Assembly (NCBI GenBank): GCA_963702845.1 | Contig: OY969763.1 | Span: 1,984,001-2,048,000, forward strand | Reading direction: 5' to 3' | Source of the DNA: an uncultured Verrucomicrobiae bacterium | GTDB taxonomy: Bacteria > Verrucomicrobiota > Verrucomicrobiia > Limisphaerales > Palsa-1400 | Length of the DNA stretch: 64,000 nucleotides | Shown here: positions 1 to 64,000 of the stretch, piece by piece | Layout: each line of letters begins with the position of its first letter | How positions within the stretch are numbered: the stretch's first letter is position 1 | Translations under genes and position numbers: made by a program | The notes under the pieces: generated by a model | Told to the model about the DNA's origin: nothing | The model's database searches: none | The model's input: only the letters and a program-made list of their open reading frames with translations

Positions 1-1696
1 CCGAGATGTGGTTCGTGGTCGGTTTGACCTTCAGCGCCTTTTCAGCCATTTGACGATTTAAGACAAACTGTCTTATTTGCTTCAGGTGCTTACCAACAAT
101 TTGTCTGTGCTCAAAATTTCTGAGCTCAGCTTCGCGGGTTTCGATCTCTTTCTGAGGATCAGCTTTGTTGAGTCCGTCCAACTGGGCTGTTAGCGCTTCG
201 ATAATCGGCTGTAGCTGCGGTGTTGGAACGGAACGCATGGGCACCGTTGTGACAGGCGACTTATCGGTAATCGACTTCAGTATTTGTGTTTGAAAGCCCT
301 TCGCGTTTGCAACGAACGAGGCGACAAGCTTCTGCTCGCTTTCGTGTTCTGCTTCCAAGAGCTGATAAACCGAGGAGTTTTCATCAAAGAAGCCGATGTC
401 GAGTTGCCCAATTTTCCGGTGAACGCCTTTCAACTGCTGCTCGCAGGACTGCATGTTCTGTTTAGAGTCGTCGTTGAGGAAATTCCAATACCTCTCGAAC
501 AACTTGATGGCGTTCTCTTGCAATTCTTGATGGCAAAGCAAGCAATGATCGCCTTGCTTAGGATAAATAGTCCGGTCTTCTTCGTGAGTCAGCGCGTGGG
601 CTTGGTGGATAAACTCTTGCCAGGAACCAGAGCCAATCTGTGGGAACAGTTCGTTTTTGAATGATGTCGCGCCCACGAGTTCCGATCGTGTTTTGGCAGC
701 GTTGAAGTCGTCGATCAGTTTCTGGATCTCTTTTCTGGATTGAGTCCCGAGCGTCTGAGCAAGCGCATTTATTTTGGTAACTGAGTTCTGTAGGTCGCGA
801 ATCGCTAAGGTTTTCTTTCGTACTTCGGCAGGGATGTTCAAGGAGCGGAATCTGGCGATCTCCTTTTTTAATCTGTCAATTTTTTGTTCGTCTGCCTCGG
901 TTAACTTTCCCAGCTTCTCCAACCCATCAAGGTCTGTTTTTGAACTCAGAGCAGCGATCTTGGCCCTAACGTCGGAATTTCCTGCGAACTTATCCGAAAA
1001 GTCGTTTTCTTGGTTCCAGTTATCGATGCTGCTTTGCACATAGGAACCAACCTGGTCGCATACTTCGGCTAAAGACGTAAGATATTCGAGCCCGAGCGGG
1101 GAAAACTTGAACTCGTTTTCTTGGGTTAGGTGCGCACTAATGCTTTTCGTGTCATGCACATAAAATTGCTGTAACATCGGATGGTCATCATCGACATTGA
1201 AAGGAAGCTTTACGGGTCCAGCTTTCGTTTTTAGATGAAAGACGGCTTGTTTGGCGGTTTTCGATGCCTTGGGATCGGTGATATTGTGAAGAATTTCTTT
1301 GTCGCCACGAGTGAAACACGCATTTCCAAATAACCTTCCGTATCCAGATTTTCCGGTGCCGTTCGCTCCATAAATGATAGTGAGATGATCGCTAAAATCT
1401 AATTGTTGGCCATCAATCAAAGCATTGATGTTTTGAGTGCCCGTTATGGATGCGAGAAAAATCTTCTCTGAAGTCTTTTTTCCTTCCAGGGTTACAGCTT
1501 TTTGCAGTCCTTCTAGCTTTATGCGCTCATTTTTATTCTTTGTCACACCCGCATCTTCAAGCAGGCATTCGCCCATATATTCTATATCCGTGGGCTCTAT
1601 TTGCTCCCCACGGATAATAAGGTCTAGGGCGTATTGTTCCCAATATGGAAGTTTTTTAGCTTTGACCCAATCCAGTAGTTCTTTTGTGACATTCAT
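1..1696 (-). CDS. Rad50/SMC-like (AAA_13/RloC-like) ABC ATPase with zinc hook; 3' end runs off the window; absent from the ORF track
   Basis: Manual translation from ATG at 1696: MNVTKELLDW...NINALIDGQQLDFSDHLTIIYGANGTGKSGYGR (Walker A). The same frame gives YPKQGDHCLLCHQEL (CxxC) at ~521-565. The track lists no terminated ORF in this frame, consistent with it staying open to the edge. Confidence 0.85.
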   Translation of the reverse strand, partial: MNVTKELLDWVKAKKLPYWEQYALDLIIRGEQIEPTDIEYMGECLLEDAGVTKNKNERIKLEGLQKAVTLEGKKTSEKIFLASITGTQNINALIDGQQLDFSDHLTIIYGANGTGKSGYGRLFGNACFTRGDKEILHNITDPKASKTAKQAVFHLKTKAGPVKLPFNVDDDHPMLQQFYVHDTKSISAHLTQENEFKFSPLGLEYLTSLAEVCDQVGSYVQSSIDNWNQENDFSDKFAGNSDVRAKIAALSSKTDLDGLEKLGKLTEADEQKIDRLKKEIARFRSLNIPAEVRKKTLAIRDLQNSVTKINALAQTLGTQSRKEIQKLIDDFNAAKTRSELVGATSFKNELFPQIGSGSWQEFIHQAHALTHEEDRTIYPKQGDHCLLCHQELQENAIKLFERYWNFLNDDSKQNMQSCEQQLKGVHRKIGQLDIGFFDENSSVYQLLEAEHESEQKLVASFVANAKGFQTQILKSITDKSPVTTVPMRSVPTPQLQPIIEALTAQLDGLNKADPQKEIETREAELRNFEHRQIVGKHLKQIRQFVLNRQMAEKALKVKPTTNHIS

Positions 1697-1795
1697 AATT
1701 ACAAAACGGACGGACCCGCCATCAATGAGAGGCTGCCAGTTTTAGTTTATTTTACAGTAAATAAGACTGAGTGCATATGGAGTGCGAACTCAATA

Positions 1796-1824
1796 TTGTA
1801 CAGCGTCTGTGCTTCTGGTAATGT
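1796..1824 (+). promoter_or_regulatory. sigma70-type promoter (TTGTAC-N17-TAATGT, extended -10 TG) for a leaderless HTH gene
   Basis: Same motif and spacing at 5389-5417 and 7359-7387, each ending 6 nt before the ATG. Confidence 0.65.
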
Positions 1825-1830
1825 TGCTGC

Positions 1831-2157
1831 ATGATCAATAGGGAGGCTCTAGACGAACTTAAGACGATCTGCGAGCGCATGGGGCACCTATGCGGGGATG
1901 AAGAAGCTCAAAGGATAGGTGAGCGAATTCTGAAGTTCATCATCAACTCAGAATATCTTCGGCCTCCGGAGTTGCTCTCGCTTGAGCAATCCGCTTTCGA
2001 TTTGATAAAAAATTCGAGCACCTCGCCTTCCATCCGAGCAATTACTGCCGCTATCGGACTGTCGTCTTCACGATCTGGATCTCGTGTTGTGCAAAGTCTG
2101 ATGCGGAAGCGACTCATTTGTCGCAATGCTGAGGGAAAGCTCACAGTCGCTCGATAG
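1831..2157 (+). CDS. LexA-type winged-HTH protein (no peptidase domain) with small N-terminal helical domain
   Basis: SPSIRAITAAIGLSSSRSGSRVVQSLMRKRLI resembles the LexA N-terminal DNA-binding domain; homologous to 5424 and 7394 ORFs. Confidence 0.75.
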   Translation: MINREALDELKTICERMGHLCGDEEAQRIGERILKFIINSEYLRPPELLSLEQSAFDLIKNSSTSPSIRAITAAIGLSSSRSGSRVVQSLMRKRLICRNAEGKLTVAR

Positions 2158-2199
2158 TTGCCGTAGTCGGCAAAGGGATGTGTCTTGTTACGAGACCCG

Positions 2200-2490
2200 T
2201 CAATTTGATAATGTGTTGTCACGCCCTTCACGCGAGATTCGACCAAATCTACCACCACGTTCACGTTTGCGTTTTGGAACGACGGAAGCGTTTCGATTGA
2301 ACGGATATCGGTTGAAAATATGAGAGTGTGGGTCGATCTTTTTCCATACCTTGTCTAATGCTGATTTTAGTGTTCTGGTTCTACCTTCGTCCACGTCCGG
2401 CACCAAGTTCACCATTCGCGAAATAAGCTCAGATACAGGCGCTAATCCCCGGAGGTTTGGCGGGCAGCAAAGCGCCGAATTTTGGTAACT
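2200..2490 (-). other. Degenerate recombinase-tail / cassette junction remnant
   Basis: Minus-strand frame contains LVPDVDEGRT (cf. CPPQRDRPRT); GCCGAATT at ~2474-2481 echoes the junction palindrome; same position relative to an HTH gene as the other tails. Confidence 0.4.
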
Positions 2491-2708
2491 TAATCCGTGC
2501 GGGGGGCGAAGCTCGCCATGAAAACAGTTCTGCGTAACTTCAAGTAAAACTTGACACAGCCATATCGTTCGCCGAGAGTCGCACTACTTTCCCAATCAGC
2601 ACGAATTGAATAATCCGGGGATTCACCGAAGCGAATTGTTCAAGTGGAATCGACGCACCCTAACAAACTGAATATTCTTTCACCGATCCAATAACGAGAG
2701 GCAGGTTT

Positions 2709-4018
2709 ATGGCACATCCTAAAAAATCGAACAAGGATCAAGAGGCGACAGGGAAAAACCCGGAAAAACGAAAAGCAGCAATTGAGATTAAGGAACAAAA
2801 ATCGCCGGCGGTACGTTCCCACATATTTAAAACGTTTAAAACAATACCAAAAATTTATCTGGATGCTATTAAGACCCTTTCAGTCGACACAAAAAAGTCC
2901 CGACGACTGTTTGCCCAACTCAATAAGCACAAGGCTTCTGGAATTGTAAGAAACGTAAAACCATTGGCTGACTCGGTGCTTATTCCTAGCGGAAAGGACA
3001 CAGATGTAGTTGTCAGCAAACTGGGTCCGCCGAAAAATATTAAAATTCACGACGGTGGCGGGGGGCGAATGCCAAATGCTCAAGTGTATCTGGTATTCTG
3101 GGGCGATAAGTGGGCCAACAATCCCCCTTCCAATCCCTCGCTACAGGATATTTACGCTGATATCTCTGCCATACTCGGGAGTTCGTATCTTTATTCCGCC
3201 TTTCAATATAAACTGGGATGGAATGCCGGCGGGGCATCGCTGTCCAATGCCTGGATAGATAAACGAGGGGTGCCCAGTTACGATTTCACCATGGTTGACG
3301 TTAACTATGAAGCATGGCTGATGATGACAAGTGGGCCAATCAGCCCTGATAGCGACACAATAGTTTGCGTAATTATGGAACCTGGGGCCTCGCCGTCGGA
3401 AGATTTGCGTGGAGAGCACCAATGGAGCATTCAGCCAGATTGTCAGCAAATTCCAACAATGTGGGTGAAATATGATACACGCGAACGTATGTCCTCCACC
3501 TTTTCGCATGAACTGGTGGAAACGGTGACGGATCCATTGGGGACGGGATACAGGCGGAGCCGACCGGCTATTTTGATTGGAATGAGATTGGCGATGTATG
3601 CGAAGGTTTTGACGGCACAGTGAATGGCGTCACTGTGCAGGCTTATTGGTCTGCGAAAGATAATTCCTGTGTGATTCCACGACCGGTACCTGTAAAAGCA
3701 TGGCAGATTACTTGCATTCAGAAACGTGGGAGTCATAGCAATCCGAACGAAAACATTAAAGTGGTAGCTGGAATTCACATTCCTTCCGGTCAGAAGTTTT
3801 GGATGAAACAGGAAGAAGTTATGGCAAGAATAGACAAAGGGGATCAATTCTTCGTTGCCGGGGCCGATGGAAGCCAAGCGCAAGTTAAAGTCTTTGTCCA
3901 CTTCCCGCCTTGGCAGCCGCAAGGCAGTCGTTACATTGCAACCGTAGCCGACGACAGTACGGACGATAATCTGCTTTCGCTGCCAGACTGCCTGCAGGCC
4001 GATTTGCGTAATGGATAA
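2709..4018 (+). CDS. Phi-1/EXORDIUM-like HExxE-motif protein fused to C-terminal DUF3892-like domain; split by a 1-bp frameshift near 3545
   Basis: VYLVFWG and SHELVETVTDP in the first ORF; the second frame gives IQAEPTGYFDWNEIGDVCEG..VNGVTVQAYWS directly after TDPLGTG; C-term ITCIQKR..YIATVADDSTDDNLLSLPDC matches the DUF3892 pattern. Confidence 0.65.
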
Positions 4019-4075
4019 GTGATAAACACATCGAAATTAGACGGTCGCGGGGGACGCGCTTGCCGTTTAAAACAT

Positions 4076-4363
4076 ATCGACGCCTCTTTGATTAATTCCT
4101 AACGGTGTCAGTATCTGAAGTCTCACCACAACTCATGGCCGTCGCTAAGTCGGGGAGTTTTCCCTGCATATTTAATGCTATAATAAGGCCAAGAATTTTC
4201 CTCCACGTTCGAGGTCTGTCACGTTGTGGGGGACACGATATGCCGAATTCGGCAAATGGAAGTGTCGGAATGCCCTCTACTGAGAGCTGATTTTAACAAT
4301 AAAAAGTCACGAGTAAACACCGTTTGTCAAAACCACCGGTAAACACCTGTTAGCAGGTAAACA
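4076..4363. repeat. Junction repeat copy 1: recombinase 3' tail (4092-4235) plus 128-bp conserved arm (4236-4363)
   Basis: Direct repeat of 5756-6040; tail part also matches 7742-7885. Confidence 0.95.
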
Positions 4364-4413
4364 GTCCTGCGTTATGTTTTGTTACAGCGACCGAATGTGG
4401 TACAACAATCCAT

Positions 4414-5373
4414 ATGACTAAGGTCACATTGGATACCAATTTATTGATTGAGCTTTTCGATCTCGGTATTGAGGGGAAAACAGTTCCGGCACTCGGAAAG
4501 ATTTTTAATCACTGTTTTGATTTTCAAAATATCGATCTCAAGATTACGACAAAAGTATCCGACGACTTGTTGGGGGATCGCATCAAGGAACGGGCCCAGG
4601 CATTAAAGCTGCGTATCGATAATTTGTTTTCCGTGCTCGGGGCAGGATACGTGTCCATCGATGATTTACCGAGCGATCCGATCGAAAAGCTCAACTTCAT
4701 TGAGCTTCAGCGAGTGCTTTTTCCAAATCTCATCACTACCGACAAGCGATATAAGAACAAGATCAACGATGTTCACCATCTCCATCGTCATATTCGCGCC
4801 GGCCGAGACGTCTTCATTACAAATGATTCCGACATGTTGAAAAAGAAGGACGCTTTAAAAACAGCGTTTAAAGTCGTGGTGATGAGTCCAGAGGAATGTG
4901 CAAAGTATCTCGATGTAATAACCGCGAAAGAAAGTTATCCTTTCGAGAAACACGTAGGTCGAGCCGACTATCATTCCCCGGCACTAAAAGGTACGGTGAC
5001 CTTTGATTTCACCAATAACGATCATAAGTATACGATTGGGACTGATGATTGGATTTTTGAAACTCGTTGGTCAGAGTGTAGCGACGACGAAATGTATGCC
5101 TACAACGACGCTCCATCGATCCTAGCATTGGCCGTTGCGGAGAATGTTTCGAAATTTAAGGACGTACATGATTTTGAAAGGTATGACTCAACATCTCGTG
5201 TTCGCCAACCTCGGAAGAATGTAGATATTCTCGTTCTGAAGAATTCGAAGGGATATTTTGCTGCGGTAAAGATCTGCAATATTGAGCTCAAACGCCGTGG
5301 GGGAAATAAGAATGAACTGACGTTTGAATACGTTATACAACCGAATGGGACATCATCATTCAAAGGTCTTTAA
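4414..5373 (+). CDS. PIN-domain ribonuclease-like protein fused to a beta-rich C-terminal domain (candidate anti-phage gene)
   Basis: N-terminal VTLDTN and NDVHHL..DVFITND acidic PIN motifs; separate C-terminal domain starting SPALKGTVTFDFTNND. Confidence 0.75.
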   Translation: MTKVTLDTNLLIELFDLGIEGKTVPALGKIFNHCFDFQNIDLKITTKVSDDLLGDRIKERAQALKLRIDNLFSVLGAGYVSIDDLPSDPIEKLNFIELQRVLFPNLITTDKRYKNKINDVHHLHRHIRAGRDVFITNDSDMLKKKDALKTAFKVVVMSPEECAKYLDVITAKESYPFEKHVGRADYHSPALKGTVTFDFTNNDHKYTIGTDDWIFETRWSECSDDEMYAYNDAPSILALAVAENVSKFKDVHDFERYDSTSRVRQPRKNVDILVLKNSKGYFAAVKICNIELKRRGGNKNELTFEYVIQPNGTSSFKGL

Positions 5374-5388
5374 TTGATAGTGCCAGGC

Positions 5389-6040
5389 TTGTACAAAATC
5401 CATTCATCTGGCAATGTGTGCCGATGGCGGATGAACTCAGTGAAGAACACAAGAAGGAGCTCGACCATGTCCTGGAAGCCGTTCAGCAATTCCTTTCTAC
5501 CGAAGAAGGCAGAGTAGTTTTTGATCGGCTTGAATCAATTTCAAACGGTATTCAGGCGCGGCAGGGGATAGTTGAACTCTCGTCGCACGAACGTCAGGCA
5601 CTACGATTCATTCAAACGGAACAAAGAAAGGGTTGTAATCCCTCTGTGCGGCAGATTTCGAAATCACTTGGATTTAGATCTTCTCGAACTGGCCACAAAA
5701 TTCTGAAATCATTGCGGACGAAAGGAGTTATTCCTGAACCTGCCGCCGACGTCAAATCGACGCCTCTTTGATTAATTCCAAACAGTGTCAGAATCTTCTG
5801 TGTCACCGTTCATAGCACGCTCAAGGTTGGGCAACTTGCCTTGGCGGTTTAATGCTATAATCAGGCCAAGAATCTCCTCACAGGTTCGAGGTGTGTCACG
5901 TTGTGGGGGACACGATATGCCGAATTCGGCAAATGGAAGTGTCGGAAAGCCCCCTACTGAGAGCTGATTTTGACAATAAAAAGTCACGAGTAAACACCGT
6001 TTGTCAAAACCACCGGTAAACACCTGGAGATAGGTAAACA
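5389..6040. repeat. Junction repeat copy 2: HTH promoter, HTH gene, recombinase tail (5772-5912) and arm (5913-6040)
   Basis: 5389-5912 is a direct repeat of 7359-7885; 5913-6040 matches 4236-4363 at 120/128 positions (manual count). Confidence 0.95.
5424..5771 (+). CDS. LexA-type winged-HTH regulator lacking peptidase domain
   Basis: LSSHERQALRFIQ..NPSVRQISKSLGFRSSRTGHKILKSLRTKGVI aligns with the LexA DNA-binding domain; ATG 6 nt after a -10 box. Confidence 0.85.
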   Translation: MADELSEEHKKELDHVLEAVQQFLSTEEGRVVFDRLESISNGIQARQGIVELSSHERQALRFIQTEQRKGCNPSVRQISKSLGFRSSRTGHKILKSLRTKGVIPEPAADVKSTPL

Positions 6041-6098
6041 CTTCACCAGAATAATCGGCTTACATTGAAAACTACGGTTGATGTGAGATAATCCGTCC

Positions 6099-7346
6099 AT
6101 GTTAGGTCAACCGTCAATTTCTGATTATTATCGCCAACTCGAACAAGAAGTTCGCAGTGATGTTATGCGCGAAACAGAAGAACAAATCTTAGGAACGGAT
6201 CCGGAGGAGTTAGCCCAGTATATTTTTGAGAAATATGCACTGTCACCTATAGAGCTAGATGCTGACCGTGAACCATCGTGGGATCCGCAAAATTACTTAA
6301 AGACGATTTCCGCTCAACAACGCGGTAATTTTTATGGGAGCAGTGGAGATCTCCGAGATTTTCCATGTCAGAAAGTTGCGGTTGAAGTCCCAATATTGCC
6401 AAATCCAAAGCTGCATCTCATTTCTCAAATGCATGGAGCGTCGTATTCATTGAGTTACTCGCTCAGTGACTTTCATTGGGGACAGGATTCCGTTTCGATG
6501 TCATTTCCAACGAAAGACTATCAATACCAAATGGATGATGCCGCAATAGCACATACAGTTGAGAATCAATTGCGGACAATCCACGAAACGATTAGTTCCC
6601 GTAACCAGGCTATTGAGCAGGGCAACAAACAATTGCTGACACAAACGAAATTTTATGTTCAGCAGCGTCGAGGAGAAATTGAGCAAAATAAACAGAAGCT
6701 CGAGGCTCTTACCAAGACCATCGGCGTTTCTTTAAAGAAGAAGGTTCCTGCGGGTGCACATCCTGTTCGTATTTCCCATACTCCACTTGTTCAAAGAGTA
6801 AAACCAAAACCAACGTTACCCGAGCAATATGTCCTAGATGAGAACAAAATCGATGATGTCATAAATTTGCTCGATAATCAGGCCCGTAGCTTCGAACAGA
6901 CTCCCGGCGCGTTCAAAGCATTAGGTGAAGAAGATCTCCGAGATATATTACTGTCGAATTTGAATTCCGTATTTGAAGGCGCCGCGACAGGGGAAACCTT
7001 TTCAAAAAAAGGGAAGACGGATATTTATCTGAAAATTGCGAAGGGTCAGATACTCATATGTGAATGCAAATTGTGGGCAGGTCGTTCTCTTTACGAAAAA
7101 ACTATTGATCAATTGCGAGGTTATCTGACGTGGCGGCATAACTACGGAATTATGATTACCTTTGTTCGTAATAAGGATTTTTCAAAGGTGTTACAAGAAA
7201 CCGAAAACGCGATTCAAGAACACCCATCATATCTGAATGGATTAAGGAAGATTGGAGAGACACATTTTGTATCTAATCACAAAGTTGATGACGATACGAA
7301 GGAAGTGAAGATTCACCATCTTTTTTATCACCTATATTCGAGTTAG
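6099..7346 (+). CDS. Coiled-coil protein with C-terminal PD-(D/E)XK restriction-endonuclease-like domain (candidate anti-phage gene)
   Basis: EEDLRD...GETFSKKGKTDIYL...ICECKLW gives E...D...ExK spacing; own promoter-like TTGAAA-N16-GATAAT 6 nt before ATG. Confidence 0.75.
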   Translation: MLGQPSISDYYRQLEQEVRSDVMRETEEQILGTDPEELAQYIFEKYALSPIELDADREPSWDPQNYLKTISAQQRGNFYGSSGDLRDFPCQKVAVEVPILPNPKLHLISQMHGASYSLSYSLSDFHWGQDSVSMSFPTKDYQYQMDDAAIAHTVENQLRTIHETISSRNQAIEQGNKQLLTQTKFYVQQRRGEIEQNKQKLEALTKTIGVSLKKKVPAGAHPVRISHTPLVQRVKPKPTLPEQYVLDENKIDDVINLLDNQARSFEQTPGAFKALGEEDLRDILLSNLNSVFEGAATGETFSKKGKTDIYLKIAKGQILICECKLWAGRSLYEKTIDQLRGYLTWRHNYGIMITFVRNKDFSKVLQETENAIQEHPSYLNGLRKIGETHFVSNHKVDDDTKEVKIHHLFYHLYSS

Positions 7347-7393
7347 ACATCAGTAGATTTGTACAAAATGCCTTAATCTGGCAATGTGTGCGG

Positions 7394-7798
7394 ATGACAC
7401 AAGAACTCAGCGACGAGCAAAAGAGGGAGCTTGATCACATTCTTGAAACTGTTCAGCAATTTCTTGCTACTGAAGAGGGAAAGGAAGCCTTCGATCGCCT
7501 TGAATCAATTTCAAACAGTATTCAGGCGCGACAGGGGATAGTTGAGCTCTCGTCGCACGAACGTCAGGCACTACGATTCATTCAAACGGAACAAGGAAAG
7601 GGCCGTAATCCTTCTGTGCGGCAGATTTCGAAATCACTTGGATTCAGATCTTCTCGAACTGGGCACAAAATCTTGAAATCATTACGGACGAAAGGAGTTA
7701 TTCCTAAACTTGCCACTGAAGGCAAATCGACGCCTCTTTTATTAATTCCAAACGGTGTCAGAATCAGAATTCTCACCACAACCCATGGCCGTCGCTAA
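7394..7798 (+). CDS. LexA-type winged-HTH regulator (paralogue of 5424-5771)
   Basis: Near-identical HTH; TGA stop of the other copy is TTA here, so it reads into the convergent recombinase tail. Confidence 0.85.
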   Translation: MTQELSDEQKRELDHILETVQQFLATEEGKEAFDRLESISNSIQARQGIVELSSHERQALRFIQTEQGKGRNPSVRQISKSLGFRSSRTGHKILKSLRTKGVIPKLATEGKSTPLLLIPNGVRIRILTTTHGRR

Positions 7799-9313
7799 GT
7801 CGGGGAGTTTGCCCTGTTTATTTAATGCTATAATCAGGCCAAGAATCTCCCCACAGGTTCGAGGTCTGTCACGTTGTGGGGGACAACCACTTATTTTATT
7901 CCGATTTGCGATCTCATGAAACGGAGATTGGAGCTTTAATTCTAGGTTTTTTGCCGTTGCCTGCCAGTTCGAGGTAAGAGTTTTGAGCATTTCACGTTTT
8001 TCTTCTGGGATTGCCATTTGGTAGCTCAACCAAGCGTTTCCTGCCAGTTCGAGGAATTTTTCTACGCGACTCATATTTCGCCCGTTCGAGCGTTCACAGC
8101 GCGCTAGTTGTTCTTCAAATGTTTTCTGTTCAAGGAGCAGAGCCTTTTTCTTTTGCTCAAAGAGTTCTTTGTCTAACACCTGGTCTAAATAGGCGTCGGT
8201 CAGGCGACTGAGACGTTCTTTTGCTTGGCCTAGCTGCATTTTCAATGCCCCTAACTGGGCTTCACGTTCGCTCTCCCAGTTTCCCTTCAGGCGCTTAACT
8301 TCCGTTTTGAAAAATTCCTTTTCTTGATCGTTGAAAGTCATCAGTCGAATCAATTCTTCAATTGCCACGCTGATGTCTTCTTCTCGAAAGCTGGTTGCGG
8401 GACACGCTCGGGTGTGACAGCGATAGTAGGCATGGCCCTTTTGTCGCTCGCCGATGAGCGAGTATTCACATGTGGCGCAGCGAACCATCCTACGGAATAG
8501 GAACACATGACGCTGTGTTTTTGCGCCACATTTGCCCGAAAGAACCGCTTGGACGCGATCAAAGAGCGCTCTCGTGACTAGGGGCGCGTGAATGCCGGAG
8601 AATGTTTCGTCCGTTTTGCGTATGCGGATTAAGCCCATGTAAAACGGGTTGTTAAGTATAACTGACAGGGAATTCCTGTTGACGCTTCCGCCCTTGCGTT
8701 GCCGCAGTCCACGTTTTTCTAACTCGATGCGCAGGGCCTCCAACGAAAAGCGCCCGCTTCCGTAAAGTTCAAAGACTTGGCGGACAAGCGGCCCCATAAC
8801 CGGATCAATGGTTTTTGGCTGTGCTTTTCCGCGGTCAACATAACCAATCGGCGCTTGAAGCGGATATAAGCCTTGTTTCAGGCGGCCATAGAAACCTTTG
8901 CGGGTCTCTTCGCGTAGGTTGCGAATGTAGTCAGCGGCAACTACTGCCTGGATGTCGGCGGAGAGCCGCCCGCCTCGTGTTTGTAGGTCAATGCTTTCAT
9001 TAACAAAGTGGACTTCAACTCCTTGATCTGAAAGTTCACCGATTGCTGCCCAATCGCGCAGGTTACGCGCGCCACGATCGAGCTTGTGAAGAATGATTCC
9101 TTGAGCTTTACCGGTGCGCAGAAGTTTCAGTGCCTGGTTGAACACCGGACGGCCTTGTTTTGCTGCGGTTTCCATTTCCTCGAGCCATGTCGTGATTGTG
9201 AACTGGTGCTGGTTTGCGTAGCGAGAAATAGCGTCTCGCTGTTCCTGAAGCGACACGCCTTGCGTCCCTTGTTTTACGGTGGAAACCCGTATGTAGCCGA
9301 TATATCCCTGCAT
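7742..9313 (-). CDS. Large serine recombinase (integrase)
   Basis: YIRVST catalytic Ser motif, KLDRGAR, recombinase domain (APIGY, LNNPFYMG), Zn ribbon CATC..YYRCHTRAC, coiled coil. Confidence 0.97.
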   Translation of the reverse strand: MQGYIGYIRVSTVKQGTQGVSLQEQRDAISRYANQHQFTITTWLEEMETAAKQGRPVFNQALKLLRTGKAQGIILHKLDRGARNLRDWAAIGELSDQGVEVHFVNESIDLQTRGGRLSADIQAVVAADYIRNLREETRKGFYGRLKQGLYPLQAPIGYVDRGKAQPKTIDPVMGPLVRQVFELYGSGRFSLEALRIELEKRGLRQRKGGSVNRNSLSVILNNPFYMGLIRIRKTDETFSGIHAPLVTRALFDRVQAVLSGKCGAKTQRHVFLFRRMVRCATCEYSLIGERQKGHAYYRCHTRACPATSFREEDISVAIEELIRLMTFNDQEKEFFKTEVKRLKGNWESEREAQLGALKMQLGQAKERLSRLTDAYLDQVLDKELFEQKKKALLLEQKTFEEQLARCERSNGRNMSRVEKFLELAGNAWLSYQMAIPEEKREMLKTLTSNWQATAKNLELKLQSPFHEIANRNKISGCPPQRDRPRTCGEILGLIIALNKQGKLPDLATAMGCGENSDSDTVWN

Positions 9314-9324
9314 GAAATTTGCTG

Positions 9325-9531
9325 TTACCCGGAAGGCGGGGTACAGGGTAACGTACCGGTACCAGCGGTCAACTGGCCCTTCTGTGGATTGGATTCGATG
9401 CGTTCAAAAACGCGCAACACGAGAGCCAGATACCGATGCAAGCTGTCCTCAGCTTGGCGCAATTCGTCTTCGCTTAAATCGGGATACAATTCACGAATTT
9501 GTGGAGTGGTTTTGTCCACGTTTAATGGCAA
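9325..9531 (-). CDS. Small helical hypothetical protein upstream of the recombinase
   Basis: IRELYPDLSEDELRQAEDSLHRYLALVLRVFERI; co-oriented, stop 11 nt before the recombinase start; true start uncertain. Confidence 0.6.
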   Translation of the reverse strand: MPLNVDKTTPQIRELYPDLSEDELRQAEDSLHRYLALVLRVFERIESNPQKGQLTAGTGTLPCTPPSG

Positions 9532-9537
9532 AGCACT

Positions 9538-9711
9538 TTAGTTGTCGTTCCCGCCCTCCTTTTTCGCGTTAAAGACGACTCCGAAGAACCGTAGCAAACG
9601 CACGGCCATTTTCTGCACCTGTTTGTCCGTAAGCAAAATCCCGAATACTTCTTTATAAGCGGCCTTGAACTCCTCGATAGCCTCGCGACCCAGTTGTTGT
9701 TGTGTTTTCAT
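9538..9711 (-). CDS. 57-aa hypothetical protein (below ORF-track cutoff)
   Basis: Manual translation MKTQQQLGREAIEEFKAAYKEVFGILLTDKQVQKMAVRLLRFFGVVFNAKKEGGNDN; resembles the N-terminus of the 1831 HTH protein. Confidence 0.7.
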   Translation of the reverse strand: MKTQQQLGREAIEEFKAAYKEVFGILLTDKQVQKMAVRLLRFFGVVFNAKKEGGNDN

Positions 9712-9739
9712 GTGTCCACATTAACGCGTGGAAAATACC

Positions 9740-9900
9740 CCGCCCAGACACGGCGGTATGCCGAATTCGACAACTTGTTCATTATCGTATGCTTGACAGA
9801 ATTATGAATATGTGTTATAAACCCACACTGACTGCGCCGGAATGCGCGGGTTTTTGTTTATAGGACTTGCCGAAAACGGCAAATGGCAGTGTCTGGGCGG
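9740..9900. repeat. 34-bp imperfect inverted repeats (9740-9773 and 9867-9900) flanking a promoter
   Basis: CCGCCCAGACAC at 9740-9751 is the exact reverse complement of 9889-9900; 27/34 match overall. Confidence 0.85.
9793..9821 (+). promoter_or_regulatory. Near-consensus sigma70 promoter TTGACA-N17-TATAAA with extended -10
   Basis: TTGACA 9793-9798, TG 9813-9814, TATAAA 9816-9821. Confidence 0.75.
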
Positions 9901-9951
9901 ATAGGCCCAAGCTGCGTAATCTTCATCCTGAACTCTCAGGGAGTTTTCACT

Positions 9952-10311
9952 ATGGCTTCTCGTCGTCTTTCAAATTACCTGGTCTCAGAAAGGAAGCGCC
10001 TTGCTCTTTCACAAGAGGAGGTGGCTTTCATGCTGGGTAAAAAGACAGGAGAGCAGGTATCGCGTCATGAGTGCTTCTCGCTGGTGCCGACGCTCGAGAC
10101 CGCGCTCCAATACGAAGCGATATACAAAAAACCGGTCAGCGAACTGTTCGCCGGGCTGTTTGATAACGCGCAAGCGGATGTTGCTGATCGCGCGGAACTA
10201 TTGTCAAATCGCGAGCGAAGGACAAAGGGAAAGGAGCGGAATGCCATAAAGAAGCAGCTGTTTGAGGGTCTCGCCTTCGGGGAAATTCTGAAAAATCATG
10301 GGCAAAAATAA
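9952..10311 (+). CDS. XRE-family HTH transcriptional regulator
   Basis: LSNYLVSERKRLALSQEEVAFMLG..VSRHE..PTL; SD-like AGGGAG upstream of ATG 9952. Confidence 0.85.
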   Translation: MASRRLSNYLVSERKRLALSQEEVAFMLGKKTGEQVSRHECFSLVPTLETALQYEAIYKKPVSELFAGLFDNAQADVADRAELLSNRERRTKGKERNAIKKQLFEGLAFGEILKNHGQK

Positions 10312-10827
10312 ACACCAACTTCAACGTGTTCTCGGGCTCGCCGTTTCGAGTCGCGGCTTTGGCTATGCGCTCTTTGAAGGAGAGAAATTGGTCAATTGGG
10401 GCTTTGCCTCAACTAAACAAAAGCAGAATGTCAACGCGTGGTGTGCAAAGCGGATCGAGAGAATGGTTAAACAGTATGAGCCGGATGTGATTGTAATCGA
10501 AAGCGTATTTGCAAACGGTGCTGTCCGTTCGCCGCGTGTTCGCCGGCTTGCGAAACAGATTGAAGTGATAGCAGGTAGACGACAGTCGCGCGTTAAATCA
10601 TTTTCGAAACTTCACGTGATCAAATCCGTCTGCGGAACCGTATCAGCGACGAGGCACGACATGGCTGACAAAGTTTCCAAACTATATCCAAACGAACTCT
10701 CATTTCGTTTACCCAAGCGGCGCGGAACCTCGTATCCGAAGACCGTCGTATTCGCATGTTTGAGGCTGTGGCTTTAGCACTTCTCGTAGTAAAAGGACGA
10801 AGCTGCACGCCTGTGGATGATTTTTAG
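10298..10827 (+). CDS. RuvC/RNase H-fold resolvase-like protein, 1-bp frameshift near 10730
   Basis: RVLGLAVSSRGFGYA..PDVIVIE pattern; the C-terminal SEDRRIRMFEAVALAL motif is in the adjacent frame ending at TAG 10825-10827. Confidence 0.65.
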
Positions 10828-11079
10828 TCGGTTGCTGAACTGGGGGCGAAGTGAAAATAGCGCACAATTTTTATGTTTTTCGTTTTTGTGCTTGCTGGAA
10901 AAACCTACCAGCGTATAAGGGTTCCCACTAAATTAAAGTTCGCAACCAAAACGAAAGTAAAGCCAACAAAAACAACAACCAAAGAATCCGTTTCTGAATT
11001 CGGTCTGACGCCCCAAACAACGCTGCGGTTTCCACTTACGGGCTTCTTGAGCTGATCCATTAACGGTGGTTCTATTTCT

Positions 11080-13734
11080 ATGAAATTTGGAGCGTTTCTT
11101 ACCACACTGATCCTTTCTGTCTTCGGTTTCCACGCCGCTAATGCTGATGTCGTTGTTGGCGGAGCTGCAGTCGTACCTGCGATTTGGTCGCAACCTTTAA
11201 GCCAGACGACCGGATTCGGGACTGACGTGACTTTCACAGCCGGTGTCACTGCGGACAGTCCGACATACCAATGGTTCAAGAACGGAGCGCCTCTCGCCGA
11301 CTACAACAACATCGCGGGATCGAGCTCGGCCATGCTTCATGTCGTTGGCGCGGCGCTTGATGACGCGGGAAGTTACAGCCTAATCGTGACGAGCGCGGCG
11401 GGGCTTTCCAGCACCAGCACTGTTGCGACGCTATCAATTAACCAAAAACTCGTCTTCGCAGACGATTTCGAAAGTGGGCTGGCCAACTGGAAGGCGGGCT
11501 ACGATTCAGTAATGTTGAATTGGGATACGAATGTTAACCATACGCCTGGCGGCACCAGCTCGGCATTGGCGTCGGGAAAACCGAGCAGAATGCATCATAG
11601 CCTGGCAAAGAAACTGCACGGTCGACTGCAACTCTCGTTCTGGATGTATGACGACGGAGTGAGCAAGATGGCTGTAGGAGAGGTCTGTGGCTATTCGGGC
11701 GAGAATGGCTATGGTCGCTACGCCATTCACGACGGATTCGGCCTGATCCAGTCACTGGGCATTGGTTACCGTTCCTTCACCGGAACGAACGTTGAGGCGC
11801 GCGCCGAACAATTGGATGCGACGAAGTATCAGGCACATGTTTTGCGAGGACCGGGACATGGCTGGTTCAACCTGAGTGCGCCTGGAGCGCCGACCCGGTC
11901 CCGCGGCTGGCATAAGTTTGAGATACGGCGGTCGAAGGACGAGCACATTATCGACTTCTACGTCGACGGTGTTCTTGGTCGGCGAATCCGCGAGGCGCGG
12001 TCTGCGGACCTCGACACCATTATCGTGGGATCGTGGGGAGCACTGGGGCAAGGGGACGGGTCGGGAGCAACTGGAGTCTGCAGCTTTGATGACATTGCGC
12101 TTGAGGCGTATCCCGCTACGTTCGACTACGAATCATCGGCACAGAGTGGTCCCGTGCCCACGATCATGCAGCTTCGGGAAACCGGCACGAACGGGGCAGT
12201 TTCCGGCGTCACTGCGGTTACGGCTGTGGAACTGGCTGGCTCGGCCGCACAAGCCATAGCCGGCAAATGGGAAGCGATAAGCACGGGCATGCTCGCGACA
12301 GACGTTCGCGGACAACTTGCGTATTCGATCACCGTTCCGTCAGACGACGTATACCGCATTGAAATCGAAGGTCGTGAAGAGTCCGGACGCATGCCCGAAG
12401 TAGATTTACCGCTCAACGTGTCGATGGACGGAGAATATTTGGGCCATTTCAATTTGGAGTATCACAGGCAGACGAGCGGCCGCGTTCATTGTTTCACGCC
12501 GTTCATCCGAGCGGGAGTGCACAACGTGGTGATCGAATGGGACAACGCCCGTCCTCGCCGAGCGCTTTACCTAACTGCTGTACGCCTGCAATCGCTGCCG
12601 AGTTCTGTCGTCGCCAACAACGGTATTAAGCAGTGGGTCGTTAATAGATTGTCGGCTGAATGCGGACTGGAAGTGATTCCCCGAGCAAGCAAGGTTTCTC
12701 CAGTCTGCATCGAAGGCCGGGCGCGCTATCATAAAAATATGACCGTGCTGGCGGGCGAGCAGTATCCGCTCGCGCCAGTGACAGCCCATCACGGTACGGG
12801 ATATCGCTGGTATGCGAACGTTCCGTTGTCCGCTACGAACGTGACCGCAGTGGAAGTCTCGTATCAAAGCGGAGTTGTATCCGAAACCAACACCATTGTG
12901 TGGGAGCCGACGGACGTTCTCACGGAAGCCGATATGCAGATTCGAAAAGGAGATTCACTAATCTTCAACGCGGTTCCCGCAGGTGTTTCAAACGGCACGT
13001 TCAGGATCAGCATCAATTCGCAAAGCATCAATGCTGACGCGTTGAGCGTGGTTCCGTACCGGTTTTCTCAGCCGGGCACCTACACTGTCACCGGAACGTA
13101 TCTGAATTCTGGCGCATCGCGCTCGATAAACGTGCATGTGATTGACGCTTCGCTGCCCCGCATTGTGGCGGTGGTGGGATGGCGAGCGCATTGGTATTGC
13201 ACGAATCTGCCGCCTGAAGTCGTCATAGACAGCGATCCTCGAATATTACTCGGCACTCCGCAGGGCATACGTCCAAAGCGAGTTATTCAGAAGACCGCTG
13301 CGCCTGCTGCGCCGCAGGGTGAAAACGCACGTGATTTCAACATTCGCAACGCCTCGACTGAAGAACCTCGGTATGTCGTGGCGCGATTGGGAACGAATGG
13401 TCCGATCATGGCCAGCGCGACTATACAGGGTATCAAGTTTGCCATTCCACCTGAGACGCAGCTGCGAGTGATGGACCGTAAAGAGGATGGCACGCAACTC
13501 ATCGAAGGTACGTATCTCGTCAATCCGATGCTGCCGACGCTGACTGTCGGTTTCCGAATCGCGACTGCCGGAGTGACTTTCGATGACGGCACGGTCCAGA
13601 AGCTTTTGACGCCGACAGACTTCGACGGCCTGGGTCTTTGCAGGCTTCGTTTCGTGCGAAGCACGGGCGTTCAGGGAAGCGTCTGTCACGACATGCAGGT
13701 GTACGAGAATGGCGTTCTGATCAATCACAAATGA
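11080..13734 (+). CDS. Secreted multidomain protein (signal peptide, Ig-like, lectin/CBM-like beta domains)
   Basis: Signal peptide ..HAANA; Ig-like SQPLSQ..YQWFKNG..DAGSY; FADDFESG lectin-like start. Confidence 0.8.
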   Translation: MKFGAFLTTLILSVFGFHAANADVVVGGAAVVPAIWSQPLSQTTGFGTDVTFTAGVTADSPTYQWFKNGAPLADYNNIAGSSSAMLHVVGAALDDAGSYSLIVTSAAGLSSTSTVATLSINQKLVFADDFESGLANWKAGYDSVMLNWDTNVNHTPGGTSSALASGKPSRMHHSLAKKLHGRLQLSFWMYDDGVSKMAVGEVCGYSGENGYGRYAIHDGFGLIQSLGIGYRSFTGTNVEARAEQLDATKYQAHVLRGPGHGWFNLSAPGAPTRSRGWHKFEIRRSKDEHIIDFYVDGVLGRRIREARSADLDTIIVGSWGALGQGDGSGATGVCSFDDIALEAYPATFDYESSAQSGPVPTIMQLRETGTNGAVSGVTAVTAVELAGSAAQAIAGKWEAISTGMLATDVRGQLAYSITVPSDDVYRIEIEGREESGRMPEVDLPLNVSMDGEYLGHFNLEYHRQTSGRVHCFTPFIRAGVHNVVIEWDNARPRRALYLTAVRLQSLPSSVVANNGIKQWVVNRLSAECGLEVIPRASKVSPVCIEGRARYHKNMTVLAGEQYPLAPVTAHHGTGYRWYANVPLSATNVTAVEVSYQSGVVSETNTIVWEPTDVLTEADMQIRKGDSLIFNAVPAGVSNGTFRISINSQSINADALSVVPYRFSQPGTYTVTGTYLNSGASRSINVHVIDASLPRIVAVVGWRAHWYCTNLPPEVVIDSDPRILLGTPQGIRPKRVIQKTAAPAAPQGENARDFNIRNASTEEPRYVVARLGTNGPIMASATIQGIKFAIPPETQLRVMDRKEDGTQLIEGTYLVNPMLPTLTVGFRIATAGVTFDDGTVQKLLTPTDFDGLGLCRLRFVRSTGVQGSVCHDMQVYENGVLINHK

Positions 13735-14630
13735 GCCGGTCTCTCGTCATCCGTTGTTTGCTAAGCCTGCATGTCTGCGCTGCGGGAGTGCTTCCTTGTC
13801 GGGCGCTTGAGCAGTTGTCGACCAACTTTAACGGCCAGGCTCTTTCGGTGCGCGTCTTAGCGAAAAAACTGGCCTCAACCGACAATCGCAAGGTGTGGCT
13901 TATTTGTGACAGCGACGCTGAGATAGGCGTTCGGCTTGATGCTGCGCGCACACTGGGTAATGAACTGAAAACGGCAGATGTCCGGGCCTTGTATGATTTC
14001 CTAAAAGCTCACCCCGACCGTTCGGAGCGGAATCTCGCCGGCTTGCGGTTTCTTAAAAATGAGGTTTTCGGAACGTTAATAGAGCAGACCGTCCCGCCCG
14101 CGGGGCTGGCCGAAGCCATGGCTGTGGTGTGGGCGGATCATGAGCAGGACATCGTCGCGCGAGACTATGCAATTCAACACATGGCTGTTTGGTACGATGA
14201 CAATCCCGAACGAAAGGATTCCGATCGGGCGCTGATTCGCGACGTGCTCCTGCGGGCTGCGCACGAGCAAAGCAGCCTGGCCGGAACGGCTCTTATCGGA
14301 CTGCATCATGTCTCGGCATTTGATTCCGACATTAAGAGCCGAACTGTAGATGACCTCGCGTTCCAAATGGCAGCTTCAATTTCTATGCCGGATACCGCCA
14401 GGATTACCGCAGTGCAAATCTGCGCACAACGCCGAATTGTCGCGGCGACTCCGGTAATCGAGCAGATCTTGAAGGACTCACAGAACCCTACGTTGCGTCT
14501 TTCCGCCATGTCCGCATTGAACACGCTTCGCGGGGCAACGGGCGGTTACAGCGACATCGAGCATGGCGCGCTCAGCGATTTTTCCGCTCGATCTCGGAAC
14601 CAACAACGTCAGGACTCAACACCGTTCTAA
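13731..14630 (+). CDS. Exported HEAT/ARM-repeat-like protein
   Basis: ATGA overlap with upstream stop; helical repeats VRLDAARTLG, ARITAVQI, LRLSAMSAL. Confidence 0.65.
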   Translation: MSRSLVIRCLLSLHVCAAGVLPCRALEQLSTNFNGQALSVRVLAKKLASTDNRKVWLICDSDAEIGVRLDAARTLGNELKTADVRALYDFLKAHPDRSERNLAGLRFLKNEVFGTLIEQTVPPAGLAEAMAVVWADHEQDIVARDYAIQHMAVWYDDNPERKDSDRALIRDVLLRAAHEQSSLAGTALIGLHHVSAFDSDIKSRTVDDLAFQMAASISMPDTARITAVQICAQRRIVAATPVIEQILKDSQNPTLRLSAMSALNTLRGATGGYSDIEHGALSDFSARSRNQQRQDSTPF

Positions 14631-14643
14631 TCGAGTACCACGC

Positions 14644-16491
14644 ATGAATAAAATAGCATTAGCAGCAATCGTCACATTGCTGGCCGTTCTTCGGTCTGAG
14701 GCGCGGCTTCCAAATGGTTGCGCGTATGATAGGAGCACCAACTGCACCGTTGAGCCAAGCTTCGCGCTGTCACTTGCCGCGCCAGCTGGCGGCAATACCT
14801 GGCCTATCTACAACTACGGCGACACGGTTAATGCCAAAGCGTTAATCGTGACCAATTGGGGCGAACTTACGATCTTCACGACAAACGAAGACTGCTCTTG
14901 GTTTCCGACGCTGGTTCTCACCAACTCGCACGTGGTATCGTCTTCCTGGATCGCGGTCGGACCCGATTCGAGCTATACGAACACTGGCTCCGGACTGACG
15001 GCGAGCTTCACTGCTACGCACGGCGTCGGCGTCGGCGATATTACTTTTTATCTGACGTTCAGCAATAGTTTGCCATGTACGAACCTTCAGGCGACTTCTC
15101 TCCACGTTCATTACCAAGCGCAGACCAACGACGTGATCGAAGGCAATTGCGCGAGCGATACCCCGGTGCTTCTCAGCGCCTGGGGGTTTGACCCGCCGTT
15201 ATCGCTGTGGTCGGGCGAGAGTAACGCTAATGACAGCGTAGGGACATATAACGGGACGTGGATCGGCTCGGCTAGTTATACGAACGGGATTGTGGGGGCA
15301 GCATTCTATTTTAACGGCAGCAGTTACGTGTCATGTGGCACAAATGTAGGCAACTTTGGGACCAACGATTTTACAATTGATTTTTGGGTCAAGACGACAC
15401 AAACCGGCTCATCATACATTGTCGGCAAGCGTCCCATATGCAACCTCGCCAATTTGTGGAATGTCCGCATGGTTGACGGTCACCTTTATCTTGAATCGAT
15501 TGAAAATACCTCTGGCTATGCGTTTACGACGCTCATTTCTGATTCCACCGTCAACGATGGGGTGTTTCATCATGTGACCATCACGCGAGATGGCGCGTTG
15601 CAGGCTATATACATCGACGATGCATTTGACAATGCAATCGAATCGGATGCCATCGCCAATCTGAACAATAATGTGGAACTATGGGTCGGACATAATGTCT
15701 GCGGCGGCAGCTTCGTTGGCGTTGTCGACGAACTCAGCATTCTTACTGGCAGTGCCAGTCCTTGGGTTGGCAGTCGTGGGCAAGGCCCTCTTGTTATTAC
15801 GAACATCCAGCAGAGGCCGAGTCCGTGGGGCAACAGTCTTCAAGTGGACAGTTCGACGAACGCCAGCTTGAGCTATCGGTATTTCGATGAAGACGGAATC
15901 GCGAACATCAACTGCAAGTCCGGTGCTGTACGATTTTGGATAAAGCCGAACTGGAACGGCGGAACAGGCCCTGGTAGTCCCGGCAGACTGATCGAAATGG
16001 GCGACACCAACTCGACCAGCGGCTGGTGGTCTCTTTCGGTGAACTCTTCCGGAAATCAGATTTCGTTCCAAACCAAGTCCAACGGAAATCTCACCACCTA
16101 TTTTACACAGTCGATCAGCGACTGGAATTCCGGCTATTGGTACCACATCGTCCTCAACTACGCGGCTGATCAAACCGCGCTTTACACAAACGGCATCTTG
16201 GCGCAGACGGGGATCGGACTCACGAATTACCCGACCTTAGCCACTCGTGAGGCGTATGGCTTCAGTATAGGCAGCGACCACTCTGGAGCCAATCGTTCTG
16301 CTTCGAGATTTGATGAGTTCGCCACCTTCTGCGCCCCTCTGAGTGCAGAGGACATCCTGGATGACTATGTCAACGGTCTGATGAGTTCAACCGTGGGGGT
16401 TGGAACCGGTATTCCCGATTGGGATACCTACAACCAACTGCACGCCACAACCAATAACGGAGCACTCGAAGTGTTTACTCCGTTGAAGTAA
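14644..16491 (+). CDS. Secreted LamG/concanavalin-like jellyroll domain protein (two domains)
   Basis: Signal peptide MNKIALAA..; DFTIDFWVKT..VFHHVTITR..IYIDD and WYHIVLNY..LYTNG LamG motifs. Confidence 0.85.
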   Translation: MNKIALAAIVTLLAVLRSEARLPNGCAYDRSTNCTVEPSFALSLAAPAGGNTWPIYNYGDTVNAKALIVTNWGELTIFTTNEDCSWFPTLVLTNSHVVSSSWIAVGPDSSYTNTGSGLTASFTATHGVGVGDITFYLTFSNSLPCTNLQATSLHVHYQAQTNDVIEGNCASDTPVLLSAWGFDPPLSLWSGESNANDSVGTYNGTWIGSASYTNGIVGAAFYFNGSSYVSCGTNVGNFGTNDFTIDFWVKTTQTGSSYIVGKRPICNLANLWNVRMVDGHLYLESIENTSGYAFTTLISDSTVNDGVFHHVTITRDGALQAIYIDDAFDNAIESDAIANLNNNVELWVGHNVCGGSFVGVVDELSILTGSASPWVGSRGQGPLVITNIQQRPSPWGNSLQVDSSTNASLSYRYFDEDGIANINCKSGAVRFWIKPNWNGGTGPGSPGRLIEMGDTNSTSGWWSLSVNSSGNQISFQTKSNGNLTTYFTQSISDWNSGYWYHIVLNYAADQTALYTNGILAQTGIGLTNYPTLATREAYGFSIGSDHSGANRSASRFDEFATFCAPLSAEDILDDYVNGLMSSTVGVGTGIPDWDTYNQLHATTNNGALEVFTPLK

Positions 16492-16502
16492 CGATCCGCA
16501 AC

Positions 16503-19500
16503 ATGCAATCGAATCACACGCAATCAGAGTATCCCAGATCGCATCAACGACAAAAGTTTTTCAATCCGTGTCCAATGCAAGTTATCCCGTTCGAAAAATT
16601 AACCAGGCCCGTTTCACAGCGTTTTGTCACCTTGCTTTTGCTCGTCGGCATTTCGTGGTTCGTCGATTGTTGCGATGTTCGCGCGCAGTCGTGTTCGGCA
16701 AACGGGCAAACGTTAGGCGCTTATGTCCAGTACCAGACGGTTTACGCCGATCTGTCGAAATGCTGTTTTCCCGAATATACGAATTTGGATCTGCCGAGGA
16801 TCCATATGTATCACACCCAGCGGATCGTCGGAGACTACGGCTATCATTACACAAATGATTTTACAGAGGCCACCAATTGGTCCGGTGGGTCTGACGGCAG
16901 ACAATGGGAGTACCATGCCGGAGTTTACTCAGAGCACGATAATACGACTCGGAATTTTGATTTCACTGAAAATAGGTACGTGCGCGCGGAGATAACGAAC
17001 TATTGTTTTTATACGAACAGTTGTTCGGGCGACCTTTCGACCGACAATGAAATGACTGATAGTCGATATTACCATTCGTGGAGCTCTGTTGATGGCGAGG
17101 AATCCGATTCAGCGTCCTCGTCCTCCGTTGTATCGGGGACGGTTACCACTAATGACTGCTGCATTTCTCCATTCCCATGCAATCCTAACGGTCATGATGT
17201 AGCCTATGGTTTCGTTGGTTCATGGAGTGATATCACACACGTGTACAATTACTATTCTTCTGGCTCTGGCGGCCCCACTTCGGACCCCGATAAAACAACC
17301 TCCAGCACGAACACGGGTAACATATCCTGTTTAACTGTGCATAGAGCTTTGACTCAAATTGATACTCCAATTAAGGCTGAGTCGGATTTCAGTGTCACAA
17401 ACACAAGTTTACCTCCACTGTGCCCTAGTTGCTCAAGTGATGCGTTCGTCGATTCTACGCATGATGTTTTTAACTATACACTTTCTTACGAGTATACGGA
17501 CGAGGAACTGAGTAATCACATTGTCGGGTTAATGGGGGATTTCTCCGGAAGTTGGTATACACCGGACGGCTCTGGCAACGAATTCTATAAGACAACAGCC
17601 TATTCAATGATTGATGGCGATCATGTCCATGGACAGTGGCAACCTACCCAAGAGGGAGGGAGTTACCCGGTCGACGCCGAGATGCAGAAGATGAAGTATC
17701 GGATCGTGATTCCAAACACGGAAGCTTGGAAGCGTTACCAAGTGTCTTGGGATCTGATAACATACGACTTTACCACCGGAGTAATCGAAACTGTCCCTCA
17801 CATTGTTTATATCGATGGGACTGGAGAATCTGATCAAATTTACGCTGGCGAGGAGATTGTGAACCCTCCCCATTGGGACGACAGTCGCGACTTTTTCGGA
17901 GGCGTTGTTGCAACGTGGGTGGACAACCTTGCTATTTCAGAGACATCGGAGAACCTTGCTGGCGCTGGACCGGGATCTTTGAGTTGGAGCGGGAATGCCT
18001 CGGGTTGTGCGACATGTGGCAGCGCTCGATCGGCCTTGCAGCATTCGCCATACGGTGCTTTGGCCGCGTCTTTCGCTTTAGGCAATGCGTTGGGGTATGG
18101 TTCAGCCGGAAACTTGGAGATATTGGCGCGCGTGCCGGACGTCAATTTGGCGACGCCCAAAAGCATCATTTACCCTGACGGGATTCCTTCGATCGAGGCG
18201 ATCCGGTTATCGGGAGTCTTGCGTCAGGTTAACGCTCCGCAAGCATTGGTGGACATCGTCACTCTCGATTCATTCTCATATGAGTTACGGTACTACCTGC
18301 CGTCCCAGGTTGGGAGCCTTAGCGGCGGTGTATACTCGGTGACGGGAAGCCCCTTTGTCACTTGGACGATCCAAAATCCAGATGCCTCCACCAATACGTA
18401 TAATCGGCTTCAGATTACTGAAACCCGCGGATCGGATAGCCGCGGATTTCTGTACACCTATAATCCGACGAATTCGGTCTGGACTTTGACTCGGCCTGAT
18501 AATTCACAGGAAGAGATCGCCACCGGGTTCACTAACAACGTGGATTGGATTACCCTGAATGTAACGAACACTGTCCGCAGTCCGTTGGGGGTGACGAATT
18601 TTCAGGAAATTCGCGTTTATCAGCGCCCAATTGGAATTCAGCCAGTGAGCGTCAGCGGATCGACGACCAATCGCGCAGAGTTGAGGTCGAATCCGCAGAT
18701 GAAATTTTATTTAACGACGAACATTGTAAATCCCGGCTCGAATGCGAAAGTAACCACGTACAGTTATTACGACAATTATACCAGCCCGTACGCGTGGGGA
18801 GCATGGTTCCATTCAACGATTCCTCCCGTTAAGTACATTAAGAGATCGGACGGCACATGGGAATATTTCGCCTATAACGCTCAAAACGTGACGGATCACG
18901 TCACGCCGTTCGGGGACGCTGCGGCACCAACATCAGGTGCCCCGTCTTACTCCACGTCGCGACATACCGTCTATTCGGAATTTGACGGAGGCGATTTTTT
19001 GACTTACGCGCAGGATACAGTGCAGGAGGATAAAGCGCATTGGACCACGCATATTTCGTTCACGACGAACTTGTCTCCTGGCGTCCATTTTTACGGTGAA
19101 ACTGATGGAACGCAAAATTATCACACCATTACGGGATACTTCACGAACGGATTTAATGCGGGCAGGCTGCAAAGCGTGCAGAAACCGGACGGCACGTTGA
19201 CGCTTTACGCCTACGACATTGCTGCCGACGCCACGCAGACGAATACCGTTTGGTCCGGGGCACCCAACAGTGACAAGACAGCAGTGGTCGATGGCACTAA
19301 AACTGTCACAATTATGGGGCCGGTTGGACAGATAATCTCCTACACGCAAACCGATATACGTTCAGGAATAACATTGGCGAACGACGTGTATGGAAACTAC
19401 GACTCACTTAGCCGGCCGCAGTTGGTCACACACATGGATGGAACAACAGAGCAGAAGTATTATAGCTGCTGTGGAATTGATTATACGGTCGACCGTGACG

Positions 19501-22500
19501 GTGTTACGACTCAGTATTACTATGATGATGCCAAGCGACAGGTGGCGACTTTCCGCAACGGTATAACGACGAGCAACCTGCTGGACTCCGTCGGTCGTAT
19601 CTTGAAAACAGTGCGAATCGGAACCGACAACTCGCAGATCGTGTTGGGGCAATGGCAATACGACCTATCGGGCACTCTGATTCGACAGACCAATGCGTTG
19701 GGGGGCGTGACAAGCTATACTGAAGGGACAGGTGGGCTTGTAAGGACGACTACAAATCCAGACGGCGGAACGATCATCGAAACTTATTATGGTGACGGAC
19801 AACTGAAGAGCCGCACCGGGACGGCGGTCCACGGCGTCGCATACTCTTACGACGTGGACTCGCCTGGGCACCGGATCACGACGGAAACCAAACTGACGGC
19901 TGCTGGCGTCGCTACCTCCGAAGCCGTGAGCTCGTACGTAGACTGGCTCGGAAAGCCTACGAAGACTGTTTACAGCGATACTGCGGGGTCGAGTATTCAG
20001 TATTCCTACAACACCGTCGGCCAATTGGCTCAAGAAATCGATCCCGACGGCGTCACCACGCTCTATGGATACAATCTCAAAGGAGAATTAACTACAAACG
20101 CGATTGATATGGAAGGTTATGGCACAATTGATCCGAGCGGCACTAATCGCATCACTTTTACCACCAATGATGTCGTTTCTGATCACGGAGTGAACGTCCT
20201 GCGCTCCCGTACGTATGTTTGGATGACAGACAACGACGATTCGCCGTCGCTGGTTTCGATGTCCGAAATGTCCACGGACGGCTTGCAATCGTGGCAAACG
20301 CGTTACCGCGACTCAAGCACGCCCGTCACAACACACTCTCAGACGGTCTATAGTGGCACGAACCGCACAGTTACCGTGACCACCCCTGACAATTCGTGCA
20401 CCGTTACACGGTATTTGAACGGGCGATTAAGCTCCACCACGCAATACGATTCAACGCCCACCCAGATTGGCAGCACAACTTACGGCTACGATGCCCATGG
20501 CAGGCAGAACACCGTCACCGATGTCCGCAATGGAACTATGGTTTACACATTCAACGATGCTGACTTGGTGGTTACGGTGACGACGCCTGACCCTGGAGTC
20601 ACGGGCGGTTCGCCGCAGACGCTGACTACCCTTTATAGCAAGTCACTGGAGGCGACGAATACCATCATGCCAGACAGCACGTCAGTAACAAATTTCTATT
20701 TACCGACGGGAGAAGTCTCACTCACCTGCGGCTCGCGAACGTATCCGGTCGGCTATAGCTATGACTATGCTGGCCGCGTGAAATCGATGACTAACTGGTC
20801 GGACTTCTCGAGCCGGAGCGGAGCGCGAGTGACCACCTGGGATTACGATCCATATCGCGGTTTTCTCATCGGCAAAGTCTACGCAGACACCAACGGACCA
20901 TCATATCAATACACTGCTGCAGGACGGCTTCGTATTCGCACTTGGGCGCGAGGCACCAATACCACCTACGGTTACACACCCGCGGGCGACCTTTACACGG
21001 TGACCTACGACGATGGTTCCACCCCTTCAGCAACGTGCAGCTACGATCGCATCGGCCGGATGAATTCACTGGTGCGGGACGGGATGACAACCACGTTGGC
21101 TTATGACTTTGCCAACGATCTCTTAAACGAATCGTATTTGGGAGGCGTTTTAGATGGGTTGTCAGTGACGAACGGGTATGACGCGAAGCTTCGCCAAACT
21201 GGGTTAGGAGCATTGTCTGGTTCTTCTGTCCTGACCAGCGCCGGATATACTTACGACAATGCTTCAAGACTGGCAACAGTGACGTCTGGTACAGAAAGCG
21301 CCACATACAGTTACGTGGTTAATTCGCGGTTAGTGGGGCAGATTGCGTTCAAGCACGGCGGTTCCACGAAGATGACGAGAACCAAGCAATACGACCGTCT
21401 TAATCGCCTGACTTCAATCTCATCTATACCCACGCTGGCGACTTTTGAGTACGGGTACAACAACGCGAATCAACGTGTCCGTGCAACGCTTCCGGATAGC
21501 TTTTGGTCATACGGCTACGACGACCACCTGGGGCAGGTCACGTCAGGAAAGAAATATTGGAATGATGGAACGCCGGTTGCCGGGGAGCAGTTTGAATACA
21601 ATTTTGACGACATTGGGAATCGGAACACGACGAAAGGTGGCGGCTATGAAACCGGAGATTATCTGCGTCTGGCCCACTACACCAACAATCTTGTGAACCA
21701 GATTACGAGCCGCGATGTGCCCGGTTTTAAAGACATCACCGGCCTGAGTCTTGTTACCAACGCCGTAACCGTGAACACCGAGAGCACCTATCGAAAGGGC
21801 GAGTATTTCAGAAAGGAGCTGGTCATTACCAATACGACATCACCGGTGTGGACGAACGTCTCAGTTGTGGCGGGCATTCAAGGTGTTTCGGGTAATTGTC
21901 TTGTACCAAAAACGCCAGAAATATTTAGCTACGACGATGATGGAAACCTAACTTGTGACGGGTTATGGATATACAAGTGGGATGCCGAGAATCGCCTCGT
22001 TTCCATGGAATCAGTTTCGACAATTCCAATAGTAGCGAAGAAGAAAATCAATTTCGCGTACGATTTTCATGGGCGTCGCATCCAGAAGCTGGTCTCAACC
22101 AACAACGGCACGAGCTACGTTGCCCAGTATACAAATCGCTTTGTTTACGAGGGCTGGAATCTGATCGCGGAAGTTGCGCCGAATAATTCGGCGGTTCGCA
22201 CGTATTTGTGGGGGACAGATTTGAGCGGAGGAATGCTAGGGGCGGGTGGAATCGGCGGCTTGCTCGAGATATCGTATTTTGGAGCTTCCACAACCAATTG
22301 TTTTGTGGCCTTCAATGGAAATGGGGATGTCAGCGCGTTAATCAACACTTCGAATGGCGGCGTTTTGGCTAGCTATGAATATGGCCCTTTCGGTGAAACC
22401 ATCCGCGCTACTGGAACGATGGCAAAAGTTAATCCGTTCCGGTTCTCGACCAAATACAACGATGATGAGAGCGATTTGATTTATTATGGATATCGTTACC

Positions 22501-23297
22501 TGAACACTGGAACGGGCAGATGGCTGAGCCGAGACCCCGAGGGTGAGACCGGCGGGGCTAACCTCTACATTTTCGCTGGAAATCAACCAATAACATTCGT
22601 TGACCCAACTGGTTTACAATGGACCATCAAACGAAATCGGCAGGAGCGGGCAGTGGCGACAGCTGAATGCGGTGATACTATTGTTGATTTGGCCCAGCGT
22701 ATTGGTCTCGATGAGACCGAATACCGGAATTGGCTTCAGCCAGTGGATGGTCAAGGCCTGCCAACGTCTCCTTCCGAAGCACTCAGTGGGAACCGAACTT
22801 TCACAATTCCAAACAAGGTTTTATTTGTGATGGGTGGATTCCTAAATTGGCTTGATTATGGTCTTTTGGAAACGCGTGCCGTTGGACTCATGGAAGCCGC
22901 CGAAGAAGATGGTTATTTTGTGAAATACATGGATTATCAGATACAACCGTATGACAAAAATGACATTTTAGCTCAAAGAAAGAATCTCCACGGTTTCATG
23001 CTTTTTGGCCACGGAAGTGTCGATATTCCAGTGATTTCTTCGGCCAAGCCTGGGAACTTTGTTTACGATTTAGGGGCTGGAGATAACCAGGAAATTGGGG
23101 CAGCAGAAATGATCGCAAATTATCATTATGGCATTGTAGTAGCAAAATTTTGCAGTTCAGGTATTGGAGATTGGAGCAGCGATGCGTCTAAGAATGGTTC
23201 AGCATTCGCTACGCGTGGTATTGTTACGTTGCCATTTATCGCGTTTTTCCGAATTTGGTATATGGAACATGTGCTTCTTAGACAGTCAGGTTTATGA
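16503..23297 (+). CDS. RHS/YD-repeat polymorphic toxin with RHS core and C-terminal toxin tip
   Basis: YD repeats; YEYGPFGE..NPFRFSTKY..YYGYRY..GRWLSRDP..NLY..DPTGL core; signal-like hydrophobic N-terminal stretch; start uncertain. Confidence 0.95.
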   Translation: MQSNHTQSEYPRSHQRQKFFNPCPMQVIPFEKLTRPVSQRFVTLLLLVGISWFVDCCDVRAQSCSANGQTLGAYVQYQTVYADLSKCCFPEYTNLDLPRIHMYHTQRIVGDYGYHYTNDFTEATNWSGGSDGRQWEYHAGVYSEHDNTTRNFDFTENRYVRAEITNYCFYTNSCSGDLSTDNEMTDSRYYHSWSSVDGEESDSASSSSVVSGTVTTNDCCISPFPCNPNGHDVAYGFVGSWSDITHVYNYYSSGSGGPTSDPDKTTSSTNTGNISCLTVHRALTQIDTPIKAESDFSVTNTSLPPLCPSCSSDAFVDSTHDVFNYTLSYEYTDEELSNHIVGLMGDFSGSWYTPDGSGNEFYKTTAYSMIDGDHVHGQWQPTQEGGSYPVDAEMQKMKYRIVIPNTEAWKRYQVSWDLITYDFTTGVIETVPHIVYIDGTGESDQIYAGEEIVNPPHWDDSRDFFGGVVATWVDNLAISETSENLAGAGPGSLSWSGNASGCATCGSARSALQHSPYGALAASFALGNALGYGSAGNLEILARVPDVNLATPKSIIYPDGIPSIEAIRLSGVLRQVNAPQALVDIVTLDSFSYELRYYLPSQVGSLSGGVYSVTGSPFVTWTIQNPDASTNTYNRLQITETRGSDSRGFLYTYNPTNSVWTLTRPDNSQEEIATGFTNNVDWITLNVTNTVRSPLGVTNFQEIRVYQRPIGIQPVSVSGSTTNRAELRSNPQMKFYLTTNIVNPGSNAKVTTYSYYDNYTSPYAWGAWFHSTIPPVKYIKRSDGTWEYFAYNAQNVTDHVTPFGDAAAPTSGAPSYSTSRHTVYSEFDGGDFLTYAQDTVQEDKAHWTTHISFTTNLSPGVHFYGETDGTQNYHTITGYFTNGFNAGRLQSVQKPDGTLTLYAYDIAADATQTNTVWSGAPNSDKTAVVDGTKTVTIMGPVGQIISYTQTDIRSGITLANDVYGNYDSLSRPQLVTHMDGTTEQKYYSCCGIDYTVDRDGVTTQYYYDDAKRQVATFRNGITTSNLLDSVGRILKTVRIGTDNSQIVLGQWQYDLSGTLIRQTNALGGVTSYTEGTGGLVRTTTNPDGGTIIETYYGDGQLKSRTGTAVHGVAYSYDVDSPGHRITTETKLTAAGVATSEAVSSYVDWLGKPTKTVYSDTAGSSIQYSYNTVGQLAQEIDPDGVTTLYGYNLKGELTTNAIDMEGYGTIDPSGTNRITFTTNDVVSDHGVNVLRSRTYVWMTDNDDSPSLVSMSEMSTDGLQSWQTRYRDSSTPVTTHSQTVYSGTNRTVTVTTPDNSCTVTRYLNGRLSSTTQYDSTPTQIGSTTYGYDAHGRQNTVTDVRNGTMVYTFNDADLVVTVTTPDPGVTGGSPQTLTTLYSKSLEATNTIMPDSTSVTNFYLPTGEVSLTCGSRTYPVGYSYDYAGRVKSMTNWSDFSSRSGARVTTWDYDPYRGFLIGKVYADTNGPSYQYTAAGRLRIRTWARGTNTTYGYTPAGDLYTVTYDDGSTPSATCSYDRIGRMNSLVRDGMTTTLAYDFANDLLNESYLGGVLDGLSVTNGYDAKLRQTGLGALSGSSVLTSAGYTYDNASRLATVTSGTESATYSYVVNSRLVGQIAFKHGGSTKMTRTKQYDRLNRLTSISSIPTLATFEYGYNNANQRVRATLPDSFWSYGYDDHLGQVTSGKKYWNDGTPVAGEQFEYNFDDIGNRNTTKGGGYETGDYLRLAHYTNNLVNQITSRDVPGFKDITGLSLVTNAVTVNTESTYRKGEYFRKELVITNTTSPVWTNVSVVAGIQGVSGNCLVPKTPEIFSYDDDGNLTCDGLWIYKWDAENRLVSMESVSTIPIVAKKKINFAYDFHGRRIQKLVSTNNGTSYVAQYTNRFVYEGWNLIAEVAPNNSAVRTYLWGTDLSGGMLGAGGIGGLLEISYFGASTTNCFVAFNGNGDVSALINTSNGGVLASYEYGPFGETIRATGTMAKVNPFRFSTKYNDDESDLIYYGYRYLNTGTGRWLSRDPEGETGGANLYIFAGNQPITFVDPTGLQWTIKRNRQERAVATAECGDTIVDLAQRIGLDETEYRNWLQPVDGQGLPTSPSEALSGNRTFTIPNKVLFVMGGFLNWLDYGLLETRAVGLMEAAEEDGYFVKYMDYQIQPYDKNDILAQRKNLHGFMLFGHGSVDIPVISSAKPGNFVYDLGAGDNQEIGAAEMIANYHYGIVVAKFCSSGIGDWSSDASKNGSAFATRGIVTLPFIAFFRIWYMEHVLLRQSGL

Positions 23298-23686
23298 ATA
23301 GTCAGCGACCATGGGCAGCCAGAGCATTCTTAGCATTCGTGTTGTTGGTGCTCGGATACGTTTTACTCATCCCAGAGTACACATACTATTACCGATCAAC
23401 AAAGGATTCAGCAACGAAGCTAGACCCTTGGCAGGATTATGTGCGAGTTAGTGGGAAAGCTAAATTTGTTTTAGTTCGCCCACAGCAATTTGTTGTAAAA
23501 AGTGACACCATCTATTTACTCGCACGGAGAACCACATCTCTTCCTTTGTTCATGGCTGTGCTGGGCCACTACGACAAAGTCTGGAGTATTGGTGAGCTAA
23601 ACATGCTTTCATCAAACCATGTAGAGCTGAAGTCTCTGTGGCCCGATCCAAGTGCTGAGAACTTGGGTGTTCAATGGATCAAATAA
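23294..23686 (+). CDS. Putative immunity protein (N-terminal TM/signal)
   Basis: Small ORF with ATGA overlap with the RHS stop. Confidence 0.55.
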   Translation: MNSQRPWAARAFLAFVLLVLGYVLLIPEYTYYYRSTKDSATKLDPWQDYVRVSGKAKFVLVRPQQFVVKSDTIYLLARRTTSLPLFMAVLGHYDKVWSIGELNMLSSNHVELKSLWPDPSAENLGVQWIK

Positions 23687-23878
23687 AATTGTAGGCAGTC
23701 AACCATGGTAGTCCGCGGTAAATGTCACATCTGCTGCGTTCAGGCAGCGCTAACATAGACGTCACGCGTATATCTATGTGAACCGGCAAAGTTGTAAGCA
23801 TCACGCCAAGTGACTATCTCCAGCAGCATCATAGCTGGTCAAAAGAGTCATAGTTGTCATAGGGCTTTGCTACGACAA

Positions 23879-24165
23879 CTATGATGTGGTTTGTGGTCGA
23901 AGGGATTCTTTCGTTTTATTCCATTCCACTGGCGTCAGTTGGTTCACCTGGCGGTTGGTCAAGTGTGGCAGACGAACGAGCACATCGCGCAAGTAGGCCA
24001 GCGGGTCGATCCCGCGTTTGCGACAGCTTTCGATCAGCGTGTAAATGATCGCGGCACGTTGGCCGGCTCCTGCTTCGCCGACAAAGAGCCAGTTCTTTTT
24101 GCCAATCGCAGTCGGGCGAATGGCGTTCTCGACTAAATTTGTTATCAATCTCCAAAGGTCGCGTG
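23879..24165 (-). pseudogene. IS66-family transposase C-terminal fragment
   Basis: NLVENAIRPTAIGKKNWLF..AAIIYTLIESCR..GIDPLAYLRDVL; upstream LEIDN is frameshifted and the rest of the gene is absent. Confidence 0.9.
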
Positions 24166-24594
24166 CGAACATCAACGAACAGCGGCGTGCCTAGTGTGGG
24201 AAAGTGATCAGCTGAAGGTTCTGACCTTCGAGGATCATACAACCCTAAGTACGTAACCAGCCGCCCAAACGTGCGGGTCAGGTGTGCCTGTCGGACGCAA
24301 GGTTGAACAGACTTCATCGAAGATGCCGTGTCTATCCTCTGGCTTTACGATCGATGATAGCGCTGAAGTCCAAATAAGAGGCAGCAAACAGGTGCCGATG
24401 GCTACGGCTTGAACAAAGGCGCATTTTGGTGATTAGAAGATAAACTACTTAGTGATACAACTCGGCTCAAAGCAATTGAAAGAGTGGCGGATCGGGTCTT
24501 TTCCAAAGCCAATCCCTCTTTTTAGAGAAACCTATCAACGTGCAGGACGGCAAAGTTGCCAAAAACCCAACATTCTATTCCGCCGTTGGGCTGC

Positions 24595-24870
24595 TTAAGC
24601 CGCCACCATTTCCAAGATTTCGACCAGCTTGTTCCACTCCGCGCCGTCTGGCTGTTGTCGGTCACGTTCCCAACGTTGGAGGAGCGCCCGCCCAATGCCT
24701 ATCAATTGCGCCAATTGCCGCTGAGTAAGGCCTTTCTCAACCCGCTTGGCCTTGATGTGGTCTCCGAGCGTTTTAACCGTTGTCGGGAAGGCTTTACGTG
24801 GGCTACGTTCAACTGGAATATATGCGCGAGATGCCTTAATTTGGCGGTGACAAAAACCCAACAGTGCTAA
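24595..24870 (-). CDS. XRE-family HTH protein, possibly a remnant lacking a clear start
   Basis: TLGDHIKAKRVEKGLTQRQLAQLIGIGRALLQRWE. Confidence 0.7.
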   Translation of the reverse strand, partial: LALLGFCHRQIKASRAYIPVERSPRKAFPTTVKTLGDHIKAKRVEKGLTQRQLAQLIGIGRALLQRWERDRQQPDGAEWNKLVEILEMVAA

Positions 24871-24941
24871 CGAATAGTTTTGATGGAAAACGCAGCGGTG
24901 GGTTACGTCAAACATATGTAGCGGTGGTTTGAAATCCGACA

Positions 24942-24969
24942 TTGCTGCGGGCGAGGACGACCGCACTCC
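24942..24969. repeat. REP-like palindromic element
   Basis: TTGCTGCGG-N10-CCGCACTCC, second copy at 33043-33070. Confidence 0.6.
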
Positions 24970-25085
24970 GAAAAAGGCTCAGGCCCGGTTTTCGCGACGG
25001 TTCTCCACGTAATGTCTAATGGCAGAAGTTCCATCGGCGTGAACGTTCTCTGGCAGAGCGCATGGACCTCATTACGCCGTCACAC

Positions 25086-26354
25086 TTATGACACAGGCTC
25101 CGGTTGGCTGTCGGAATCCCAACCTGCATCATGAGCGCGCGTTCCACCACATCTCCATGCGCCGTTAACCTTGACCATGGTTACAATTTTGGTCTGCTGC
25201 GGAGTCGAACTCTGCTGCGAGTCCGTGAAGCCGAACTGGTATTTCAACTCCACTCTGTCACTGGACAGGTCTTTGCGCGCTAAAATCTGAAATCCCTGGA
25301 ATGAAGTGGCAAACTCCTCTCGTGATCTGGCGCGGAACGTAGCCTTGTCACCCATCCAGCTTTTTGCACCGCTCACCGCTTGTGGATCCGTCGCGGCGAT
25401 GACTGCATCATAATCGCCCTGGGCCCGCTCCCAATATCGCGATTCCCAGGCATCCTCCGGCGTGGTATTGCCGGCGTCAATCAATTGGCCACGGCCAAAA
25501 AACCGTCCCTTGATGCTACCTGTGGCTGTGGTGGTGCGTGGGATTGGGTGTGCGTCCGTATAATTCCGAATTTCTTTGATAACGATGGCGGTCGTGCCTG
25601 TAGCCAACAATAAGACGATGCCAGTTGCGATAGCTGTTTTTATTTTAGTCCAAGCCATAATTTTTAATGTTCCTTTGATCAGATTTAAAGCTGAGGCGGA
25701 AGCCGCCGGGGCTTTGGCCAACGCGAGTGCCGTCGCGGTTTTGGCCAGGCCAACCGGGGCGCTTTGAACGGCATGTGCGCAAATGGTTCCGGAAAGGATT
25801 TCCGAGGTGGAAACAACGCCGCGTTTATAAAAAAAGTGCCGCAGTTTTTCCGTCGCCCGATGCAAGCGAAGCCGGGCCGCGCCTTCATTTGCCCCCAAAA
25901 CCGCCCCGACCTCTTTCATGCTTTTGCCGTAAAGAAACCGCAGGACGACCGCATGCCGGTCGGTTTCATTCAAACTGGCAATAGCGGCGTCGAGCAGCGG
26001 GGCAATTTGCGACCAGACCTCAGATTCATTCTCGTTGGCGATGGATTGCATATAGGCCTCCTGTTCCCGGTGAGCGCGCCGAATTTCGCTTCTGACCGAG
26101 GCCAGCGCCGTCAGCCGGGCGGTCTGATAAAGCCAGCCTTCAAGGATGACGTGTTTTCCGAGACTGTGGGATTTGCGCGCCAGAATGACGAAGACAACCT
26201 GGGTAATTTCTTCGGCTTGCTGCGGGTTGCCCGTGTGCCGAAGCGCGACCGAATATACCTTGTTGACGTGCCGCGCGACAAGCGTGGCGAAGGCGTCCTC
26301 CGAGCCGCGCTCGGCGTATGCTCGCAACAAAGCGATATCATCCAATTCCTCCAT
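25086..26354 (-). CDS. ECF RNA polymerase sigma factor with TM segment and C-terminal extracytoplasmic extension
   Basis: DDIALLRAYA..SEDAFATLVARH..VYSVALR..AEEITQVVF region 2; LDAAIASL..DRHAVVLRF region 4; TM IATGIVLLLATG. Confidence 0.93.
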   Translation of the reverse strand: MEELDDIALLRAYAERGSEDAFATLVARHVNKVYSVALRHTGNPQQAEEITQVVFVILARKSHSLGKHVILEGWLYQTARLTALASVRSEIRRAHREQEAYMQSIANENESEVWSQIAPLLDAAIASLNETDRHAVVLRFLYGKSMKEVGAVLGANEGAARLRLHRATEKLRHFFYKRGVVSTSEILSGTICAHAVQSAPVGLAKTATALALAKAPAASASALNLIKGTLKIMAWTKIKTAIATGIVLLLATGTTAIVIKEIRNYTDAHPIPRTTTATGSIKGRFFGRGQLIDAGNTTPEDAWESRYWERAQGDYDAVIAATDPQAVSGAKSWMGDKATFRARSREEFATSFQGFQILARKDLSSDRVELKYQFGFTDSQQSSTPQQTKIVTMVKVNGAWRCGGTRAHDAGWDSDSQPEPVS

Positions 26355-26541
26355 CTGGATATGAATTGTCGCCGACGGAGGAAACGTTACAAACAATTTT
26401 GAAGCCGGAAATCTCCTGAAGGCACCTGGCGAGGAAATGTCGCGAGTGATTTTCTGTAGATTACATTTTGGCGTATACATGACTGGCGGGGGCAGCAAAA
26501 AACTGGGTTGCACTTCTTGGGTGGGTCGCCAAACTTGCGCT

Positions 26542-28068
26542 GTGTTATCCAGAGTTTTTTCGGCTGCTGTCAATGGAATTGAAGCCTTTCCCGTGGAAGT
26601 GGAAGTTAATGCGGGGTGGGGTGATACCATTATTGTGATCGTCGGGTTGCCAGATGCCGCGGTGAAGGAATCGCGCGATCGGGTTATGACCGCGCTTTCT
26701 AATTCGGGTTACACGTTCCCGATGGGGCGCGTGACTATCAATCTCGCGCCGGCCGATGTGCGTAAGGAAGGGCCGAGTTTTGATTTGCCGATTGCCATCG
26801 GGATGCTGGCGGCGAGTGAACAGATTGAAACGAATCAGCTCGATAATTTTGCGATGGTCGGCGAGCTGGCGCTGACTGGTGCGCTTCGGTCGGTTAAAGG
26901 TGTTTTACCGATTGCCTTGCAGGCGCGAGCGGAGAAAAAGGCGGGGTTGATTGTTCCGTTTGAAAATGCGGCTGAAGCTGCCGTGGTTGAAGGGTTGAAT
27001 GTTATTCCGGTGAGGAATCTTCGCGAAGCGGCCACGTTTCTTGAAGGGGATACGGAAATTTTACCGGCAAAAGTTGATCTCGAAAAAATCTTCGAACATC
27101 GATACGATGAAGAAGCGGATTTCGCGGATGTCAAAGGTCAGGAGTCGGTTAAACGCGCTTTGGAAATCGCGGCTGCGGGCGGGCACAATGTTCTTTTGAT
27201 CGGGCCGCCCGGCACCGGGAAATCGATGCTCGCGAAACGTTTTGCAAGCATTCTGCCGCCGCTCAGTTTGGAGGAGGCTCTCCAGACGACGAAGATTCAC
27301 AGCATCGTCGGCTTGCTCAAACCCGGTCAGGCTTTGGTGACGCAGCGGCCGTTTCGCGCGCCGCACCACACCGCGAGCGACGCGGGTCTGCTCGGTGGAA
27401 ATGCGAATCCGACGCCGGGCGAAATTTCGCTGGCGCACAATGGCGTTTTGTTCCTCGACGAATTGCCGGAATTCAAACGAAGCGTTTTGGAAACGATGCG
27501 GCAGCCGTTGGAGGAAGGATATGTCACGATTTCGCGTGCCGCGGGCACAATGACGTTTCCATCGGAGTTCATGCTCGTGGCGGCGATGAATCCGACTCCA
27601 GACGGAAAAATGCCGGGCGAGTCCCGCAGTTCTCCGCGAGAGATTCAAAATTATCTTGGGCGCATTTCGGGGCCATTGCTTGACCGTATCGATTTGCACG
27701 TGGAAGTGCCGCAGGTGAAGTTCCGCGAGATTTCCTCTGAACGCACGGGCGAGAGTTCGGCTGATATCCGCCAGCGCGTTATCGCCGCGCGAGAAATTCA
27801 GCAGGCACGTTTCGCGAGCAAGAAGTCGATCACGTGCAATGCCCGCATGGGCACACGCGAGTTGAAGGCGTATTGTGCGCTGGATGAGCACACGAAGGAG
27901 TTGCTGAAGTTTGCGATGGCTGATCTCAATTTGAGTGCTCGCGCTTACGATCGTGTGCTGAAAGTGGCGCGCACGATTGCGGATCTCTCCGGTAAACCGA
28001 ATGTCACCAGCGAACATGTTTCTGAAGCGATTCAATATCGATCGTTGGATCGGCAGTTGTGGATTTGA
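26542..28068 (+). CDS. comM: YifB/ComM Mg-chelatase-like AAA+ ATPase
   Basis: IVGLPDAAVKESRDRV, NLAPADVRKEG, GPPGTGKS, RPFRAPHHT, LFLDELPEF, GPLLDRIDL. Confidence 0.95.
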   Translation: MLSRVFSAAVNGIEAFPVEVEVNAGWGDTIIVIVGLPDAAVKESRDRVMTALSNSGYTFPMGRVTINLAPADVRKEGPSFDLPIAIGMLAASEQIETNQLDNFAMVGELALTGALRSVKGVLPIALQARAEKKAGLIVPFENAAEAAVVEGLNVIPVRNLREAATFLEGDTEILPAKVDLEKIFEHRYDEEADFADVKGQESVKRALEIAAAGGHNVLLIGPPGTGKSMLAKRFASILPPLSLEEALQTTKIHSIVGLLKPGQALVTQRPFRAPHHTASDAGLLGGNANPTPGEISLAHNGVLFLDELPEFKRSVLETMRQPLEEGYVTISRAAGTMTFPSEFMLVAAMNPTPDGKMPGESRSSPREIQNYLGRISGPLLDRIDLHVEVPQVKFREISSERTGESSADIRQRVIAAREIQQARFASKKSITCNARMGTRELKAYCALDEHTKELLKFAMADLNLSARAYDRVLKVARTIADLSGKPNVTSEHVSEAIQYRSLDRQLWI

Positions 28069-29225
28069 CCACTTTTTGTGTGTTGGTCGCGTCATTTCTG
28101 GCGGCGGCCTGGACGGGAATGGCGGAGCAAGCCGCGAACAAGCCTACGACGATTCCAGCCCCGCAGGCAGTGAAGACGTCAATACTGGTGGGCGCCCAAA
28201 ACTGTCCGCTGTGGGAAACTAACTCCCCGGGAATGTGGGATCAGGTCGTGAAACATCCCGAACGCACGCCGACACTCGGCTTCTACGACCAGAGCAATCC
28301 GGAAGTGGCGGATTGGGAAACTAAATGGGCTGTTGAGCATGGTATCAACTTTTTTGTTTATTGCTGGTATCGCGCCAGCAAAGGCGATGCGGTGGAAACG
28401 AGATTTGGTTCCGCGATTGATGCGCTATTGAAATCCAAATTCGCGCCGCAGTTCAAATTCTCCATCATGTGGGAAAACCAGGGGCGCGATGTGAAAACGT
28501 GGGGCAGGTCCGGTGTATCCGGGGAGAAGGACTTGCTCAATAATCTGATGCCTTTTTGGATTACCAATTATTTTACTCAGGTCTGCTACCTCAAGATCGA
28601 TAACAAGCCGCTACTGTTCATCTATGATGCGCACAAGCTAGCGGCTGACCTTGGAGGCGCAACCAACGTGGCAAAGGCCTTCGAGCAAATGCGGGAACGC
28701 TGTCGGCGCGCCGGTTTTGCCGGGCTTTACATTTTGGGCGAATACCGCGGCCTCGACGTGAACGAACTGCGGTTCAGGAAGCAATTGGGGTTCGACTATA
28801 CATTTGCGTATATCTGGCCAATCACTGAGCCGCAACGGGCAATCGGGATGCAAATGGATTTCATCCGCAAACGGCGTGCGTTGGATATTTTGCCGACGGT
28901 TTTCACAGTGTCGCAGGGTTGGACGGGCTGGCAAAACGAAGGGCCGTTTTACCGGCTTCCGCCGAAAGACTTCGAAGGCCTGTTGCGGCAGGTCAAAGAA
29001 ATCATCGCGACCATGCCGAGCAAGGAATTGGGGAGCAAGCTGCTGCTGCTGGATAATTGGAACGAGTGGAGCGAGGGACACTACATCGCCCCTCATCGCG
29101 AATATGGATTTGGCTACCTGGACGCGGTGCGGCGGGTGTTCGCTGACGCCCCGGAGAAACACACGGATTTGATACCGTCCGACATGGGGCTCGGGCCATA
29201 TGATTCAGCGTACAGGAGGCACTGA
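28059..29225 (+). CDS. GH99-like / WbsX-family glycoside hydrolase domain protein
   Basis: PTLGFYD..AVEHGINFFVYCWY, YLKIDNKP, NWNEWSEGHYIAP. Confidence 0.85.
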   Translation: MDLTTFCVLVASFLAAAWTGMAEQAANKPTTIPAPQAVKTSILVGAQNCPLWETNSPGMWDQVVKHPERTPTLGFYDQSNPEVADWETKWAVEHGINFFVYCWYRASKGDAVETRFGSAIDALLKSKFAPQFKFSIMWENQGRDVKTWGRSGVSGEKDLLNNLMPFWITNYFTQVCYLKIDNKPLLFIYDAHKLAADLGGATNVAKAFEQMRERCRRAGFAGLYILGEYRGLDVNELRFRKQLGFDYTFAYIWPITEPQRAIGMQMDFIRKRRALDILPTVFTVSQGWTGWQNEGPFYRLPPKDFEGLLRQVKEIIATMPSKELGSKLLLLDNWNEWSEGHYIAPHREYGFGYLDAVRRVFADAPEKHTDLIPSDMGLGPYDSAYRRH

Positions 29226-29266
29226 GGCCAGACTCAGGGAAAAACGCAACTATTAGTCGACAGCGG

Positions 29267-30268
29267 GTGATATTTAGTGGAAGGTCTGCGGTGCTGAGAG
29301 CCGGTAAAGATTTGATATTAGCAACCAAGCGTTACGCTGCGGAATCCTCGTGGCGAAGCTGGTGGTGCGTTGTTTCCACAGCCCTCCTTTTGCTTGCTGC
29401 ATTTGCGGGGACGCTTTGGAATTTTCATTGGGCGGGCAAATTACTTTGCAGTGTTTTCGCGGGCCTCCTCATTCTTCGGCTATTTGTCATCTACCACGAT
29501 CAACAGCACCATGCGATCCTGGCCCGTTCACGCCTGGCTGAAATCTTTATGCGGATGTTCGGGGTGCTGACTCTCAGCCCAAGCAGCATTTGGCGAAGCT
29601 CGCACAATTATCATCACAATCACAATTCGCGGCTGCGTGGTTCGCATATCGGTTCGTTCCCGATCATGACCAAGGCTCAATATATTAAGTGTTCGAAATC
29701 CGAACGGTTTGTCTACCTGTTCATGCGGCATCCGTTGACGATTCTATTTGGGTATCCTGTCATGTTTTTATACGGGATGTGTTTGGGTCCTTGCATAACG
29801 AATCCCCGGAAACACTACGACTGTGGGATTGCGTTTGTCGTTCACATCGCAATCTCCGTTGGGCTAGTCTATTTCGCCGGGTGGTCGTCTCTGGTGTTTA
29901 CGCAAGTCATTCCGCATTTCGTCGCCAGTGCGATTGGATGTTATCTGTTCTACGCGCAGCATAATTTTCCTGGCGTTTCTTTTAACGACAAGGCGGGGTG
30001 GACATACGAAAAAGCTGCATTGGAATCGTCGAGCTATATCAAAACCGGACCGATCTGGGCGTGGTTTACGGCGAATATCGGATATCATCATATCCACCAC
30101 TTAAACGATCACATCCCGTTTTATCGATTGCCCGAAGTCTTCGCGCAAATCCCGGAGCTTGGTTCTCCAAAAACAACTTCGCTTCATCCCTTCGATATCG
30201 TTCGCTGCCTGCGTTTGAAGGTTTGGGACGCTGATGCCCAGAAGATGGTCGGCGTAGCGAACCTGTAA
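29267..30268 (+). CDS. Membrane fatty acid desaturase
   Basis: Three His boxes HDQQH, HNYHH, HHIHH plus TM helices. Confidence 0.93.
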   Translation: MIFSGRSAVLRAGKDLILATKRYAAESSWRSWWCVVSTALLLLAAFAGTLWNFHWAGKLLCSVFAGLLILRLFVIYHDQQHHAILARSRLAEIFMRMFGVLTLSPSSIWRSSHNYHHNHNSRLRGSHIGSFPIMTKAQYIKCSKSERFVYLFMRHPLTILFGYPVMFLYGMCLGPCITNPRKHYDCGIAFVVHIAISVGLVYFAGWSSLVFTQVIPHFVASAIGCYLFYAQHNFPGVSFNDKAGWTYEKAALESSSYIKTGPIWAWFTANIGYHHIHHLNDHIPFYRLPEVFAQIPELGSPKTTSLHPFDIVRCLRLKVWDADAQKMVGVANL

Positions 30269-30352
30269 ATATAGGGCGTCGATCTCTTCCGTACTTTCCA
30301 ATTCAAATCTTTTCTTTGCTGGTGAGTGTCCGTTAGTCTGGCCGCCCATTTC

Positions 30353-32998
30353 ATGAGAAGAGTCCAGTTTGTTGTTTTGTCGGTAACGCTGCTGTTGCTT
30401 GGCGGTTGTATTCGTTCGGAAAGTAAAACGAAGTTCCAAACGGTCAACGCCACCGGGATTTCAGTCCCGGTGAACCAAACGCTCACGCCTGCCGGCCTTC
30501 AAATCGAACTCACCGGTGCGCGGCCGCAAGTGATCGCGGTTAGTCCTGATTGCCAGTTGCTCGTCACCTCGGCGCGCAATGAGTTGGTGATATTAAATCC
30601 GCAAACGGGCCAGATTCTTCAGCGGGTGGCTTTGCCGCGCGACGAAGTGCAGAACAACACGACGAACGTCGTTTCAACTGAGATCATTCATCCTGACGCC
30701 AACGCGCAAGCGAGCTACAACGGCTTGATTTTCTCGGCGGATGGTAAACGCATTTATCTTTCGAACGTCCGAGGGGACATCAAAGTTTTTGCCGTTGAGC
30801 CAAATCACAAAGTCCGAGCGCTGTATTCTATCAAGCTGCCGCATCCGCCGCATTCCGGACGTTCGGAAATCCCGGCGGGTCTGGCGCTGTCGCGCGATGG
30901 CCAGCGACTTTACGTGGCTGGGAACTTGTCCAATCGGCTCCTCGAAATTGATGTCACGACTGGCAAAACGCTTCGCACCATTGCTGTCGGTGCCCTGCCT
31001 TATGACGTCGCGTTGGTCGGTGAGAAATTATTCGTAAGCAATTGGGGTGGTCGTCAATTCGCGCACGAGGGTAAATCGGGGCCCGCAGGGCAGGGCACGA
31101 TCGTTCGCGTCGACCCTGTTCGTTACATTGCCGATGATGGGTCGGTTTCTGTTGTTGATCTCGCGACGGGTAAGGTTGAAAAGGAAATCGTCACCGGCGC
31201 TCGAGCGACTGGTTTGGCGGTGTCGCCTGACCAGAAATACGTCGCTGTTGCTGACGTCGGTGCTGACGCGGTCAGCGTTATCGATGTTCGCAGTCTAGCG
31301 GTCGTTGAAACGATCCCGCTACGCTGGCAGCCGAAAGATCTTTTCGGCGCGAGCCCTGATGCGCTTGTGTTCGATGATTCGGGCAAGCGCCTCTACGTCT
31401 GCAACGCAACGCAGAACGCGATTGCAGCGGTCGACTTCTCTCCGGGCAAATCACATCTGGTCGGACTGATCCCAACCGGTTGGTTTCCCGGTGCGATCGA
31501 CTTCGATCAAAAGCATAGCAAGCTGTGTGTCGCAAATGTGAAAGGGATTGGTTCCGGAATGGATGTCGTGCCGGGCAAAAAGGTGGAACTCAATTCGCAT
31601 CAATGGCGGGGCACGATTGAAATTATCGACGAGCCGAGTGAGCGCCGGTTGGTCAAATATACCCAGGCGGTTTTGCAAAACTACGGCCATGCTGCGATGG
31701 AAGCGGCGATGCTGCCGCCTCGTGAAGGGGTCGCGGCGAAACCCGTTCCGGAGCGCGCCGGTGAACCGTCCGTGTTCAAACACGTTCTCTACATCATCAA
31801 AGAAAACCGCACCTACGACCAGGTCCTGGGCGACATGAAGGAAGGTAATGGCGATTCGCACCTTTGCATCTTCGGCGAGAAAATAACCCCGAACCAACAC
31901 AAGCTCTCCCGCGAATTTGTATTGCTCGATAACACGCGTTGTTCCGGTGCTGTTAGCGCCGATGGTCATCAATGGACGGACAGCGCGTTTGCCACTGATT
32001 ACATCGAAAAATCTTTTGCCGGTTTCCCGCGCAGTTACCCGTATTACGGCGATGACGCGATGGCGTATTCGCCCGCAGGATTTTTGTGGGACAATGCTCT
32101 CGCCCATGGAAAAACCTTTCGCGACTATGGCGAGTTCACGCGCGATGACGCAATCTGGACCGATCGCAAACGACGCGACGGCCCGCATTTCCTCGATTGC
32201 TATCGCGATTTCGTCAAAGGCGCTGGCGCAGTGACGCTCAGTAGCCATGCAACCGTTCCATCTCTCGAACCACACCTTTGCACCAACACCACAGGGTTTA
32301 AACTCAACGTCCCGGATGTCTGGCGTGCCCGCATCTTTATTAATGAACTGAAGCAGTTTGAAAAAAACGATAGTCTCCCCGAATTGATGATTTTCCTGCT
32401 GCCGAGTGATCACACTGCCGGCACAAAATCACGATCGCCAACGCCTGCTGCGAAGGTTGCTGATAACGATCTGGCGTTCGGTCAAATCGTCGAGGCGATC
32501 AGTCATAGTAAATATTGGAAGGATACGTGCATCTTCGCGATTGAGGATGATCCGCAGATGGGTTTTGATCACGTTAGCAGCTATCGCACGACTGCCTATG
32601 TTGCGAGCGCGTTTACGAAGCGTCATGCCGTGGTTCACGCACCTTACAACCAAACGAGTCTCGTCCGTACGATCGAGTTGATGCTCGGTTTGCCGCCAAT
32701 GAATCAGCTCGATGCGACGGCGACGCCGATGTCCGAGTGTTTCACGGAGCAACCGGACCTCACGCCGTTCCAGCATGTCCGCAACAATATTCCGTTGGAT
32801 CAGATGAATCCTGAACCGCACGCCATCAATGACGCGACGCAACGCAAATACGCGATTGCGTCAAATAAGTTGCCGTTGGATGACGCGGATGAATGCCCGG
32901 AAGATTTGTTTAATCGTATTTTGTGGAATGCGCAGCGAGGGAATGAGCCGTATCCGGCTTGGGCGGTGAGTGTGACGAAAAAGACGGCGCGCGATTAA
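30353..32998 (+). CDS. Lipoprotein: YVTN/YncE beta-propeller fused to alkaline-phosphatase-like phosphoesterase
   Basis: Lipobox LLGGC; propeller repeats; KHVLYIIKENRTYDQVLGD, SADGHQW, EDDPQMGFDHV. Confidence 0.9.
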   Translation: MRRVQFVVLSVTLLLLGGCIRSESKTKFQTVNATGISVPVNQTLTPAGLQIELTGARPQVIAVSPDCQLLVTSARNELVILNPQTGQILQRVALPRDEVQNNTTNVVSTEIIHPDANAQASYNGLIFSADGKRIYLSNVRGDIKVFAVEPNHKVRALYSIKLPHPPHSGRSEIPAGLALSRDGQRLYVAGNLSNRLLEIDVTTGKTLRTIAVGALPYDVALVGEKLFVSNWGGRQFAHEGKSGPAGQGTIVRVDPVRYIADDGSVSVVDLATGKVEKEIVTGARATGLAVSPDQKYVAVADVGADAVSVIDVRSLAVVETIPLRWQPKDLFGASPDALVFDDSGKRLYVCNATQNAIAAVDFSPGKSHLVGLIPTGWFPGAIDFDQKHSKLCVANVKGIGSGMDVVPGKKVELNSHQWRGTIEIIDEPSERRLVKYTQAVLQNYGHAAMEAAMLPPREGVAAKPVPERAGEPSVFKHVLYIIKENRTYDQVLGDMKEGNGDSHLCIFGEKITPNQHKLSREFVLLDNTRCSGAVSADGHQWTDSAFATDYIEKSFAGFPRSYPYYGDDAMAYSPAGFLWDNALAHGKTFRDYGEFTRDDAIWTDRKRRDGPHFLDCYRDFVKGAGAVTLSSHATVPSLEPHLCTNTTGFKLNVPDVWRARIFINELKQFEKNDSLPELMIFLLPSDHTAGTKSRSPTPAAKVADNDLAFGQIVEAISHSKYWKDTCIFAIEDDPQMGFDHVSSYRTTAYVASAFTKRHAVVHAPYNQTSLVRTIELMLGLPPMNQLDATATPMSECFTEQPDLTPFQHVRNNIPLDQMNPEPHAINDATQRKYAIASNKLPLDDADECPEDLFNRILWNAQRGNEPYPAWAVSVTKKTARD

Positions 32999-33042
32999 AA
33001 TCGGGCGCGGCTTTTTACCTCAAACGAAATGGCGTATCGACG

Positions 33043-33070
33043 TTGCTGCGGACGTGGACGTCCGCACTCC
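33043..33070. repeat. REP-like palindromic element between convergent genes
   Basis: TGCGGACGT..ACGTCCGCA hairpin; same family as 24942-24969. Confidence 0.6.
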
Positions 33071-33072
33071 GG

Positions 33073-34611
33073 CTACACGGTGAATTTGATGCCTTGGGCG
33101 AGCGGGAGTTGCGATGAGTAATTGACCGTCGCAGTTTGGCGGCGCATGTAAATTTTCCAGGAATCGCTGCCGCTTTCGCGACCGCCACCGGTTTCTTTTT
33201 CGCCACCAAAAGCGCCGCCGATTTCTGCGCCACTCGTCCCGATGTTTACGTTGGCGATACCACAATCGCTGCCACGGGATGACAGGAACAGCTCGGCTTC
33301 GCGAACGTCGTTTGTGAAGATGGCTGAGCTTAGGCCTTGTGGGACATCGTTGTTCCACTCGATGGCTTGATCGAATTTGGTGTAGGGAATGATGTAGAGA
33401 ATGGGCGCGAAGGTTTCTTCCTTCACGACTTCAGCGTGCGGCGGAGCTTTCGCGAGGCAGGGCGACACGTATTGGCCGCCGGGATAATTTTTGCCGGTGA
33501 GCTTTTGGCCGCCATAGAGGACCTCGCCGCCTTCTTGCTTCAAACGCGCGATGGCGTTTTGCATGGCTTCGACAGAGTTCTTGTTGATGAGCGGTCCCAT
33601 GAGCGTGCCTTTTTGCATCGGGTTGCCGATGGGCACTTGTTTATAGGCGCGGAGCAAACGAGCGGTGAGTTCTTTTTCGACCGATTGATGGACGAGGATA
33701 CGGCGGGTACTGGTGCAGCGTTGACCGGCGGTGCCGACAGAGCCGAAGACAATGCCGCGAGTCGCCAAATCCATGTCAGCGGTCGGAGCGACGATGATGG
33801 CGTTGTTGCCGCCGAGTTCCAAGAGCACGCGGCCGAAGCGTCCCTGGACCGTTTGGCCGATGGAGCGGCCCATGGCCGTTGAACCGGTTGCGGAAATAAG
33901 CGGGATGCGTTTGTCGGCGCACATGGGTTCGCCGATTTCTTTGCGATTGCCCATGGCCAAGCAGAAGATCGCGGGATCAACGTCGTTGGCGAGGCAAACG
34001 CGTTCGGCGATTTTGATGCACGCGATGGCGGTTAAAGGGGTTTGTTCAGACGGTTTCCAAATGGTGGAATCGCCGCACACGGCCGCCAAGGCGCTGTTCC
34101 AGGCCCACACAGCAACAGGGAAATTGAAGGCGGTAATGATGCCGACGATGCCGAGCGGATGCCATTGCTCCATCATGCGGTGTTGCGGGCGTTCGGAGGC
34201 GATGGTCAGGCCATAGAGTTGGCGGGAAAGGCCGACGGCGAAATCGCAGATGTCGATCATTTCCTGCACTTCACCCTCGCCTTCGGCAAGGATCTTGCCA
34301 GCTTCGAGCGTGACGAGTTTGCCGAGGTCGCTCTTGGCTTCGCGCAAGGCATTGCCGAGTTGGCGGATGAGTTCGCCGCGTTTTGGCGCAGGGACGTTTT
34401 GCCATTGTTGAAAAGCTTTTTGCGCACGCGTGACCACTTTTTGGTAATCGTCGGCTGTGCCTGTCTTAATCTTCGCGATGACTTTGCCGTCGATGGGCGA
34501 AACGCTTTCGAGGACACGGCCACTACCGCCCCATTCGCCCCAGAACACGCCGGGGTTGGTGGCCTGCAGGCCGAGCTTTTTCAACAATGCAGTGGTCAGA
34601 GATTTTTCCAT
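33073..34611 (-). CDS. pcd: ALDH7-like aldehyde dehydrogenase (piperideine-6-carboxylate dehydrogenase)
   Basis: EGEGEVQEMIDICDFAVGLSRQLYG, LELGGNNA, GTAGQRCT, EETFAPIL; near lat. Confidence 0.88.
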   Translation of the reverse strand: MEKSLTTALLKKLGLQATNPGVFWGEWGGSGRVLESVSPIDGKVIAKIKTGTADDYQKVVTRAQKAFQQWQNVPAPKRGELIRQLGNALREAKSDLGKLVTLEAGKILAEGEGEVQEMIDICDFAVGLSRQLYGLTIASERPQHRMMEQWHPLGIVGIITAFNFPVAVWAWNSALAAVCGDSTIWKPSEQTPLTAIACIKIAERVCLANDVDPAIFCLAMGNRKEIGEPMCADKRIPLISATGSTAMGRSIGQTVQGRFGRVLLELGGNNAIIVAPTADMDLATRGIVFGSVGTAGQRCTSTRRILVHQSVEKELTARLLRAYKQVPIGNPMQKGTLMGPLINKNSVEAMQNAIARLKQEGGEVLYGGQKLTGKNYPGGQYVSPCLAKAPPHAEVVKEETFAPILYIIPYTKFDQAIEWNNDVPQGLSSAIFTNDVREAELFLSSRGSDCGIANVNIGTSGAEIGGAFGGEKETGGGRESGSDSWKIYMRRQTATVNYSSQLPLAQGIKFTV

Positions 34612-34620
34612 AAGTTGAAA

Positions 34621-34899
34621 TTAAAGATTTTCGAGTTTCTTTAGTTCCATGGCGAGCAACTCATAAATTATCGAACGCTTTTCAATGTAATCACACCGAA
34701 TTACGTCGCCATCGTATCGAAACACGACTCGATATCCTTTCACTCGCAAGCGCCAATAACCAGTAAATTCGCCCTGCAGAGGCTTGATATCTCCTCTTCC
34801 ATTGGGGAGTTGTTTGATGGCAGAGGCTAGGGCGTGTTTTGGCTCTGGGGCCAGCGCTTTCAGGAAATCGCGCACTGGGGTCGATAGCTCAACTTTCAT
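34621..34899 (-). CDS. RelE/ParE-family toxin
   Basis: GDIKPLQG..YWRLRVKGYRVVF; overlaps antitoxin. Confidence 0.88.
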   Translation of the reverse strand: MKVELSTPVRDFLKALAPEPKHALASAIKQLPNGRGDIKPLQGEFTGYWRLRVKGYRVVFRYDGDVIRCDYIEKRSIIYELLAMELKKLENL

Positions 34900-35137
34900 T
34901 GAGCGATTCGAGCGAGTGATATTTCATTTTGCCTGCGCGCGCGGCGCGGATTGCTTTAACGGCGTCTGGATTGGACATCAATTCCAATGACTCGACGAGA
35001 GATTCCAACTGCTCCTTTGACACGAGATAGGCGACCTTTTCGTCACGCCGGGTGATCGCGACGACGTGATCTTCGGCTTCTTTCAAAATACGTGGCAGGG
35101 AAGCCTGCGCCTTCGAGACTGAATACGTATTTTTCAT
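34889..35137 (-). CDS. Phd/YefM-family antitoxin
   Basis: YSVSKAQASLPRIL..VAITRR..AYLVS..SLVESLELMSNP. Confidence 0.9.
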   Translation of the reverse strand: MKNTYSVSKAQASLPRILKEAEDHVVAITRRDEKVAYLVSKEQLESLVESLELMSNPDAVKAIRAARAGKMKYHSLESLNES

Positions 35138-35181
35138 GAAAAGTTACATAGCATGAAAAATTCAACTTGTAAAGGAAGGTG

Positions 35182-36172
35182 CTACTTCAGCATCAATGAC
35201 GCTAACGAGAAATAGAACAACAGAGAAAATATGTCGGTGAGGGCAAGGGTGATTGGGCCGGCAGCGATCTTGGGATCGAGTTTCAAGGCATGCAGGGCGG
35301 TTGGGATGCTGATTCCAAAAGTACCACGCGGCAAGGAATGAGAACACGATCGTGCAGCCCACGACGAGGCCGGCCATAACAGTGCCGCGCCATAGCCACA
35401 CAATAAAAAAAACGACCGTGCCGCTCGCGAGCCCAAGCAGAAACCCGACGGAAACTTCGCGGCCAAGTGCGCCAAAATACCAGCGCCACGTTGGAGTTTT
35501 AGCATGGAGAGCTTGAATGGATAACGAGACCGATTGGATGCTAACGCTTTCGCAAAGGCCAAGGACCAAAGCTAGAAAGAACGTTACGATGACGACTTTG
35601 GACAGCGTCATTTCGAATGCTCCCGAAATAAGCGCGCAGAGCACACCGCTGGTGATGGTTGCCAGGAGCCACGGGAATCGGTGACTGAACGCTTTTAAAG
35701 GCGACGCACCGTGCAATTGTGAGATACGAAAACCAATGGTTTCGAACACGTCATCGACTCGCTCGCGTTCCGCCAAATCGAACACTTCTTCCGTGAACAA
35801 ACCAACATCGAGGGTGCCGAGGAGTCGGTGTTGATCGTCGACGACCGGGAAGGCGAGGAATTTGTATAACACGAAGAACTCGCAGGCTTCGGCCAGAGTG
35901 GCTGTGTGCGGAATCGTTACGATACGGCGCACCGTGATTTCGGAGATTGGCTGTTCTAACGGCGCAACGAGTAAGCGCCGCGTTGGCAAAACACCAATGA
36001 GTTTTCCGGTGCTGTCGACGACGTAAAAGTAAACGATCGCTTCAGAAGGCTTTTGCGTCCTGATCGCAGCGAGCGCCTGGCCGGCAGTCATGTCGTGGCG
36101 CAACAGCGCGAAGCCCTTGCGCAAATATGGCAACACCGGCTCGTCGAGATGCTGTGGCTTGCCGTTGGTCAC
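35182..36172 (-). CDS. mgtE: MgtE-like magnesium transporter (CBS + membrane domain), frameshift near 35320
   Basis: CBS pair, RFPWLL, C-terminal LDPKIAAGPITLALTD in the alternate frame. Confidence 0.8.
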
Positions 36173-36199
36173 TATTTCTTTTTGTAAGTTCCAGACGGT

Positions 36200-37561
36200 T
36201 TATCCGCCCATTTTTCGGCACTGCTCATCAATCAACCCGATAGCCTTCTCAATCACATCTTGCGTGATGTTTAAGGCTGGACGCAAACGAATGGAGCGTT
36301 CGCCGCAGCGCAGGACCAACAGACCGACTTCGTACGCCCCGGTCCAGAAACGATTTCGCATTTCGGCAGTTGGCATCGTGAAGGACACCAATAAGCCACG
36401 GCTGCGAATCGCTTGAATCATGGGATGCTTTTTCGCGAGCCGCTGTAGTTCGCTGGTGAAAAAGTCGCCCATCTTGCGCGCGTTCTCCGGCAAATTTTCA
36501 CGTTCGTAAATGTGAAGGAAATGCGTCGAGCGGACGTAGTCGCAGAAATTGCCGCCCCAAGTGGAATTAATTCGACTCGGCGTGCGGAATACATTCTCCG
36601 GGACTTCGTCGAGACGAGGGCCGGCAATGATGCCGCATACCTGCGCTTTTTTGCCGAAGGCCATGATGTCCGGAGGCACATCGAAATGTTGCCAGCACCA
36701 ATGTTTGCCGGTCACGCCCATGCCGACTTGCACTTCGTCGTAAATCAACAAGATGTCACTTTCATCACAGATGTCGCGCAGCTTCTGCAACCATTCGCGA
36801 CGGAAATGATTATCGCCGCCTTCGCCCTGGATGGGTTCAATAATGATCGCGGCGATGTCGTGACCTTTTTGTTTGATGACGTCGCGAATCTGCGCTTCGG
36901 CTTCTTTTTCCTTTTGCACGACGTTCGGAAGCTGTTCTGCTTCCGGCAAGGTATGGTCAATGCACGGGGTGAGAATACGCGGCCACGGGAACTTTGCGAA
37001 ATAATCAGTCTTGCGCGGATCGGTGTTCGTCAGACTCATCGTGTAACCGCTGCGACCATGGAACGCGCGCTGGAAATGGATGATCTCCGTGCCGCGTTCA
37101 CCTCGACCAGCTGCGATGCTTTTGCGAACTTTCCAATCCATCGCCGCCTTCAATGCGTTCTCGACTGCGAGCGCGCCACCGTCGATGAAAAAGTAACGGT
37201 TCAACGGCAGAGCAGGGACGACGCGCGCGAACGTATCGACGAACGTGGCAAATTGAACGGAGTAAACGTCGGCGCTGGCAACCTTGATCTTTGCTGCGTT
37301 GAGTAAATCAGCTTTGACGTCCGGGTTGTCGAAATGGGGATGATTGAATCCCACCGGCATGGACGCATAAAACGAATACATGTCGATGAATTCGCGGCCA
37401 GTCGGTGCGTCGACGAGAATTGATCCGTGGCTGCGCTCGAGGTCGATGACTATTTTGAAGCCGTCGACGAGAATATGTTGCTCGAGATGAGCTACTGCGT
37501 TTTGCGGAGTTATTTTATCCGCTTTGGCCGGAGGTCGATTTGTTTTGTGCGTGCTAATCAT
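36200..37561 (-). CDS. lat: L-lysine 6-transaminase
   Basis: HILVDG..DLERSHGS, GGALAVENALKAA, AFHGRSGYTMSLTNT, DEVQ, FGKK PLP lysine, SRINSTWGGN. Confidence 0.93.
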   Translation of the reverse strand: MISTHKTNRPPAKADKITPQNAVAHLEQHILVDGFKIVIDLERSHGSILVDAPTGREFIDMYSFYASMPVGFNHPHFDNPDVKADLLNAAKIKVASADVYSVQFATFVDTFARVVPALPLNRYFFIDGGALAVENALKAAMDWKVRKSIAAGRGERGTEIIHFQRAFHGRSGYTMSLTNTDPRKTDYFAKFPWPRILTPCIDHTLPEAEQLPNVVQKEKEAEAQIRDVIKQKGHDIAAIIIEPIQGEGGDNHFRREWLQKLRDICDESDILLIYDEVQVGMGVTGKHWCWQHFDVPPDIMAFGKKAQVCGIIAGPRLDEVPENVFRTPSRINSTWGGNFCDYVRSTHFLHIYERENLPENARKMGDFFTSELQRLAKKHPMIQAIRSRGLLVSFTMPTAEMRNRFWTGAYEVGLLVLRCGERSIRLRPALNITQDVIEKAIGLIDEQCRKMGG

Positions 37562-37691
37562 AAGGATCGGAAGATTCAACTTAGAATTGCACAACGAGCC
37601 TTTCAAGAAAATAGGGCGCAGCATGAATCGCTGAACCGCTCGGAGCGCGGACAATGATGTCGACGAGAGTACGAACGTGACGCGCGTTCCG

Positions 37692-39224
37692 CTAGACCAT
37701 TGCCGGTTCGGCGATCTTCTGCAGGTCGTCCGGTGTCTTTGCTGCATCAACAACCTGTGCAAAGGCGGCCAATTCTTCCGGCGTAAAGACGTTGAGCAAC
37801 GAAATTTTCAGTGGGCCACTGCTGCCTTGCAAGGTGACGTGGTCCCATTGCGCCGATACGACGTATTGCGAGAATTTCTGAATACACCGGCCACGGATGT
37901 ATGCGCGAGTCGTGCGCGGCGGTTCGGCAATTGCGCGTCGCACCAAACCTTCGTCCGGAATACCTTGCATCTGGCCGGCTTGTTCGAGCGCATAGTAAAG
38001 GCCCTGGTCTCGATCGAGGCGATGATATTCCAAGTCCAGACTTTGCAACCACGGATCCGTTGGACTCAGGTTTTGCGAGCTCTGAAATTGGCGAACGAGC
38101 GCAAGTTTTGCAACCCAATCGAGGCGATCCTTGCAGCGCATGGGATCGGCTTCAAGGTCTGTTAAAACTTTGTTCCAATCTGCGACCATTTTTATTTTCG
38201 CCGGATCGGTCAGATCACACAAATCGTTGACCGCATCCCAGTATTCGCGCTGAATCTGTAATGCGTTGGTGCAGCGATTATCATGCAGGCGCACTTCCCA
38301 TTGGAATTTCGAATCGCGCGAGATGCTCATCAACGATTGCAGGGGCTCGCTGAGGATTGGATAAACTCGCTTTGGATTACGCGCCAATGCTTCGAGAACC
38401 AGCGCGGTTGTTCCAATCTTCAGACGTGTCGCAAAAGGTGACATGTTGGCGTCGCCAAGAATGACGTGGAACCGACGGAAAAGAGTCGGATTGGCGTGTG
38501 GTTCATCACGCGTATTTACGATCGGACGCCGCTGCATTGTGTCGACGCTCTGCAGCTCGCTGAAGAAATCGCTTCGCTGCGAGATTTGGAATCCGGGCGC
38601 TAAGAATTTGTCTTCTTCCTCATAGGCAAACTTTCCAGCGCCGGCGATGATTTGCCGCGTTACGAGAAATGCCTGGATACCGCGAGCGAGTTTTTCCCAC
38701 GGCAAAGCCCGGGGAAGTAAATAATTCTCGTGGCAACCATAGCTGTGGCCGCGAAAATCAGTGTTGTTCTTATACAGCCTGACGGCAGACCCACGTTCTT
38801 CGGAGAGCTTTTGTCCGCAACGCATCAGGATGCGTTCACCGGCACGGTCATGGGCGACGAGTTCGTCGACGCTATTGCATTCCGGTGTGCAATATTCCGG
38901 ATGCGCATGGTCGTTGTAATAGCGGGCGCCGTTGCCGAGAACCAGGTCGCTCTTTATTTCCACGAACGTCAGCTCACGCTGCGCGTCCTGGGCGAAATAA
39001 TAGGTCTCGTCAACGTCCTGCCGTAATTCCTCCACGTGAAACCCACGCATATCTGCGTGAGGATCCTCACAATCGTAATCCCACCGCATGAGCACACCGG
39101 ACTTGGTTGCACTGCGCACCAACGCCATTGATTCGGCGACAACGTCTAAATTGTCCTCGTTGTCCCGTGCGATCCCGATTTCGGTTTCAGTCCCAAATTG
39201 GATTATCATTTTCTCTCTCTGCAT
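37692..39224 (-). CDS. dop: Dop/PafA2-family depupylase/deamidase-like protein
   Basis: GTETEIGI, NGARYYNDHAHPEYCTPEC, KNNTD..SYGCHENY, RPIVNTRDEPHA, RFHVILGDAN, DLEYH. Confidence 0.85.
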   Translation of the reverse strand: MQREKMIIQFGTETEIGIARDNEDNLDVVAESMALVRSATKSGVLMRWDYDCEDPHADMRGFHVEELRQDVDETYYFAQDAQRELTFVEIKSDLVLGNGARYYNDHAHPEYCTPECNSVDELVAHDRAGERILMRCGQKLSEERGSAVRLYKNNTDFRGHSYGCHENYLLPRALPWEKLARGIQAFLVTRQIIAGAGKFAYEEEDKFLAPGFQISQRSDFFSELQSVDTMQRRPIVNTRDEPHANPTLFRRFHVILGDANMSPFATRLKIGTTALVLEALARNPKRVYPILSEPLQSLMSISRDSKFQWEVRLHDNRCTNALQIQREYWDAVNDLCDLTDPAKIKMVADWNKVLTDLEADPMRCKDRLDWVAKLALVRQFQSSQNLSPTDPWLQSLDLEYHRLDRDQGLYYALEQAGQMQGIPDEGLVRRAIAEPPRTTRAYIRGRCIQKFSQYVVSAQWDHVTLQGSSGPLKISLLNVFTPEELAAFAQVVDAAKTPDDLQKIAEPAMV

Positions 39225-39360
39225 AGGACTCCCTCAATCGCTCTCACGTTCATTATATTCGCATTACTTGTGCCACACTGCGCGTTGGCGCGCTGCGGCA
39301 ACACTTCTTGCGATCACGAACCTGGAATATTTTCTAGCGTGCACGGTCTCCTTAAAATGT

Positions 39361-41070
39361 TCAGATGATTCCGGTGCCGAGCTCATCCTTTTTGAGGGGA
39401 CGAATCGGTCCGAGTCGAATCACGTTGTCGGGATCAAAATCTGTCAGCTTCAACCAATCTTCGGTGATGTCCGTCGGCGGGAAGAGATCGTTCTCGCTGT
39501 ATTCCTTCTTCATCGCGAGGATCAGGTCGTCGCGCGTAATCGTCGTGTCCTGTTTGGTCTCGATTGCGCGTTTGATCGCGAGACTCTTGGCACGTTCGAC
39601 AACCGCGGCAATGATCGCGCCGCTGGCGAGATCGCCACGATAGAGGAAGTCTTTTCTGCCACTGCGATAAACAATCTCCAGAAATTGATTTTCTGCGTTA
39701 TGTGAATAATGCGCTTCTGTAATTACCTTAGCCAACTCTTCGCGAGGTTCGGCCAATGGCAAGGTGTCCTTGAGATAAATCTCGTAAATCTTCTGCGCGC
39801 CTTCTTTGTTTGGGCGGTTGACCTTGATCTTTCGATCAATACGGCCCGGGCGCAGGATTGCGGGATCGATCAGATCAGCGCGGTTGGACGCGAGGATGAC
39901 CACCACGTTGGTGAGCGGTTCGATGCCGTCCATTTCCGTGCAGAACATCGGCACGACGGTGCTAAGTATATTGTTATACCGACCGGCGCGCCGTGTTCCT
40001 AGAATCGATTCAGCTTCGTCGATGAAAAGGAAGGCCAGATGGCCATCGGCCGCGCGTTCGCGACACTGAGCAAACAGGTCACGAACCTGACGCTCCGATT
40101 CACCGACCCACATGTTTAAAATTTCAGGGCCTTTGACGTGGAGGAAGAACTCAGGCCGATCAATGCCGGTTTCTGTCTTGATTTGTTGGCGCAGATTGAA
40201 CGCGGTGGCTTTGCCGAGCAGCGTCTTGCCACAGCCGGGAGGCCCGTGTAAGAGGAAGCCTTTTGGCACCGTGTGTTCAAACTTTTTGAACAAGGCGCGA
40301 TGCAAGAACGGCATTTCGATGGTGTCGCGAATTGCCTGAACGGCTTCGTCCTGTCCACCAATGGAAGACCACGGAATTTCGTTCACCGTTTCAAGGGCGC
40401 GTTCGATGCGTTTGCCAATGCCGATCACTTCGAGAGCAACGCGTTGGTTGGCGTCGAGGCGAATTTCCATGCCGGGCTTGAGCTTTTCCTTGGCGAGCAA
40501 CGAAGAACGGAGCAACACCGAACTGATCAAACCGGATTCCTGGCCGATGCGCAGACGTCCGCCAGAAAGTAGTTCATCAATGCGGACAATGGGACCGTTG
40601 CGCTCAAAGCCAAGCCCTTGCACGACGGCGAACGCTTCATTCAACAAGACGCGTTGGCCGACTTGCAAACTGGACAGCGGAATTTGCGGGTCGATGCGAC
40701 AGACGTAATCCGTGCCACCTACGCAGACGTGCGCTTTGTCGGGCTCGATGGGCATAAGAAATGTGCCGACTCGAAAAGCGGGTGAACGCAATTTTTCTAT
40801 GATGGCGTCCATTTTCTCGATGGTCTGGCGCGCCTGGTCGTTTACCTCTTCGATGTCCGCAACGCGGTCGCGGAGGTAAATCATGTCCATGATGGAACTG
40901 TGGCGCGGCGGCAACTTGCCAACGATCATGTCAACGAGCTGCAACGCAGATAACTGATCCATCTGGTCGCGGCTGAGGACATCGGGCGAACTCAAGGGAC
41001 TATCGGAACTTTCGCTGGGGGACTTCTGGCCGGAAGCGGAACCTGCCGGCCTCTTCTTCGATTCTGCCAT
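39361..41070 (-). CDS. arc: Proteasome-associated AAA ATPase (ARC/Mpa family)
   Basis: Coiled coil, GQRVLLNEA OB region, GPPGCGKT, KGPEILNMWVGESERQVR, DPAILRPGRID, ENDLFP; adjacent to dop. Confidence 0.92.
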   Translation of the reverse strand: MAESKKRPAGSASGQKSPSESSDSPLSSPDVLSRDQMDQLSALQLVDMIVGKLPPRHSSIMDMIYLRDRVADIEEVNDQARQTIEKMDAIIEKLRSPAFRVGTFLMPIEPDKAHVCVGGTDYVCRIDPQIPLSSLQVGQRVLLNEAFAVVQGLGFERNGPIVRIDELLSGGRLRIGQESGLISSVLLRSSLLAKEKLKPGMEIRLDANQRVALEVIGIGKRIERALETVNEIPWSSIGGQDEAVQAIRDTIEMPFLHRALFKKFEHTVPKGFLLHGPPGCGKTLLGKATAFNLRQQIKTETGIDRPEFFLHVKGPEILNMWVGESERQVRDLFAQCRERAADGHLAFLFIDEAESILGTRRAGRYNNILSTVVPMFCTEMDGIEPLTNVVVILASNRADLIDPAILRPGRIDRKIKVNRPNKEGAQKIYEIYLKDTLPLAEPREELAKVITEAHYSHNAENQFLEIVYRSGRKDFLYRGDLASGAIIAAVVERAKSLAIKRAIETKQDTTITRDDLILAMKKEYSENDLFPPTDITEDWLKLTDFDPDNVIRLGPIRPLKKDELGTGII

Positions 41071-41208
41071 GTTAGTAAGGTATCCCTTTGAAAAAACTTT
41101 TTCAAATGGCAGCGGCCTTTTTACGAAAATATTTCCGGGCGAAACCGGCTGATTATCCTGTCAAAGTTTTGTGCATGTGTTACCTTTATCAGTCTTCCCC
41201 CGTGACGA

Positions 41209-42237
41209 ATGAAACCTCTCCTCGAAATCACTGAGCGTGGACTCCATTGTTCAACCGGTGGTTTTTTCGTGGATCCATGGGGGCCGGTGGACTGCGCCGT
41301 CATTACACACGCACACAGCGATCATGCCCGGTGGGGCTCTCGGATTTATCTAACCGCCGAGCCTGGACGAGAGATTTTGCGCCGGCGATTGGGGTCGAAC
41401 GTCATCATCGAAACACTTGGTTACGGGCAAGTGACTACACGGAATGGCGTGAAGGTGTCGCTGCACCCGACTGGACACATATTGGGTTCTGCTCAGGTGC
41501 GTATCGAATATCAAGGCGAAGTGTGGGTTGTCAGCGGCGATTACAAAACTGAGGACGACGGAATGATCGCATCGTTTGAGCCGATCCGATGCAACACGTT
41601 CATCACGGAGTCAACATTTGGCCTTCCCATTTACCGGTGGCGACCGCAGGCGGAAATTTATTCGGATATAAATGAGTGGTGGCGCACCAATCAATCGCAC
41701 CGTCGCACGAGCGTCATTTTTGGTTATTCGCTCGGCAAAGCACAGCGTATTCTAGCGGGATTGAATGGCAGCATCGGGCCGATCTACGTGCACGGAGCTA
41801 TCGCTGCATTTCTTCCAGCTTACGAAGCGGCTGGGGTTCGCTTTCCAAATGTCGAACTCGCTCTCGGTTCAAAGATTCGTTCTGAACAAGGACAGGCGAT
41901 TATTCTCGCGCCTCCTTCAGCGGACAACACGCCCTGGCTTCGAAAGTTCGGGGATGTTTCCACCGCATTTGCTTCGGGGTGGATGCAGGTTCGTGGAACG
42001 CGGCGCAGGCGCTCTCTCGACCGTGGTTTTGTTCTGTCCGATCACGCGGATTGGGAAGGCTTGATTGCGAGCATTCGGGCGACCGGTGCCGAGCGGATAC
42101 TCGTGACGCACGGGTATGCCGATGTTCTCGCGCGTTGGCTGCGCGAAAACGGGTGGCAGGCAGAAGCCGTTCGAACGAAGTTTACGAGTGAAGTGGAGGA
42201 AGATGTGGAAGAGTTGCCACCAATCGAATCGGCGTGA
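41209..42237 (+). CDS. Ligase-associated DNA damage response exonuclease (metallo-beta-lactamase fold)
   Basis: ITHAHSDH, GHILGSAQ, ITESTFGLP, YSLGKAQR, LSDHADW. Confidence 0.92.
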   Translation: MKPLLEITERGLHCSTGGFFVDPWGPVDCAVITHAHSDHARWGSRIYLTAEPGREILRRRLGSNVIIETLGYGQVTTRNGVKVSLHPTGHILGSAQVRIEYQGEVWVVSGDYKTEDDGMIASFEPIRCNTFITESTFGLPIYRWRPQAEIYSDINEWWRTNQSHRRTSVIFGYSLGKAQRILAGLNGSIGPIYVHGAIAAFLPAYEAAGVRFPNVELALGSKIRSEQGQAIILAPPSADNTPWLRKFGDVSTAFASGWMQVRGTRRRRSLDRGFVLSDHADWEGLIASIRATGAERILVTHGYADVLARWLRENGWQAEAVRTKFTSEVEEDVEELPPIESA

Positions 42238-43835
42238 AACGCTTCACCCAATTATATTGCGAGTTGGACCAGACGACGCGGACGAACGATAAACTTGCCG
42301 TGTTGGAGCGCTATTTTTCTGAAGCCCCGCCCGAAGATGCCGCGTGGGCGCTCCACTTTCTCGCCGGGCGCAAAGTTCCAAGCATTGTTTCCAGCCGACT
42401 GCTCGGCCAATGGGTCGCTGAGGAAACGAAACTGCCGGATTGGCTTATTGGTGAATGTTACGACGCAGTAGGGGATCTTGCCGAAACTCTCTCTTTGCTC
42501 CTGCCCACGACCAATATCGACACGCATCTGCCGTCGCTCCATCAATTGGTGGAGAATAGAGTGCTGGACTTGCACAAGATGCCCGAAGAATGGCGGCGCG
42601 AAGTGCTCGTCAAAACTTGGCGCGAGCTCAATTCGAACGAACGATTTCTTTTCAACAAACTTATCACTGGCGCATTTCGGGTTGGTGTTGCTCGGACGTT
42701 GGTTGTTCGCGCTTTGGCGAACGTCGCGAAGGTTTCGCCCGCCGTTATGGCGCATCGAATCATGGGAAGTTGGAAACCAACGACGGAAGATTTCCAACAA
42801 CTGCTGCGACCACAGCAAACCGACCAGAAAGAACCCGGCCAACCTTACCCATTTTATTTAGCGTCGCCGTTGCAAGATCCACCCGAGTCGCTGGGCAACG
42901 TTGCCGATTGGTTGGCGGAATGGAAATGGGACGGCATTCGCGCGCAGCTCATCCGACGGCAGGGCCAAATTATTTTGTGGTCGCGCGGTGAAGAGATGGT
43001 GGCTGAGCGATTTCCCGAGTTGGTCGAAGCTGCCAGATGCCTGCGCGACGGCACGGTGCTCGATGGCGAGATTCTCGCGTGGCGTGACGAATTGCCACTT
43101 CGGTTCGGTGTCTTGCAACATCGCATTGGACGAAAAGATGTAAGCGCAAACATTCGCGAAGAGGCTCCGGTCGTGTTTCAAGCGTTCGATGTTTTGGAAT
43201 GGAACGGCGAAGACATTCGCGAGAAACCGTTGTCCGAGCGCAGGGCGATTCTCGAGTCACTCTTCCAAGATATTTCCCGCGGATTGCCATTCCGGCTTTC
43301 GCAGCGAATCGATGCACGTTCTTGGGAAGATCTGGCAACCTTGCAATCTCAAGCGCGCGCGCGAGCGGTCGAGGGCATTATGCTAAAGCGTTGGTCTTCA
43401 CCATACCAGGTCGGCCGGCCACGTGGCGATTGGTGGAAGTGGAAGATTGATCCATACCTGATCGACGCCGTGTTGATCTATGCGCAACCAGGTTCAGGCC
43501 GCCGTGCCAGCCTCTTCACGGATTACACGTTTGGTGTGTGGGATAATGGTCAGTTGGTTCCGGTCGCCAAGGCGTATTCTGGATTGAGCGACGATGAAAT
43601 TCGACAAGTGGACGCATTCGTTCGGCGCAATACTTCTGAGAAGTTTGGGCCGGTTCGCATCGTTAAACCCGAACTGGTATTCGAGCTCGCTTTTGAAGCG
43701 CTCCAGGAATCGACGCGCCACAAAGCAGGAATCGCACTACGCTTTCCGCGAATCAACCGCTGGCGTCGTGACAAAAAAGCTGAAGACGCGGAAACGCTTC
43801 AAACGGTCCGCGATCTGCTGAAAGCCGCAAAGTAG
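42234..43835 (+). CDS. ATP-dependent DNA ligase
   Basis: EWKWDGIRAQ (KxDG), LDGEI, EGIMLK, WWKWK, LRFPRI. Confidence 0.95.
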   Translation: MKRFTQLYCELDQTTRTNDKLAVLERYFSEAPPEDAAWALHFLAGRKVPSIVSSRLLGQWVAEETKLPDWLIGECYDAVGDLAETLSLLLPTTNIDTHLPSLHQLVENRVLDLHKMPEEWRREVLVKTWRELNSNERFLFNKLITGAFRVGVARTLVVRALANVAKVSPAVMAHRIMGSWKPTTEDFQQLLRPQQTDQKEPGQPYPFYLASPLQDPPESLGNVADWLAEWKWDGIRAQLIRRQGQIILWSRGEEMVAERFPELVEAARCLRDGTVLDGEILAWRDELPLRFGVLQHRIGRKDVSANIREEAPVVFQAFDVLEWNGEDIREKPLSERRAILESLFQDISRGLPFRLSQRIDARSWEDLATLQSQARARAVEGIMLKRWSSPYQVGRPRGDWWKWKIDPYLIDAVLIYAQPGSGRRASLFTDYTFGVWDNGQLVPVAKAYSGLSDDEIRQVDAFVRRNTSEKFGPVRIVKPELVFELAFEALQESTRHKAGIALRFPRINRWRRDKKAEDAETLQTVRDLLKAAK

Positions 43836-43879
43836 CTGAGGTGCTTGCGCCGCAGCAACGAGTGCTGTGCTGCCGACCC

Positions 43880-45010
43880 TTAACCGACGATCTTCGACAG
43901 CAATTCGTCGTTGGTCTTGTGCTTCTTCAGCGCAGCGATCAACGTTTCCATCGCTTCGATCGGGTTCAAGTCCACCATCATGCGGCGCAACTTGCGGATC
44001 GAGTCGATATTCTTTGCCGCGAAAAGTTTTTCCTCTTTGCGCGTGCCGCTCTTCGGGATGTCGATTGCAGGGAACAAGCGACGTTCCGACAGCTTGCGGT
44101 CGAGGATCAATTCCATGTTACCCGTGCCTTTGAACTCCTGGAAAATGAGCTCGTCCATGCGGGAACCAGTGTCGACCAGCGCTGTGGCGATGATTGTCAG
44201 CGAACCGCCTTCTTCAATTTTGCGCGCGGATGCGAACATCTTGCGCGGAATTTCCAAAGCGCGCGCATCGACGCCGCCGGTCATGGTCCGACCGCTGCCG
44301 CCATGCACGCTGTTGTAAGCGCGAGCGACGCGAGTGATCGAATCCAGCAATACGAAAACGTCCTTGCCGCTTTCAACCATGCGACGGCAGCGCTCAATCA
44401 TGAAGCGCGATAAACGCACATGCGTTTCGAGATCCTGGTCGTTCGATGAAGCAACCACTTCGGCTTTCACCGAGCGTTGAAAATCAGTGACTTCTTCCGG
44501 GCGCTCGTCGATCAGCAGCACCATCACGTAAACTTCCGGATGGTTCGTCGACACGGCGTTGGCAATTTGCTTAAGAATCGTGGTCTTACCGGTGCGAGGC
44601 GGCGCAACAATCAAACCGCGCGTGCCTTTGCCGATGGGAGTGACCAGGTCGATAATGCGCGTTTCGAGCAAATCAGGTGACGTTTCCAGACTGATCTTCT
44701 CAATCGGATCAATCGTGGTGAGGTTCTCAAACCGCACCGACCGGGTATATTCGTCAAACGTCAGGCCGTTGACCTTTGCGACGGTGCGAAGCTGCGGGCT
44801 ATTACCGCGATGAGGCGGTTGGGTTTCACCCTCAACGAGGCACCCTTCGCGCAGGAAATTGCGCTTGATAGTATCCGGCGTGACAAAAATGTCGGAAGGC
44901 TTTGGATGATAGTTGTTTTCCTTTGTCCGCAAGAACCCGAAACCCTTTTCAGAAATTTCGAGAAAACCCGACCCGTAGTCGGTGACAGTGGCGCTAGGCG
45001 CTTGATTCAT
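43880..45010 (-). CDS. rho: Transcription termination factor Rho
   Basis: GFGFLR, PIGKGTRGLIVAPPRTGKT, LLIDERPEEVTD, LDSITR, EFKGTGNMEL. Confidence 0.97.
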   Translation of the reverse strand: MNQAPSATVTDYGSGFLEISEKGFGFLRTKENNYHPKPSDIFVTPDTIKRNFLREGCLVEGETQPPHRGNSPQLRTVAKVNGLTFDEYTRSVRFENLTTIDPIEKISLETSPDLLETRIIDLVTPIGKGTRGLIVAPPRTGKTTILKQIANAVSTNHPEVYVMVLLIDERPEEVTDFQRSVKAEVVASSNDQDLETHVRLSRFMIERCRRMVESGKDVFVLLDSITRVARAYNSVHGGSGRTMTGGVDARALEIPRKMFASARKIEEGGSLTIIATALVDTGSRMDELIFQEFKGTGNMELILDRKLSERRLFPAIDIPKSGTRKEEKLFAAKNIDSIRKLRRMMVDLNPIEAMETLIAALKKHKTNDELLSKIVG

Positions 45011-45273
45011 AATGTGTGTTTTAAAGAAGGCCTTCCTGAATGAACCCGAAAATCGTTCTTTTTAAGAAATAAAGAATTTTGGGAAAACCGTCTGCGCCAT
45101 CGAAAACCGATAACCTGCGCTATCCGGTCAGACCTTCAACTTAAGCATATTTACGATACGCCCAGCCGATTGCAACAGTTATTTTAGGGGCAAAACTGGT
45201 GACGTTTCGTAGGGGATTGTCGCAAAACATGCTGCACTTCAGGTCTATCTGTGCTTATCTCAACGCACCTGTG

Positions 45274-46503
45274 ATGCGAAGCATCCTCATTCTCATCGTT
45301 TGTGCGCAGATCGCTTCGGCTGCGGATTGGCCTCAGTGGCTTGGGCCGACCCACGATTGTCACGCCGCCGCAGGGTCGGCAGAGATCAATCGACTTTCAT
45401 CCGAACCCAAGGTGCTCTGGCGCAAATCAATCGGTGGCGGTTTCTCGTCGCCTGTAATTGCTGCCGGCAAAGTCGTTTACTTCGACGAAGATGACACCAA
45501 TGAAGTCGCTCACGCGATTGAAGCGAGCACCGGCAAAGAGATTTGGCGCACGCCGATCGGCGACGTTTACCGCGATGAATGGTCCGCCGGTCCGCGCAGC
45601 ACACCTATAATCGATGCCGACCGCGTCTACGTTCAGTCCTGCAAAGGCGAATTTCGTTGTCTCGAATTTTCAACCGGTCACGTGCAATGGGGTTTTAGCT
45701 TCGAACATGATTACGGGGTGAAATTCGTCGGCAGTCGCGCGCGCGAAGGCACCGCTGCACGCCGTGGTAACAACGGAACCGGCATTGTCGACGGCGACGC
45801 CGTGCTTGTCCCGGTTGGCAGCACCGATAACGCTACCATCGTCTGTTTCGACAAAAAGACCGGTAAACGATTATGGCGAAGCGGATCCGACGAAGCCGCC
45901 TATTCGTCACTTCAGGTCGCCATCATTGCTGGAGTTCGTCAGGTCATTTTGCTCGATGCCGATGCTCTCATCGGCGTTGCGCGAACAGACGGCAAACTTC
46001 TCTGGCGCGTACTGCTCCACACCGACGCCAAACGCCACGCCGCCACACCAGTGATCCACGGTGACACCGTCATCGTCAACTCCCACACCATCGGCCTAGT
46101 CGCCATCCGTATCCAAAAAACCGCTACCGGCTTCGAACCCAAACGTGAATGGACCAACCCGAGCCTACAGATCAATCTCTCAACCCCCGTTCTCGTCGAC
46201 GGCCATCTCTATTCCCAAGGTCCCTTGCGCAACTTCATTTGTGCCGACGCCCGCACTGGCAAACTGGAATGGGAAGCACCCGGTTTCGGCAAAGAAAATT
46301 CCTCGACCATTGCCATCGGCAAAAACCTCCTCACTCTGACCGACACCGGCGAACTCGTTCTGGTTGCCGCAAATCCAAACGCCTACAAAGAACTTGGCCG
46401 CCAACAAGTCTGCGGCAAAAACTGGAACTTCCCGGCCTATGCCGACGGTAAACTCTACGTCCGGGATTCGCGCGAGTTGCTCTGCTTGGACATAGGTAGG
46501 TAA
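45274..46503 (+). CDS. PQQ-like (BamB-like) beta-propeller secreted protein
   Basis: ADWPQWLGP, repeated TGKxxW motifs. Confidence 0.9.
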   Translation: MRSILILIVCAQIASAADWPQWLGPTHDCHAAAGSAEINRLSSEPKVLWRKSIGGGFSSPVIAAGKVVYFDEDDTNEVAHAIEASTGKEIWRTPIGDVYRDEWSAGPRSTPIIDADRVYVQSCKGEFRCLEFSTGHVQWGFSFEHDYGVKFVGSRAREGTAARRGNNGTGIVDGDAVLVPVGSTDNATIVCFDKKTGKRLWRSGSDEAAYSSLQVAIIAGVRQVILLDADALIGVARTDGKLLWRVLLHTDAKRHAATPVIHGDTVIVNSHTIGLVAIRIQKTATGFEPKREWTNPSLQINLSTPVLVDGHLYSQGPLRNFICADARTGKLEWEAPGFGKENSSTIAIGKNLLTLTDTGELVLVAANPNAYKELGRQQVCGKNWNFPAYADGKLYVRDSRELLCLDIGR

Positions 46504-46568
46504 TCTCAGGGTTGATTCGCGATAGGTCTGCGGTTGACAGACTTCTGCTCCTATCAGATTCTGCCTGT

Positions 46569-46880
46569 ATGGACCTCTTTGTTTCTTTGGCGCTCCTTCT
46601 CGCGCTGGCCGTTCTGTTTCTGGCGATGCAGCGCGAGCGGATCGCGGATGCAGTGGCTTACCGGAAAGCCGTGGCCTTCTTTATTGCGGCAATCGTTGTG
46701 CACAACCCGCTAATGGAAATCATCGGCATGATTCCGCGCAGCTTTTTTGCGGTATTCGCTGCATTCGCTCGCGTCATCGGTTACGTCCTTTTACTGATTA
46801 GTTTCTATGCCGTCTGTCGTTCGTGTGGTGCGCCGCTGAATCCTCCAGGTGAACAGCCAGCACCTCTTGTTGCGCGATAA
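46569..46880 (+). CDS. Small membrane protein
   Basis: Three hydrophobic segments. Confidence 0.55.
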   Translation: MDLFVSLALLLALAVLFLAMQRERIADAVAYRKAVAFFIAAIVVHNPLMEIIGMIPRSFFAVFAAFARVIGYVLLLISFYAVCRSCGAPLNPPGEQPAPLVAR

Positions 46881-46895
46881 TCTGAGACTTCCGAT

Positions 46896-47579
46896 TTGAG
46901 TGCGAATCCTTCAGCCGACCACTACGCGGGCGATGCCGGTCGCGTTTACCACGAAAAAAAGCGTGGCATTCCCGATGTGGCATTGCCGTGGGTGTCTCAA
47001 CATCGTGCGAAAAAAATCGCGCCTTACGTCAAGTCGAGTGATGTCGTATTCGAATATGGTGTCGGATGGGGTTGGAATCTGGCAGCGCTCAATTGCAGTC
47101 GCAAAATTGGATTCGATGTTTCGGAACTGCTCCGCGAAAAAGTTGCAGGGCAGGGGATTGAATTCATTTCATCACCCAGTCAATTCGCGCCCGCGTCAGC
47201 CGACGTCATCATCTGCCACCATACGTTGGAACACGTAATCGATCCACCGCGCGCGCTCGCCGAAATGAAAACCGCCCTCAAACGCGGCGGCAAACTGCTG
47301 CTTTTCGTCCCCTTCGAACGCGAGTCCAGGTACACCCGTTGCGACCCCGCCGAACCGAACCACCATCTCTATTCCTGGAATGCTCAAACCCTCGGCAACC
47401 TCGTCCAACAATGCGGGTTTAAAGTCTTGGAAGCGCACATTGCGCCATTCGGCTACGACCGATTTTCAGCCGTTTGGTCGCATCGAGTCAAACTTGGCGC
47501 ATTTGGCTTCCGCCTAATCCGGTCCTTCGCTCACATCGCCAAACCAGCCTTCGAAGTCCGCCTCGTCTGCACCCGGTAG
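46896..47579 (+). CDS. Class I SAM-dependent methyltransferase
   Basis: VFEYGVGWG motif I; DVIICHHTLEHV..LKRGG. Confidence 0.85.
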   Translation: MSANPSADHYAGDAGRVYHEKKRGIPDVALPWVSQHRAKKIAPYVKSSDVVFEYGVGWGWNLAALNCSRKIGFDVSELLREKVAGQGIEFISSPSQFAPASADVIICHHTLEHVIDPPRALAEMKTALKRGGKLLLFVPFERESRYTRCDPAEPNHHLYSWNAQTLGNLVQQCGFKVLEAHIAPFGYDRFSAVWSHRVKLGAFGFRLIRSFAHIAKPAFEVRLVCTR

Positions 47580-47599
47580 GGCGAGGCTCCCGCCGAGCC
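47576..47599. repeat. GTAG-type REP-like element
   Basis: GTAGGGCGAGGCTCCCGCCGAGCC at gene end. Confidence 0.45.
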
Positions 47600-47659
47600 C
47601 TTCACGCCGATTGAATTCCTAAGAAATCCTGTCGTCTATTCTACAGAGTCGCGAAACCT

Positions 47660-48025
47660 ATGAAAAAGCTACTACTCCTCGCAATGGTAATGGTGAGCTG
47701 GAACATCTCCGCTCAAAGCATTGTCTTCGAGTCACCTATCTACGACGGCGTGGTCATCGTTGCCGGAGCCGAACCCGCGCCACAACCATGCCTGACAGCG
47801 CCCGTGGTTTACGACACTCCTGTCGTTTACAATGCGCCGGTTCAATATAACGCCCCGGTCGTTTACAACGCGCCTGTGGTCTACAACATCGTCATTCCGG
47901 CACCTGAAACCTGCGGCAACGATTTCGGTGGCATGACGATCAAAGTCTACCCGCGCCGCAATGGCTACGCCCGTTGTAACAGCAACATAACCATTATCGG
48001 CCGCGGCAGTGCTCTGATCCGTTAG
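47660..48025 (+). CDS. Secreted hypothetical protein with PVVYNA repeats
   Basis: Signal peptide MKKLLLLA..; about five 6-aa repeats. Confidence 0.75.
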   Translation: MKKLLLLAMVMVSWNISAQSIVFESPIYDGVVIVAGAEPAPQPCLTAPVVYDTPVVYNAPVQYNAPVVYNAPVVYNIVIPAPETCGNDFGGMTIKVYPRRNGYARCNSNITIIGRGSALIR

Positions 48026-48118
48026 CGCAGGTATCGCAGGTCTCCAAACCTGCCGTATCGCCGATTTCCAAATCGGCAGCCGTGAAATAGCGATTGCGGC
48101 AAACAGTAGAGCCGCATC

Positions 48119-49090
48119 TTATTTTCCCATCCGCATCCGCTTTTCCAATTCCTCCGCTGCCTCTTCAAACCGCGCATACTTAAACTGAAATCCATCCCGC
48201 AGCAATCTCCCCGGAACAACCCTCCGACTCTTCAACATCAACTCCGTTTCCGTCCGCATAAAAAACGCGCCGATCTCCATCATCCAGCCCGTCGCCGGTA
48301 ATCCAAACGGCACGCCGCAGAACCGACGCAGCGCTCGCATCATATCCCGATTCGTAATCGGATTCGGCGCAGCAACGTTAATCCCGCCCGTCACATCGTG
48401 TGTAAGCACCCATTCAATCGCGTGACAAAAATCCTCGTGATGAATCCAAGAAACATATTGCCGCCCGCCCGCGAGCGCGCCGCCGAGCCCGCGTTTCACC
48501 AGGCTGCGCAACACCGGAAAAACCGACCCCGGTTCATCGAACAACACCATTGAAATCCGCAGCGCCGCCTGACGCGTCTTTGGCGTGGGCGCTTCGAAAA
48601 ACGCCTTCTCCCACGCCATTGCGACCTCCACCGAAAACTCATCCTTCGCATCCGCCGTCGCCGCCATCTCGGCATCCTCATCCATTGGTTTATCAATGGA
48701 ATGTTTGTAGATAGTCGCCGTGCTTGCATTTAGCCAAACGCTCGGCGGATTCGCGCAACGACCAATCGCTTCACCAACTGCCTTCGTGGACAAAACGCGC
48801 GACTCAAGAATGTCGCGCCGATTCTTCGCATTATACCGACAATTAACCGATCGCCCCGTGAGATTAATCACCGCAAACGCCCCATCGATTTCTCGCACCC
48901 ACTCGCCGACAGTGCGCGCATCCCATTGCAGAACTTTAACTTTCTTTGCGCTCTCTGCGTTCTTTGCGGTTACATAATTTTCCGGCGACCTGCTCAGCAC
49001 CACGATTTCATAACCTTTCACGCCGAGATACTGTGCCAGCATCCGCCCAAGCAACCCACTGCCACCCGCCAACACGATCCGTTTGTTCAT
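48119..49090 (-). CDS. TIGR01777-family NAD-dependent epimerase/oxidoreductase
   Basis: IVLAGGSGLLG, INLTGRSV, GRQYVSWIH, SRRVVP. Confidence 0.92.
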   Translation of the reverse strand: MNKRIVLAGGSGLLGRMLAQYLGVKGYEIVVLSRSPENYVTAKNAESAKKVKVLQWDARTVGEWVREIDGAFAVINLTGRSVNCRYNAKNRRDILESRVLSTKAVGEAIGRCANPPSVWLNASTATIYKHSIDKPMDEDAEMAATADAKDEFSVEVAMAWEKAFFEAPTPKTRQAALRISMVLFDEPGSVFPVLRSLVKRGLGGALAGGRQYVSWIHHEDFCHAIEWVLTHDVTGGINVAAPNPITNRDMMRALRRFCGVPFGLPATGWMMEIGAFFMRTETELMLKSRRVVPGRLLRDGFQFKYARFEEAAEELEKRMRMGK

Positions 49091-49291
49091 AAATGATTTC
49101 GAAAGATCGCAACCAACAGAGCCGCGCGCGTCAGCAAGCGGTTTACGGCACATTGCCTCCCTTGTAATCGTCCTTCGTCCTCGATTCCTTTCCCACCCCC
49201 ACGATTCGCGATCGTTCGACTCTCATCCTTCGTTTCCTTCGTTCCCTTCTGTTTCAAAACTTCACCGCAAATATCTCTGCTAATTCTCATA

Positions 49292-49825
49292 TTAACCTCC
49301 GGTTTTGCCGGCCAACTTCATCACCCTGTCGCCGAGCTTCATGAACTGACGCACACCCGCAATCGGCAACTTGCGGATTTGGTCATACCAGGTCGACGTC
49401 GCCTCGAAGAACTCCAGCAACGCGTCCAGGCGCTCCTTCGTATACTTGTCATCCTTGGAATCCGCCGCCTCTACCGCGCATTCCCGCAACATCGCGAGCG
49501 TTGGGTCCATCTCCCGTTTCTTGCGCTCATCCATCACAATGCGAAACATCTCCCACACATCCTTGAGCGATTCATAATGATCCCGTCGATCGCCCAACAC
49601 ATGAACAGTCCGCACGATGCCCCAGCCCTCCAATTCGCGCAGGCTCGTGCTGACATTCGACCGCGCCACGCCGAGTGTGTTTGCGATGATTTCAGCATCG
49701 ATTGGAGCAGGGGAGACATAGAGCAGCGCATGGATTTGCGCGACCGTCCGATTGATCCCCCACTGCGCCCCCATCTTGCCCCAGTGAAGAATGAATTTTC
49801 GCTGAACCGGTGTGAGAGTATTCAT
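49292..49825 (-). CDS. GbsR/MarR-family transcriptional regulator
   Basis: FILHWG..WGINRTVAQIHALL..ARSNVSTSLREL. Confidence 0.9.
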   Translation of the reverse strand: MNTLTPVQRKFILHWGKMGAQWGINRTVAQIHALLYVSPAPIDAEIIANTLGVARSNVSTSLRELEGWGIVRTVHVLGDRRDHYESLKDVWEMFRIVMDERKKREMDPTLAMLRECAVEAADSKDDKYTKERLDALLEFFEATSTWYDQIRKLPIAGVRQFMKLGDRVMKLAGKTGG

Positions 49826-50198
49826 GCAATTCTGTTATTTCTGTCTGAACAGAATATAACGAAACTGCATGCTTTGTCAATAATCACTTATTCCGGTTGC
49901 AGTTTGAAAAAAGAAACTTTTTCTTCCTGGTGCCCTGTGGCCGCATTGGGCACGGATCGGCACTACTTGGCCGCACTTTTCCGTAAAAATATTTTTTACA
50001 ACATGGCTCTCCTGCCATTTGTCCTGCGCCCACCAAGGTATTGTTTTTGGCCTGCCCGAACAAGGTGTGGCGGATGGCGACTGCCGTTGACTGGTATGTC
50101 TTGCGTGTAAAAGTAGAAACATTTCCTTCACGGTGGCCGCGTGCAAACGCCAGTTTGCTTCGGCGCCTGCGGCAGGTATAACTGACGAGGAGAAACGC

Positions 50199-51281
50199 AT
50201 GATCAATATCGCTATCATAGGCTGTGGCCAAATTGCGCTGGCAAATCATTTGCCGGGACTGGCCCTCTGTCCCGAGGCCAAGGTCATCGCACTTTGCGAT
50301 ACCAATCCAGAAGTGCTCGAACGCGCTCGTCAACAAACCGGTGTCAACACCGTCTCGACTGATTACCGCGAAATCGTCACCCGCGACGACGTTGATGCCG
50401 TCATCATCGCGACGCCGAATTTCACCCACGCCGAAATTTCTATCGCCGCCGCCAAAGCCGGCAAGCACATCCTTTGCGAAAAACCGCTCGCCATGAATAT
50501 GAGCGAAACGTGGAAAATGTACGATGCTGCGAAGAAAGCAAAAGTGCGCCACATGACCGCGTTCACTTACCGGTTCGTTCCAGCCATGCGCTACATGACG
50601 CATCTGGTGAAACAGGGCGCAGTCGGCAAACCGTATCATTTCCGAAGCTGCCGTTTGCAGGACTGGGGCACGCGTCCGCTTGGTTGGCGGCAGGTCGAGA
50701 GATTGTCGGGAACCGGCGAACTCGGGGACATGCTGACGCATCGCATTGATTATGCGCAGATGATGATGGGCCACTTCGAACGCGTCGTCGCCGACATGCG
50801 CAAGTTTCACGAAACCCGCGGCGGCAAACCTTCCGAACTGGAAGATTGGGTCGGCGTTCTGGCCGAAATGGAAAACAACGCCACGGGCATGCTCGAAAGC
50901 AGCAAAGTCGCCAGCGGACGTGGCGAAGGCGCGCGCAGCCAGGATTATTGTGAAATCAACGGCAGCGAAGGTTCGCTCGTATTTCAATTAAGCAAACCCT
51001 TCGAACTGCAAGTTGGAAAGCTCGGCCAACCCGGACTCGAAACCGTCGCTGTGCCTGACGAGTTTTTAAAATGGCCCAAGTCACCGCGCGATCCGAGAGC
51101 AGGGGATCCGCTGGTCACGTTCCGCTACGACCAGGACGTCGAATTCATCAGCGCGATTCTCGAGAACCGCGAATGCGTCCCCAGCTTCCGCGAAGGTCTG
51201 CAAGTGCAAGCCGTGATGGACTCGATCCAGATCTCTGTCCGCAAACGGAAATGGGTCGATGTCGTTCGGGTCGCAACGTAG
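50199..51281 (+). CDS. Gfo/Idh/MocA-family oxidoreductase
   Basis: IAIIGCG, DAVIIATPN..H, HILCEKP. Confidence 0.93.
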   Translation: MINIAIIGCGQIALANHLPGLALCPEAKVIALCDTNPEVLERARQQTGVNTVSTDYREIVTRDDVDAVIIATPNFTHAEISIAAAKAGKHILCEKPLAMNMSETWKMYDAAKKAKVRHMTAFTYRFVPAMRYMTHLVKQGAVGKPYHFRSCRLQDWGTRPLGWRQVERLSGTGELGDMLTHRIDYAQMMMGHFERVVADMRKFHETRGGKPSELEDWVGVLAEMENNATGMLESSKVASGRGEGARSQDYCEINGSEGSLVFQLSKPFELQVGKLGQPGLETVAVPDEFLKWPKSPRDPRAGDPLVTFRYDQDVEFISAILENRECVPSFREGLQVQAVMDSIQISVRKRKWVDVVRVAT

Positions 51282-51369
51282 CCGCTGCGGTAACGAGTCA
51301 CTCAAAAGAACTATTGAAACAGAACGAAGAAGTTTCTAAGGTGCAGCCGCAAAATTCGTCCAAACAACT

Positions 51370-52502
51370 ATGAAACCAATTTGGTTGACCATCAGTGCAG
51401 TCGCCCTCATGAGCGCCCTCGTCTTCACCGGCTGTAATCAAGGCGGTGGCGACACAATCAAAGTCGGCGAATTTGCTTCGCTTACTGGAAAAGAAGCGAC
51501 CTTCGGCCAGATGTCTCATCACGGCACCGAATTGGCCATCAACGAACTGAACGCCAAAGGCGGCGTGCTCGGCAGAAAATTCGAGCTGATCACCGAAGAC
51601 AATCAATCCAAGCCTGGCGAGTCCAAGACGATTGCGATCAAATTGATTTCACGCGACAAAGTCATTTGCGTGCTCGGTGAAGTTGCGTCGGGGCGCTCTC
51701 TTGAAGCAGCGCCGATTTGTCAGGCGAACAAAATCCCGCAAATTTCGCCGTCATCGACCAACCCCAAAGTCACCGAAATGGGCGATTACATTTTCCGCGT
51801 CTGCTTCATTGATCCATTCCAGGGCACGGTCATGGCGAAGTTTGCCAAAGACACTTTGAAGGCAAAGAACGTGGCAGTGCTCACCGATGTCGCGTCTCCC
51901 TACAGCGTCGGCCTCGCGACCTACTTCAAAGAGACCTTCGTGAAAAACGGCGGCATGATTGTCATGGAGCAAAAATACAGCGGCGGCGATAAAGACTTCA
52001 AAGCTCAGCTCACCGCTCTGAAGGGCGTCACCCCCGAAGCCATTTTCATTCCTGGTTATTATACTGACGTGGGCTTGATCGCACGCCAGGCGCGTGACCT
52101 AGGCATTACTGTTCCGCTCTTCGGCGGAGACGGTTGGGAATCGGCCAAGTTGGTTGAAATTGGCGGCCCCGCGATCGACGGCGCGTATTTCTCAACGCAC
52201 TTCTCACCTGAAGAAAAGAGCCCGGTGATTGAGGATTTTGTGGCAAAGTTCAAAAAAGCCTACAATGAAGCCCCCGACGCCATGGCCGCTCTCGGCTACG
52301 ACTCCGCGATGCTTCTCGCCGATGCCATCAAACGCTGCGGCACCACTGAGGAGCCGAAGCTGCGTGATGCCCTCGCGTCGACGAAAGATTTCCCCGCCAT
52401 TAGTGGCAGCATCACCATCGACAAAGACCGCAACGCGACAAAGCCCGCGGTCATCCTTCAGGTGAAAGACGGCACATTCAAATTCGTCGAAACGATCAAC
52501 CC

Positions 52503-52506
<4 letters not shown>
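51370..52506 (+). CDS. Branched-chain amino acid ABC transporter substrate-binding lipoprotein (LivJ/K-like)
   Basis: Lipobox FTGC; SLTG, INELNAKGGVLG, FRVCFID. Confidence 0.92.
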
Positions 52507-53393
<887 letters not shown>

Positions 53394-53395
53394 CG

Positions 53396-54376
53396 ATGAG
53401 TCAACCCGCGCGATCAACCAACCCGTTTTTGCGCTGGCCAAAGATGCTGCTGCTGTGCGCTATCGCAGCGAGCTTTGTCTTGTGGTGGTTTTCAAATCAC
53501 CTGAACCCATACTTCTCGGACATCCTCCTCAAGATCGGCATCAACATTACGTTGGCCGTCAGCCTCAATCTCATCAACGGCTACACCGGTCAATTCTCAC
53601 TCGGCCACGCCGGATTTATGGCGGTGGGCGCGTACACGTCGGCAGCGGTCACCATGTTCGTTGGCCCGCACGTCATCGGCCCAAACCCGTCAACGGCGCT
53701 GTCGATGGTATGGTTCGTTCTCGCGCTTTACATCGGTGGTTTGGTTGCGGCGGTTGCCGGGATATTGGTCGGGGCACCATCGCTCCGGTTGAAAGGTGAT
53801 TATCTCGCGATTGTGACACTTGGGTTCGGCGAAATCATTCGTGTCATCTTCCGCAACATCGACTCATTGGGCGGCGCTTTAGGACTGAATGGAATTCCGC
53901 CGTACACGAATCTGTTCTGGGTTTTCGGCACTGCCGCCATTTGCACATACGTGGTGCTTTCGCTCGTTCACTCAACTTACGGGCGAGGATTCATCGCGGT
54001 ACACGACGACGAAGTGGCCGCCGAAGCGATGGGCATCAACACGACGCGTTACAAGATTGTCGCGTTTGTGATTGGTGCATTCTTCGCCGGACTCGCCGGT
54101 GGTCTTTATGGCCACTACACGCTTTCGATCGATCCCAAAGGATTCGACTTCATGCGTTCGATTGAAATCGTCGTGATGGTCATTCTCGGCGGAATGGGCA
54201 ACACCGTCGGAGTGATTGCGGCTGCGGTATTGCTGACGCTCTTGCCTGAAGTGCTGCGACCAATCGCGCAGTATCGCATGATCATGTATTCGTTCCTGCT
54301 TATCGTTTTCATGCTCACGCGTCCACAAGGTCTGTTCACGTGGCGACGCAAAGCAAAACCAACTCTGACCGCGTGA
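53396..54376 (+). CDS. livM: BCAA ABC transporter permease
   Basis: GYTGQFSLGHAGF, LRLKGDYLAIVTLGFGEI. Confidence 0.93.
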   Translation: MSQPARSTNPFLRWPKMLLLCAIAASFVLWWFSNHLNPYFSDILLKIGINITLAVSLNLINGYTGQFSLGHAGFMAVGAYTSAAVTMFVGPHVIGPNPSTALSMVWFVLALYIGGLVAAVAGILVGAPSLRLKGDYLAIVTLGFGEIIRVIFRNIDSLGGALGLNGIPPYTNLFWVFGTAAICTYVVLSLVHSTYGRGFIAVHDDEVAAEAMGINTTRYKIVAFVIGAFFAGLAGGLYGHYTLSIDPKGFDFMRSIEIVVMVILGGMGNTVGVIAAAVLLTLLPEVLRPIAQYRMIMYSFLLIVFMLTRPQGLFTWRRKAKPTLTA

Positions 54377-55137
54377 GTGCGCCGCTGCTCAGTCTTGAAC
54401 ATTGCACGATTCGCTTCGGCGGATTGACGGCTGTTTCTGACTTGAACGTCCAGATCGGTGAAAATGATTTGGTCGGTTTGATTGGGCCCAACGGCGCGGG
54501 TAAGACAACCGTGTTCAATTTCATCACTGGCGTCTATCAACCGACGGAGGGGCGCATCCAATTCGCTGGGGAAGATATCGTTGGCCAAGCGCCGTTCGAA
54601 ATAACGAAGAGAGGCATTGCTCGCACGTTTCAGAACATCCGCCTGTTCCCATCACTCTCCGTTTACGACAACGTGCGCGTCGCCTTTCGTTTGCACATCA
54701 AACACGGCGTCGTCCAAGCAATGTGGCGCGGTGCAGTGTTGGAACGAGAAGAGCAGGGGATCGAAGCGCAAGTGATGGAGATGCTCGATATTTTTAAGCT
54801 CGGCAAATTTCGCGATGTTCCAGCGAAGGGCCTGCCATACGGCGACCAAAGACGCCTTGAGATTGTCCGCGCACTCGCGACGAGGCCAAAGCTGCTGTTG
54901 CTCGATGAACCGGCTGCCGGCATGAACCCGACCGAGAAAGTCGAGTTGATGAAATTGATCCGGTTTGTGGAAGAGAAATACAAAATCTCAGTACTGTTGG
55001 TCGAACACGACATGCAGGTCGTGATGGGTATTTGCCGACGCATCATCGTGCTCGATCACGGTGTGCTGATCGCCGAAGGCACCCCCGAAGAGGTGCGTGC
55101 GAATCCAAAAGTGATTGAGGCCTATTTGGGCCAGTAA
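54373..55137 (+). CDS. livG: BCAA ABC transporter ATP-binding protein
   Basis: GPNGAGKTT, IARTFQNIRLF, LPYG, LLDEPAAG. Confidence 0.93.
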   Translation: MSAPLLSLEHCTIRFGGLTAVSDLNVQIGENDLVGLIGPNGAGKTTVFNFITGVYQPTEGRIQFAGEDIVGQAPFEITKRGIARTFQNIRLFPSLSVYDNVRVAFRLHIKHGVVQAMWRGAVLEREEQGIEAQVMEMLDIFKLGKFRDVPAKGLPYGDQRRLEIVRALATRPKLLLLDEPAAGMNPTEKVELMKLIRFVEEKYKISVLLVEHDMQVVMGICRRIIVLDHGVLIAEGTPEEVRANPKVIEAYLGQ

Positions 55138-55146
55138 TTTCCGACG

Positions 55147-55851
55147 ATGCTCCAGGTTAAAAATCTTAGAGTGAACTACGGCGCGATCAACGCGCTGCAC
55201 GGCATTTCGCTGGAAGTGAAGCAAGGCGACATCGTCACGCTCATTGGCGCGAATGGAGCAGGGAAGACGACGACGCTTAAGGCAATTTCGGGATTGTTAA
55301 AAGTTGATGGCGAAGTTCTTTACAACGGCCGCAACGTCGCCAACTGCAAGCCGCACGAGTTGGTCCCGATGGGGATGGCTCATGTGCCGGAAGGCCGAAT
55401 GGTCTTCGCGAATTTGACGGTCTGGGAGAATCTACAAATGGGCGCTTACCTGCAGCGCGACAAGCGCGCGATTGAAGAAGAGCGTGCGTTTGTCTTCAGC
55501 ATCTTTCCGCGTCTAGCCGAGCGCCAGAAGCAGATTGCCGGAACGCTTTCTGGCGGTGAACAACAGATGCTCGCCATTGGGCGCGCGTTGATGAGCCGGC
55601 CGAAATTCTTGATGCTCGACGAGCCGTCTTTAGGGATTGCGCCGATTCTCGTTAAAACAATTTTCGAAAAAATCGTTGAGATAAATCAAAACCAGGGAAT
55701 CACAATTTTGTTGGTGGAGCAGAACGCCAATCTCGCGTTAGAGGTTTCACGCTATGGCTACGTGCTCGAAACCGGGCGAATCATCCTGCAGGATTCCTCG
55801 GCGGCACTCCGCCAAAACCCGAAGGTCAAAAGCGCCTATCTCGGTGGGTAA
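55147..55851 (+). CDS. livF: BCAA ABC transporter ATP-binding protein
   Basis: GANGAGKTT, VPEGR, LSGGEQQM, DEPSLG. Confidence 0.93.
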   Translation: MLQVKNLRVNYGAINALHGISLEVKQGDIVTLIGANGAGKTTTLKAISGLLKVDGEVLYNGRNVANCKPHELVPMGMAHVPEGRMVFANLTVWENLQMGAYLQRDKRAIEEERAFVFSIFPRLAERQKQIAGTLSGGEQQMLAIGRALMSRPKFLMLDEPSLGIAPILVKTIFEKIVEINQNQGITILLVEQNANLALEVSRYGYVLETGRIILQDSSAALRQNPKVKSAYLGG

Positions 55852-55908
55852 TTTGCGCTTGATTACAGAACACTTGCCACAAGCGCTCCTCGCCGTCATA
55901 TTCGCAAT

Positions 55909-56661
55909 ATGAGCTTCGACATTTCCGGCATCCTGGATCAATGGGATTACGAGCCGGGCAAGGTGGTCGTCAGAAAATTCAAAGCTAAAGACGGCACCGA
56001 AAAGCTCCAACTCCGCGTCGACCTGGGATTACTCCAGATGAACGCCCATGGCCGACCTGACGGCAAGCATCCGTTTGGCAAGGAGTCCCTTCTCGAACAT
56101 TACGAATCGCAGCTCGAAAAATTCAAGCAGGAGAACGAAGGCGACGAGAAAGGATTTCAACTCAAGCCTGAGGACATTTCGAAGCTGCAACAAGAGGCGA
56201 TTCAGTATCACCATCGCTACATTTGTTTGTTTCAACTTGAGGACTTCGAAGCGGTTATTCGCGATGCGGAACGCAATTTGAAGGTTTTTGATTTCGCGCA
56301 GAAGTATGCGACGTCCGACGATTTTGCGTGGGCGCTGCAACAGTTCCGTCCGCAACTGCTCATGATGCGGGTGCGCGCCAGAGGTGCGACGGCGCTGAAA
56401 GAGGACAAATACGACGAAGTCATTCGTATCGTCGAGACTGGGTTGGAGGAAATCCGCCAGTTTTATCGCGACCAGGAACGGCATGATCTCCTCGATCAAA
56501 GCGGCGAAATCATTTCGCTCGAGGCATGGCTGGAAGAAATTCGCGCCAAGCGCCCGCTCAGTCCGCGTGAGAAACTGGAGAACGCTTTGGACGAAGCGGT
56601 CAAGAACGAGGATTACGAAAAGGCGGCTCAAGTGCGCGACGCTCTCAAAAATCTGAAATAA
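55909..56661 (+). CDS. UvrB/UvrC (UVR) motif-containing protein
   Basis: C-terminal LDEAVKNEDYEKAAQVRD. Confidence 0.85.
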   Translation: MSFDISGILDQWDYEPGKVVVRKFKAKDGTEKLQLRVDLGLLQMNAHGRPDGKHPFGKESLLEHYESQLEKFKQENEGDEKGFQLKPEDISKLQQEAIQYHHRYICLFQLEDFEAVIRDAERNLKVFDFAQKYATSDDFAWALQQFRPQLLMMRVRARGATALKEDKYDEVIRIVETGLEEIRQFYRDQERHDLLDQSGEIISLEAWLEEIRAKRPLSPREKLENALDEAVKNEDYEKAAQVRDALKNLK

Positions 56662-56665
56662 CTAT

Positions 56666-57113
56666 ATGGCTCTTGCTGAAACACTCGCCCAGGAAATCAA
56701 ATCCGCGATGTTCGCGAAGGACGCCGATCGTCTGAGCACATTGCGTATGCTCAAGTCCGCAATGGGTTACGCCGCAGATCGAGAAAAAAACGGATACATT
56801 GGGTGAAGGCGATGCCGTGTCAATCGTTCAGAAGGAAGTCAAAAAGCGCCGCGACTCAATCGAGCAATTTGAAAAAGGCGGCCGCCCCGAACTCGCTGAA
56901 AAGGAGAAGAAGGAAATCGTCATCCTGGAAGGGTTTCTTCCGAAGGCGTTGAGCGCTGAAGAACTTGAGCAGCTTGTCAAAGCGACCATCACCGAAGTTG
57001 GTGCGACCGGCAAGAAAGACATGGGCGCCGTTATCAAAGCTGTTCAGGCCAAAGCGGCGGGACGCGCAGACGGTAAATCGATCAGCGGCCTTGTTGGCAA
57101 GCTCCTGCCTTAA
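56666..57113 (+). CDS. GatB/YqeY domain protein, frameshift near 56772
   Basis: MALAETLAQEIKSAMFAKD..LRMLKSA from ATG 56666, continuing in another frame as KEVKKRRDSIEQF..KDMGAV. Confidence 0.85.
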
Positions 57114-57116
57114 TTA

Positions 57117-57557
57117 TCACTTGGGATAAATTTGGTACAGAATTACGTAGACCAATACACCTGTAACGGATACGTACATCCACAACGGCAACGTCCATTT
57201 GGCAATTCTTCGGTGAAGCTCATCCTGTCGTTTGAGCCCGCGTTTTAGACTCACGATAACTAGAGGCACAATAACGACAGCGAGGATCGTATGGCTCAAT
57301 AGAAGTGCGAGGTAGTAAATCCGAAGGGACTTTGGGCCTTTAAATGTAGTTGGCCCTTGATGCAATACATACCCGAGATAGGTGTGGTAGGTCAGGTAAC
57401 AAATCAAAAATAGCACCGACGTGGAAAACGCCGCAATCATGCAGTTACGATGCGACTGGATTCTCTTCTGCTTAATCTGGACGTAGCCGATGGTGAGAAA
57501 AATTGCGCTCAATCCATTAAGCGTCGCATTGACCGCAGGCAAATCGTGAATGGTCAT
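57117..57557 (-). CDS. DUF420 membrane protein (CtaM-like)
   Basis: LPAVNATLN, HRNCM, HRRIAKWTLPLWMYVSVTGV. Confidence 0.9.
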   Translation of the reverse strand: MTIHDLPAVNATLNGLSAIFLTIGYVQIKQKRIQSHRNCMIAAFSTSVLFLICYLTYHTYLGYVLHQGPTTFKGPKSLRIYYLALLLSHTILAVVIVPLVIVSLKRGLKRQDELHRRIAKWTLPLWMYVSVTGVLVYVILYQIYPK

Positions 57558-58178
57558 TATTTTTCTCGTTCCAGTGTTTTGACTGCGGAGAGGATTTCGG
57601 GTGTTGATTGCGGATCGTCACCGTCAAAATAACCGCGGACACGACCGAGTCGGTCCACGAGAACGAATTTAGTGCTGTGGATGAACAAATCGTTTGGATT
57701 TTCGCGTTCTGCCGGAGGGGTTTCCTGGACTGCCAATTTCAAACCGTCGACTGAGACGGTGTTGAGAACGCGTTTGTCGCCAGTCAGGAACAGCCAGTTG
57801 TCTGACTTGGAATAATTGCCAGCATACTTCTTCAATACCTCAGGACTGTCATGGGTTGGATCTGTCGTTAAAGAAACAAGTTTAACGTCGTGCGGCAGTT
57901 TGGCCTGGAGTTCTTTCATGTGCGCACTCATGCGCAGGCATTGGCTGGGGCAATGTGTGAAGATCACATCGGCAATCCAAATCTGGCCGCGTAGAGAATC
58001 GAGCGTGACGGCGTTGCCGGTCTGGTTTGTGAGTGTGAACTGCGGGATGTCGTTGTAGACGGGCAGGGGTTTCGTGTTTGACCTGCGAGACGACATAGGC
58101 AACGAATATGGCTGCAATGACAATTCCAAGCCCTCCCCAAACTGCATACTGGATTTTAGAGCCGGAATTAGTCATCAA
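57557..58178 (-). CDS. SCO1/SenC copper chaperone, frameshift near 58080
   Basis: FTHCPSQC (CxxxC), DPTHD, IHSTKFVLVD; N-terminal TM anchor in another frame. Confidence 0.88.
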
Positions 58179-58193
58179 GGGCAGGCGGCAAGA

Positions 58194-59120
58194 TTACTCG
58201 TAGCCGCCTGAAGACTGGGCTGCGCTTTGGCTATTGCCGGCCAGCCACTTCTCGTATTCGGCTTCGGTTACGACGTTAATAGTGCCTTTCATGCTGTAGT
58301 GACCGTTGCCACAGAGCTGGGCGCAGTTGATCCAAAACTCTTTTTTCTGTCCCGTTACTGCTGGTTGGAACCACGCCGGAAAGTTCATTCCCGGGATTGC
58401 ATCCTGGGTCACGCGCATCGGTTTGCACGCAAAACAATGAATCACGTCGCGCGAACTGATGTGGACGAGGATCGGGCGGCCTTCGGGGACGTAAATATCA
58501 TTCTTGACGATGAAGTTGCCCTTAGACTTGGGATCTTTCATGTCGAGGCTGACGTTGCCGGAGTTCAAATCGAGGGATCCAAAACCGTCAGCACCAGGAT
58601 ACCAGGCATTCCAAAGGAATTGCTGGCCGATGACACGAATGACAACGGTGTTCTTGTCCTTTTCATTTGGAAACGTCTGGACTGCGTGCGCCCACAACGG
58701 GATAGCCAAACCAATCAGCAACACGCCTTCAACGAGGGCTACCAGTCCCTCGACATAGGTCGAGATGTGGCTTTTCACACCTGTATAATCGGCGACGGGA
58801 TTGACGTTGCGACGAAAGCGGAACAGGACATAGCCGAAATATCCAACCCACCCAACGAACAGCACTGCCATTAAACCATGAATCGCCTTGTTCAACGTAT
58901 CAATGCCGCCACCCTGCATCGAATGGTTTTCTATGGCGTGCATGGGATTGATCGAAAAAATCGCCGTGGCGGGCAGGAACAGGATTTGCAGAATCGGATT
59001 TCCATGCTGGCCCGCTGCATAATTATAGGCCAATCCGGCGACGAGATAGATCGCGAAAGCGAGCGAGTAAATCGCCCATCGGATGAAGCCGGAATTCGGA
59101 TTCGAAGTTGGTTTGTTCAT
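58194..59120 (-). CDS. ctaC: Cytochrome c oxidase subunit II
   Basis: DVIH, DAIPG, CAQLCGNGHYSM CuA ligands. Confidence 0.93.
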   Translation of the reverse strand: MNKPTSNPNSGFIRWAIYSLAFAIYLVAGLAYNYAAGQHGNPILQILFLPATAIFSINPMHAIENHSMQGGGIDTLNKAIHGLMAVLFVGWVGYFGYVLFRFRRNVNPVADYTGVKSHISTYVEGLVALVEGVLLIGLAIPLWAHAVQTFPNEKDKNTVVIRVIGQQFLWNAWYPGADGFGSLDLNSGNVSLDMKDPKSKGNFIVKNDIYVPEGRPILVHISSRDVIHCFACKPMRVTQDAIPGMNFPAWFQPAVTGQKKEFWINCAQLCGNGHYSMKGTINVVTEAEYEKWLAGNSQSAAQSSGGYE

Positions 59121-59123
59121 TGA

Positions 59124-59396
59124 TTAAATTGTAGGTTGAGCGACCGGTTCAGCGTCGGGCAGTTGTGACGCGCGGCGAACGAGGTAAAATGCAAAACTTG
59201 CCGCGCCGACGAGGACAAAAACAATCACGCCAAGCAGCGTAAAAATTCCAGCGTTCATCCCTTGGGCCATCTCGGAATCGTTTTTTCCGCCTGCACACGC
59301 GGCGCAAGCGAATAAGGATGGGGCGATCGCGAGAAATGCGAAGGTCAAAACCAATTTGATCACAGCCTTGCTACGAATGGTATAATTCGAGGTCAT
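59124..59396 (-). CDS. Small membrane protein with CxxC in oxidase cluster
   Basis: FACAAC..GMNAGIFTLLG; ATGA overlap with upstream gene. Confidence 0.7.
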   Translation of the reverse strand: MTSNYTIRSKAVIKLVLTFAFLAIAPSLFACAACAGGKNDSEMAQGMNAGIFTLLGVIVFVLVGAASFAFYLVRRASQLPDAEPVAQPTI

Positions 59397-59599
59397 AGAT
59401 AGCTGATCTGTTTCAGTTTGCGCATCACCGATTTGCCGTACCAAATCAGGCCGACACCCACAACCGCGGCGGCAATCGCTCCGAGTAAATTCCCAACAGC
59501 CTTCGTGACGAAATAGTTGTTCAGCAGCCAGCCTGCGAAAAAGAACACGACTAGAGTTGAAACTGTAACGAAAACGAGATGGAAGGCTTTGAGTGACAT
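59393..59599 (-). CDS. Small two-TM membrane protein
   Basis: Tightly packed in the operon; hydrophobic. Confidence 0.7.
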   Translation of the reverse strand: MSLKAFHLVFVTVSTLVVFFFAGWLLNNYFVTKAVGNLLGAIAAAVVGVGLIWYGKSVMRKLKQISYL

Positions 59600-59982
59600 T
59601 ATTGGATATGGATGAGGTTGCCGCGTTCCATGGACCAGATCGTCAGATACATCAAGGCCGCAAAGAAAAACACTGTGAACGCCAACACCGAATAAATCAT
59701 TTTCTTTTCAGAAATGAGATGCATGAAAAAGCCGGCGACGAGAAAACCTTTGGCACAGGCGATGATGAGAGCGACGATGACATTCCAGTTCAAATCTTTG
59801 CCCGGTAAAACTTTGGCGAAATCGATGAACGCAGCCCAGACGGTCAGGCCCGTACCGACCATCAACGCGACGCCAATCAGGAGATAACGGTTAACGTGTT
59901 TACGAATTTCTTCCGCAGAATGTTCGTGATCGTCGTGGGCGGCGGAATGTTGTGCGTGTTGCATAGAGTGAGAGTGACTCAT
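59599..59982 (-). CDS. Cytochrome c oxidase subunit IV family protein
   Basis: IACAKGFLVAGFFMHL motif; His-rich N-terminus. Confidence 0.85.
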   Translation of the reverse strand: MSHSHSMQHAQHSAAHDDHEHSAEEIRKHVNRYLLIGVALMVGTGLTVWAAFIDFAKVLPGKDLNWNVIVALIIACAKGFLVAGFFMHLISEKKMIYSVLAFTVFFFAALMYLTIWSMERGNLIHIQ

Positions 59983-59987
59983 GTTGT

Positions 59988-60845
59988 TTACAAAAGATAG
60001 AGGACGGGGAACAGGAAGATCCAAACCAGGTCAACCAAGTGCCAGAACAATCCGGACACTTCGACGCGATTCGTATATTGAACCGGATCCTTTCGCCAAA
60101 CACTGGCCAAGGGTCCCCAAATCATGAAGATGACCAATGCGCCGCCGACGACGTGCAAGGCGTGCAGGCCGGTCAGGATGAAGTAGATTGCAGTGTAAGT
60201 GTTGTGCCACGGACCGTAGTTGCTGAAGGTTTTGACTTCCGATGCAGCGAAATGTCCTTCGGGAAGTTCTTCAGCTTCTTTGGCTTCTTTCGAAAGCGGC
60301 GCTGGGCCTTCCATCAAGTCTGCATGGTTTTTTACGATGTGCGCATGTTCGATGAAAATCTCACCTTTTCCCGTCGGGTCCGACAGCTTGAAAGGAATCC
60401 ACCAGGGAACATTTACACCAGTTTTTTCGGTCTCTTCGCGATTGAGATGGCCGTCAAAGATTCTGCCGTCCTTCAATTGGAATTCGTAGTGGTGAAATTT
60501 GTCGCGATATTCAAACGACTTGATGCCCATGAACATGAGCGCGCAGAGCAACGTAATCGATTGAAACATTTGATAACGTTTGAAGTTACCCATCTTCAAC
60601 GAAGCCCAGGCAAGGACCACCGTGACTGACGAGGCAATCAGCACGATCGTATTAGTCATGCCGAGCAACACATTGAGCCAGTGAATCGGCCACGTGCCCG
60701 GGGCCGCTCCGACGCGTAACAGGATGTAGGACGAGAAGAGCGCTCCGAAGAGCATCACTTCCGATGCCAGAAACAGCCAAATGCCGACTTTGGCGTTGTA
60801 TAGACCGGTATCCGGCCGGGGTTTAACTGCGTACGGGATTTCCAT
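59988..60845 (-). CDS. ctaE: Cytochrome c oxidase subunit III
   Basis: WLFLASEVMLFGALF, LTGLHALHV, GLFWHLVDLVW. Confidence 0.93.
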   Translation of the reverse strand: MEIPYAVKPRPDTGLYNAKVGIWLFLASEVMLFGALFSSYILLRVGAAPGTWPIHWLNVLLGMTNTIVLIASSVTVVLAWASLKMGNFKRYQMFQSITLLCALMFMGIKSFEYRDKFHHYEFQLKDGRIFDGHLNREETEKTGVNVPWWIPFKLSDPTGKGEIFIEHAHIVKNHADLMEGPAPLSKEAKEAEELPEGHFAASEVKTFSNYGPWHNTYTAIYFILTGLHALHVVGGALVIFMIWGPLASVWRKDPVQYTNRVEVSGLFWHLVDLVWIFLFPVLYLL

Positions 60846-62719
60846 GTGATGAAGTTTGTTTTTCGGGCTCGTTCTGAGGAGTGTAATCGGTTACGTGGCC
60901 AGGCACGCTGTATTCGTAAGGACCACGGAACACTTCAACTTCCTTATCAAAGTTGCCGTGTGGCGGCGGAGTCGGCGTCTGCCATTCCAATGTCGTCGCT
61001 CCCCACGGGTTGTCGTTAGTGATCTTCTTACCGTTGTTGATGCTCCAGAAGAAATTGAAGATGAACGGAATTTGCGCCAGGCCGAGGCACCAGGCCGCGA
61101 TGGAAACGTTCTTGTTCAAGTCGATGACCCATTTGCTCAAACCGATGATGTCGCCGGCTGCAGAATAGGTCACGCCACCGTCATACAGACGGCGGGACAT
61201 GCCTTCCATGCCTTGAATGAACATCGGCATGAAGATCAGGTTCATGAAAATGAACGAGAGCACAAAGTGAACGCGGCCCCAGGTTTCGCTCATGAAACGC
61301 CCCGTTATTTTTGGATACCAATAATATATGCCGGCAAAAAGACCGAAGATCGTTCCTGGCGCTACGACGTAGTGGAAGTGCGCGATGACATAATAAGTGT
61401 CGTGCAAATGAATGTCGCTGGCGTTAAAGCCAAGTGGCAATCCAGTTAGACCGCCAATTCCGAACATCGGCAGAAAGGCCAGTGCGAACAGCATCGGCGT
61501 GTTGAATCGTATCGAACCGCCCCACAAGCGAAATGAAGAGCGCCGTCAAAATGATGACGGACGGAATCGAAATCATCATCGTGGTGGTTTGGAAGAACGT
61601 CGCAATGCGCGTTCCCATGCCGGTCATATACATGTGGTGCGCCCAGACGATGAACGACAGAAAACCGATGACCAACGAAGCGTAAACCATCGAGCGATAA
61701 CCCCAGATTGGTTTGCGCGTGTTGTTAGCGATGACTTCAGTAACGATACCCATCGCCGGGAGAATCAAAACGTACACTTCAGGATGTCCGAGGAACCAGA
61801 ACAAGTGCTGCCACAGCAATGGGCTGCCACCACCGCTGACGGGCAGGGCCTGTCCGGAAACAACCAAGCCGGTCGGCAGGAAGAAGCTCGTGCCGAGAAG
61901 ATTGTCGGCGAGTTGCAGAACACCGGCGGCTTCGAGCGGCGGAAACGCGAGCAACAAGAGGAACGCCGTCACGAACTGCGCCCACACGAAAAACGGTAGA
62001 CGCATCCAAGTGAGCCCCTTTGCGCGTAATTGGATAATCGTGGTAATGAAGTTAACGGCACCGAGTAGTGACGATGTAATCAGGAACACCATGCCGATAA
62101 TCCAGAAAGTTTGTCCGTTTGGAACGTGCGGATCAGCGACTGTCGCAAGCGGTGAGTAAGACGTCCAACCGGATTTGGCTGCACCGCCGGGAATGAAAAA
62201 GCTCGCGAGCATGATAACGCCACCAACGAAATAGAATTGGTAGCTGACCATGTTTACGCGCGGGAAGGTCATATCAGGCGCGCCGATTTGGAGCGGGGTG
62301 ACGAAATTACCGAAGGCGCCGAACGCCAAAGGCACAATCGCGAGGAACACCATGATCGTTCCATGCATTGCACCAAACGAATTGTACAGGTCAGGCATCA
62401 TGACGCCGGGTTGTTTTGACAGCGGCTCAATGCCAACCATTCCAGGGCCGAGAATTTTGTAGAGCCATTTGCCGACGACTGGCATGGCTTGGCCGGGATA
62501 CGCCAATTGCCAACGCATCATCATCATGAGCACGAAGCCCAAAAACAAAAAGAGCAGGGCAGTAATGCCGTATTGCACGCCGATGACTTTGTGGTCGGTG
62601 GAGAAGATGTACTTGCGCCAGAAACCTAACTCTTCGTGGTGAGCATCGTGGCCATGTCCATGATCGTGATCATGACCATGGTCGTGCGTATGACTATGTG
62701 CAGATTGTGCAGAGTCCAT
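60823..62719 (-). CDS. ctaD: Cytochrome c oxidase subunit I, frameshift near 61527
   Basis: TDHKVIG, MHGTIM, WFLGHPEVY, VWAHHM in one frame; WGGSI, LHDTYYVIAHFHYV in the next. Confidence 0.95.
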
Positions 62720-62821
62720 GTTAATTATTTTTCGATTTCAAAAATCTTATCAACCGCATTTGGCGCAACGGGCGTCAATATATGTAAAAAGAAGCTTCAT
62801 CTGGCAACGACTTTCTCTCGT

Positions 62822-63760
62822 TTAACGCGTTTTATCTAAAACCATTAACCCTAGTAATAATGGTAAGTAGAGAATAGACGCGTAAAACAGCGCCCGCGCT
62901 CGTGCGACCGACAATTCGCGCGAGAAACGAAATGCATACCAAAGAAACACGCCACCGAGAATTAGTGCACCACCTAAATATAAAGGTCCGACCAAGTGAA
63001 AAACGAAAGGGCACAGGCTGATGGGCAACAGTCCAAGCGTGTGGCTCAAAGCCTGACGGCCAGTGCGTTCACCGGTCGGATCGAGAACCGGCAACATCGC
63101 GAATCCGGCGCGAGCGTATTCTTCCCGATACATCCACGCAATTGCCAGGAAGTGCGGCAACTGCCAGAAGAACAAAATGGCAAACAACGCCCAACCGTCG
63201 TTAGTAATTTCACCACGCGCGGCGGTCCAACCCATCAATGGTGGCAGCGCGCCCGGTATCGCGCCAATCGCCGTGTTCAGAGTGGTGACACGTTTGAGCG
63301 GCGTATACACGAACAAATAACTGCACAACGTCGCCGCGCCGAGCACTGCAGTAATTAAATTCACTGCGAACGCTAAATAAATAAGACCCGCTGCAGAACA
63401 AGCTGCGCCGATAACAAGTGCGGTGTCGGGCGTCATGTGTCCGCTTGGAATCGGACGTGACGCCGTGCGTTTCATTTTCGCGTCGTGCTCCCGTTCCAGT
63501 AATTGATTCAACGCAGCGGCCCCGGCAGCAACCATTGCCGTCGCGACAACCGCGTGCAGCATCAACAGATAATTAATCGGACCACGAGAGCCCACGTAAA
63601 ATCCGACGAGTGTCGTGAGCAGGACGAGGAAGGTGAGACGGGCTTTAAACAGATCGCTGAGCAGCGCGCCAAGTGATTTCTCAGTCGTAACAGAGGTAGT
63701 GACGCGAGTTTCCGTAGGAATCGCGGGGGCAGCAGCGATGGTAGTTGCCGTCACTTTCAT
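62822..63760 (-). CDS. ctaB: Protoheme IX farnesyltransferase (heme O synthase)
   Basis: ALNQLLE..DAKMKRTASRP, YTPLKR, GAIPGALPP, WQLPHF. Confidence 0.95.
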   Translation of the reverse strand: MKVTATTIAAAPAIPTETRVTTSVTTEKSLGALLSDLFKARLTFLVLLTTLVGFYVGSRGPINYLLMLHAVVATAMVAAGAAALNQLLEREHDAKMKRTASRPIPSGHMTPDTALVIGAACSAAGLIYLAFAVNLITAVLGAATLCSYLFVYTPLKRVTTLNTAIGAIPGALPPLMGWTAARGEITNDGWALFAILFFWQLPHFLAIAWMYREEYARAGFAMLPVLDPTGERTGRQALSHTLGLLPISLCPFVFHLVGPLYLGGALILGGVFLWYAFRFSRELSVARARALFYASILYLPLLLGLMVLDKTR

Positions 63761-63761
63761 G

Positions 63762-64000
63762 TCACGTTGTCGAATGCGAAATTCCGAAACTGTTTTCGAT
63801 GGGAACTGCGCAGACTTTTCGGTCCGCGTTGGCTGTTAGCATCCGAAACGCCACTATCGTTAACAACGTCCCGGAAAGCAAGCTCAGCGCGCCCAACGCG
63901 ACATGTGTTGTCGCAATATCAGCAGATTTTCCAGTCCAGATCGTTGCCGCACCCAGGAGCGCCTGACAGCAAATCAATACAACCCACGCACACGACCAAC
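63762..64000 (-). CDS. ctaA: COX15/CtaA heme A synthase, C-terminal part only
   Basis: QALLGAATIW..IATTHVALGA; directly upstream of ctaB. Confidence 0.7.
   Translation of the reverse strand, partial: WSCAWVVLICCQALLGAATIWTGKSADIATTHVALGALSLLSGTLLTIVAFRMLTANADRKVCAVPIENSFGISHSTT

Follow-up and report, generated by a model that had tools for sequence, protein, structure and literature searches.

How do tandem units, each ending in a copy of the same recombinase gene end, come to be stacked behind a single large serine recombinase (LSR) gene, and do they reach this position as captured cassettes or as elements in their own right? The window analysed here is a stretch of 64,000 nucleotides from an uncultured Verrucomicrobiae bacterium (contig OY969763.1), whose first 9,900 nucleotides an earlier note had likened to an integron cassette array driven by a serine recombinase.

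Tandem units and the end of the recombinase gene

The features of the locus, in the coordinates of the window, are the following.

1-2157: unit D, eroded, with a diverged HTH gene and a minus-strand ATPase gene
Running off the window, minus strand: PDC-S06/AAA_13 ATPase gene of unit D (PADLOC PDC-S06, 8e-78; full gene 863 aa)
1831-2157, plus strand: HTH gene of unit D, abutting the palindrome at 2159
2159-4235, plus strand: unit C (palindrome, small ORF, 304-aa ORF, DUF3892 gene, displaced tail)
2159-2184: palindrome of unit C
2200-2415, minus strand: small ORF of unit C
2709-3623: 304-aa ORF of unit C
3620-4018: DUF3892 protein gene of unit C
4073-4235: displaced tail copy of unit C
4236-5912, plus strand: unit B, 1677 bp (palindrome, arm, cargo, HTH gene, displaced tail)
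4236-4363: arm of unit B, 128 bp
4241-4266: junction palindrome of unit B
4414-5373: cargo gene of unit B, 319 aa
5418-5771: LexA-type HTH gene of unit B (LexA_DNA_bind, 9e-10)
5753-5912: displaced tail copy of unit B
5913-7885, plus strand: unit A, 1973 bp (palindrome, arm, cargo, HTH gene, tail T)
5913-6040: arm of unit A, 128 bp
5918-5943: junction palindrome of unit A
6099-7346: cargo gene of unit A, PDC-S54 defence candidate (PADLOC, 3e-80)
7388-7798: LexA-type HTH gene of unit A (LexA_DNA_bind, 8e-09)
7709-7885, minus strand: tail T of the working LSR gene, its last 47 codons and 3' UTR
7709-7724: terminal palindrome of T, TTGCC-N6-GGCAA
7742-9313, minus strand: LSR gene, 523 aa, both resident recombinase and target gene
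9325-9531, minus strand: orf68, small ORF upstream of and co-oriented with the LSR gene
9538-9711, minus strand: orf57, small ORF upstream of and co-oriented with the LSR gene
9747-9772 (minus) and 9868-9893 (plus): inverted copies of the junction motif, 93 bp apart, within 9740-9900
9883-10311, plus strand: small HTH-like protein gene, divergent from the LSR operon (HTH_3 only 0.036)
10298-10777, plus strand: RuvC-like protein gene, divergent from the LSR operon (RuvC Pfam, 4.6e-05)

Tandem units bounded by one junction were the core of the earlier description, and they are present with the lengths it gave for A and B. About 165 bp of the LSR 3' end (T) recur, co-oriented, at 5753-5912 and 4073-4235. 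The three tails in the window have identical left boundaries, and two junctions are base-for-base identical, reading GGGGGACA up to the boundary and CGATA beyond it, followed by the palindrome. Segment 5389-5912 matches 7359-7885 at 84.6% over 531 bp, spanning HTH gene and tail, and segment 4073-4363 matches 5753-6040 at 85.8% over 295 bp, spanning tail and 128-bp arm; units A and B differ in the cargo that separates their conserved arm from their conserved HTH-plus-tail segment, as had been proposed. The cargo gene of unit B has no match in Pfam, PADLOC or NCBIfam. Also borne out were the retention of the tail by unit C and the divergence of the unit D HTH, which is 30-35% identical to those of units A and B and matches LexA_DNA_bind only weakly (0.0033, below cut-off); unit D is without a tail copy. 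Two details of the same description had to be revised. The boundary between units C and D, previously put at about 2470, lies at 2158/2159, where another copy of the palindrome directly follows the stop of the unit D HTH gene, and similarity does not decay with distance from the recombinase, the farther tail (4073-4235) being 90.3% identical to the real one (7723-7885) over 165 bp and the nearer one about 85%. Unit C may be the original downstream neighbourhood of the LSR gene and not an insert. Promoter-like sites are in no excess in the arms (12 versus 11.3 in shuffles), and no known RNA family was found in 1-12000 at E<=0.1.

The protein encoded at 7742-9313 has the make-up of a large serine recombinase, namely a resolvase catalytic domain, a recombinase domain and a zinc ribbon with embedded coiled coil, evident both from Pfam matches (Resolvase 3e-28, Recombinase 5e-15, Zn_ribbon_recom 2e-07) and from its AlphaFold model (mean pLDDT 80.8; long helices at 329-408). 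The catalytic-serine motif YIRVST is kept across 33 aligned homologues, S11 being invariant in all 33. Its best NCBIfam match is XisF, at 100 bits and under the cut-off of 375. Homology with both downstream tail copies ends at 7885/7886, that is, between codons 476 and 477. In the AlphaFold model this breakpoint falls in a loop past the last zinc-ribbon strands, after all canonical LSR domains, T encoding one helix (483-499) and then a disordered end. Read in the LSR frame, neither displaced tail meets a stop before the position that corresponds to the stop of the working gene (the three tails encode 47, 46 and 47 aa), which, together with the position of the modelled domains ahead of the break, suggests that a C-terminal swap at codon 476/477 would be tolerated.

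Homologous loci and insertion polymorphism

We surveyed 64 distinct loci with homologous LSR genes, drawn from several phyla, their LSRs showing 42-66% amino acid identity and the titles of the metagenome-assembled genomes naming Verrucomicrobiota, Blastocatellia and others. As anticipated in the earlier note, the tails of recombinase homologues do recur downstream: 8 of the 64 loci carry copies of their own tail, one or two strong ones each, always downstream and on the same strand. Strong copies (E<1e-5) were absent from 371 kb of upstream sequence, the search having covered 379 kb downstream in the 64 loci, and because they occur only downstream on the LSR strand they are not due to chance. 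Mapped onto the protein alignment, the left homology boundaries of the window and of seven of the eight loci come to within a few bases of a single column; L098 is the exception, with a boundary about 30 nt further 3'. Since this column has a conserved motif on either side (PF.EIANR and GP..PRT), the breakpoint is not a mere edge of detectable conservation. Copies of the tail in the same locus share 75-90% identity along 78-177 bp. An att half-site would not require such a length, so that gene conversion or events driven by homology may also have played a part.

Comparison of close relatives documents insertion at the breakpoint. L054 and L052, whose LSR genes are 96% identical in nucleotide sequence, differ by a clean 2423-bp insert in L054 that starts at the breakpoint, and past the second tail L054 is collinear with L052 for 1.9 kb. 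A regenerated target, a co-oriented displaced 3' fragment and an empty site are all found in this pair, as in genomic islands recognised by a displaced fragment. In both testable pairs (L054/L052 and L044/L038) it is the distal tail that matches the relative's tail, the tail joined to the LSR body being foreign; in L044 the distal tail is 85.6% identical to the tail of the relative, versus 74.7% for the body-joined one.

Relics of a second LSR operon lie inside the inserted unit at five of the eight loci. In L084 a truncated second LSR has a body with 47% amino acid identity to that of the first, joined at the breakpoint to a tail that is 78% identical; a second orf68-like ORF lies inside the unit in L010, L044, L054 and L098. 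Given these relics, the units look like whole LSR elements, or LSR-less derivatives of them, integrated into a resident LSR gene, a sequence pattern that speaks for accretion and not for integron-type capture. The earlier proposal of cassettes entering at a site inside the recombinase gene stands for the fixed point at codon 476/477, the stacked tail-bearing units and the often defence-like cargo, but the capture and shuffling of single-gene cassettes as such is made less likely by the second-operon relics.

Around the LSR gene, an orf68-like ORF is found directly upstream in 53 of the 96 loci with more than 300 nt of upstream sequence, and by tblastn 47 of 106 LSR loci have the HTH-like protein and 30 have the RuvC-like one. 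Neither orf68 nor orf57 matches any Pfam family. Among 60 other related genomes, a close homologue occurs in one, at 59%. A phage origin was set aside (only two viral-contig matches, at 28% identity), as was a tRNA target, the window's first 20 kb containing no tRNA and 17 loci only one, unrelated.

Proposed serial insertion and the alternatives to it

We favour, with a probability of about 0.6, an accretion array: by site-specific insertion, elements would have entered the 3' end of the LSR gene itself one after another and replaced its tail each time. The platform would comprise the LSR operon (two small ORFs and the LSR gene), the divergent HTH-like gene and the RuvC-like gene. Arriving circular elements would recombine with the resident LSR gene at codon 476/477, each bringing its own T (47 codons, stop codon and terminal palindrome) and pushing the old tail downstream as a displaced fragment; since the unit carries its own sequence 3' of the breakpoint, the LSR reading frame would be restored with a new tail. 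Repeated insertion would stack the units, the newest adjoining the recombinase. The units would be whole elements of the same LSR family or derivatives that lost the LSR body, represented in the window by putative modules of 1.7-2.0 kb, each made up of palindrome and arm, one cargo gene, a LexA-type HTH regulator and T. The repeats, the conserved breakpoint, the insertion polymorphism, the foreign tail and the second-operon relics are observed, whereas a catalytic role for the LSR, a crossover close to or at the breakpoint and the excision of units in circular form are inferred. Against serial insertion count the difference between the LSR gene and the junctions in the sequence left of the breakpoint, the ordinary level of dyad symmetry at the start of T, the deviating boundaries in L098 and in a degraded second LSR of this genome, the length of the homology shared by the tails, and the presence of the feature in only 8 of 64 loci.

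In a true integron-like capture, the LSR would excise, capture and reorder LSR-less single-gene cassettes as circles, with the tail/palindrome junction as cassette site and 7885 as platform site. Units A and B would fit such a process, being without any LSR remnant and enclosing unlike cargo in a shared arm and HTH-plus-tail frame with an identical junction, as would the L054 insert, which is without an LSR body, and the 9 of 10 displaced tails outside L084 that abut non-LSR sequence right at the breakpoint. We nevertheless consider it unlikely, in view of the operon relics at five of eight loci, the shortness of the arrays (neither the window nor any of the 64 loci has more than two displaced tails) and the fact that no identical cassette was seen in two contexts; in addition, the HTH cassette frame of the window is absent from 400 sampled genomes of the phylum bar two weak matches (E about 9e-6). 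A pattern scan of genome contigs likewise found no relative of the window's HTH. It is still less probable that there is no dedicated site at all and that the tails are leftovers of decayed paralogous LSRs or of Campbell-type homologous insertions at a hotspot beside an integrase. Random decay would scatter the boundaries, yet they coincide in the window and seven of eight loci, even though the LSR family also conserves the sequence just 5' of the breakpoint, in protein and DNA alike; the copies lie strictly downstream and co-oriented, and the foreign body-joined tail of L044, at 75% identity, would be a poor RecA substrate. On the other side, decaying LSRs do exist (in L084, as a displaced internal fragment in L040 and as a remnant at -22 kb in this genome), the tails share 78-177 bp of homology, and the breakpoint shows no recognisable site of the serine-integrase type, mean dyad symmetry over the first 54 nt of T being 6.05 of 8 versus 6.08 in control windows of the same genes.

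The palindrome itself (M), TTGCC-N6-GGCAA with flanking GTGTC/AGAC and a perfect core of 14-16 bp, raises a further possibility: M could be the real recombination site and the tail a passenger between two copies of it, or M could be a mere operator of the platform HTH protein. M stands at every junction of the window, just past the LSR stop and, in two inverted copies, between the LSR operon and the divergent HTH gene, where they form a 34-nt inverted repeat that is 79% complementary; the 9868 copy agrees with the junction motif at 23 of 26 positions (score 18.5, shuffle maximum 14.5). TGCC-N6-GGCA occurs six times within 2159-9868 versus 210 times in the 6.03-Mb genome, the closest clade has M at the same three kinds of place, and tail homology stops exactly at the outer edge of M (a degenerate palindrome in unit C). 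The comparison of L067 with L047 adds a 2137-bp insert exactly after M and an LSR block that is oppositely oriented in the two loci relative to the HTH-like and RuvC-like genes and flanked in both by 22-32-nt inverted repeats containing M. All the same, we find both readings of M very improbable: there is no M at the 7885 breakpoint, a crossover at M would leave the tail unduplicated, and the similarity between junction and upstream motifs, compared in direct orientation, holds for both junctions of the window but for none of eight elsewhere. Perfect palindromes of 16 bp are, moreover, more typical of repressor operators than of serine-integrase sites. A model in which the LSR body and its upstream sequence (7886-9862) are the insert, entering tail/palindrome sites, was dropped in its general form, the junction motif matching the LSR upstream sequence in the window and not at the eight junctions of seven other loci, one further locus having too little upstream sequence. 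A simple inversion at the palindromes linking L047 and L067 was also rejected, as about 70 nt beside the palindrome stays with the HTH side.

Relation to known mobile systems

Serial insertion as favoured here shares parts of its logic with several described systems. In ICE and IME accretion, elements integrate beside a related resident, and integrase-less CIME-type derivatives that retain att sites give rise to tandem composite islands. Insertion beside a related resident element, integrase-less derivatives and tandem composite islands are common to both; those systems, however, mostly rely on tyrosine integrases acting at the 3' ends of housekeeping genes, whereas no conjugation or mobilisation genes are present in the units described here. 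SCC elements insert into the 3' end of rlmH and regenerate that end. SCC, SCCmec and composite arrays resemble the present locus in their large serine recombinases, tandem stacking, units partly without a recombinase and defence cargo, as well as in direct repeats that part the units and regenerate the end of the target gene, as found here. The available part of PMC13739063 gives rlmH as the integration site of SCC elements, and that of bioRxiv 10.1101/2023.03.17.533233 includes among their cargo anti-phage defences mobilised by Ccr recombinases. The differences are that the SCC target, rlmH, is a housekeeping gene, whereas here it is the recombinase gene itself, so that every insertion would swap the C-terminal 47 residues of the enzyme; that the LSR is not a Ccr, scoring far under the NCBIfam cut-offs for CcrB (81 bits, cut-off 900), CcrA (67, 700) and CcrC (63, 900); and that its hosts belong to environmental phyla and not to the staphylococci.

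Islands in tRNA and tmRNA genes, according to the available part of PMC4383910, supply a replacement gene end, the displaced fragment marking their far end. Such islands, as identified by Islander and TIGER, share with the present units the split gene, the replacement end, the displaced fragment and an often tandem arrangement, and the units were identified here by the same logic. They differ in carrying tyrosine integrases inside the island and in targeting tDNA; here most units are without an integrase, and the split gene is the integrase gene of the neighbouring platform.

Integrons rely on the tyrosine recombinase IntI, folded single-stranded attC sites, an attI site that is not part of the gene, and cassettes that mostly have no promoter and are expressed from Pc. 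The analogy drawn in the earlier note holds for a resident recombinase beside a fixed insertion point, for stacked adaptive cargo, often of the defence type, and for a newest unit that would be proximal. It fails in that the sole recombinase is a serine recombinase, the site lies in coding sequence, the junctions consist of a copy of the 165-bp recombinase 3' end and a perfect palindrome of 14-16 bp where attC or attI would be expected, and the units carry their own HTH regulators and appear to derive from recombinase-bearing elements. In a full equivalent of the integron based on a serine recombinase, a widespread platform (LSR, orf68, HTH-like and RuvC-like genes) would have its site inside the recombinase ORF and renew it with each insertion, as a self-renewing landing pad, LSR-less defence cassettes being stacked, excised and exchanged indefinitely and the C-terminal helix swapped at each event; we regard this picture as rather unlikely.

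A full-text search returned, within the parts of papers it covered, no description of a serine recombinase gene serving as target for elements of its own family, and an earlier description is possible; the available part of PMC13439711, on genomic islands in Wolbachia prophages, concerns another subject. If the LSR does act inside its own gene, this would add a route for the build-up and exchange of defence genes in phyla as little studied as Verrucomicrobiota and Acidobacteriota, the cargo seen including PDC candidates, Gabija, a defence-type reverse transcriptase, an NYN nuclease and a CBASS-type system. It would also provide a simple annotation rule, a displaced recombinase tail delimiting such islands, and a self-renewing landing site of interest for serial integration with serine integrases.

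The earlier statement that only one recombinase is present holds for 1-9900 and does not extend to the surrounding genome: 21-33 kb to the left of the window, a second LSR is found in degraded form together with two copies of its 3' end, their boundary falling in the zinc ribbon and not at codon 476. Beside this LSR is a second, older array, whose cargo is the CBASS-type system.

Units bounded by copies of the recombinase tail

The gene for the large serine recombinase (LSR) is followed downstream, leftwards on the plus strand, by tandem units bounded by copies of its own 3' end, as the earlier note had described, and all of the repeats listed there were found. We read the locus as a serine-recombinase accretion array, in which DNA is inserted site-specifically into the 3' end of the recombinase's own gene and the tail is replaced, and give this reading a probability of about 0.6. 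The repeated 3' end (T) starts at 7885/7886 (codon 476/477), hereafter the breakpoint; M designates the palindromic motif at the junctions.

Recombinase gene and downstream units
7742-9313, minus strand: LSR, 523 aa, with Resolvase, Recombinase and Zn_ribbon_recom domains
5913-7885: unit A; M and a 128-bp arm, a PDC-S54 defence-candidate gene (PADLOC 3e-80), a LexA-type winged-HTH gene, T
4236-5912: unit B; the same frame as unit A around an unrelated 319-aa gene without family match
2159-4235: unit C; M, a small minus-strand ORF, a 304-aa ORF, a DUF3892 protein, T
stop abutting M at 2159: unit D; a diverged HTH (30-35% identical), without T
unit D, extending past the window edge: gene for a PDC-S06/AAA_13 ATPase

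The repeats match at 84.6% over 531 bp (5389-5912 vs 7359-7885), 85.8% over 295 bp (4073-4363 vs 5753-6040) and 90.3% over 165 bp (4073-4235 vs 7723-7885). In both junctions, which are base-identical, CGATA separates the end of the tail copy (…GGGGGACA) from the 26-nt motif M, which has the perfect palindrome TGCCGAATTCGGCA as its core. The two displaced tails read through in the LSR frame as far as a stop at the equivalent position; with the tail of the working gene, the three measure 47, 46 and 47 aa. Two details of the original description need correction: the boundary between units C and D, placed near 2470, lies at 2158/2159, and the proposed decay of similarity with distance from the LSR is not monotonic, the farther tail being 90% identical to the real tail and the nearer one ~85%.

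Recurrence of the tail and direction of insertion

Loci encoding relatives of the LSR were collected, 26 of them in genomes and 80 in metagenomes; some duplicate one another. Recurrence of the tail downstream of homologous recombinase genes, envisaged in the earlier note, was present in 8 of the 62 loci that combine a near-complete LSR C-terminus with 1 kb or more of downstream sequence (two copies in L017; one each in L010, L011, L044, L054, L062, L084 and L098). When 64 distinct LSR genes were scanned at the DNA level, strong copies (E<1e-5) were confined to these same eight loci, all of the copies being downstream and co-oriented; a similar length of upstream sequence yielded none. The left boundary of homology falls within a few bases of one protein-alignment column in the window and in seven of the eight loci, that of L098 lying ~30 nt further 3'. 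Two motifs conserved throughout the family stand on either side of this column (PF.EIANR and GP..PRT), so that the boundary does not just mark the end of conservation. In an AlphaFold model built with a 33-sequence alignment (mean pLDDT 80.8), it maps to a predicted loop (residues 470-482) after the last zinc-ribbon strands, and the product of T is modelled as one helix (483-499) and a disordered end.

The direction of insertion can be read from two pairs of related loci. L054 and L052 have LSR bodies 96% identical, and L054 carries a clean 2423-bp insert starting at the breakpoint; past its second tail it is collinear with L052 over 1.9 kb. The tail of L052 resembles the distal tail of L054, unlike the one joined to the L054 LSR body. 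L044 and its relative L038, whose LSR bodies are 89% identical, display the same pattern, the distal and proximal tails of L044 being 85.6% and 74.7% identical, respectively, to the L038 tail. The proximal tail is thus the foreign one in both testable pairs, indicating that incoming DNA entered at the breakpoint and displaced the resident tail with its own. In the mechanism that we propose, DNA would enter inside the resident LSR gene at this point, the incoming unit would supply its own tail to the LSR, and the resident tail would be displaced downstream. Both catalysis by the LSR and mobility of the units are inferred.

The interpretation put forward initially is thus partly supported, in that entry is at a single point in the LSR gene. 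Its stronger, integron-like form, with ongoing capture and shuffling of LSR-less cassettes, is in our view possible, at a lower probability than accretion. The array matches none of the defining integron features tested. The accretion reading has parallels elsewhere. SCC elements in rlmH and islands in tRNA genes enter in the same mode, supplying their own end and displacing the resident one. Ccr recombinases are described as mobilising tandem, defence-rich cassettes (10.1101/2023.03.17.533233), and islands that regenerate their target and leave a fragment of it displaced have likewise been described (PMC4383910); the logic of the array matches that of SCC elements and of such islands. It differs from both in that the gene split and regenerated is the recombinase's own, so that each insertion would alter the C-terminus of the enzyme and recreate the adjacent site. 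A full-text literature search of limited depth returned no description of a recombinase whose own gene is split and regenerated.

Where the units come from is suggested by remnants within them. The L084 unit contains a second, truncated LSR whose body is 47% identical (aa) to that of the first LSR and is joined at the breakpoint to a tail 78% identical (aa), and the small ORF usually found ahead of the LSR is present a second time inside the units of L010, L044, L054 and L098; relics of a second LSR operon therefore occur in five of the eight loci. In L040 the LSR is followed by a displaced fragment from the interior of an LSR. No such operon relic was found in units A and B of the window, and their M shares 23 of 26 positions with the copy 5' of the working LSR. 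The relics and the L040 fragment point to whole LSR elements that may have integrated into a resident relative's LSR gene and later lost the redundant body, or to the insertion of LSR-less derivatives. Loss of the LSR body with a boundary exactly at the breakpoint is the weakest point of the model.

The palindromic motif and the recombinase platform

Platform genes adjoining the recombinase
9325-9531: orf68, a small ORF preceding the LSR and co-oriented with it
9538-9711: second small ORF, likewise preceding and co-oriented
9883-10311: small HTH-like protein (HTH_3 E 0.036 only), divergent from the LSR operon
10298-10777: RuvC-like protein (Pfam RuvC 4.6e-05), second of the divergent pair

Of the 106 loci, 68 have orf68-like ORFs, 47 the HTH-like protein and 30 the RuvC-like protein; an orf68-like ORF lies directly 5' of the LSR in 53 of the 96 loci with enough upstream sequence. 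At what we take to be the position of the first catalytic Asp of RuvC, 12 aligned RuvC-like proteins have A, H or D, mostly not Asp; these partners may not be active nucleases. The closest named families of the LSR are XisF and CcrB/A/C, with all scores far under the cut-offs. The LSR family is sporadic in relatives of the source genome (a close homologue in 1 of 60) and rare among viral contigs; G+C is 0.42-0.51 in the first 10.8 kb of the window vs 0.55-0.57 afterwards. Two paralogous clusters of Ig-like, HEAT-repeat and LamG proteins (window 11080-16491; L002:14918 to L001:8994, left of the window) each have one of the genome's two LSRs just upstream, and the left cluster extends into the gene for an RHS-repeat protein of 2207 aa. 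Two explanations suggest themselves: the platform targets sequence that precedes clusters of this kind, or the duplication took in a larger block.

TGCC-N6-GGCA occurs six times within 2159-9868 vs 210 times across the 6.03-Mb genome. In the closest clade (the window, L008, L009, L010, L047 and L067), M is found in three settings: 3' of the LSR stop, with tail homology reaching as far as its outer edge; in the interval separating the LSR from the HTH-like gene; and at junctions or insert boundaries. The LSR block, from the LSR to the downstream segment, is reversed relative to the HTH-like and RuvC-like genes between L047 (9426-12255) and L067 (3988-8704), and is flanked in both by 22-32-nt inverted repeats (86-91% complementary) with M inside. 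L067 further carries an insert of 2137 bp placed exactly behind the palindrome located past the LSR stop. Dyad symmetry is not in excess in the first 54 nt of T. M may belong to the recombination site or serve as the operator of an HTH protein.

At 9740-9900, where the LSR operon and the HTH gene diverge, two inverted M copies lie 93 bp from one another, each overlapping a terminator-like hairpin; they could form an operator pair or a small invertible segment. L007 (11640-11880) has a ~190-bp insertion relative to L045 between direct repeats of a ~24-nt motif (…AAGTTTGCC.ACCTTTTATTTT…) resembling the palindrome flank in L047 and L067.

Cargo and a second array in the same genome

PADLOC matches were obtained within the units of five of the eight other loci; there were none in those of L011, L017 and L044.

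Unit cargo matched by PADLOC
L010: NYN nuclease
L054: RT_VI-type reverse transcriptase
L062: GajA-like OLD ATPase
L084: Gabija (GajA 3e-248, GajB 5e-229)
L098: Ppl/SMC-like ATPase

The claim of a single recombinase holds within 1-9900; 21-22 kb to the left of the window there is another LSR, degraded, which belongs to an older array spanning 21-33 kb to the left (C1:1950830-1962800; L002/L003).

Older array (negative coordinates, left of the window start)
-22164..-21194: degraded LSR, N-terminus broken, C-terminus shorter
-26021..-25980: downstream copy of its 3' end
-33171..-32964: downstream copy of its 3' end, then M at -32954

Its cargo includes a CBASS-type set (SMODS/AGS-C, SLATT_6, E2 and ThiF-like proteins), an M78 peptidase/HTH pair, an Mrr-type nuclease and others, with an IS (rve) at the far end. 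The break in its LSR is within the zinc ribbon, not at codon 476.

Three copies of a 71-aa ORF without family match, diverged to 74-87% nt identity over 105-163 bp, lie at 2200-2415 (minus strand) in unit C, about -4471..-4313 and -23870..-23658, each within one of the genome's two islands. L005, 70-90 kb left of the window, is a separate region resembling a mobilisable element (primase, Replic_Relax, TrwB-like coupling protein, RadC, two DNA methylases, Shedu-like and AbiGi-like proteins); M occurs there at -86248, and -77610..-77437 matches part of the unit D HTH at 67% identity.

Follow-up and report, generated by a model that had tools for sequence, protein, structure and literature searches.

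On balance it is probable that gene cassettes accrete site-specifically at an attachment site lying in the 3' coding end of a large serine recombinase (LSR) gene, each cassette restoring the C-terminal tail of the enzyme, a reading drawn from the sequence of a locus in an uncultured Verrucomicrobiae bacterium and of its relatives. The locus lies in the window, by which is meant the whole 64,000-nucleotide stretch of DNA that was analysed, and its features are collected in Table 1.

Table 1. Features of the recombinase locus and its cassettes, in window positions
Feature	Positions	Strand	Remarks
Flank beyond T3	1831-4091	+	
Distant wHTH homologue, flank beyond T3	1831-2157	+	
304-aa ORF, flank beyond T3	2709-3623	+	
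DUF3892 protein, flank beyond T3	3620-4018	+	
Spare tail T3	4092-4235	-	47 codons + stop; last of array; alignment and translation
Cassette 1	4236-5912	+	leader, cargo ORF, LexA-like wHTH, tail T2
Cassette 1 leader	4236-4363	+	
Cassette 1 cargo ORF, 319 aa	4414-5373	+	no family match
Cassette 1 LexA-like wHTH gene	5418-5771	+	
Spare tail T2	5772-5912	-	46 codons + stop; right end of cassette 1; alignment and translation
Cassette 2	5913-7885	+	leader, cargo ORF, LexA-like wHTH, tail T1
Cassette 2 leader	5913-6040	+	
Cassette 2 cargo ORF, 415 aa	6099-7346	+	PADLOC defence candidate PDC-S54, 3e-80
Cassette 2 LexA-like wHTH gene	7388-7798	+	
Tail T1, in use	7742-7885	-	47 codons + stop; alignment and translation
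LSR gene, 523 aa	7742-9313	-	as assembled now: body + tail T1
LSR body, codons 1-476	7886-9313	-	single copy; match to other copies ends at 7885
Proposed attachment core, first ~40 nt of tail	7846-7885 (equivalents 5873-5912, 4196-4235)	-	candidate, sequence evidence
Three CTCGAAC direct repeats, LSR 3' coding region	8047-8053, 7967-7973, 7857-7863	-	three different reading frames
orf68, conserved small ORF	9325-9531	-	11-nt gap upstream of LSR
orf57, small ORF upstream of orf68	9538-9711	-	homologues in 3 of 109 other loci searched
XRE-like gene, divergent from LSR	9952-10311	+	tblastn matches in 44 of 109 other loci
RuvC-like gene, divergent from LSR	10298-10777	+	tblastn matches in 29 of 109 other loci; Pfam RuvC 5e-5
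Operator-like module CGATATGCCGAATTCGGCAAATGGAAGTGTC, start of each leader	4236-4270, 5913-5947	+	
Copies related to CGATATGCCGAATTCGGCAAATGGAAGTGTC	2152-2186 (leader-like), 9862-9895		

The recombinase and its neighbours

The protein has Pfam matches to Resolvase (PF00239, 3e-28, residues 5-148), Recombinase (PF07508, 5e-15) and Zn_ribbon_recom (PF13408, 2e-7). A resolvase catalytic domain with the serine nucleophile is present, Y7, R9 and S11 of YIRVST being invariant in 43 homologues, and the Recombinase and zinc-ribbon domains carry an inserted coiled coil, which appears as long helices at residues 329-376 and 382-408 of an AF2 model (mean pLDDT 81.6). The top Foldseek matches of this model in the PDB were serine integrase-DNA complexes (Bxb1 and PhiC31 by their titles) with E values from 1e-17 to 1e-12.

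Of the 109 other loci searched, 58 have a homologue of orf68 adjoining their LSR; a predicted complex of orf68 with LSR residues 462-523, run without controls, scored 0.01, which speaks neither for nor against an interaction. The XRE-like and RuvC-like genes (9952-10777) are part of a conserved LSR module. In most loci the pair is upstream of the LSR and divergent from it; in L059, L026/L072 and L025 it is downstream with the same orientation. The right flank of the island (10790-13800) gave no DNA match in 12 relatives, so that the borders of the island are not set. Rfam gave no match for positions 1-12000 at E values up to 0.1, and no tRNA or tmRNA gene was found in the whole window. Members of the LSR family carry MAG labels of several phyla, and viral contigs yielded only two related loci, at 28% identity.

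Three copies of the tail

The first-pass annotation had stated that identity between the copies stops exactly after GGGGGACA and that the copies remain open and differ in length by a single codon. Both statements are borne out, the first by alignment, which places the end of identity at 7885, 5912 and 4235, and the second by minus-strand translation, which yields stop-free peptides of 47, 46 and 47 residues, each running to a stop codon. Beyond GGGGGACA copies 2 and 3 continue into a common 128-nt leader and copy 1 into the recombinase body, and past the tail stop codon all three stay identical for a further 19 nt or so (4073-4091 and equivalents). As measured by a repeat finder and alignment the copies are 141-177 nt long and 85-89% identical; T1 differs from T2 at 28 of 138 aligned nucleotides and from T3 at 14 of 141. 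There are exactly three exact occurrences of the 13-mer GTTGTGGGGGACA, ending at 4235, 5912 and 7885, and two more matches near 21.9-22.2 kb when one or two mismatches are allowed; at up to two mismatches about 1.0 match is expected and five were reached in none of 100 shuffles. DNA searches, protein searches and a tail HMM all located tails at these three places only in the 6.03-Mb genome. T3, which has the highest HMM score of the three (51.8 bits), is probably a displaced earlier tail.

Cassettes and their leaders

Neither window cassette contains a recombinase or any fragment of an LSR body. Their wHTH proteins are 83% identical to each other. The pattern TGCCGAA..CGGCA is found five times in the genome, three of these at this locus, and the cassette leader is similar to the LSR/XRE control region. 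Cassette contents differ from locus to locus, each set being unique to its own. PADLOC matches were obtained in only three cassettes (window cassette 2 and those of L066 and L021), with none for the cargo of window cassette 1 or for 12 proteins scanned from the cassettes of L022, L028 and L056, so the label "defence array" is only partly true.

The leader-like module at 9862-9895 raises the question of which piece is mobile. Were 7886-9861 removed, T1 would be joined to this module and junctions J1 and J2 would be reproduced, an arrangement that appears to count against the accretion of cassettes and would be expected if the mobile piece were an LSR unit (body, orf68, orf57 and control region) that had landed in the tail-leader junction of an older array, the tail then belonging to the target. 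The variable placement of the XRE/RuvC-like pair points the same way. However, such a history leaves the repetition of tails unexplained, neither the DNA to the right of the RuvC-like gene nor the rest of the genome contains a further tail, the tail motif goes with the LSR across phyla, and the two relatives L062 and L066 (below) differ by a cassette and not by an LSR unit; it is therefore considered very improbable.

Recurrence in related loci

Among the 25 related loci with at least 3 kb of downstream DNA, spare tails were found in seven, namely the window, L021, L022, L028, L056, L066 and, in truncated form, L044. All of them sit downstream of the LSR and on its strand, and tandem units between direct repeats of the target's end, some of them recombinase-less, are present in the window, L021, L022, L028, L056 and L066. 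In the eight full spare tails the break falls some 23-26 nt ahead of the conserved CGA-AC codons, copy 2 of L028 having a few more nucleotides in common at the break. The spare tail of L044 is without the core, which would count against the main explanation. The tail motif, (G/C)PxRDxPRTWDxxL...LPDL, is kept in LSR homologues of 45-64% identity, array-less loci included, and accompanies the LSR in the 18 of 25 loci without spare tails. A search of 401 genomes of the phylum with ATACCTCGAACYTGGGA, allowing up to one mismatch, produced single matches in seven genomes and no arrays, and a reversed-pattern control matched in three genomes of the same set.

A further comparison is between L062 and L066, whose LSR bodies are 96.6% identical (48 differences in 1427 nt) and which are 88-94% identical over 600 nt past the old tail and 95-99% identical in the far flank. 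L066 has a clean extra 2.4 kb that begins at the break; besides a new tail it contains an HTH gene, an orf68-like gene and a retron-type reverse transcriptase (PADLOC RT_VI, 1e-30). The displaced tail of L066 matches the working tail of L062. Judging from their alignment, the two loci are a natural empty/occupied pair, which for excision and circularisation of units is the sole evidence and an indirect one. Similarly, the displaced tail of L056 matches the working tails of L050 and L051. Two ORFs downstream of the old tail of L066 gave pN about equal to pS (~0.6); they were read as a misaligned or non-coding frame and set aside as coding evidence.

It might be asked whether the cassettes instead descend from complete elements, each with an LSR gene of its own, which accumulated at a single site and later lost their recombinase bodies, keeping just tail, cargo and control region. 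An orf68-like gene directly precedes the spare tail of L021 at a distance of 63 nt, as if an LSR body had been cut out between them, and this gene, together with the likeness of the window leaders to the LSR/XRE control region, would also fit cassettes that are cut-down whole elements. Such loss would nevertheless have to end at the same nucleotide in eight full spare tails from six loci, the window cassettes hold no remnant of an LSR body, the difference between L066 and L062 is a clean recombinase-less insert, and the orf68-like gene of L066 comes after the new tail and not before the old one. The idea is accordingly regarded as unlikely.

Constraint on DNA and on protein

Substitutions are distributed unevenly along the tail. 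Over codons 1-13 pS is 0.22 and pN 0.20, a ratio of 0.92, and from codon 14 to the end the ratio is 0.52 (p=1e-4), made up of 0.43 (p=0.0014) for codons 14-27, which form a helix, and 0.59 (p=0.011) for codons 28 to the end. The first 13 codons behave as a DNA site and the later ones as protein. Around T1 the AF2 model has a loop at residues 470-484, then a helix at 485-499 with pLDDT 70-87, and predicts disorder for 500-523. Pooled tail pairs have no stops in the recombinase frame and 7-18 in the other five frames. Random stops or frameshifts had been named in the first-pass annotation as evidence that would go against coding tails; the recombinase frame has none in the eight full spare tails of six loci, and the joint chance of this under random substitution at the observed divergences is 1.6e-4.

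These data bear on whether the spare tails count for nothing but their DNA sites, with reading frames that are still open through recent use or hitch-hiking and a peptide with no role that sets one copy apart from another. The core does evolve as DNA, the last 24 residues are predicted to be disordered, T1 and T2 deviate from the W-D consensus of the family after PRT, and the antisense frame has a similar pN/pS of 0.64, although this is expected since third positions are shared, and that frame has 7 stops in the pooled pairs. Set against this are the low ratios beyond codon 13, the complete lack of stops in the recombinase frame and the conservation of the helix in homologues of 45-64% identity, and a role as DNA alone is held to be unlikely.

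Codons fixed in the 43 homologues are GGT at 477 and ATA-CCT-CGA-ACT at 483-486, and the smallest shared segment, that of L028, is about 40 nt. Dyad symmetry of the tail repeat is weak (7.6 of 20 pairs) with three near-equal peaks along the site, and no conserved inverted copy of the tail-side motif was found on the body-side flank of the break. The proposal that the crossover lies inside the gene stands in so far as the break is at the same codon in all spare-tail members, but the exact crossover may not be the break, which may rather be the outer edge of an attachment core of about 40 bp.

How the arrays may arise

Directly seen are the repeats, the fixed break point, the recurrence in the family, one empty/occupied pair and the dual constraint on DNA and protein. 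The scheme proposed is that the recombination site would lie within the enzyme's own gene, taking up some 40 nt at the start of its final 47 codons, and that a recombinase-less cassette would carry a copy of this site with a whole tail in frame behind it, stop codon included. A putative cassette circle would recombine with the in-gene site and be inserted there, a reaction presumably catalysed by the LSR itself. From then on the enzyme would end in the incoming tail, and its former tail would be displaced downstream as a spare. Repeated insertion would give the array T3, cassette 1 with T2, cassette 2 with T1, and the gene body. The earlier suggestion that whichever cassette is first completes the enzyme agrees with the geometry, in which the unit beside the body does so, and with L066, where the insert supplies the tail now in use. 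Since any two tails would repeat the site in direct orientation, cassettes should also be excisable again by this enzyme, and the spare sites may still be active. The proposed reason for copying the tail is that a cassette cutting the enzyme short would deprive itself of its mobility; in the same way, islands targeting tRNA genes carry a replacement tRNA end. The first-pass annotation also raised the possibility that the tail tunes stability or directionality; restoring the site and the reading frame is enough to explain the data.

Serine integrases of the usual kind act on a pair of unlike sites, attP and attB, and a directionality factor determines which way the reaction goes. All sites here share the tail arm; the other arm is not the same in the cassettes as in the gene. 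Sites that are alike, or alike in one arm, would be untypical for serine integrases and to that extent count against the accretion of cassettes by the LSR.

Comparison with known systems

Integrons rely on a tyrosine recombinase and on attC sites, imperfect palindromes that close each cassette and fold as single strands, and their cassettes, mostly of one ORF and promoterless, are expressed from Pc; the docking site lies next to or in the recombinase gene, the newest cassette is nearest to that gene and part of the cargo consists of defence genes. The present locus is like them in its resident recombinase with a dock in its own gene, its stacked recombinase-less cassettes, of which the newest would by the proposed scheme be nearest to the gene, and its partly defensive cargo, but the recombinase is a serine enzyme and not an IntI tyrosine recombinase, the site is protein-coding, the repeat being a 141-144-nt coding segment of weak dyad symmetry and not attC, and the two-gene cassettes have their own operator-like leader and regulator. 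There is a slight chance that in this LSR family the serine recombinases have their own equivalent of the integron, in which the CTCGAAC repeats mark the working copy and matched tails alter the enzyme. On that joint reading cassettes would dock in the coding end of the enzyme itself, with the three fixed CTCGAAC repeats as accessory sites, and the cassette tail, often accompanied by a small regulator (wHTH or orf68-like), would alter the enzyme's stability, its binding of a partner or the direction of its reaction; which cassette comes first would then influence what is captured and released next.

The large serine recombinases CcrAB and CcrC move SCC/SCCmec and tandem SCC-like cassettes, of which some units are without a recombinase and are moved in trans; the cargo is enriched in anti-phage genes, according to the account by Hossain et al. 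(2024, PMC11470126). Shared with these are the large serine recombinase, the tandem cassettes between direct repeats of the target's end, the recombinase-less units and, here only partly and by PADLOC, the anti-phage cargo. SCC-/CIME-type accretion is thus matched in its tandem units between target-end repeats, but there the units dock at the 3' end of a host housekeeping gene (rlmH, ssrA, fda), rlmH in the case of SCC (PMC11470126), whereas here they dock in the coding end of the recombinase itself, so that each insertion rewrites the C-terminus of the enzyme. A single LSR and a small conserved partner ORF also take the place of the CcrA/CcrB pair (PMC11470126).

In the Dehalococcoides ssrA islands described by McMurdie et al. 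(2011, PMC3146451), the CcrB-family integrase DsiB is a serine recombinase of about 540 aa, and fifteen islands without an integration module were read as cis-mobilizable elements gained by accretion. Tandem units between target-end repeats and a serine recombinase as mover are common to both, but there the target is a tmRNA gene, the repeat is 20 bp of that RNA gene and the integrase gene sits inside each island, unaltered by insertion (PMC3146451).

Attachment sites inside recombinase genes are known from elsewhere. Myxophage Mx8 has attP within the int coding sequence, recombination giving a new 3' end and an altered enzyme that stays active (PMC6070905), and so resembles the present case in an attachment site inside the gene and an exchanged 3' end. 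Mx8 IntP is, however, a tyrosine integrase, the int-bearing element itself integrates, and the new end is host DNA (PMC6070905); cassettes bringing replacement tails are not known from it. The SSV-type "suicidal" integrases of archaeal viruses and plasmids, found only in archaea according to a review (PMC8371274), likewise have their recombination site inside the gene that encodes them, but they are tyrosine recombinases whose gene is split and inactivated by integration (PMC8371274). The locus described here agrees with Mx8 and SSV-type systems in that the break is 47 codons before the stop and the 3' part is replaced in L066 relative to L062, and it departs from them in having a serine enzyme and recombinase-less units in place of a tyrosine recombinase carried by the integrating element.

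Significance

No account of this layout in serine recombinases turned up in a full-text literature search, with most subscription journals outside its scope, and the layout seems to be new as a variant of SCC-type accretion and of the Mx8/SSV attachment site in a gene, and undescribed for LSRs. Integrons and SCC-type islands would be joined by a third arrangement for stacking exchangeable gene packets at one address, the packets here being partly anti-phage and the address lying within the coding frame of the very recombinase that acts on it. Serine recombinases with compact, predictable sites are sought as genome-engineering tools, and the family points to enzymes with such a site of about 40 bp, possibly acting on like sites. 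A DNA site and a protein segment would be under joint selection, with a built-in link between the content of the cassettes and the sequence of the enzyme.

The recombinase gene and its tail copies

The last 47 codons of the large serine recombinase (LSR) gene are repeated twice downstream, and DNA, protein and tail-HMM searches of the 6.03-Mb genome found these three copies only. Identity of all three extends up to GGGGGACA, past which copy 1 continues as the gene body, whereas copies 2 and 3 pass into a common 128-nt leader. The first-pass annotation had described three copies with this common end, and copy comparison confirmed it; the three peptides it quoted are exact, and its reading that the break lies within the LSR gene, with a cassette's tail completing the enzyme, is supported. 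The LSR fold matches serine integrase-DNA complexes of known structure, with Bxb1 and PhiC31 named in the entry titles. In the AF2 model (mean pLDDT 81.6) the tail comes after the last zinc-ribbon strands; it begins as a loop (470-484), continues as a helix (485-499, at pLDDT 70-87) and ends disordered (500-523). It is somewhat probable that recombinase-less cassettes accrete site-specifically at a site in the LSR's own coding end; on inserting there each would supply a new copy of the site and an in-frame tail, restoring both site and reading frame.

Features of the recombinase locus, in window coordinates
Feature	Position	Strand	Description
LSR gene	7742-9313	minus	523 aa; domains Resolvase, Recombinase, Zn_ribbon_recom
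Tail T1	7742-7885	minus	in use
Tail T2	5772-5912	minus	spare, 46 codons
Tail T3	4092-4235	minus	spare, 47 codons
Cassette 1	4236-5912	plus	leader, 319-aa ORF, LexA-like winged-helix (wHTH) gene, T2
Cassette 2	5913-7885	plus	leader, 415-aa ORF, wHTH gene, T1
Cassette 2 wHTH gene	7388-7798		stop lost
Operator-like modules	2152-2186, 4236-4270, 5913-5947, 9862-9895; also 9740-9775		palindrome TGCCGNNNNCGGCA then AAnGGnAGTGTC
Hairpins with T-runs	7801-7816 (in T1), 4151-4166 (in T3)	plus (cargo strand)	weak, terminator-like
CTCGAAC direct repeats	8047-8053, 7967-7973, 7857-7863	minus	LSR 3' coding region; spacing 80 and 110 nt
orf68	9325-9531	minus	small ORF adjoining LSR
XRE-like gene	9952-10311	plus	
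RuvC-like gene	10298-10777	plus	
Distant wHTH homologue	1831-2157		30% identity, E 0.012, single comparison
AAA ATPase	2-1696	minus	PADLOC candidate PDC-S06 (8e-78), profile positions 1-556 of 858; extends beyond window

Cassettes and their cargo

The plus-strand order is flank, T3, cassette 1, cassette 2 and LSR body. An operator-like module (CGATATGCCGAATTCGGCAAATGGAAGTGTC) opens each cassette leader, and a module of this type stands at the start of every plus-strand unit: one related copy, at 9862-9895, heads the XRE/RuvC-like operon, and another lies at 2152-2186. The LSR/XRE promoter region is bracketed by an inverted pair of such modules, and in a related locus, L021, TTGCC-N6-GGCAA palindromes lie in the control region and directly after both tails. 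The wHTH genes of the two cassettes are 83% identical. Where the cassette 1 gene has its TGA stop, the cassette 2 gene has TTA, and its frame continues for 18 more codons, antisense through T1. The hairpins suggest that tail DNA may also terminate convergent cassette transcripts. The distant wHTH homologue abuts a leader-like module without an intervening tail, so the array's left edge is only partly accounted for.

The 319-aa ORF of cassette 1 had no family match; the 415-aa ORF of cassette 2 is a full-length match to PADLOC defence candidate PDC-S54 (3e-80). PADLOC matches occur in only three cassettes, this one and those of the related loci L066 and L021, which is not a clean fit with the preferred reading; none was found for cassette 1 cargo or for the 12/12 scanned proteins of the L022, L028 and L056 cassettes. 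The cassettes might also be whole elements, stacked, whose LSR bodies have since been lost: the spare tail of L021 is abutted by an orf68-like gene, not a clean fit with accretion. Against this, the window's two cassettes hold no recombinase fragments. We regard such stacking as unlikely.

An empty and an occupied locus

Two related loci, L062 (empty) and L066 (occupied), have near-identical backgrounds; their LSR bodies show 48 differences in 1427 nt. L066 is longer by 2.4 kb, the extra DNA beginning at the break and comprising a new tail, an orf68-like gene, a retron-type reverse transcriptase (PADLOC RT_VI, 1e-30) and an HTH gene, and its displaced tail matches the working tail of L062. The 600 nt past the old tail are 88-94% identical and the far flank 95-99%; between them about 800 nt (L066 4500-5300) are 56-82% identical, a fast-evolving or exchanged segment just past the old tail. 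The displaced tail of L056 and its next 70 nt match the working tails of L050/L051. It could instead be the LSR unit that is the insert, having arrived in an older array. The leader resembles the LSR/XRE control region and deleting 7886-9861 would restore a tail|leader junction, neither of which is a clean fit with accretion; in L066 it is the cassette DNA that is extra. This arrival seems very improbable.

Selection on the tails

pN/pS was pooled from six independent copy pairs, after the two WIN_1 pairs and both L028_2 pairs, all four non-independent, and also the truncated L044 tail were dropped. The tails had been proposed to be in-frame coding sequence rather than bearers of random frameshifts and stops, and over the eight full spare tails this held up.

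Substitution in the pooled tail pairs, by frame and by tail segment
Frame or segment	pN/pS	Stops	pS	pN	p
Recombinase frame	0.60	0			3e-4
Antisense frame, shared third positions	0.64	7			2e-3
Other four frames	0.94-1.03	15-18			0.36-0.56
Tail codons 1-13	0.92		0.22	0.20	0.45
Tail codons 14-end	0.52		0.52	0.27	1e-4
Tail codons 14-27 (helix)	0.43		0.46	0.20	0.0014

For the three window pairs, the recombinase-frame ratio is 0.40-0.51. If substitutions fell at random at the divergences seen, the expected chance of staying open would be 0.19-0.58 per tail, and 1.6e-4 for all eight jointly. The pattern indicates that codons 1-13 are under DNA-level constraint and later codons under protein-level constraint. 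That the tails matter as DNA only suits the first 13 codons, is at odds with the remainder, and is improbable overall. Tail divergence may stem largely from each tail's own working period, and constraint would hence not equate with present-day selection on the spares.

The attachment site

Codon conservation was assessed in 43 intact full-length homologue ORFs (480-580 aa), broken or truncated ones (e.g. L032, L037, L038, L046, L057, L080) being excluded. GGT at 477 and ATA-CCT-CGA-ACT at 483-486 are essentially fixed, with a top-codon share of 0.83-1.0 against a mean of 0.54, beyond the need of amino-acid conservation. In L028, copies have about 40 nt in common, the smallest shared segment seen. 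There is weak dyad symmetry, with best centres at +10, +18.5 and +28.5 from the break (41 sequences, L071 dropped), scoring 7.5-7.6 of 20 pairs where the mean is 5.0 (sd 0.76). On this basis the putative attachment core is assigned to the leading ~40 nt of the tail, and crossover would occur at the break or within the core. No conserved inverted half-site was found on the body side of the break, again not a clean fit with accretion. The three CTCGAAC repeats lie in three different frames (L-E-L, S-N, P-R-T), and nearly all 43 homologues keep their codons unchanged. In the window the first two have 20 nt in common (CCTCGAACTGGCAGGNAACG). The repeats may serve as accessory sites for binding.

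Relatives and the recurrence of spare tails

LSR-protein scans covered 26 loci in species genomes, 80 of 99 found in metagenomes, two distant viral loci and one family relative (G018). MAG labels, as deposited and with binning errors possible, include Verrucomicrobiota, Acidobacteriota and others. The conserved module is orf68-LSR, mostly with the divergent XRE-like and RuvC-like pair: among 109 other loci, homologues were present for orf68 in 58/109, the XRE-like gene in 44/109 and the RuvC-like gene in 29/109, and for the window's cargo and wHTH genes in 0/109. Each locus has its own cassette DNA, none being common between loci. The C-termini of homologues have the motif (G/C)PxRDxPRTWDxxL...LPDL in common, which makes the tail a feature of the enzyme family, array-less loci included.

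When the tail HMM was run on six-frame translations of 110 sources, 40/110 had a match and 39 a working tail; of these, 24/39 had 3 kb or more of DNA downstream, with spare tails in 6/24. Addition of L066, whose working tail is sub-threshold, gives 7/25 loci. All spare tails are on the LSR's own strand and downstream of it. Among the eight full ones, the match to the gene starts ~23-26 nt before the conserved CGA-AC codons (Arg485-Thr486), L028 copy 2 having a few extra nucleotides in common with the gene at the break. A ninth, in L044 (G018:C92), lies ~90 nt past the LSR stop, begins at WDRLL, so that codons 1-12 with the proposed core are missing, and looks like a dead remnant.

In most loci the XRE-like gene is upstream of the LSR and divergent, but in L059 (11700-13231), L026/L072 (13799-14526) and L025 (13696-13941) it follows the LSR on that gene's strand, joined in L059 and L026/L072 by the RuvC-like gene. 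The RuvC-like protein, a conserved LSR neighbour in 29 loci, reads LGLAVSS / LAIAPST (window and L021 8663-9214) where RuvC has the motif of its first catalytic Asp, GIDPG, and may be a non-catalytic junction binder. At 22 kb to the left of the window (G000:C1:1962022-1963843) the same genome has a fragment of a second LSR, covering residues 126-318 only, at 47% identity. DNA that is 69% identical to window 10885-11059 is found 96 nt away, next to a partial match (73%) to the 884-aa gene; the region may represent a sister locus, now decayed, in a paralogous site.

Comparison with known systems

SCC/SCCmec and tandem SCC-like defence cassettes are moved by LSRs that target rlmH (PMC11470126), and Dehalococcoides ssrA islands, with a CcrB-family LSR, include islands without an integration module, interpreted as cis-mobilizable (PMC3146451). 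Phage Mx8 carries attP within int, integration supplying a new int 3' end (PMC6070905), and suicidal integrases of the SSV type are reported as archaea-exclusive (PMC8371274). The Mx8 and SSV-type enzymes are tyrosine recombinases, whereas that of the window is a serine recombinase. A full-text literature search, covering main texts, found no description of a serine recombinase docking in its own coding end with cassettes that carry replacement tails. The layout would be a variant of the known accretion and att-in-gene kinds, and on the literature searched it appears to be new for serine recombinases.

Follow-up and report, generated by a model that had tools for sequence, protein, structure and literature searches.

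In integrons, small cargo units stand in a row next to a recombinase, the IntI tyrosine recombinase, which works with the sites attI and attC. For controller regulators of the XRE class (C-protein or QseC type), the operators are palindromic boxes that lie upstream of weak divergent promoters. The ssrA islands of Dehalococcoides encode a serine recombinase that overlaps its own att site and has a C-terminus set by the neighboring island, and units lacking an integration module have already been described there (PMC3146451, from the portion of the report available to us). Accretion of CIMEs and IMEs likewise stacks integrase-less elements at one site (PMC5704250, in the sections consulted). At the level of the sites themselves, the arm motif of attB lies 5 bp nearer the center than that of attP in serine integrases of the A118/LI type (PMC3783163, in the excerpts available).

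The locus analyzed here lies in a stretch of 64,000 nucleotides (the window) from an uncultured Verrucomicrobiae bacterium (assembly GCA_963702845.1, contig OY969763.1, positions 1,984,001 to 2,048,000). It works like the stacked mobile islands of the DsiB and CIME/IME kinds, yet belongs neither to the ssrA islands nor to the integrons, and it appears to be a variation on stacked mobile islands that are already known. As in the Dehalococcoides islands with DsiB, so far as the available portion of that report describes them, we find a serine recombinase of about 500 residues with a 3' end overlapping att and a C-terminus that varies with the adjoining island, islands arranged in tandem, and units that lack an integration module. 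By contrast, the target there is ssrA, while tRNA-Ala and tRNA-Glu are the predicted targets of the LSR1 family studied here; the DsiA partner is absent from our locus, and the intact site lies within an island that a second large serine recombinase (LSR) delimits, with no tRNA beside the array. The hallmarks of the ssrA islands, namely ssrA integration, 20-bp repeats and a DsiA/DsiB module, are not those of this locus. With CIMEs and IMEs, as presented in the sections consulted, it shares decayed units that have lost their integrase and are piled at one site, whereas the partner arms here are not recognizable as att arms and frequently terminate with an operator palindrome or with a small partner gene. 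The likeness to integrons consists of small cargo units lined up beside a recombinase and bounded by repeated junctions, but the adjacent enzyme is a serine recombinase and not an IntI tyrosine recombinase, its site lies inside the recombinase gene, and the units carry their own promoter-like arm and a regulator.

The recombinase gene and its immediate surroundings comprise the following features:
7742-9313, minus strand: LSR1, a large serine recombinase of 523 aa, identified by its Pfam domains
7709-7884, minus strand: the LSR1 gene tail (P' arm and last codons), with a copy of the TGCC-N6-GGCA-N9-GTC motif described below at its far end (7711-7736, plus strand)
7857-7911, minus strand: site 1, a predicted intact attP-type site within the LSR1 gene, with the likely crossover dinucleotide at 7883-7884 and TCGAAC at 7862-7857
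9325-9534, minus strand: small2, a small helical gene directly before LSR1, start uncertain, a candidate directionality factor
9538-9711, minus strand: small1, 57 aa, which opens the predicted recombinase operon according to the comparison of loci
9952-10311, plus strand: XRE-like regulator, divergent from the LSR operon, with a weak HTH_3 match below the cut-off
10298-10777, plus strand: RuvC-like gene, divergent from the LSR operon, with RuvC above the cut-off

LSR1 matched Resolvase, Recombinase and Zn_ribbon_recom each above the Pfam cut-off, and it scored below the cut-offs of CcrB, XisF and other NCBIfam equivalogs. We compared it across 106 loci, consisting of the window, G025, 22 loci from genomes, 80 from metagenomes and two from viruses. 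The genome loci were 22 of 26, as four with less than 30% identity were left out, and two of the three loci matched in the viral collection were taken in; a class-wide search yielded loci in 3 of 400 further genomes. The set contains near-duplicates, and the counts below include such kin and are not independent. The 3' end of the LSR could be anchored in 83 of the 106 loci, the other 23 being cut off or missed. Counts of gene ends (n = 74) omit nine anchored loci, of which five read into a tRNA and four are mis-anchored or unclear, one of the latter (L140) being retained for the count of tail copies. Within 1.8 kb upstream of the LSR, small2 was present in 99 of the 106 loci; its predicted structure is helical (pLDDT 78), and it had no match in Pfam, NCBIfam, the Atlas families or PDB folds. 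A search of Pfam and NCBIfam with small1 gave no match either. Upstream of the LSR, an XRE-like gene occurred in 40/106 loci and a RuvC-like gene in 28/106, and a coupling-ATPase homolog lay downstream on the same strand in 18/18 cases. No second small serine recombinase was found among the neighboring genes scanned.

The 3' end of the gene shows where the enzyme is likely to act. On the strand of the gene, 71 of 74 related ends share a GT that precedes a conserved Arg codon by 23 nt; in the window this GT is the AC at 7883-7884. Beyond it, the TCGAA arm motif is present in 73-74 of 74 ends at each column. The codon holding the GT is GGT in 43, TGT in 19 and AGT in 7 of the distinct ends (69/72), and the Arg codon of the arm is CGA in 71/72; in the gene bodies the corresponding use is 16% for GGT, 36% for TGT and 14% for CGA. 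On this evidence the constraint acts on the DNA and extends to synonymous positions. When profiles of true arms were ranked against 7,280 GT sites, both arms of site 1 came out at the top. Five of six tRNA-fused relatives also change to tRNA sequence at the GT (L082 to tRNA-Glu; L085, L136 and L055 to tRNA-Ala; L116 in part), and the sixth, L052, has GC instead of GT. TCGAAC occupies positions 22-27 in attP and 16-21 in the T-loop of the tRNA, that is 6 nt nearer the center, on the right arm only, and the best mirror-image match on the other arm of site 1 is 4/6 and off register. These observations suggest that AC 7883-7884 is likely the crossover of an LSR whose attP sits in its own 3' end, the final 47 codons of LSR1 lying past it. 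The family would normally integrate at tRNA 3' ends, with the gene tail then coming to lie at the opposite end of the element; no tRNA or tmRNA was detected in the window or adjoining the array, and a tmRNA lies about 300 kb away. A central dinucleotide and a distal arm motif that is nearer the center in attB are also features of A118/LI serine integrase sites (PMC3783163, in the excerpts available), but the predicted shift is 6 nt here and 5 there, and the mirror motif of the left arm is unclear in our case because that arm is also coding.

The original prediction took a GACA at site 1 as one recombination core, a second GACA at site 2 as the other, and proposed that LSR1 excises its own gene between them. 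At site 1, the proposed core does include the likely crossover dinucleotide, but the dyad around it occurs in 1 of 71 related sites, that of the window itself. Site 2 and its relatives are as follows:
9718-9772, minus strand: site 2, an operator-promoter-like motif whose layout is conserved in 38 related upstream regions and which includes the dyad 9740-9756
9759-9772, minus strand: palindrome of site 2
9747-9749, minus strand: GTC of site 2
9741-9746, minus strand: weak -35-like box of site 2
9718-9723, minus strand: -10-like box of site 2
9868-9900, plus strand: inverted partner copy of the motif, preceding the XRE gene and forming a 34-nt inverted repeat with 9740-9773
2159-2184, plus strand: motif copy found by motif search, ahead of cargo genes and with neither a tail nor a GACA next to it

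The GAC of site 2 is the GTC of a motif, TGCC-N6-GGCA-N9-GTC, that is present in seven copies in the window (shuffle mean 1.19; 0/100 shuffles reach seven). These lie at 2159, 4241, 5918, 7711, 9772 (site 2) and 9868, with one outside the island, and two further copies lie 33 kb and 86 kb to the left of the window. Across 38 related upstream regions, the palindrome is conserved at 87-100% per column and is followed by weak -35-like and -10-like boxes with 17-nt spacing; the -35/-10 pair proposed for site 2 was not among the calls of a sigma-70 scan. The palindrome is thus both conserved and fixed in place before transcription units, as is characteristic of an operator, and the GTC is intact in 21 of 40 site-2 equivalents. 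Scored as att arms, the two arms of site 2 fall at the 37th and 10th percentile of the 7,280 GT sites. Its right arm matches TCGAAC at 3/6 positions at the attB register and its left arm at 0/6, and none of 21 site-2 equivalents exceeds 3/6 at either register. With arm scores at random level and no near-invariant TCGAA, site 2 was rejected as an att site. The palindrome itself was also considered in this role, as L038 has a full two-sided copy, and was set aside: it lacks the arm motif of the family and precedes genes far from recombinases. Site 2 is likely the operator-promoter of the recombinase operon and not a recombination site, its promoter role being predicted from the layout of the boxes. 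The resemblance to controller XRE operators lies in palindromes just before weak promoters and in an XRE gene divergent from an operon, whereas the box sequence differs and the operator here is putative. The hairpin of site 2 also passes a loose scan for terminators.

Letter for letter, the sequence features behind the self-excision proposal are correct. The 4-bp dyad at 7876-7890 and the 5-bp dyad at 9740-9756 are both centered on GAC, 4236-4255 is identical to 9754-9773 at 18/20 positions, and the arithmetic and letters of a 1865-bp circle with an eight-codon in-frame ending hold. The pairing of the dyads as functional cores fares less well: 85 of 150 random genome windows of 2251 nt contain a comparable pair, defined by an equal odd spacer, an equal central trinucleotide and arms of at least 4 bp, one of them at least 5 bp. 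Dyads whose arms measure 4 bp or more number 108 inside 7700-9950, and among 94,049 GAC sites 4-bp arms occur at 0.48% and 5-bp arms at 0.13%. A dyad is present in 2 of 21 related site-2 sequences with intact GTC, the letters differing. One relative, L063, whose enzyme is 76% identical, has a 5-bp dyad with the same center as site 2 and different letters, and site-2 dyads in both the window and L063 amount to a roughly 2-3% event at the genome rate. Once the freedom of choice in picking such features is counted, the dyads are no more than chance would provide. The in-frame stop was likewise dismissed as a sign of design, as a stop follows within eight codons after 29% of 7,272 random GT junctions in the island.

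Behind the recombinase gene, two copies of the final ~177 bp of LSR1 bound two small units:
4059-4363, no strand assigned: junction J1, with a tail copy from 4059 to about 4234, AC at 4233-4234 and the motif in the right arm at 4241-4266 (plus strand)
4414-5771, plus strand: unit 2, a cargo ORF (4414-5373) and a LexA-type helix-turn-helix gene (5418-5771)
5730-6040, no strand assigned: junction J2, with a tail copy from 5730 to about 5911, AC at 5910-5911 and the motif in the right arm at 5918-5943 (plus strand)
6099-7798, plus strand: unit 3, a cargo ORF (6099-7346) and a LexA-type helix-turn-helix gene (7388-7798)

The cargo of unit 3 matches the PADLOC candidate defense family PDC-S54, and that of unit 2 has no convincing family. 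The tails are 79-88% identical across about 180 bp, and 4220-4363 at J1 is 94% identical to the J2 region, with different cargo around them; a tail profile run over the 6.03-Mb genome found no further copies. In a survey of the 49 loci with at least 3.5 kb of downstream sequence, tail copies were found in 13, bounding units of 0.2-3.2 kb, and in 15 of the 16 copies the GT stands in register. E-values are weak for three of the copies (0.12, 4.9 and 5.9), and the copy in G025 lacks the first ~29 nt, its GT having been picked by the analyst. Past the crossover, a palindrome lies at 60-330 nt in 28 of 72 related tails, ten of them at +154, compared with 15% of random windows.

On the other side of the dinucleotide, the junctions are much less uniform. 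Ranked with the P-arm profile, the right arm of J2 reaches the 48th percentile, and at the attB register it agrees with the motif at 3/6, so that the case for LSR catalysis at J1 and J2 rests on the precise start at GT. A perfect inverted TCGAAC is present in 2 of 15 partner arms versus a background of 0.65%, and a fixed mirror register for partner arms is not consistent across loci. The 18/20 match of the junction to site 2 is mostly the 14-bp palindrome, the next 20 bases agreeing at 4/20. Site 2 is the best single 20-mer for the junction arm (18, next best 16), while over 26 nt the arm matches the 9868 copy at 23/26 and site 2 at 17/26; its likeness to both upstream copies stops after the GTC (18/60). 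Of the 16 junctions, eight, from seven of the 13 loci, have a palindrome within 45 nt (p no greater than 0.007 for each), with gaps to the GT of 1, 4, 5, 6, 6, 13, 14 and 21 nt and never the 9 nt that a site-2 product requires; L103 has a gap of 9, but its motif is not significant. In four of the 13 loci the small partner gene (small2) lies ahead of the junction, shortly before the tail copy and with no recombinase body between them in L038, L103 and L122, and about 1 kb before the tail in L114. The att side of the junctions is precise, whereas the opposite side varies. Recombinase-less units with a precise downstream breakpoint recur across the family, as upstream relics (the motif in 7/13 loci, the small gene in 4/13) often precede the junctions. 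The junctions at 4232 and 5909 have the look of recombinase products joined at the dinucleotide, but the data do not support their being hybrids of site 2.

The array is enclosed by an island with the signature of a second enzyme, LSR2 (genome positions 1878223-1879716), which is 23% identical. Its right end lies in the window:
24595-24870, minus strand: predicted split-off LSR2 tail (XRE domain), right end of the ~130.6-kb island, arm at 24847-24864

The arm at 24847-24864 is an 18-bp inverted match to the LSR2 3' end at genome positions 1878244-1878261. The same two ends surround an intact LSR1 site in L044, and they recur with tail copies in G025, in which LSR2 reads into a tRNA-Ser and a tail-like frame stands at the other end. 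An LSR2-type gene is located downstream in six loci. Such islands may enter by either enzyme, and LSR2 would have been used here.

We propose the following history. An island of ~130 kb would have entered through LSR2, leaving the attP of LSR1 uncut. J1 and J2 would be scars left where, on rare occasions, an LSR1-type crossover joined attP to a non-canonical partner near the operator-promoter of a unit. The recombinase-less units so formed would later have accumulated behind the gene, either through site-specific accretion or through homologous recombination within the ~177-bp tails. As every unit is proposed to begin with a copy of one palindrome, the junctions would look like site 2. That site 1 functions as attP, that the family targets tRNA genes, that site 2 functions as an operator and that J1 and J2 are LSR-made scars followed by stacking is, taken jointly, a combination we hold to be somewhat probable.

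Other explanations deserve consideration alongside this history. Programmed self-excision, in which LSR1 joins site 1 to site 2, releases a circle of 1865 bp encoding a new C-terminus and travels from one junction to another, can point to the crossover dinucleotide in both sites in direct orientation, the 18/20 match of the junction to site 2 and the second 5-bp dyad in L063. Deletions between attP and attB-like sites with no directionality factor are also described for characterized systems (PMC3783163, in the excerpts available). We nevertheless regard it as very improbable. The arm scores of site 2 and its equivalents, the GTC that is intact in only about half of these equivalents and the frequency of dyad pairs by chance all stand against it, as does the 9-nt gap that occurs in 0/8 motif-bearing junctions. 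Neither predicted product 20-mer was detected, with up to three mismatches allowed, in the genome or in the 105 other loci, a weak test, as the relatives are distant. Serine recombination neither gains nor loses bases. The real junctions, which diverge past the palindrome, are 3 bp shorter than the site-2 product, and conservation of length therefore argues against a hybrid origin. We found no description of a self-excising serine recombinase gene in the open-license literature; an enzyme able to excise its own gene and exchange its C-terminus would be a surprise, and the evidence does not back it. A one-off ancestral deletion, by an aberrant crossover of attP with a GT at or near site 2 that took the recombinase out of an ancestral unit, followed by a collapse between the two palindromes and a 3-bp loss that gave the arm of J1 and J2, is unlikely but easier to reconcile with the data. 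The junction arm resembles site 2 on its left (the GAATTC spacer) and the 9868 copy on its right and may have a mosaic origin, and loss of the recombinase body does occur, as in L038, L103 and L122. It requires three events, however, and a 9868-type copy can account for the spacer, which is near the family consensus and of which the two upstream copies share 4-6 of 6 bases in 5/13 pairs. The arm's likeness to both copies ends at the GTC, and in the small2 cases the upstream break follows small2 and not a site-2 equivalent.

The order of the array (body and tail, then twice an arm and a tail) also invites comparison with an active serine-recombinase "integron", which would free circles by recombination between junctions, let them re-enter at site 1 and gain a new tail each time. 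The near-identical arms of J1 and J2 around differing cargo, the tail-bounded units in 13/49 loci and the enrichment of perfect inverted TCGAAC in partner arms are consistent with such activity, but the partner arms of the window have no att features, there are just two such units in it, and most serine integrases are inefficient in reactions other than attP with attB, or attL with attR plus a factor (PMC3783163, in the excerpts available); we consider this quite unlikely. Finally, the junctions could involve no recombinase at all, with a chance deletion followed by duplication and exchange of cargo through homologous recombination. Tails of about 180 bp with 79-88% identity would permit this, and pairwise alignments give tail 2 a mosaic appearance. 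Yet 15 of the 16 tail copies in 13 loci begin at one and the same dinucleotide, and their partner arms are for the most part unrelated, which makes this explanation extremely improbable. The history we prefer, with LSR1-made scars and later stacking, retains a weaker form of the original prediction, in that the junctions are likely LSR-made scars that bound LSR-less units.

Three genomes have an LSR1-type enzyme within an island that is bounded by the ends of a second LSR. It is tempting to view LSR1 as a cassette-capture platform in LSR2-type islands, with the in-gene attP taking up and freeing units and an operator-bound protein steering the choice of partner. We see this as distinctly unlikely; if true, it would amount to an equivalent of the integron built on a serine recombinase, in which partner sites are set by a regulator and not by sequence. 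For this widespread family of LSRs, the position of the crossover and the geometry of attP and attB can now be given to the dinucleotide, and tRNA 3' ends are the predicted targets, which makes LSR1 directly testable.

The small helical gene that precedes the large serine recombinase gene LSR1, here called small2, is a candidate directionality factor. A gene of this type lies upstream of the recombinase in 99 of 106 loci and is retained in four units without a recombinase, and it matched no family in Pfam, NCBIfam or Atlas and no PDB fold. The features of the window and the wider island (G000:C1, source genome) are as follows.

1831-2157: gene with an N-terminal domain like that of small1, the other small gene before LSR1, fused to a LexA-type helix-turn-helix
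6099-7346: cargo gene, candidate defence family PDC-S54 (PADLOC, E 3e-80)
9325-9534 (-): small2
9952-10777: XRE and RuvC-like gene pair
11080-23297 and G000:C1:1962918-1974994: Ig-domain to RHS-repeat gene block, two copies
24595-24870 (-): predicted tail of LSR2, the second recombinase, with XRE domain; right end of the ~130.6-kb island
G000:C1:1878223-1879716: LSR2 body, left end of the island

The XRE and RuvC-like pair accompanies the LSR1 family across loci, with the XRE gene upstream of the recombinase in 40/106 and the RuvC-like gene in 28/106; in some the pair also occurs downstream.

The palindromic, putative operator motif is also borne by the far end of each LSR1 tail (window 7711-7736, 5741 and 4061), oriented towards the crossover; the copy at 7711 is its strongest match genome-wide, and ten relatives have it at +154 in their tails. 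Another copy immediately follows the LexA-type fusion gene. Within the tail, the gene ends of L097, L093 and L103 contain two copies of the arm motif CCTCGAAC at 14-15-nt spacing. A perfect inverted CTCGAAC occurs in the partner arms joined to tails at L079:9350 and L103:2986; both copies are displaced by 2 nt from the register that would mirror attP or attB.

The two Ig-to-RHS copies are about 80% identical across 5.2 and 1.7 kb, and a truncated LSR1-like gene adjoins the copy outside the window. Two related loci, L044 and G025, have the same LSR2-type ends as this island. The LSR2 gene appears to be split by its own att site, with body and XRE-domain tail at opposite island ends, so that the excised island would carry a recombinase-XRE fusion.
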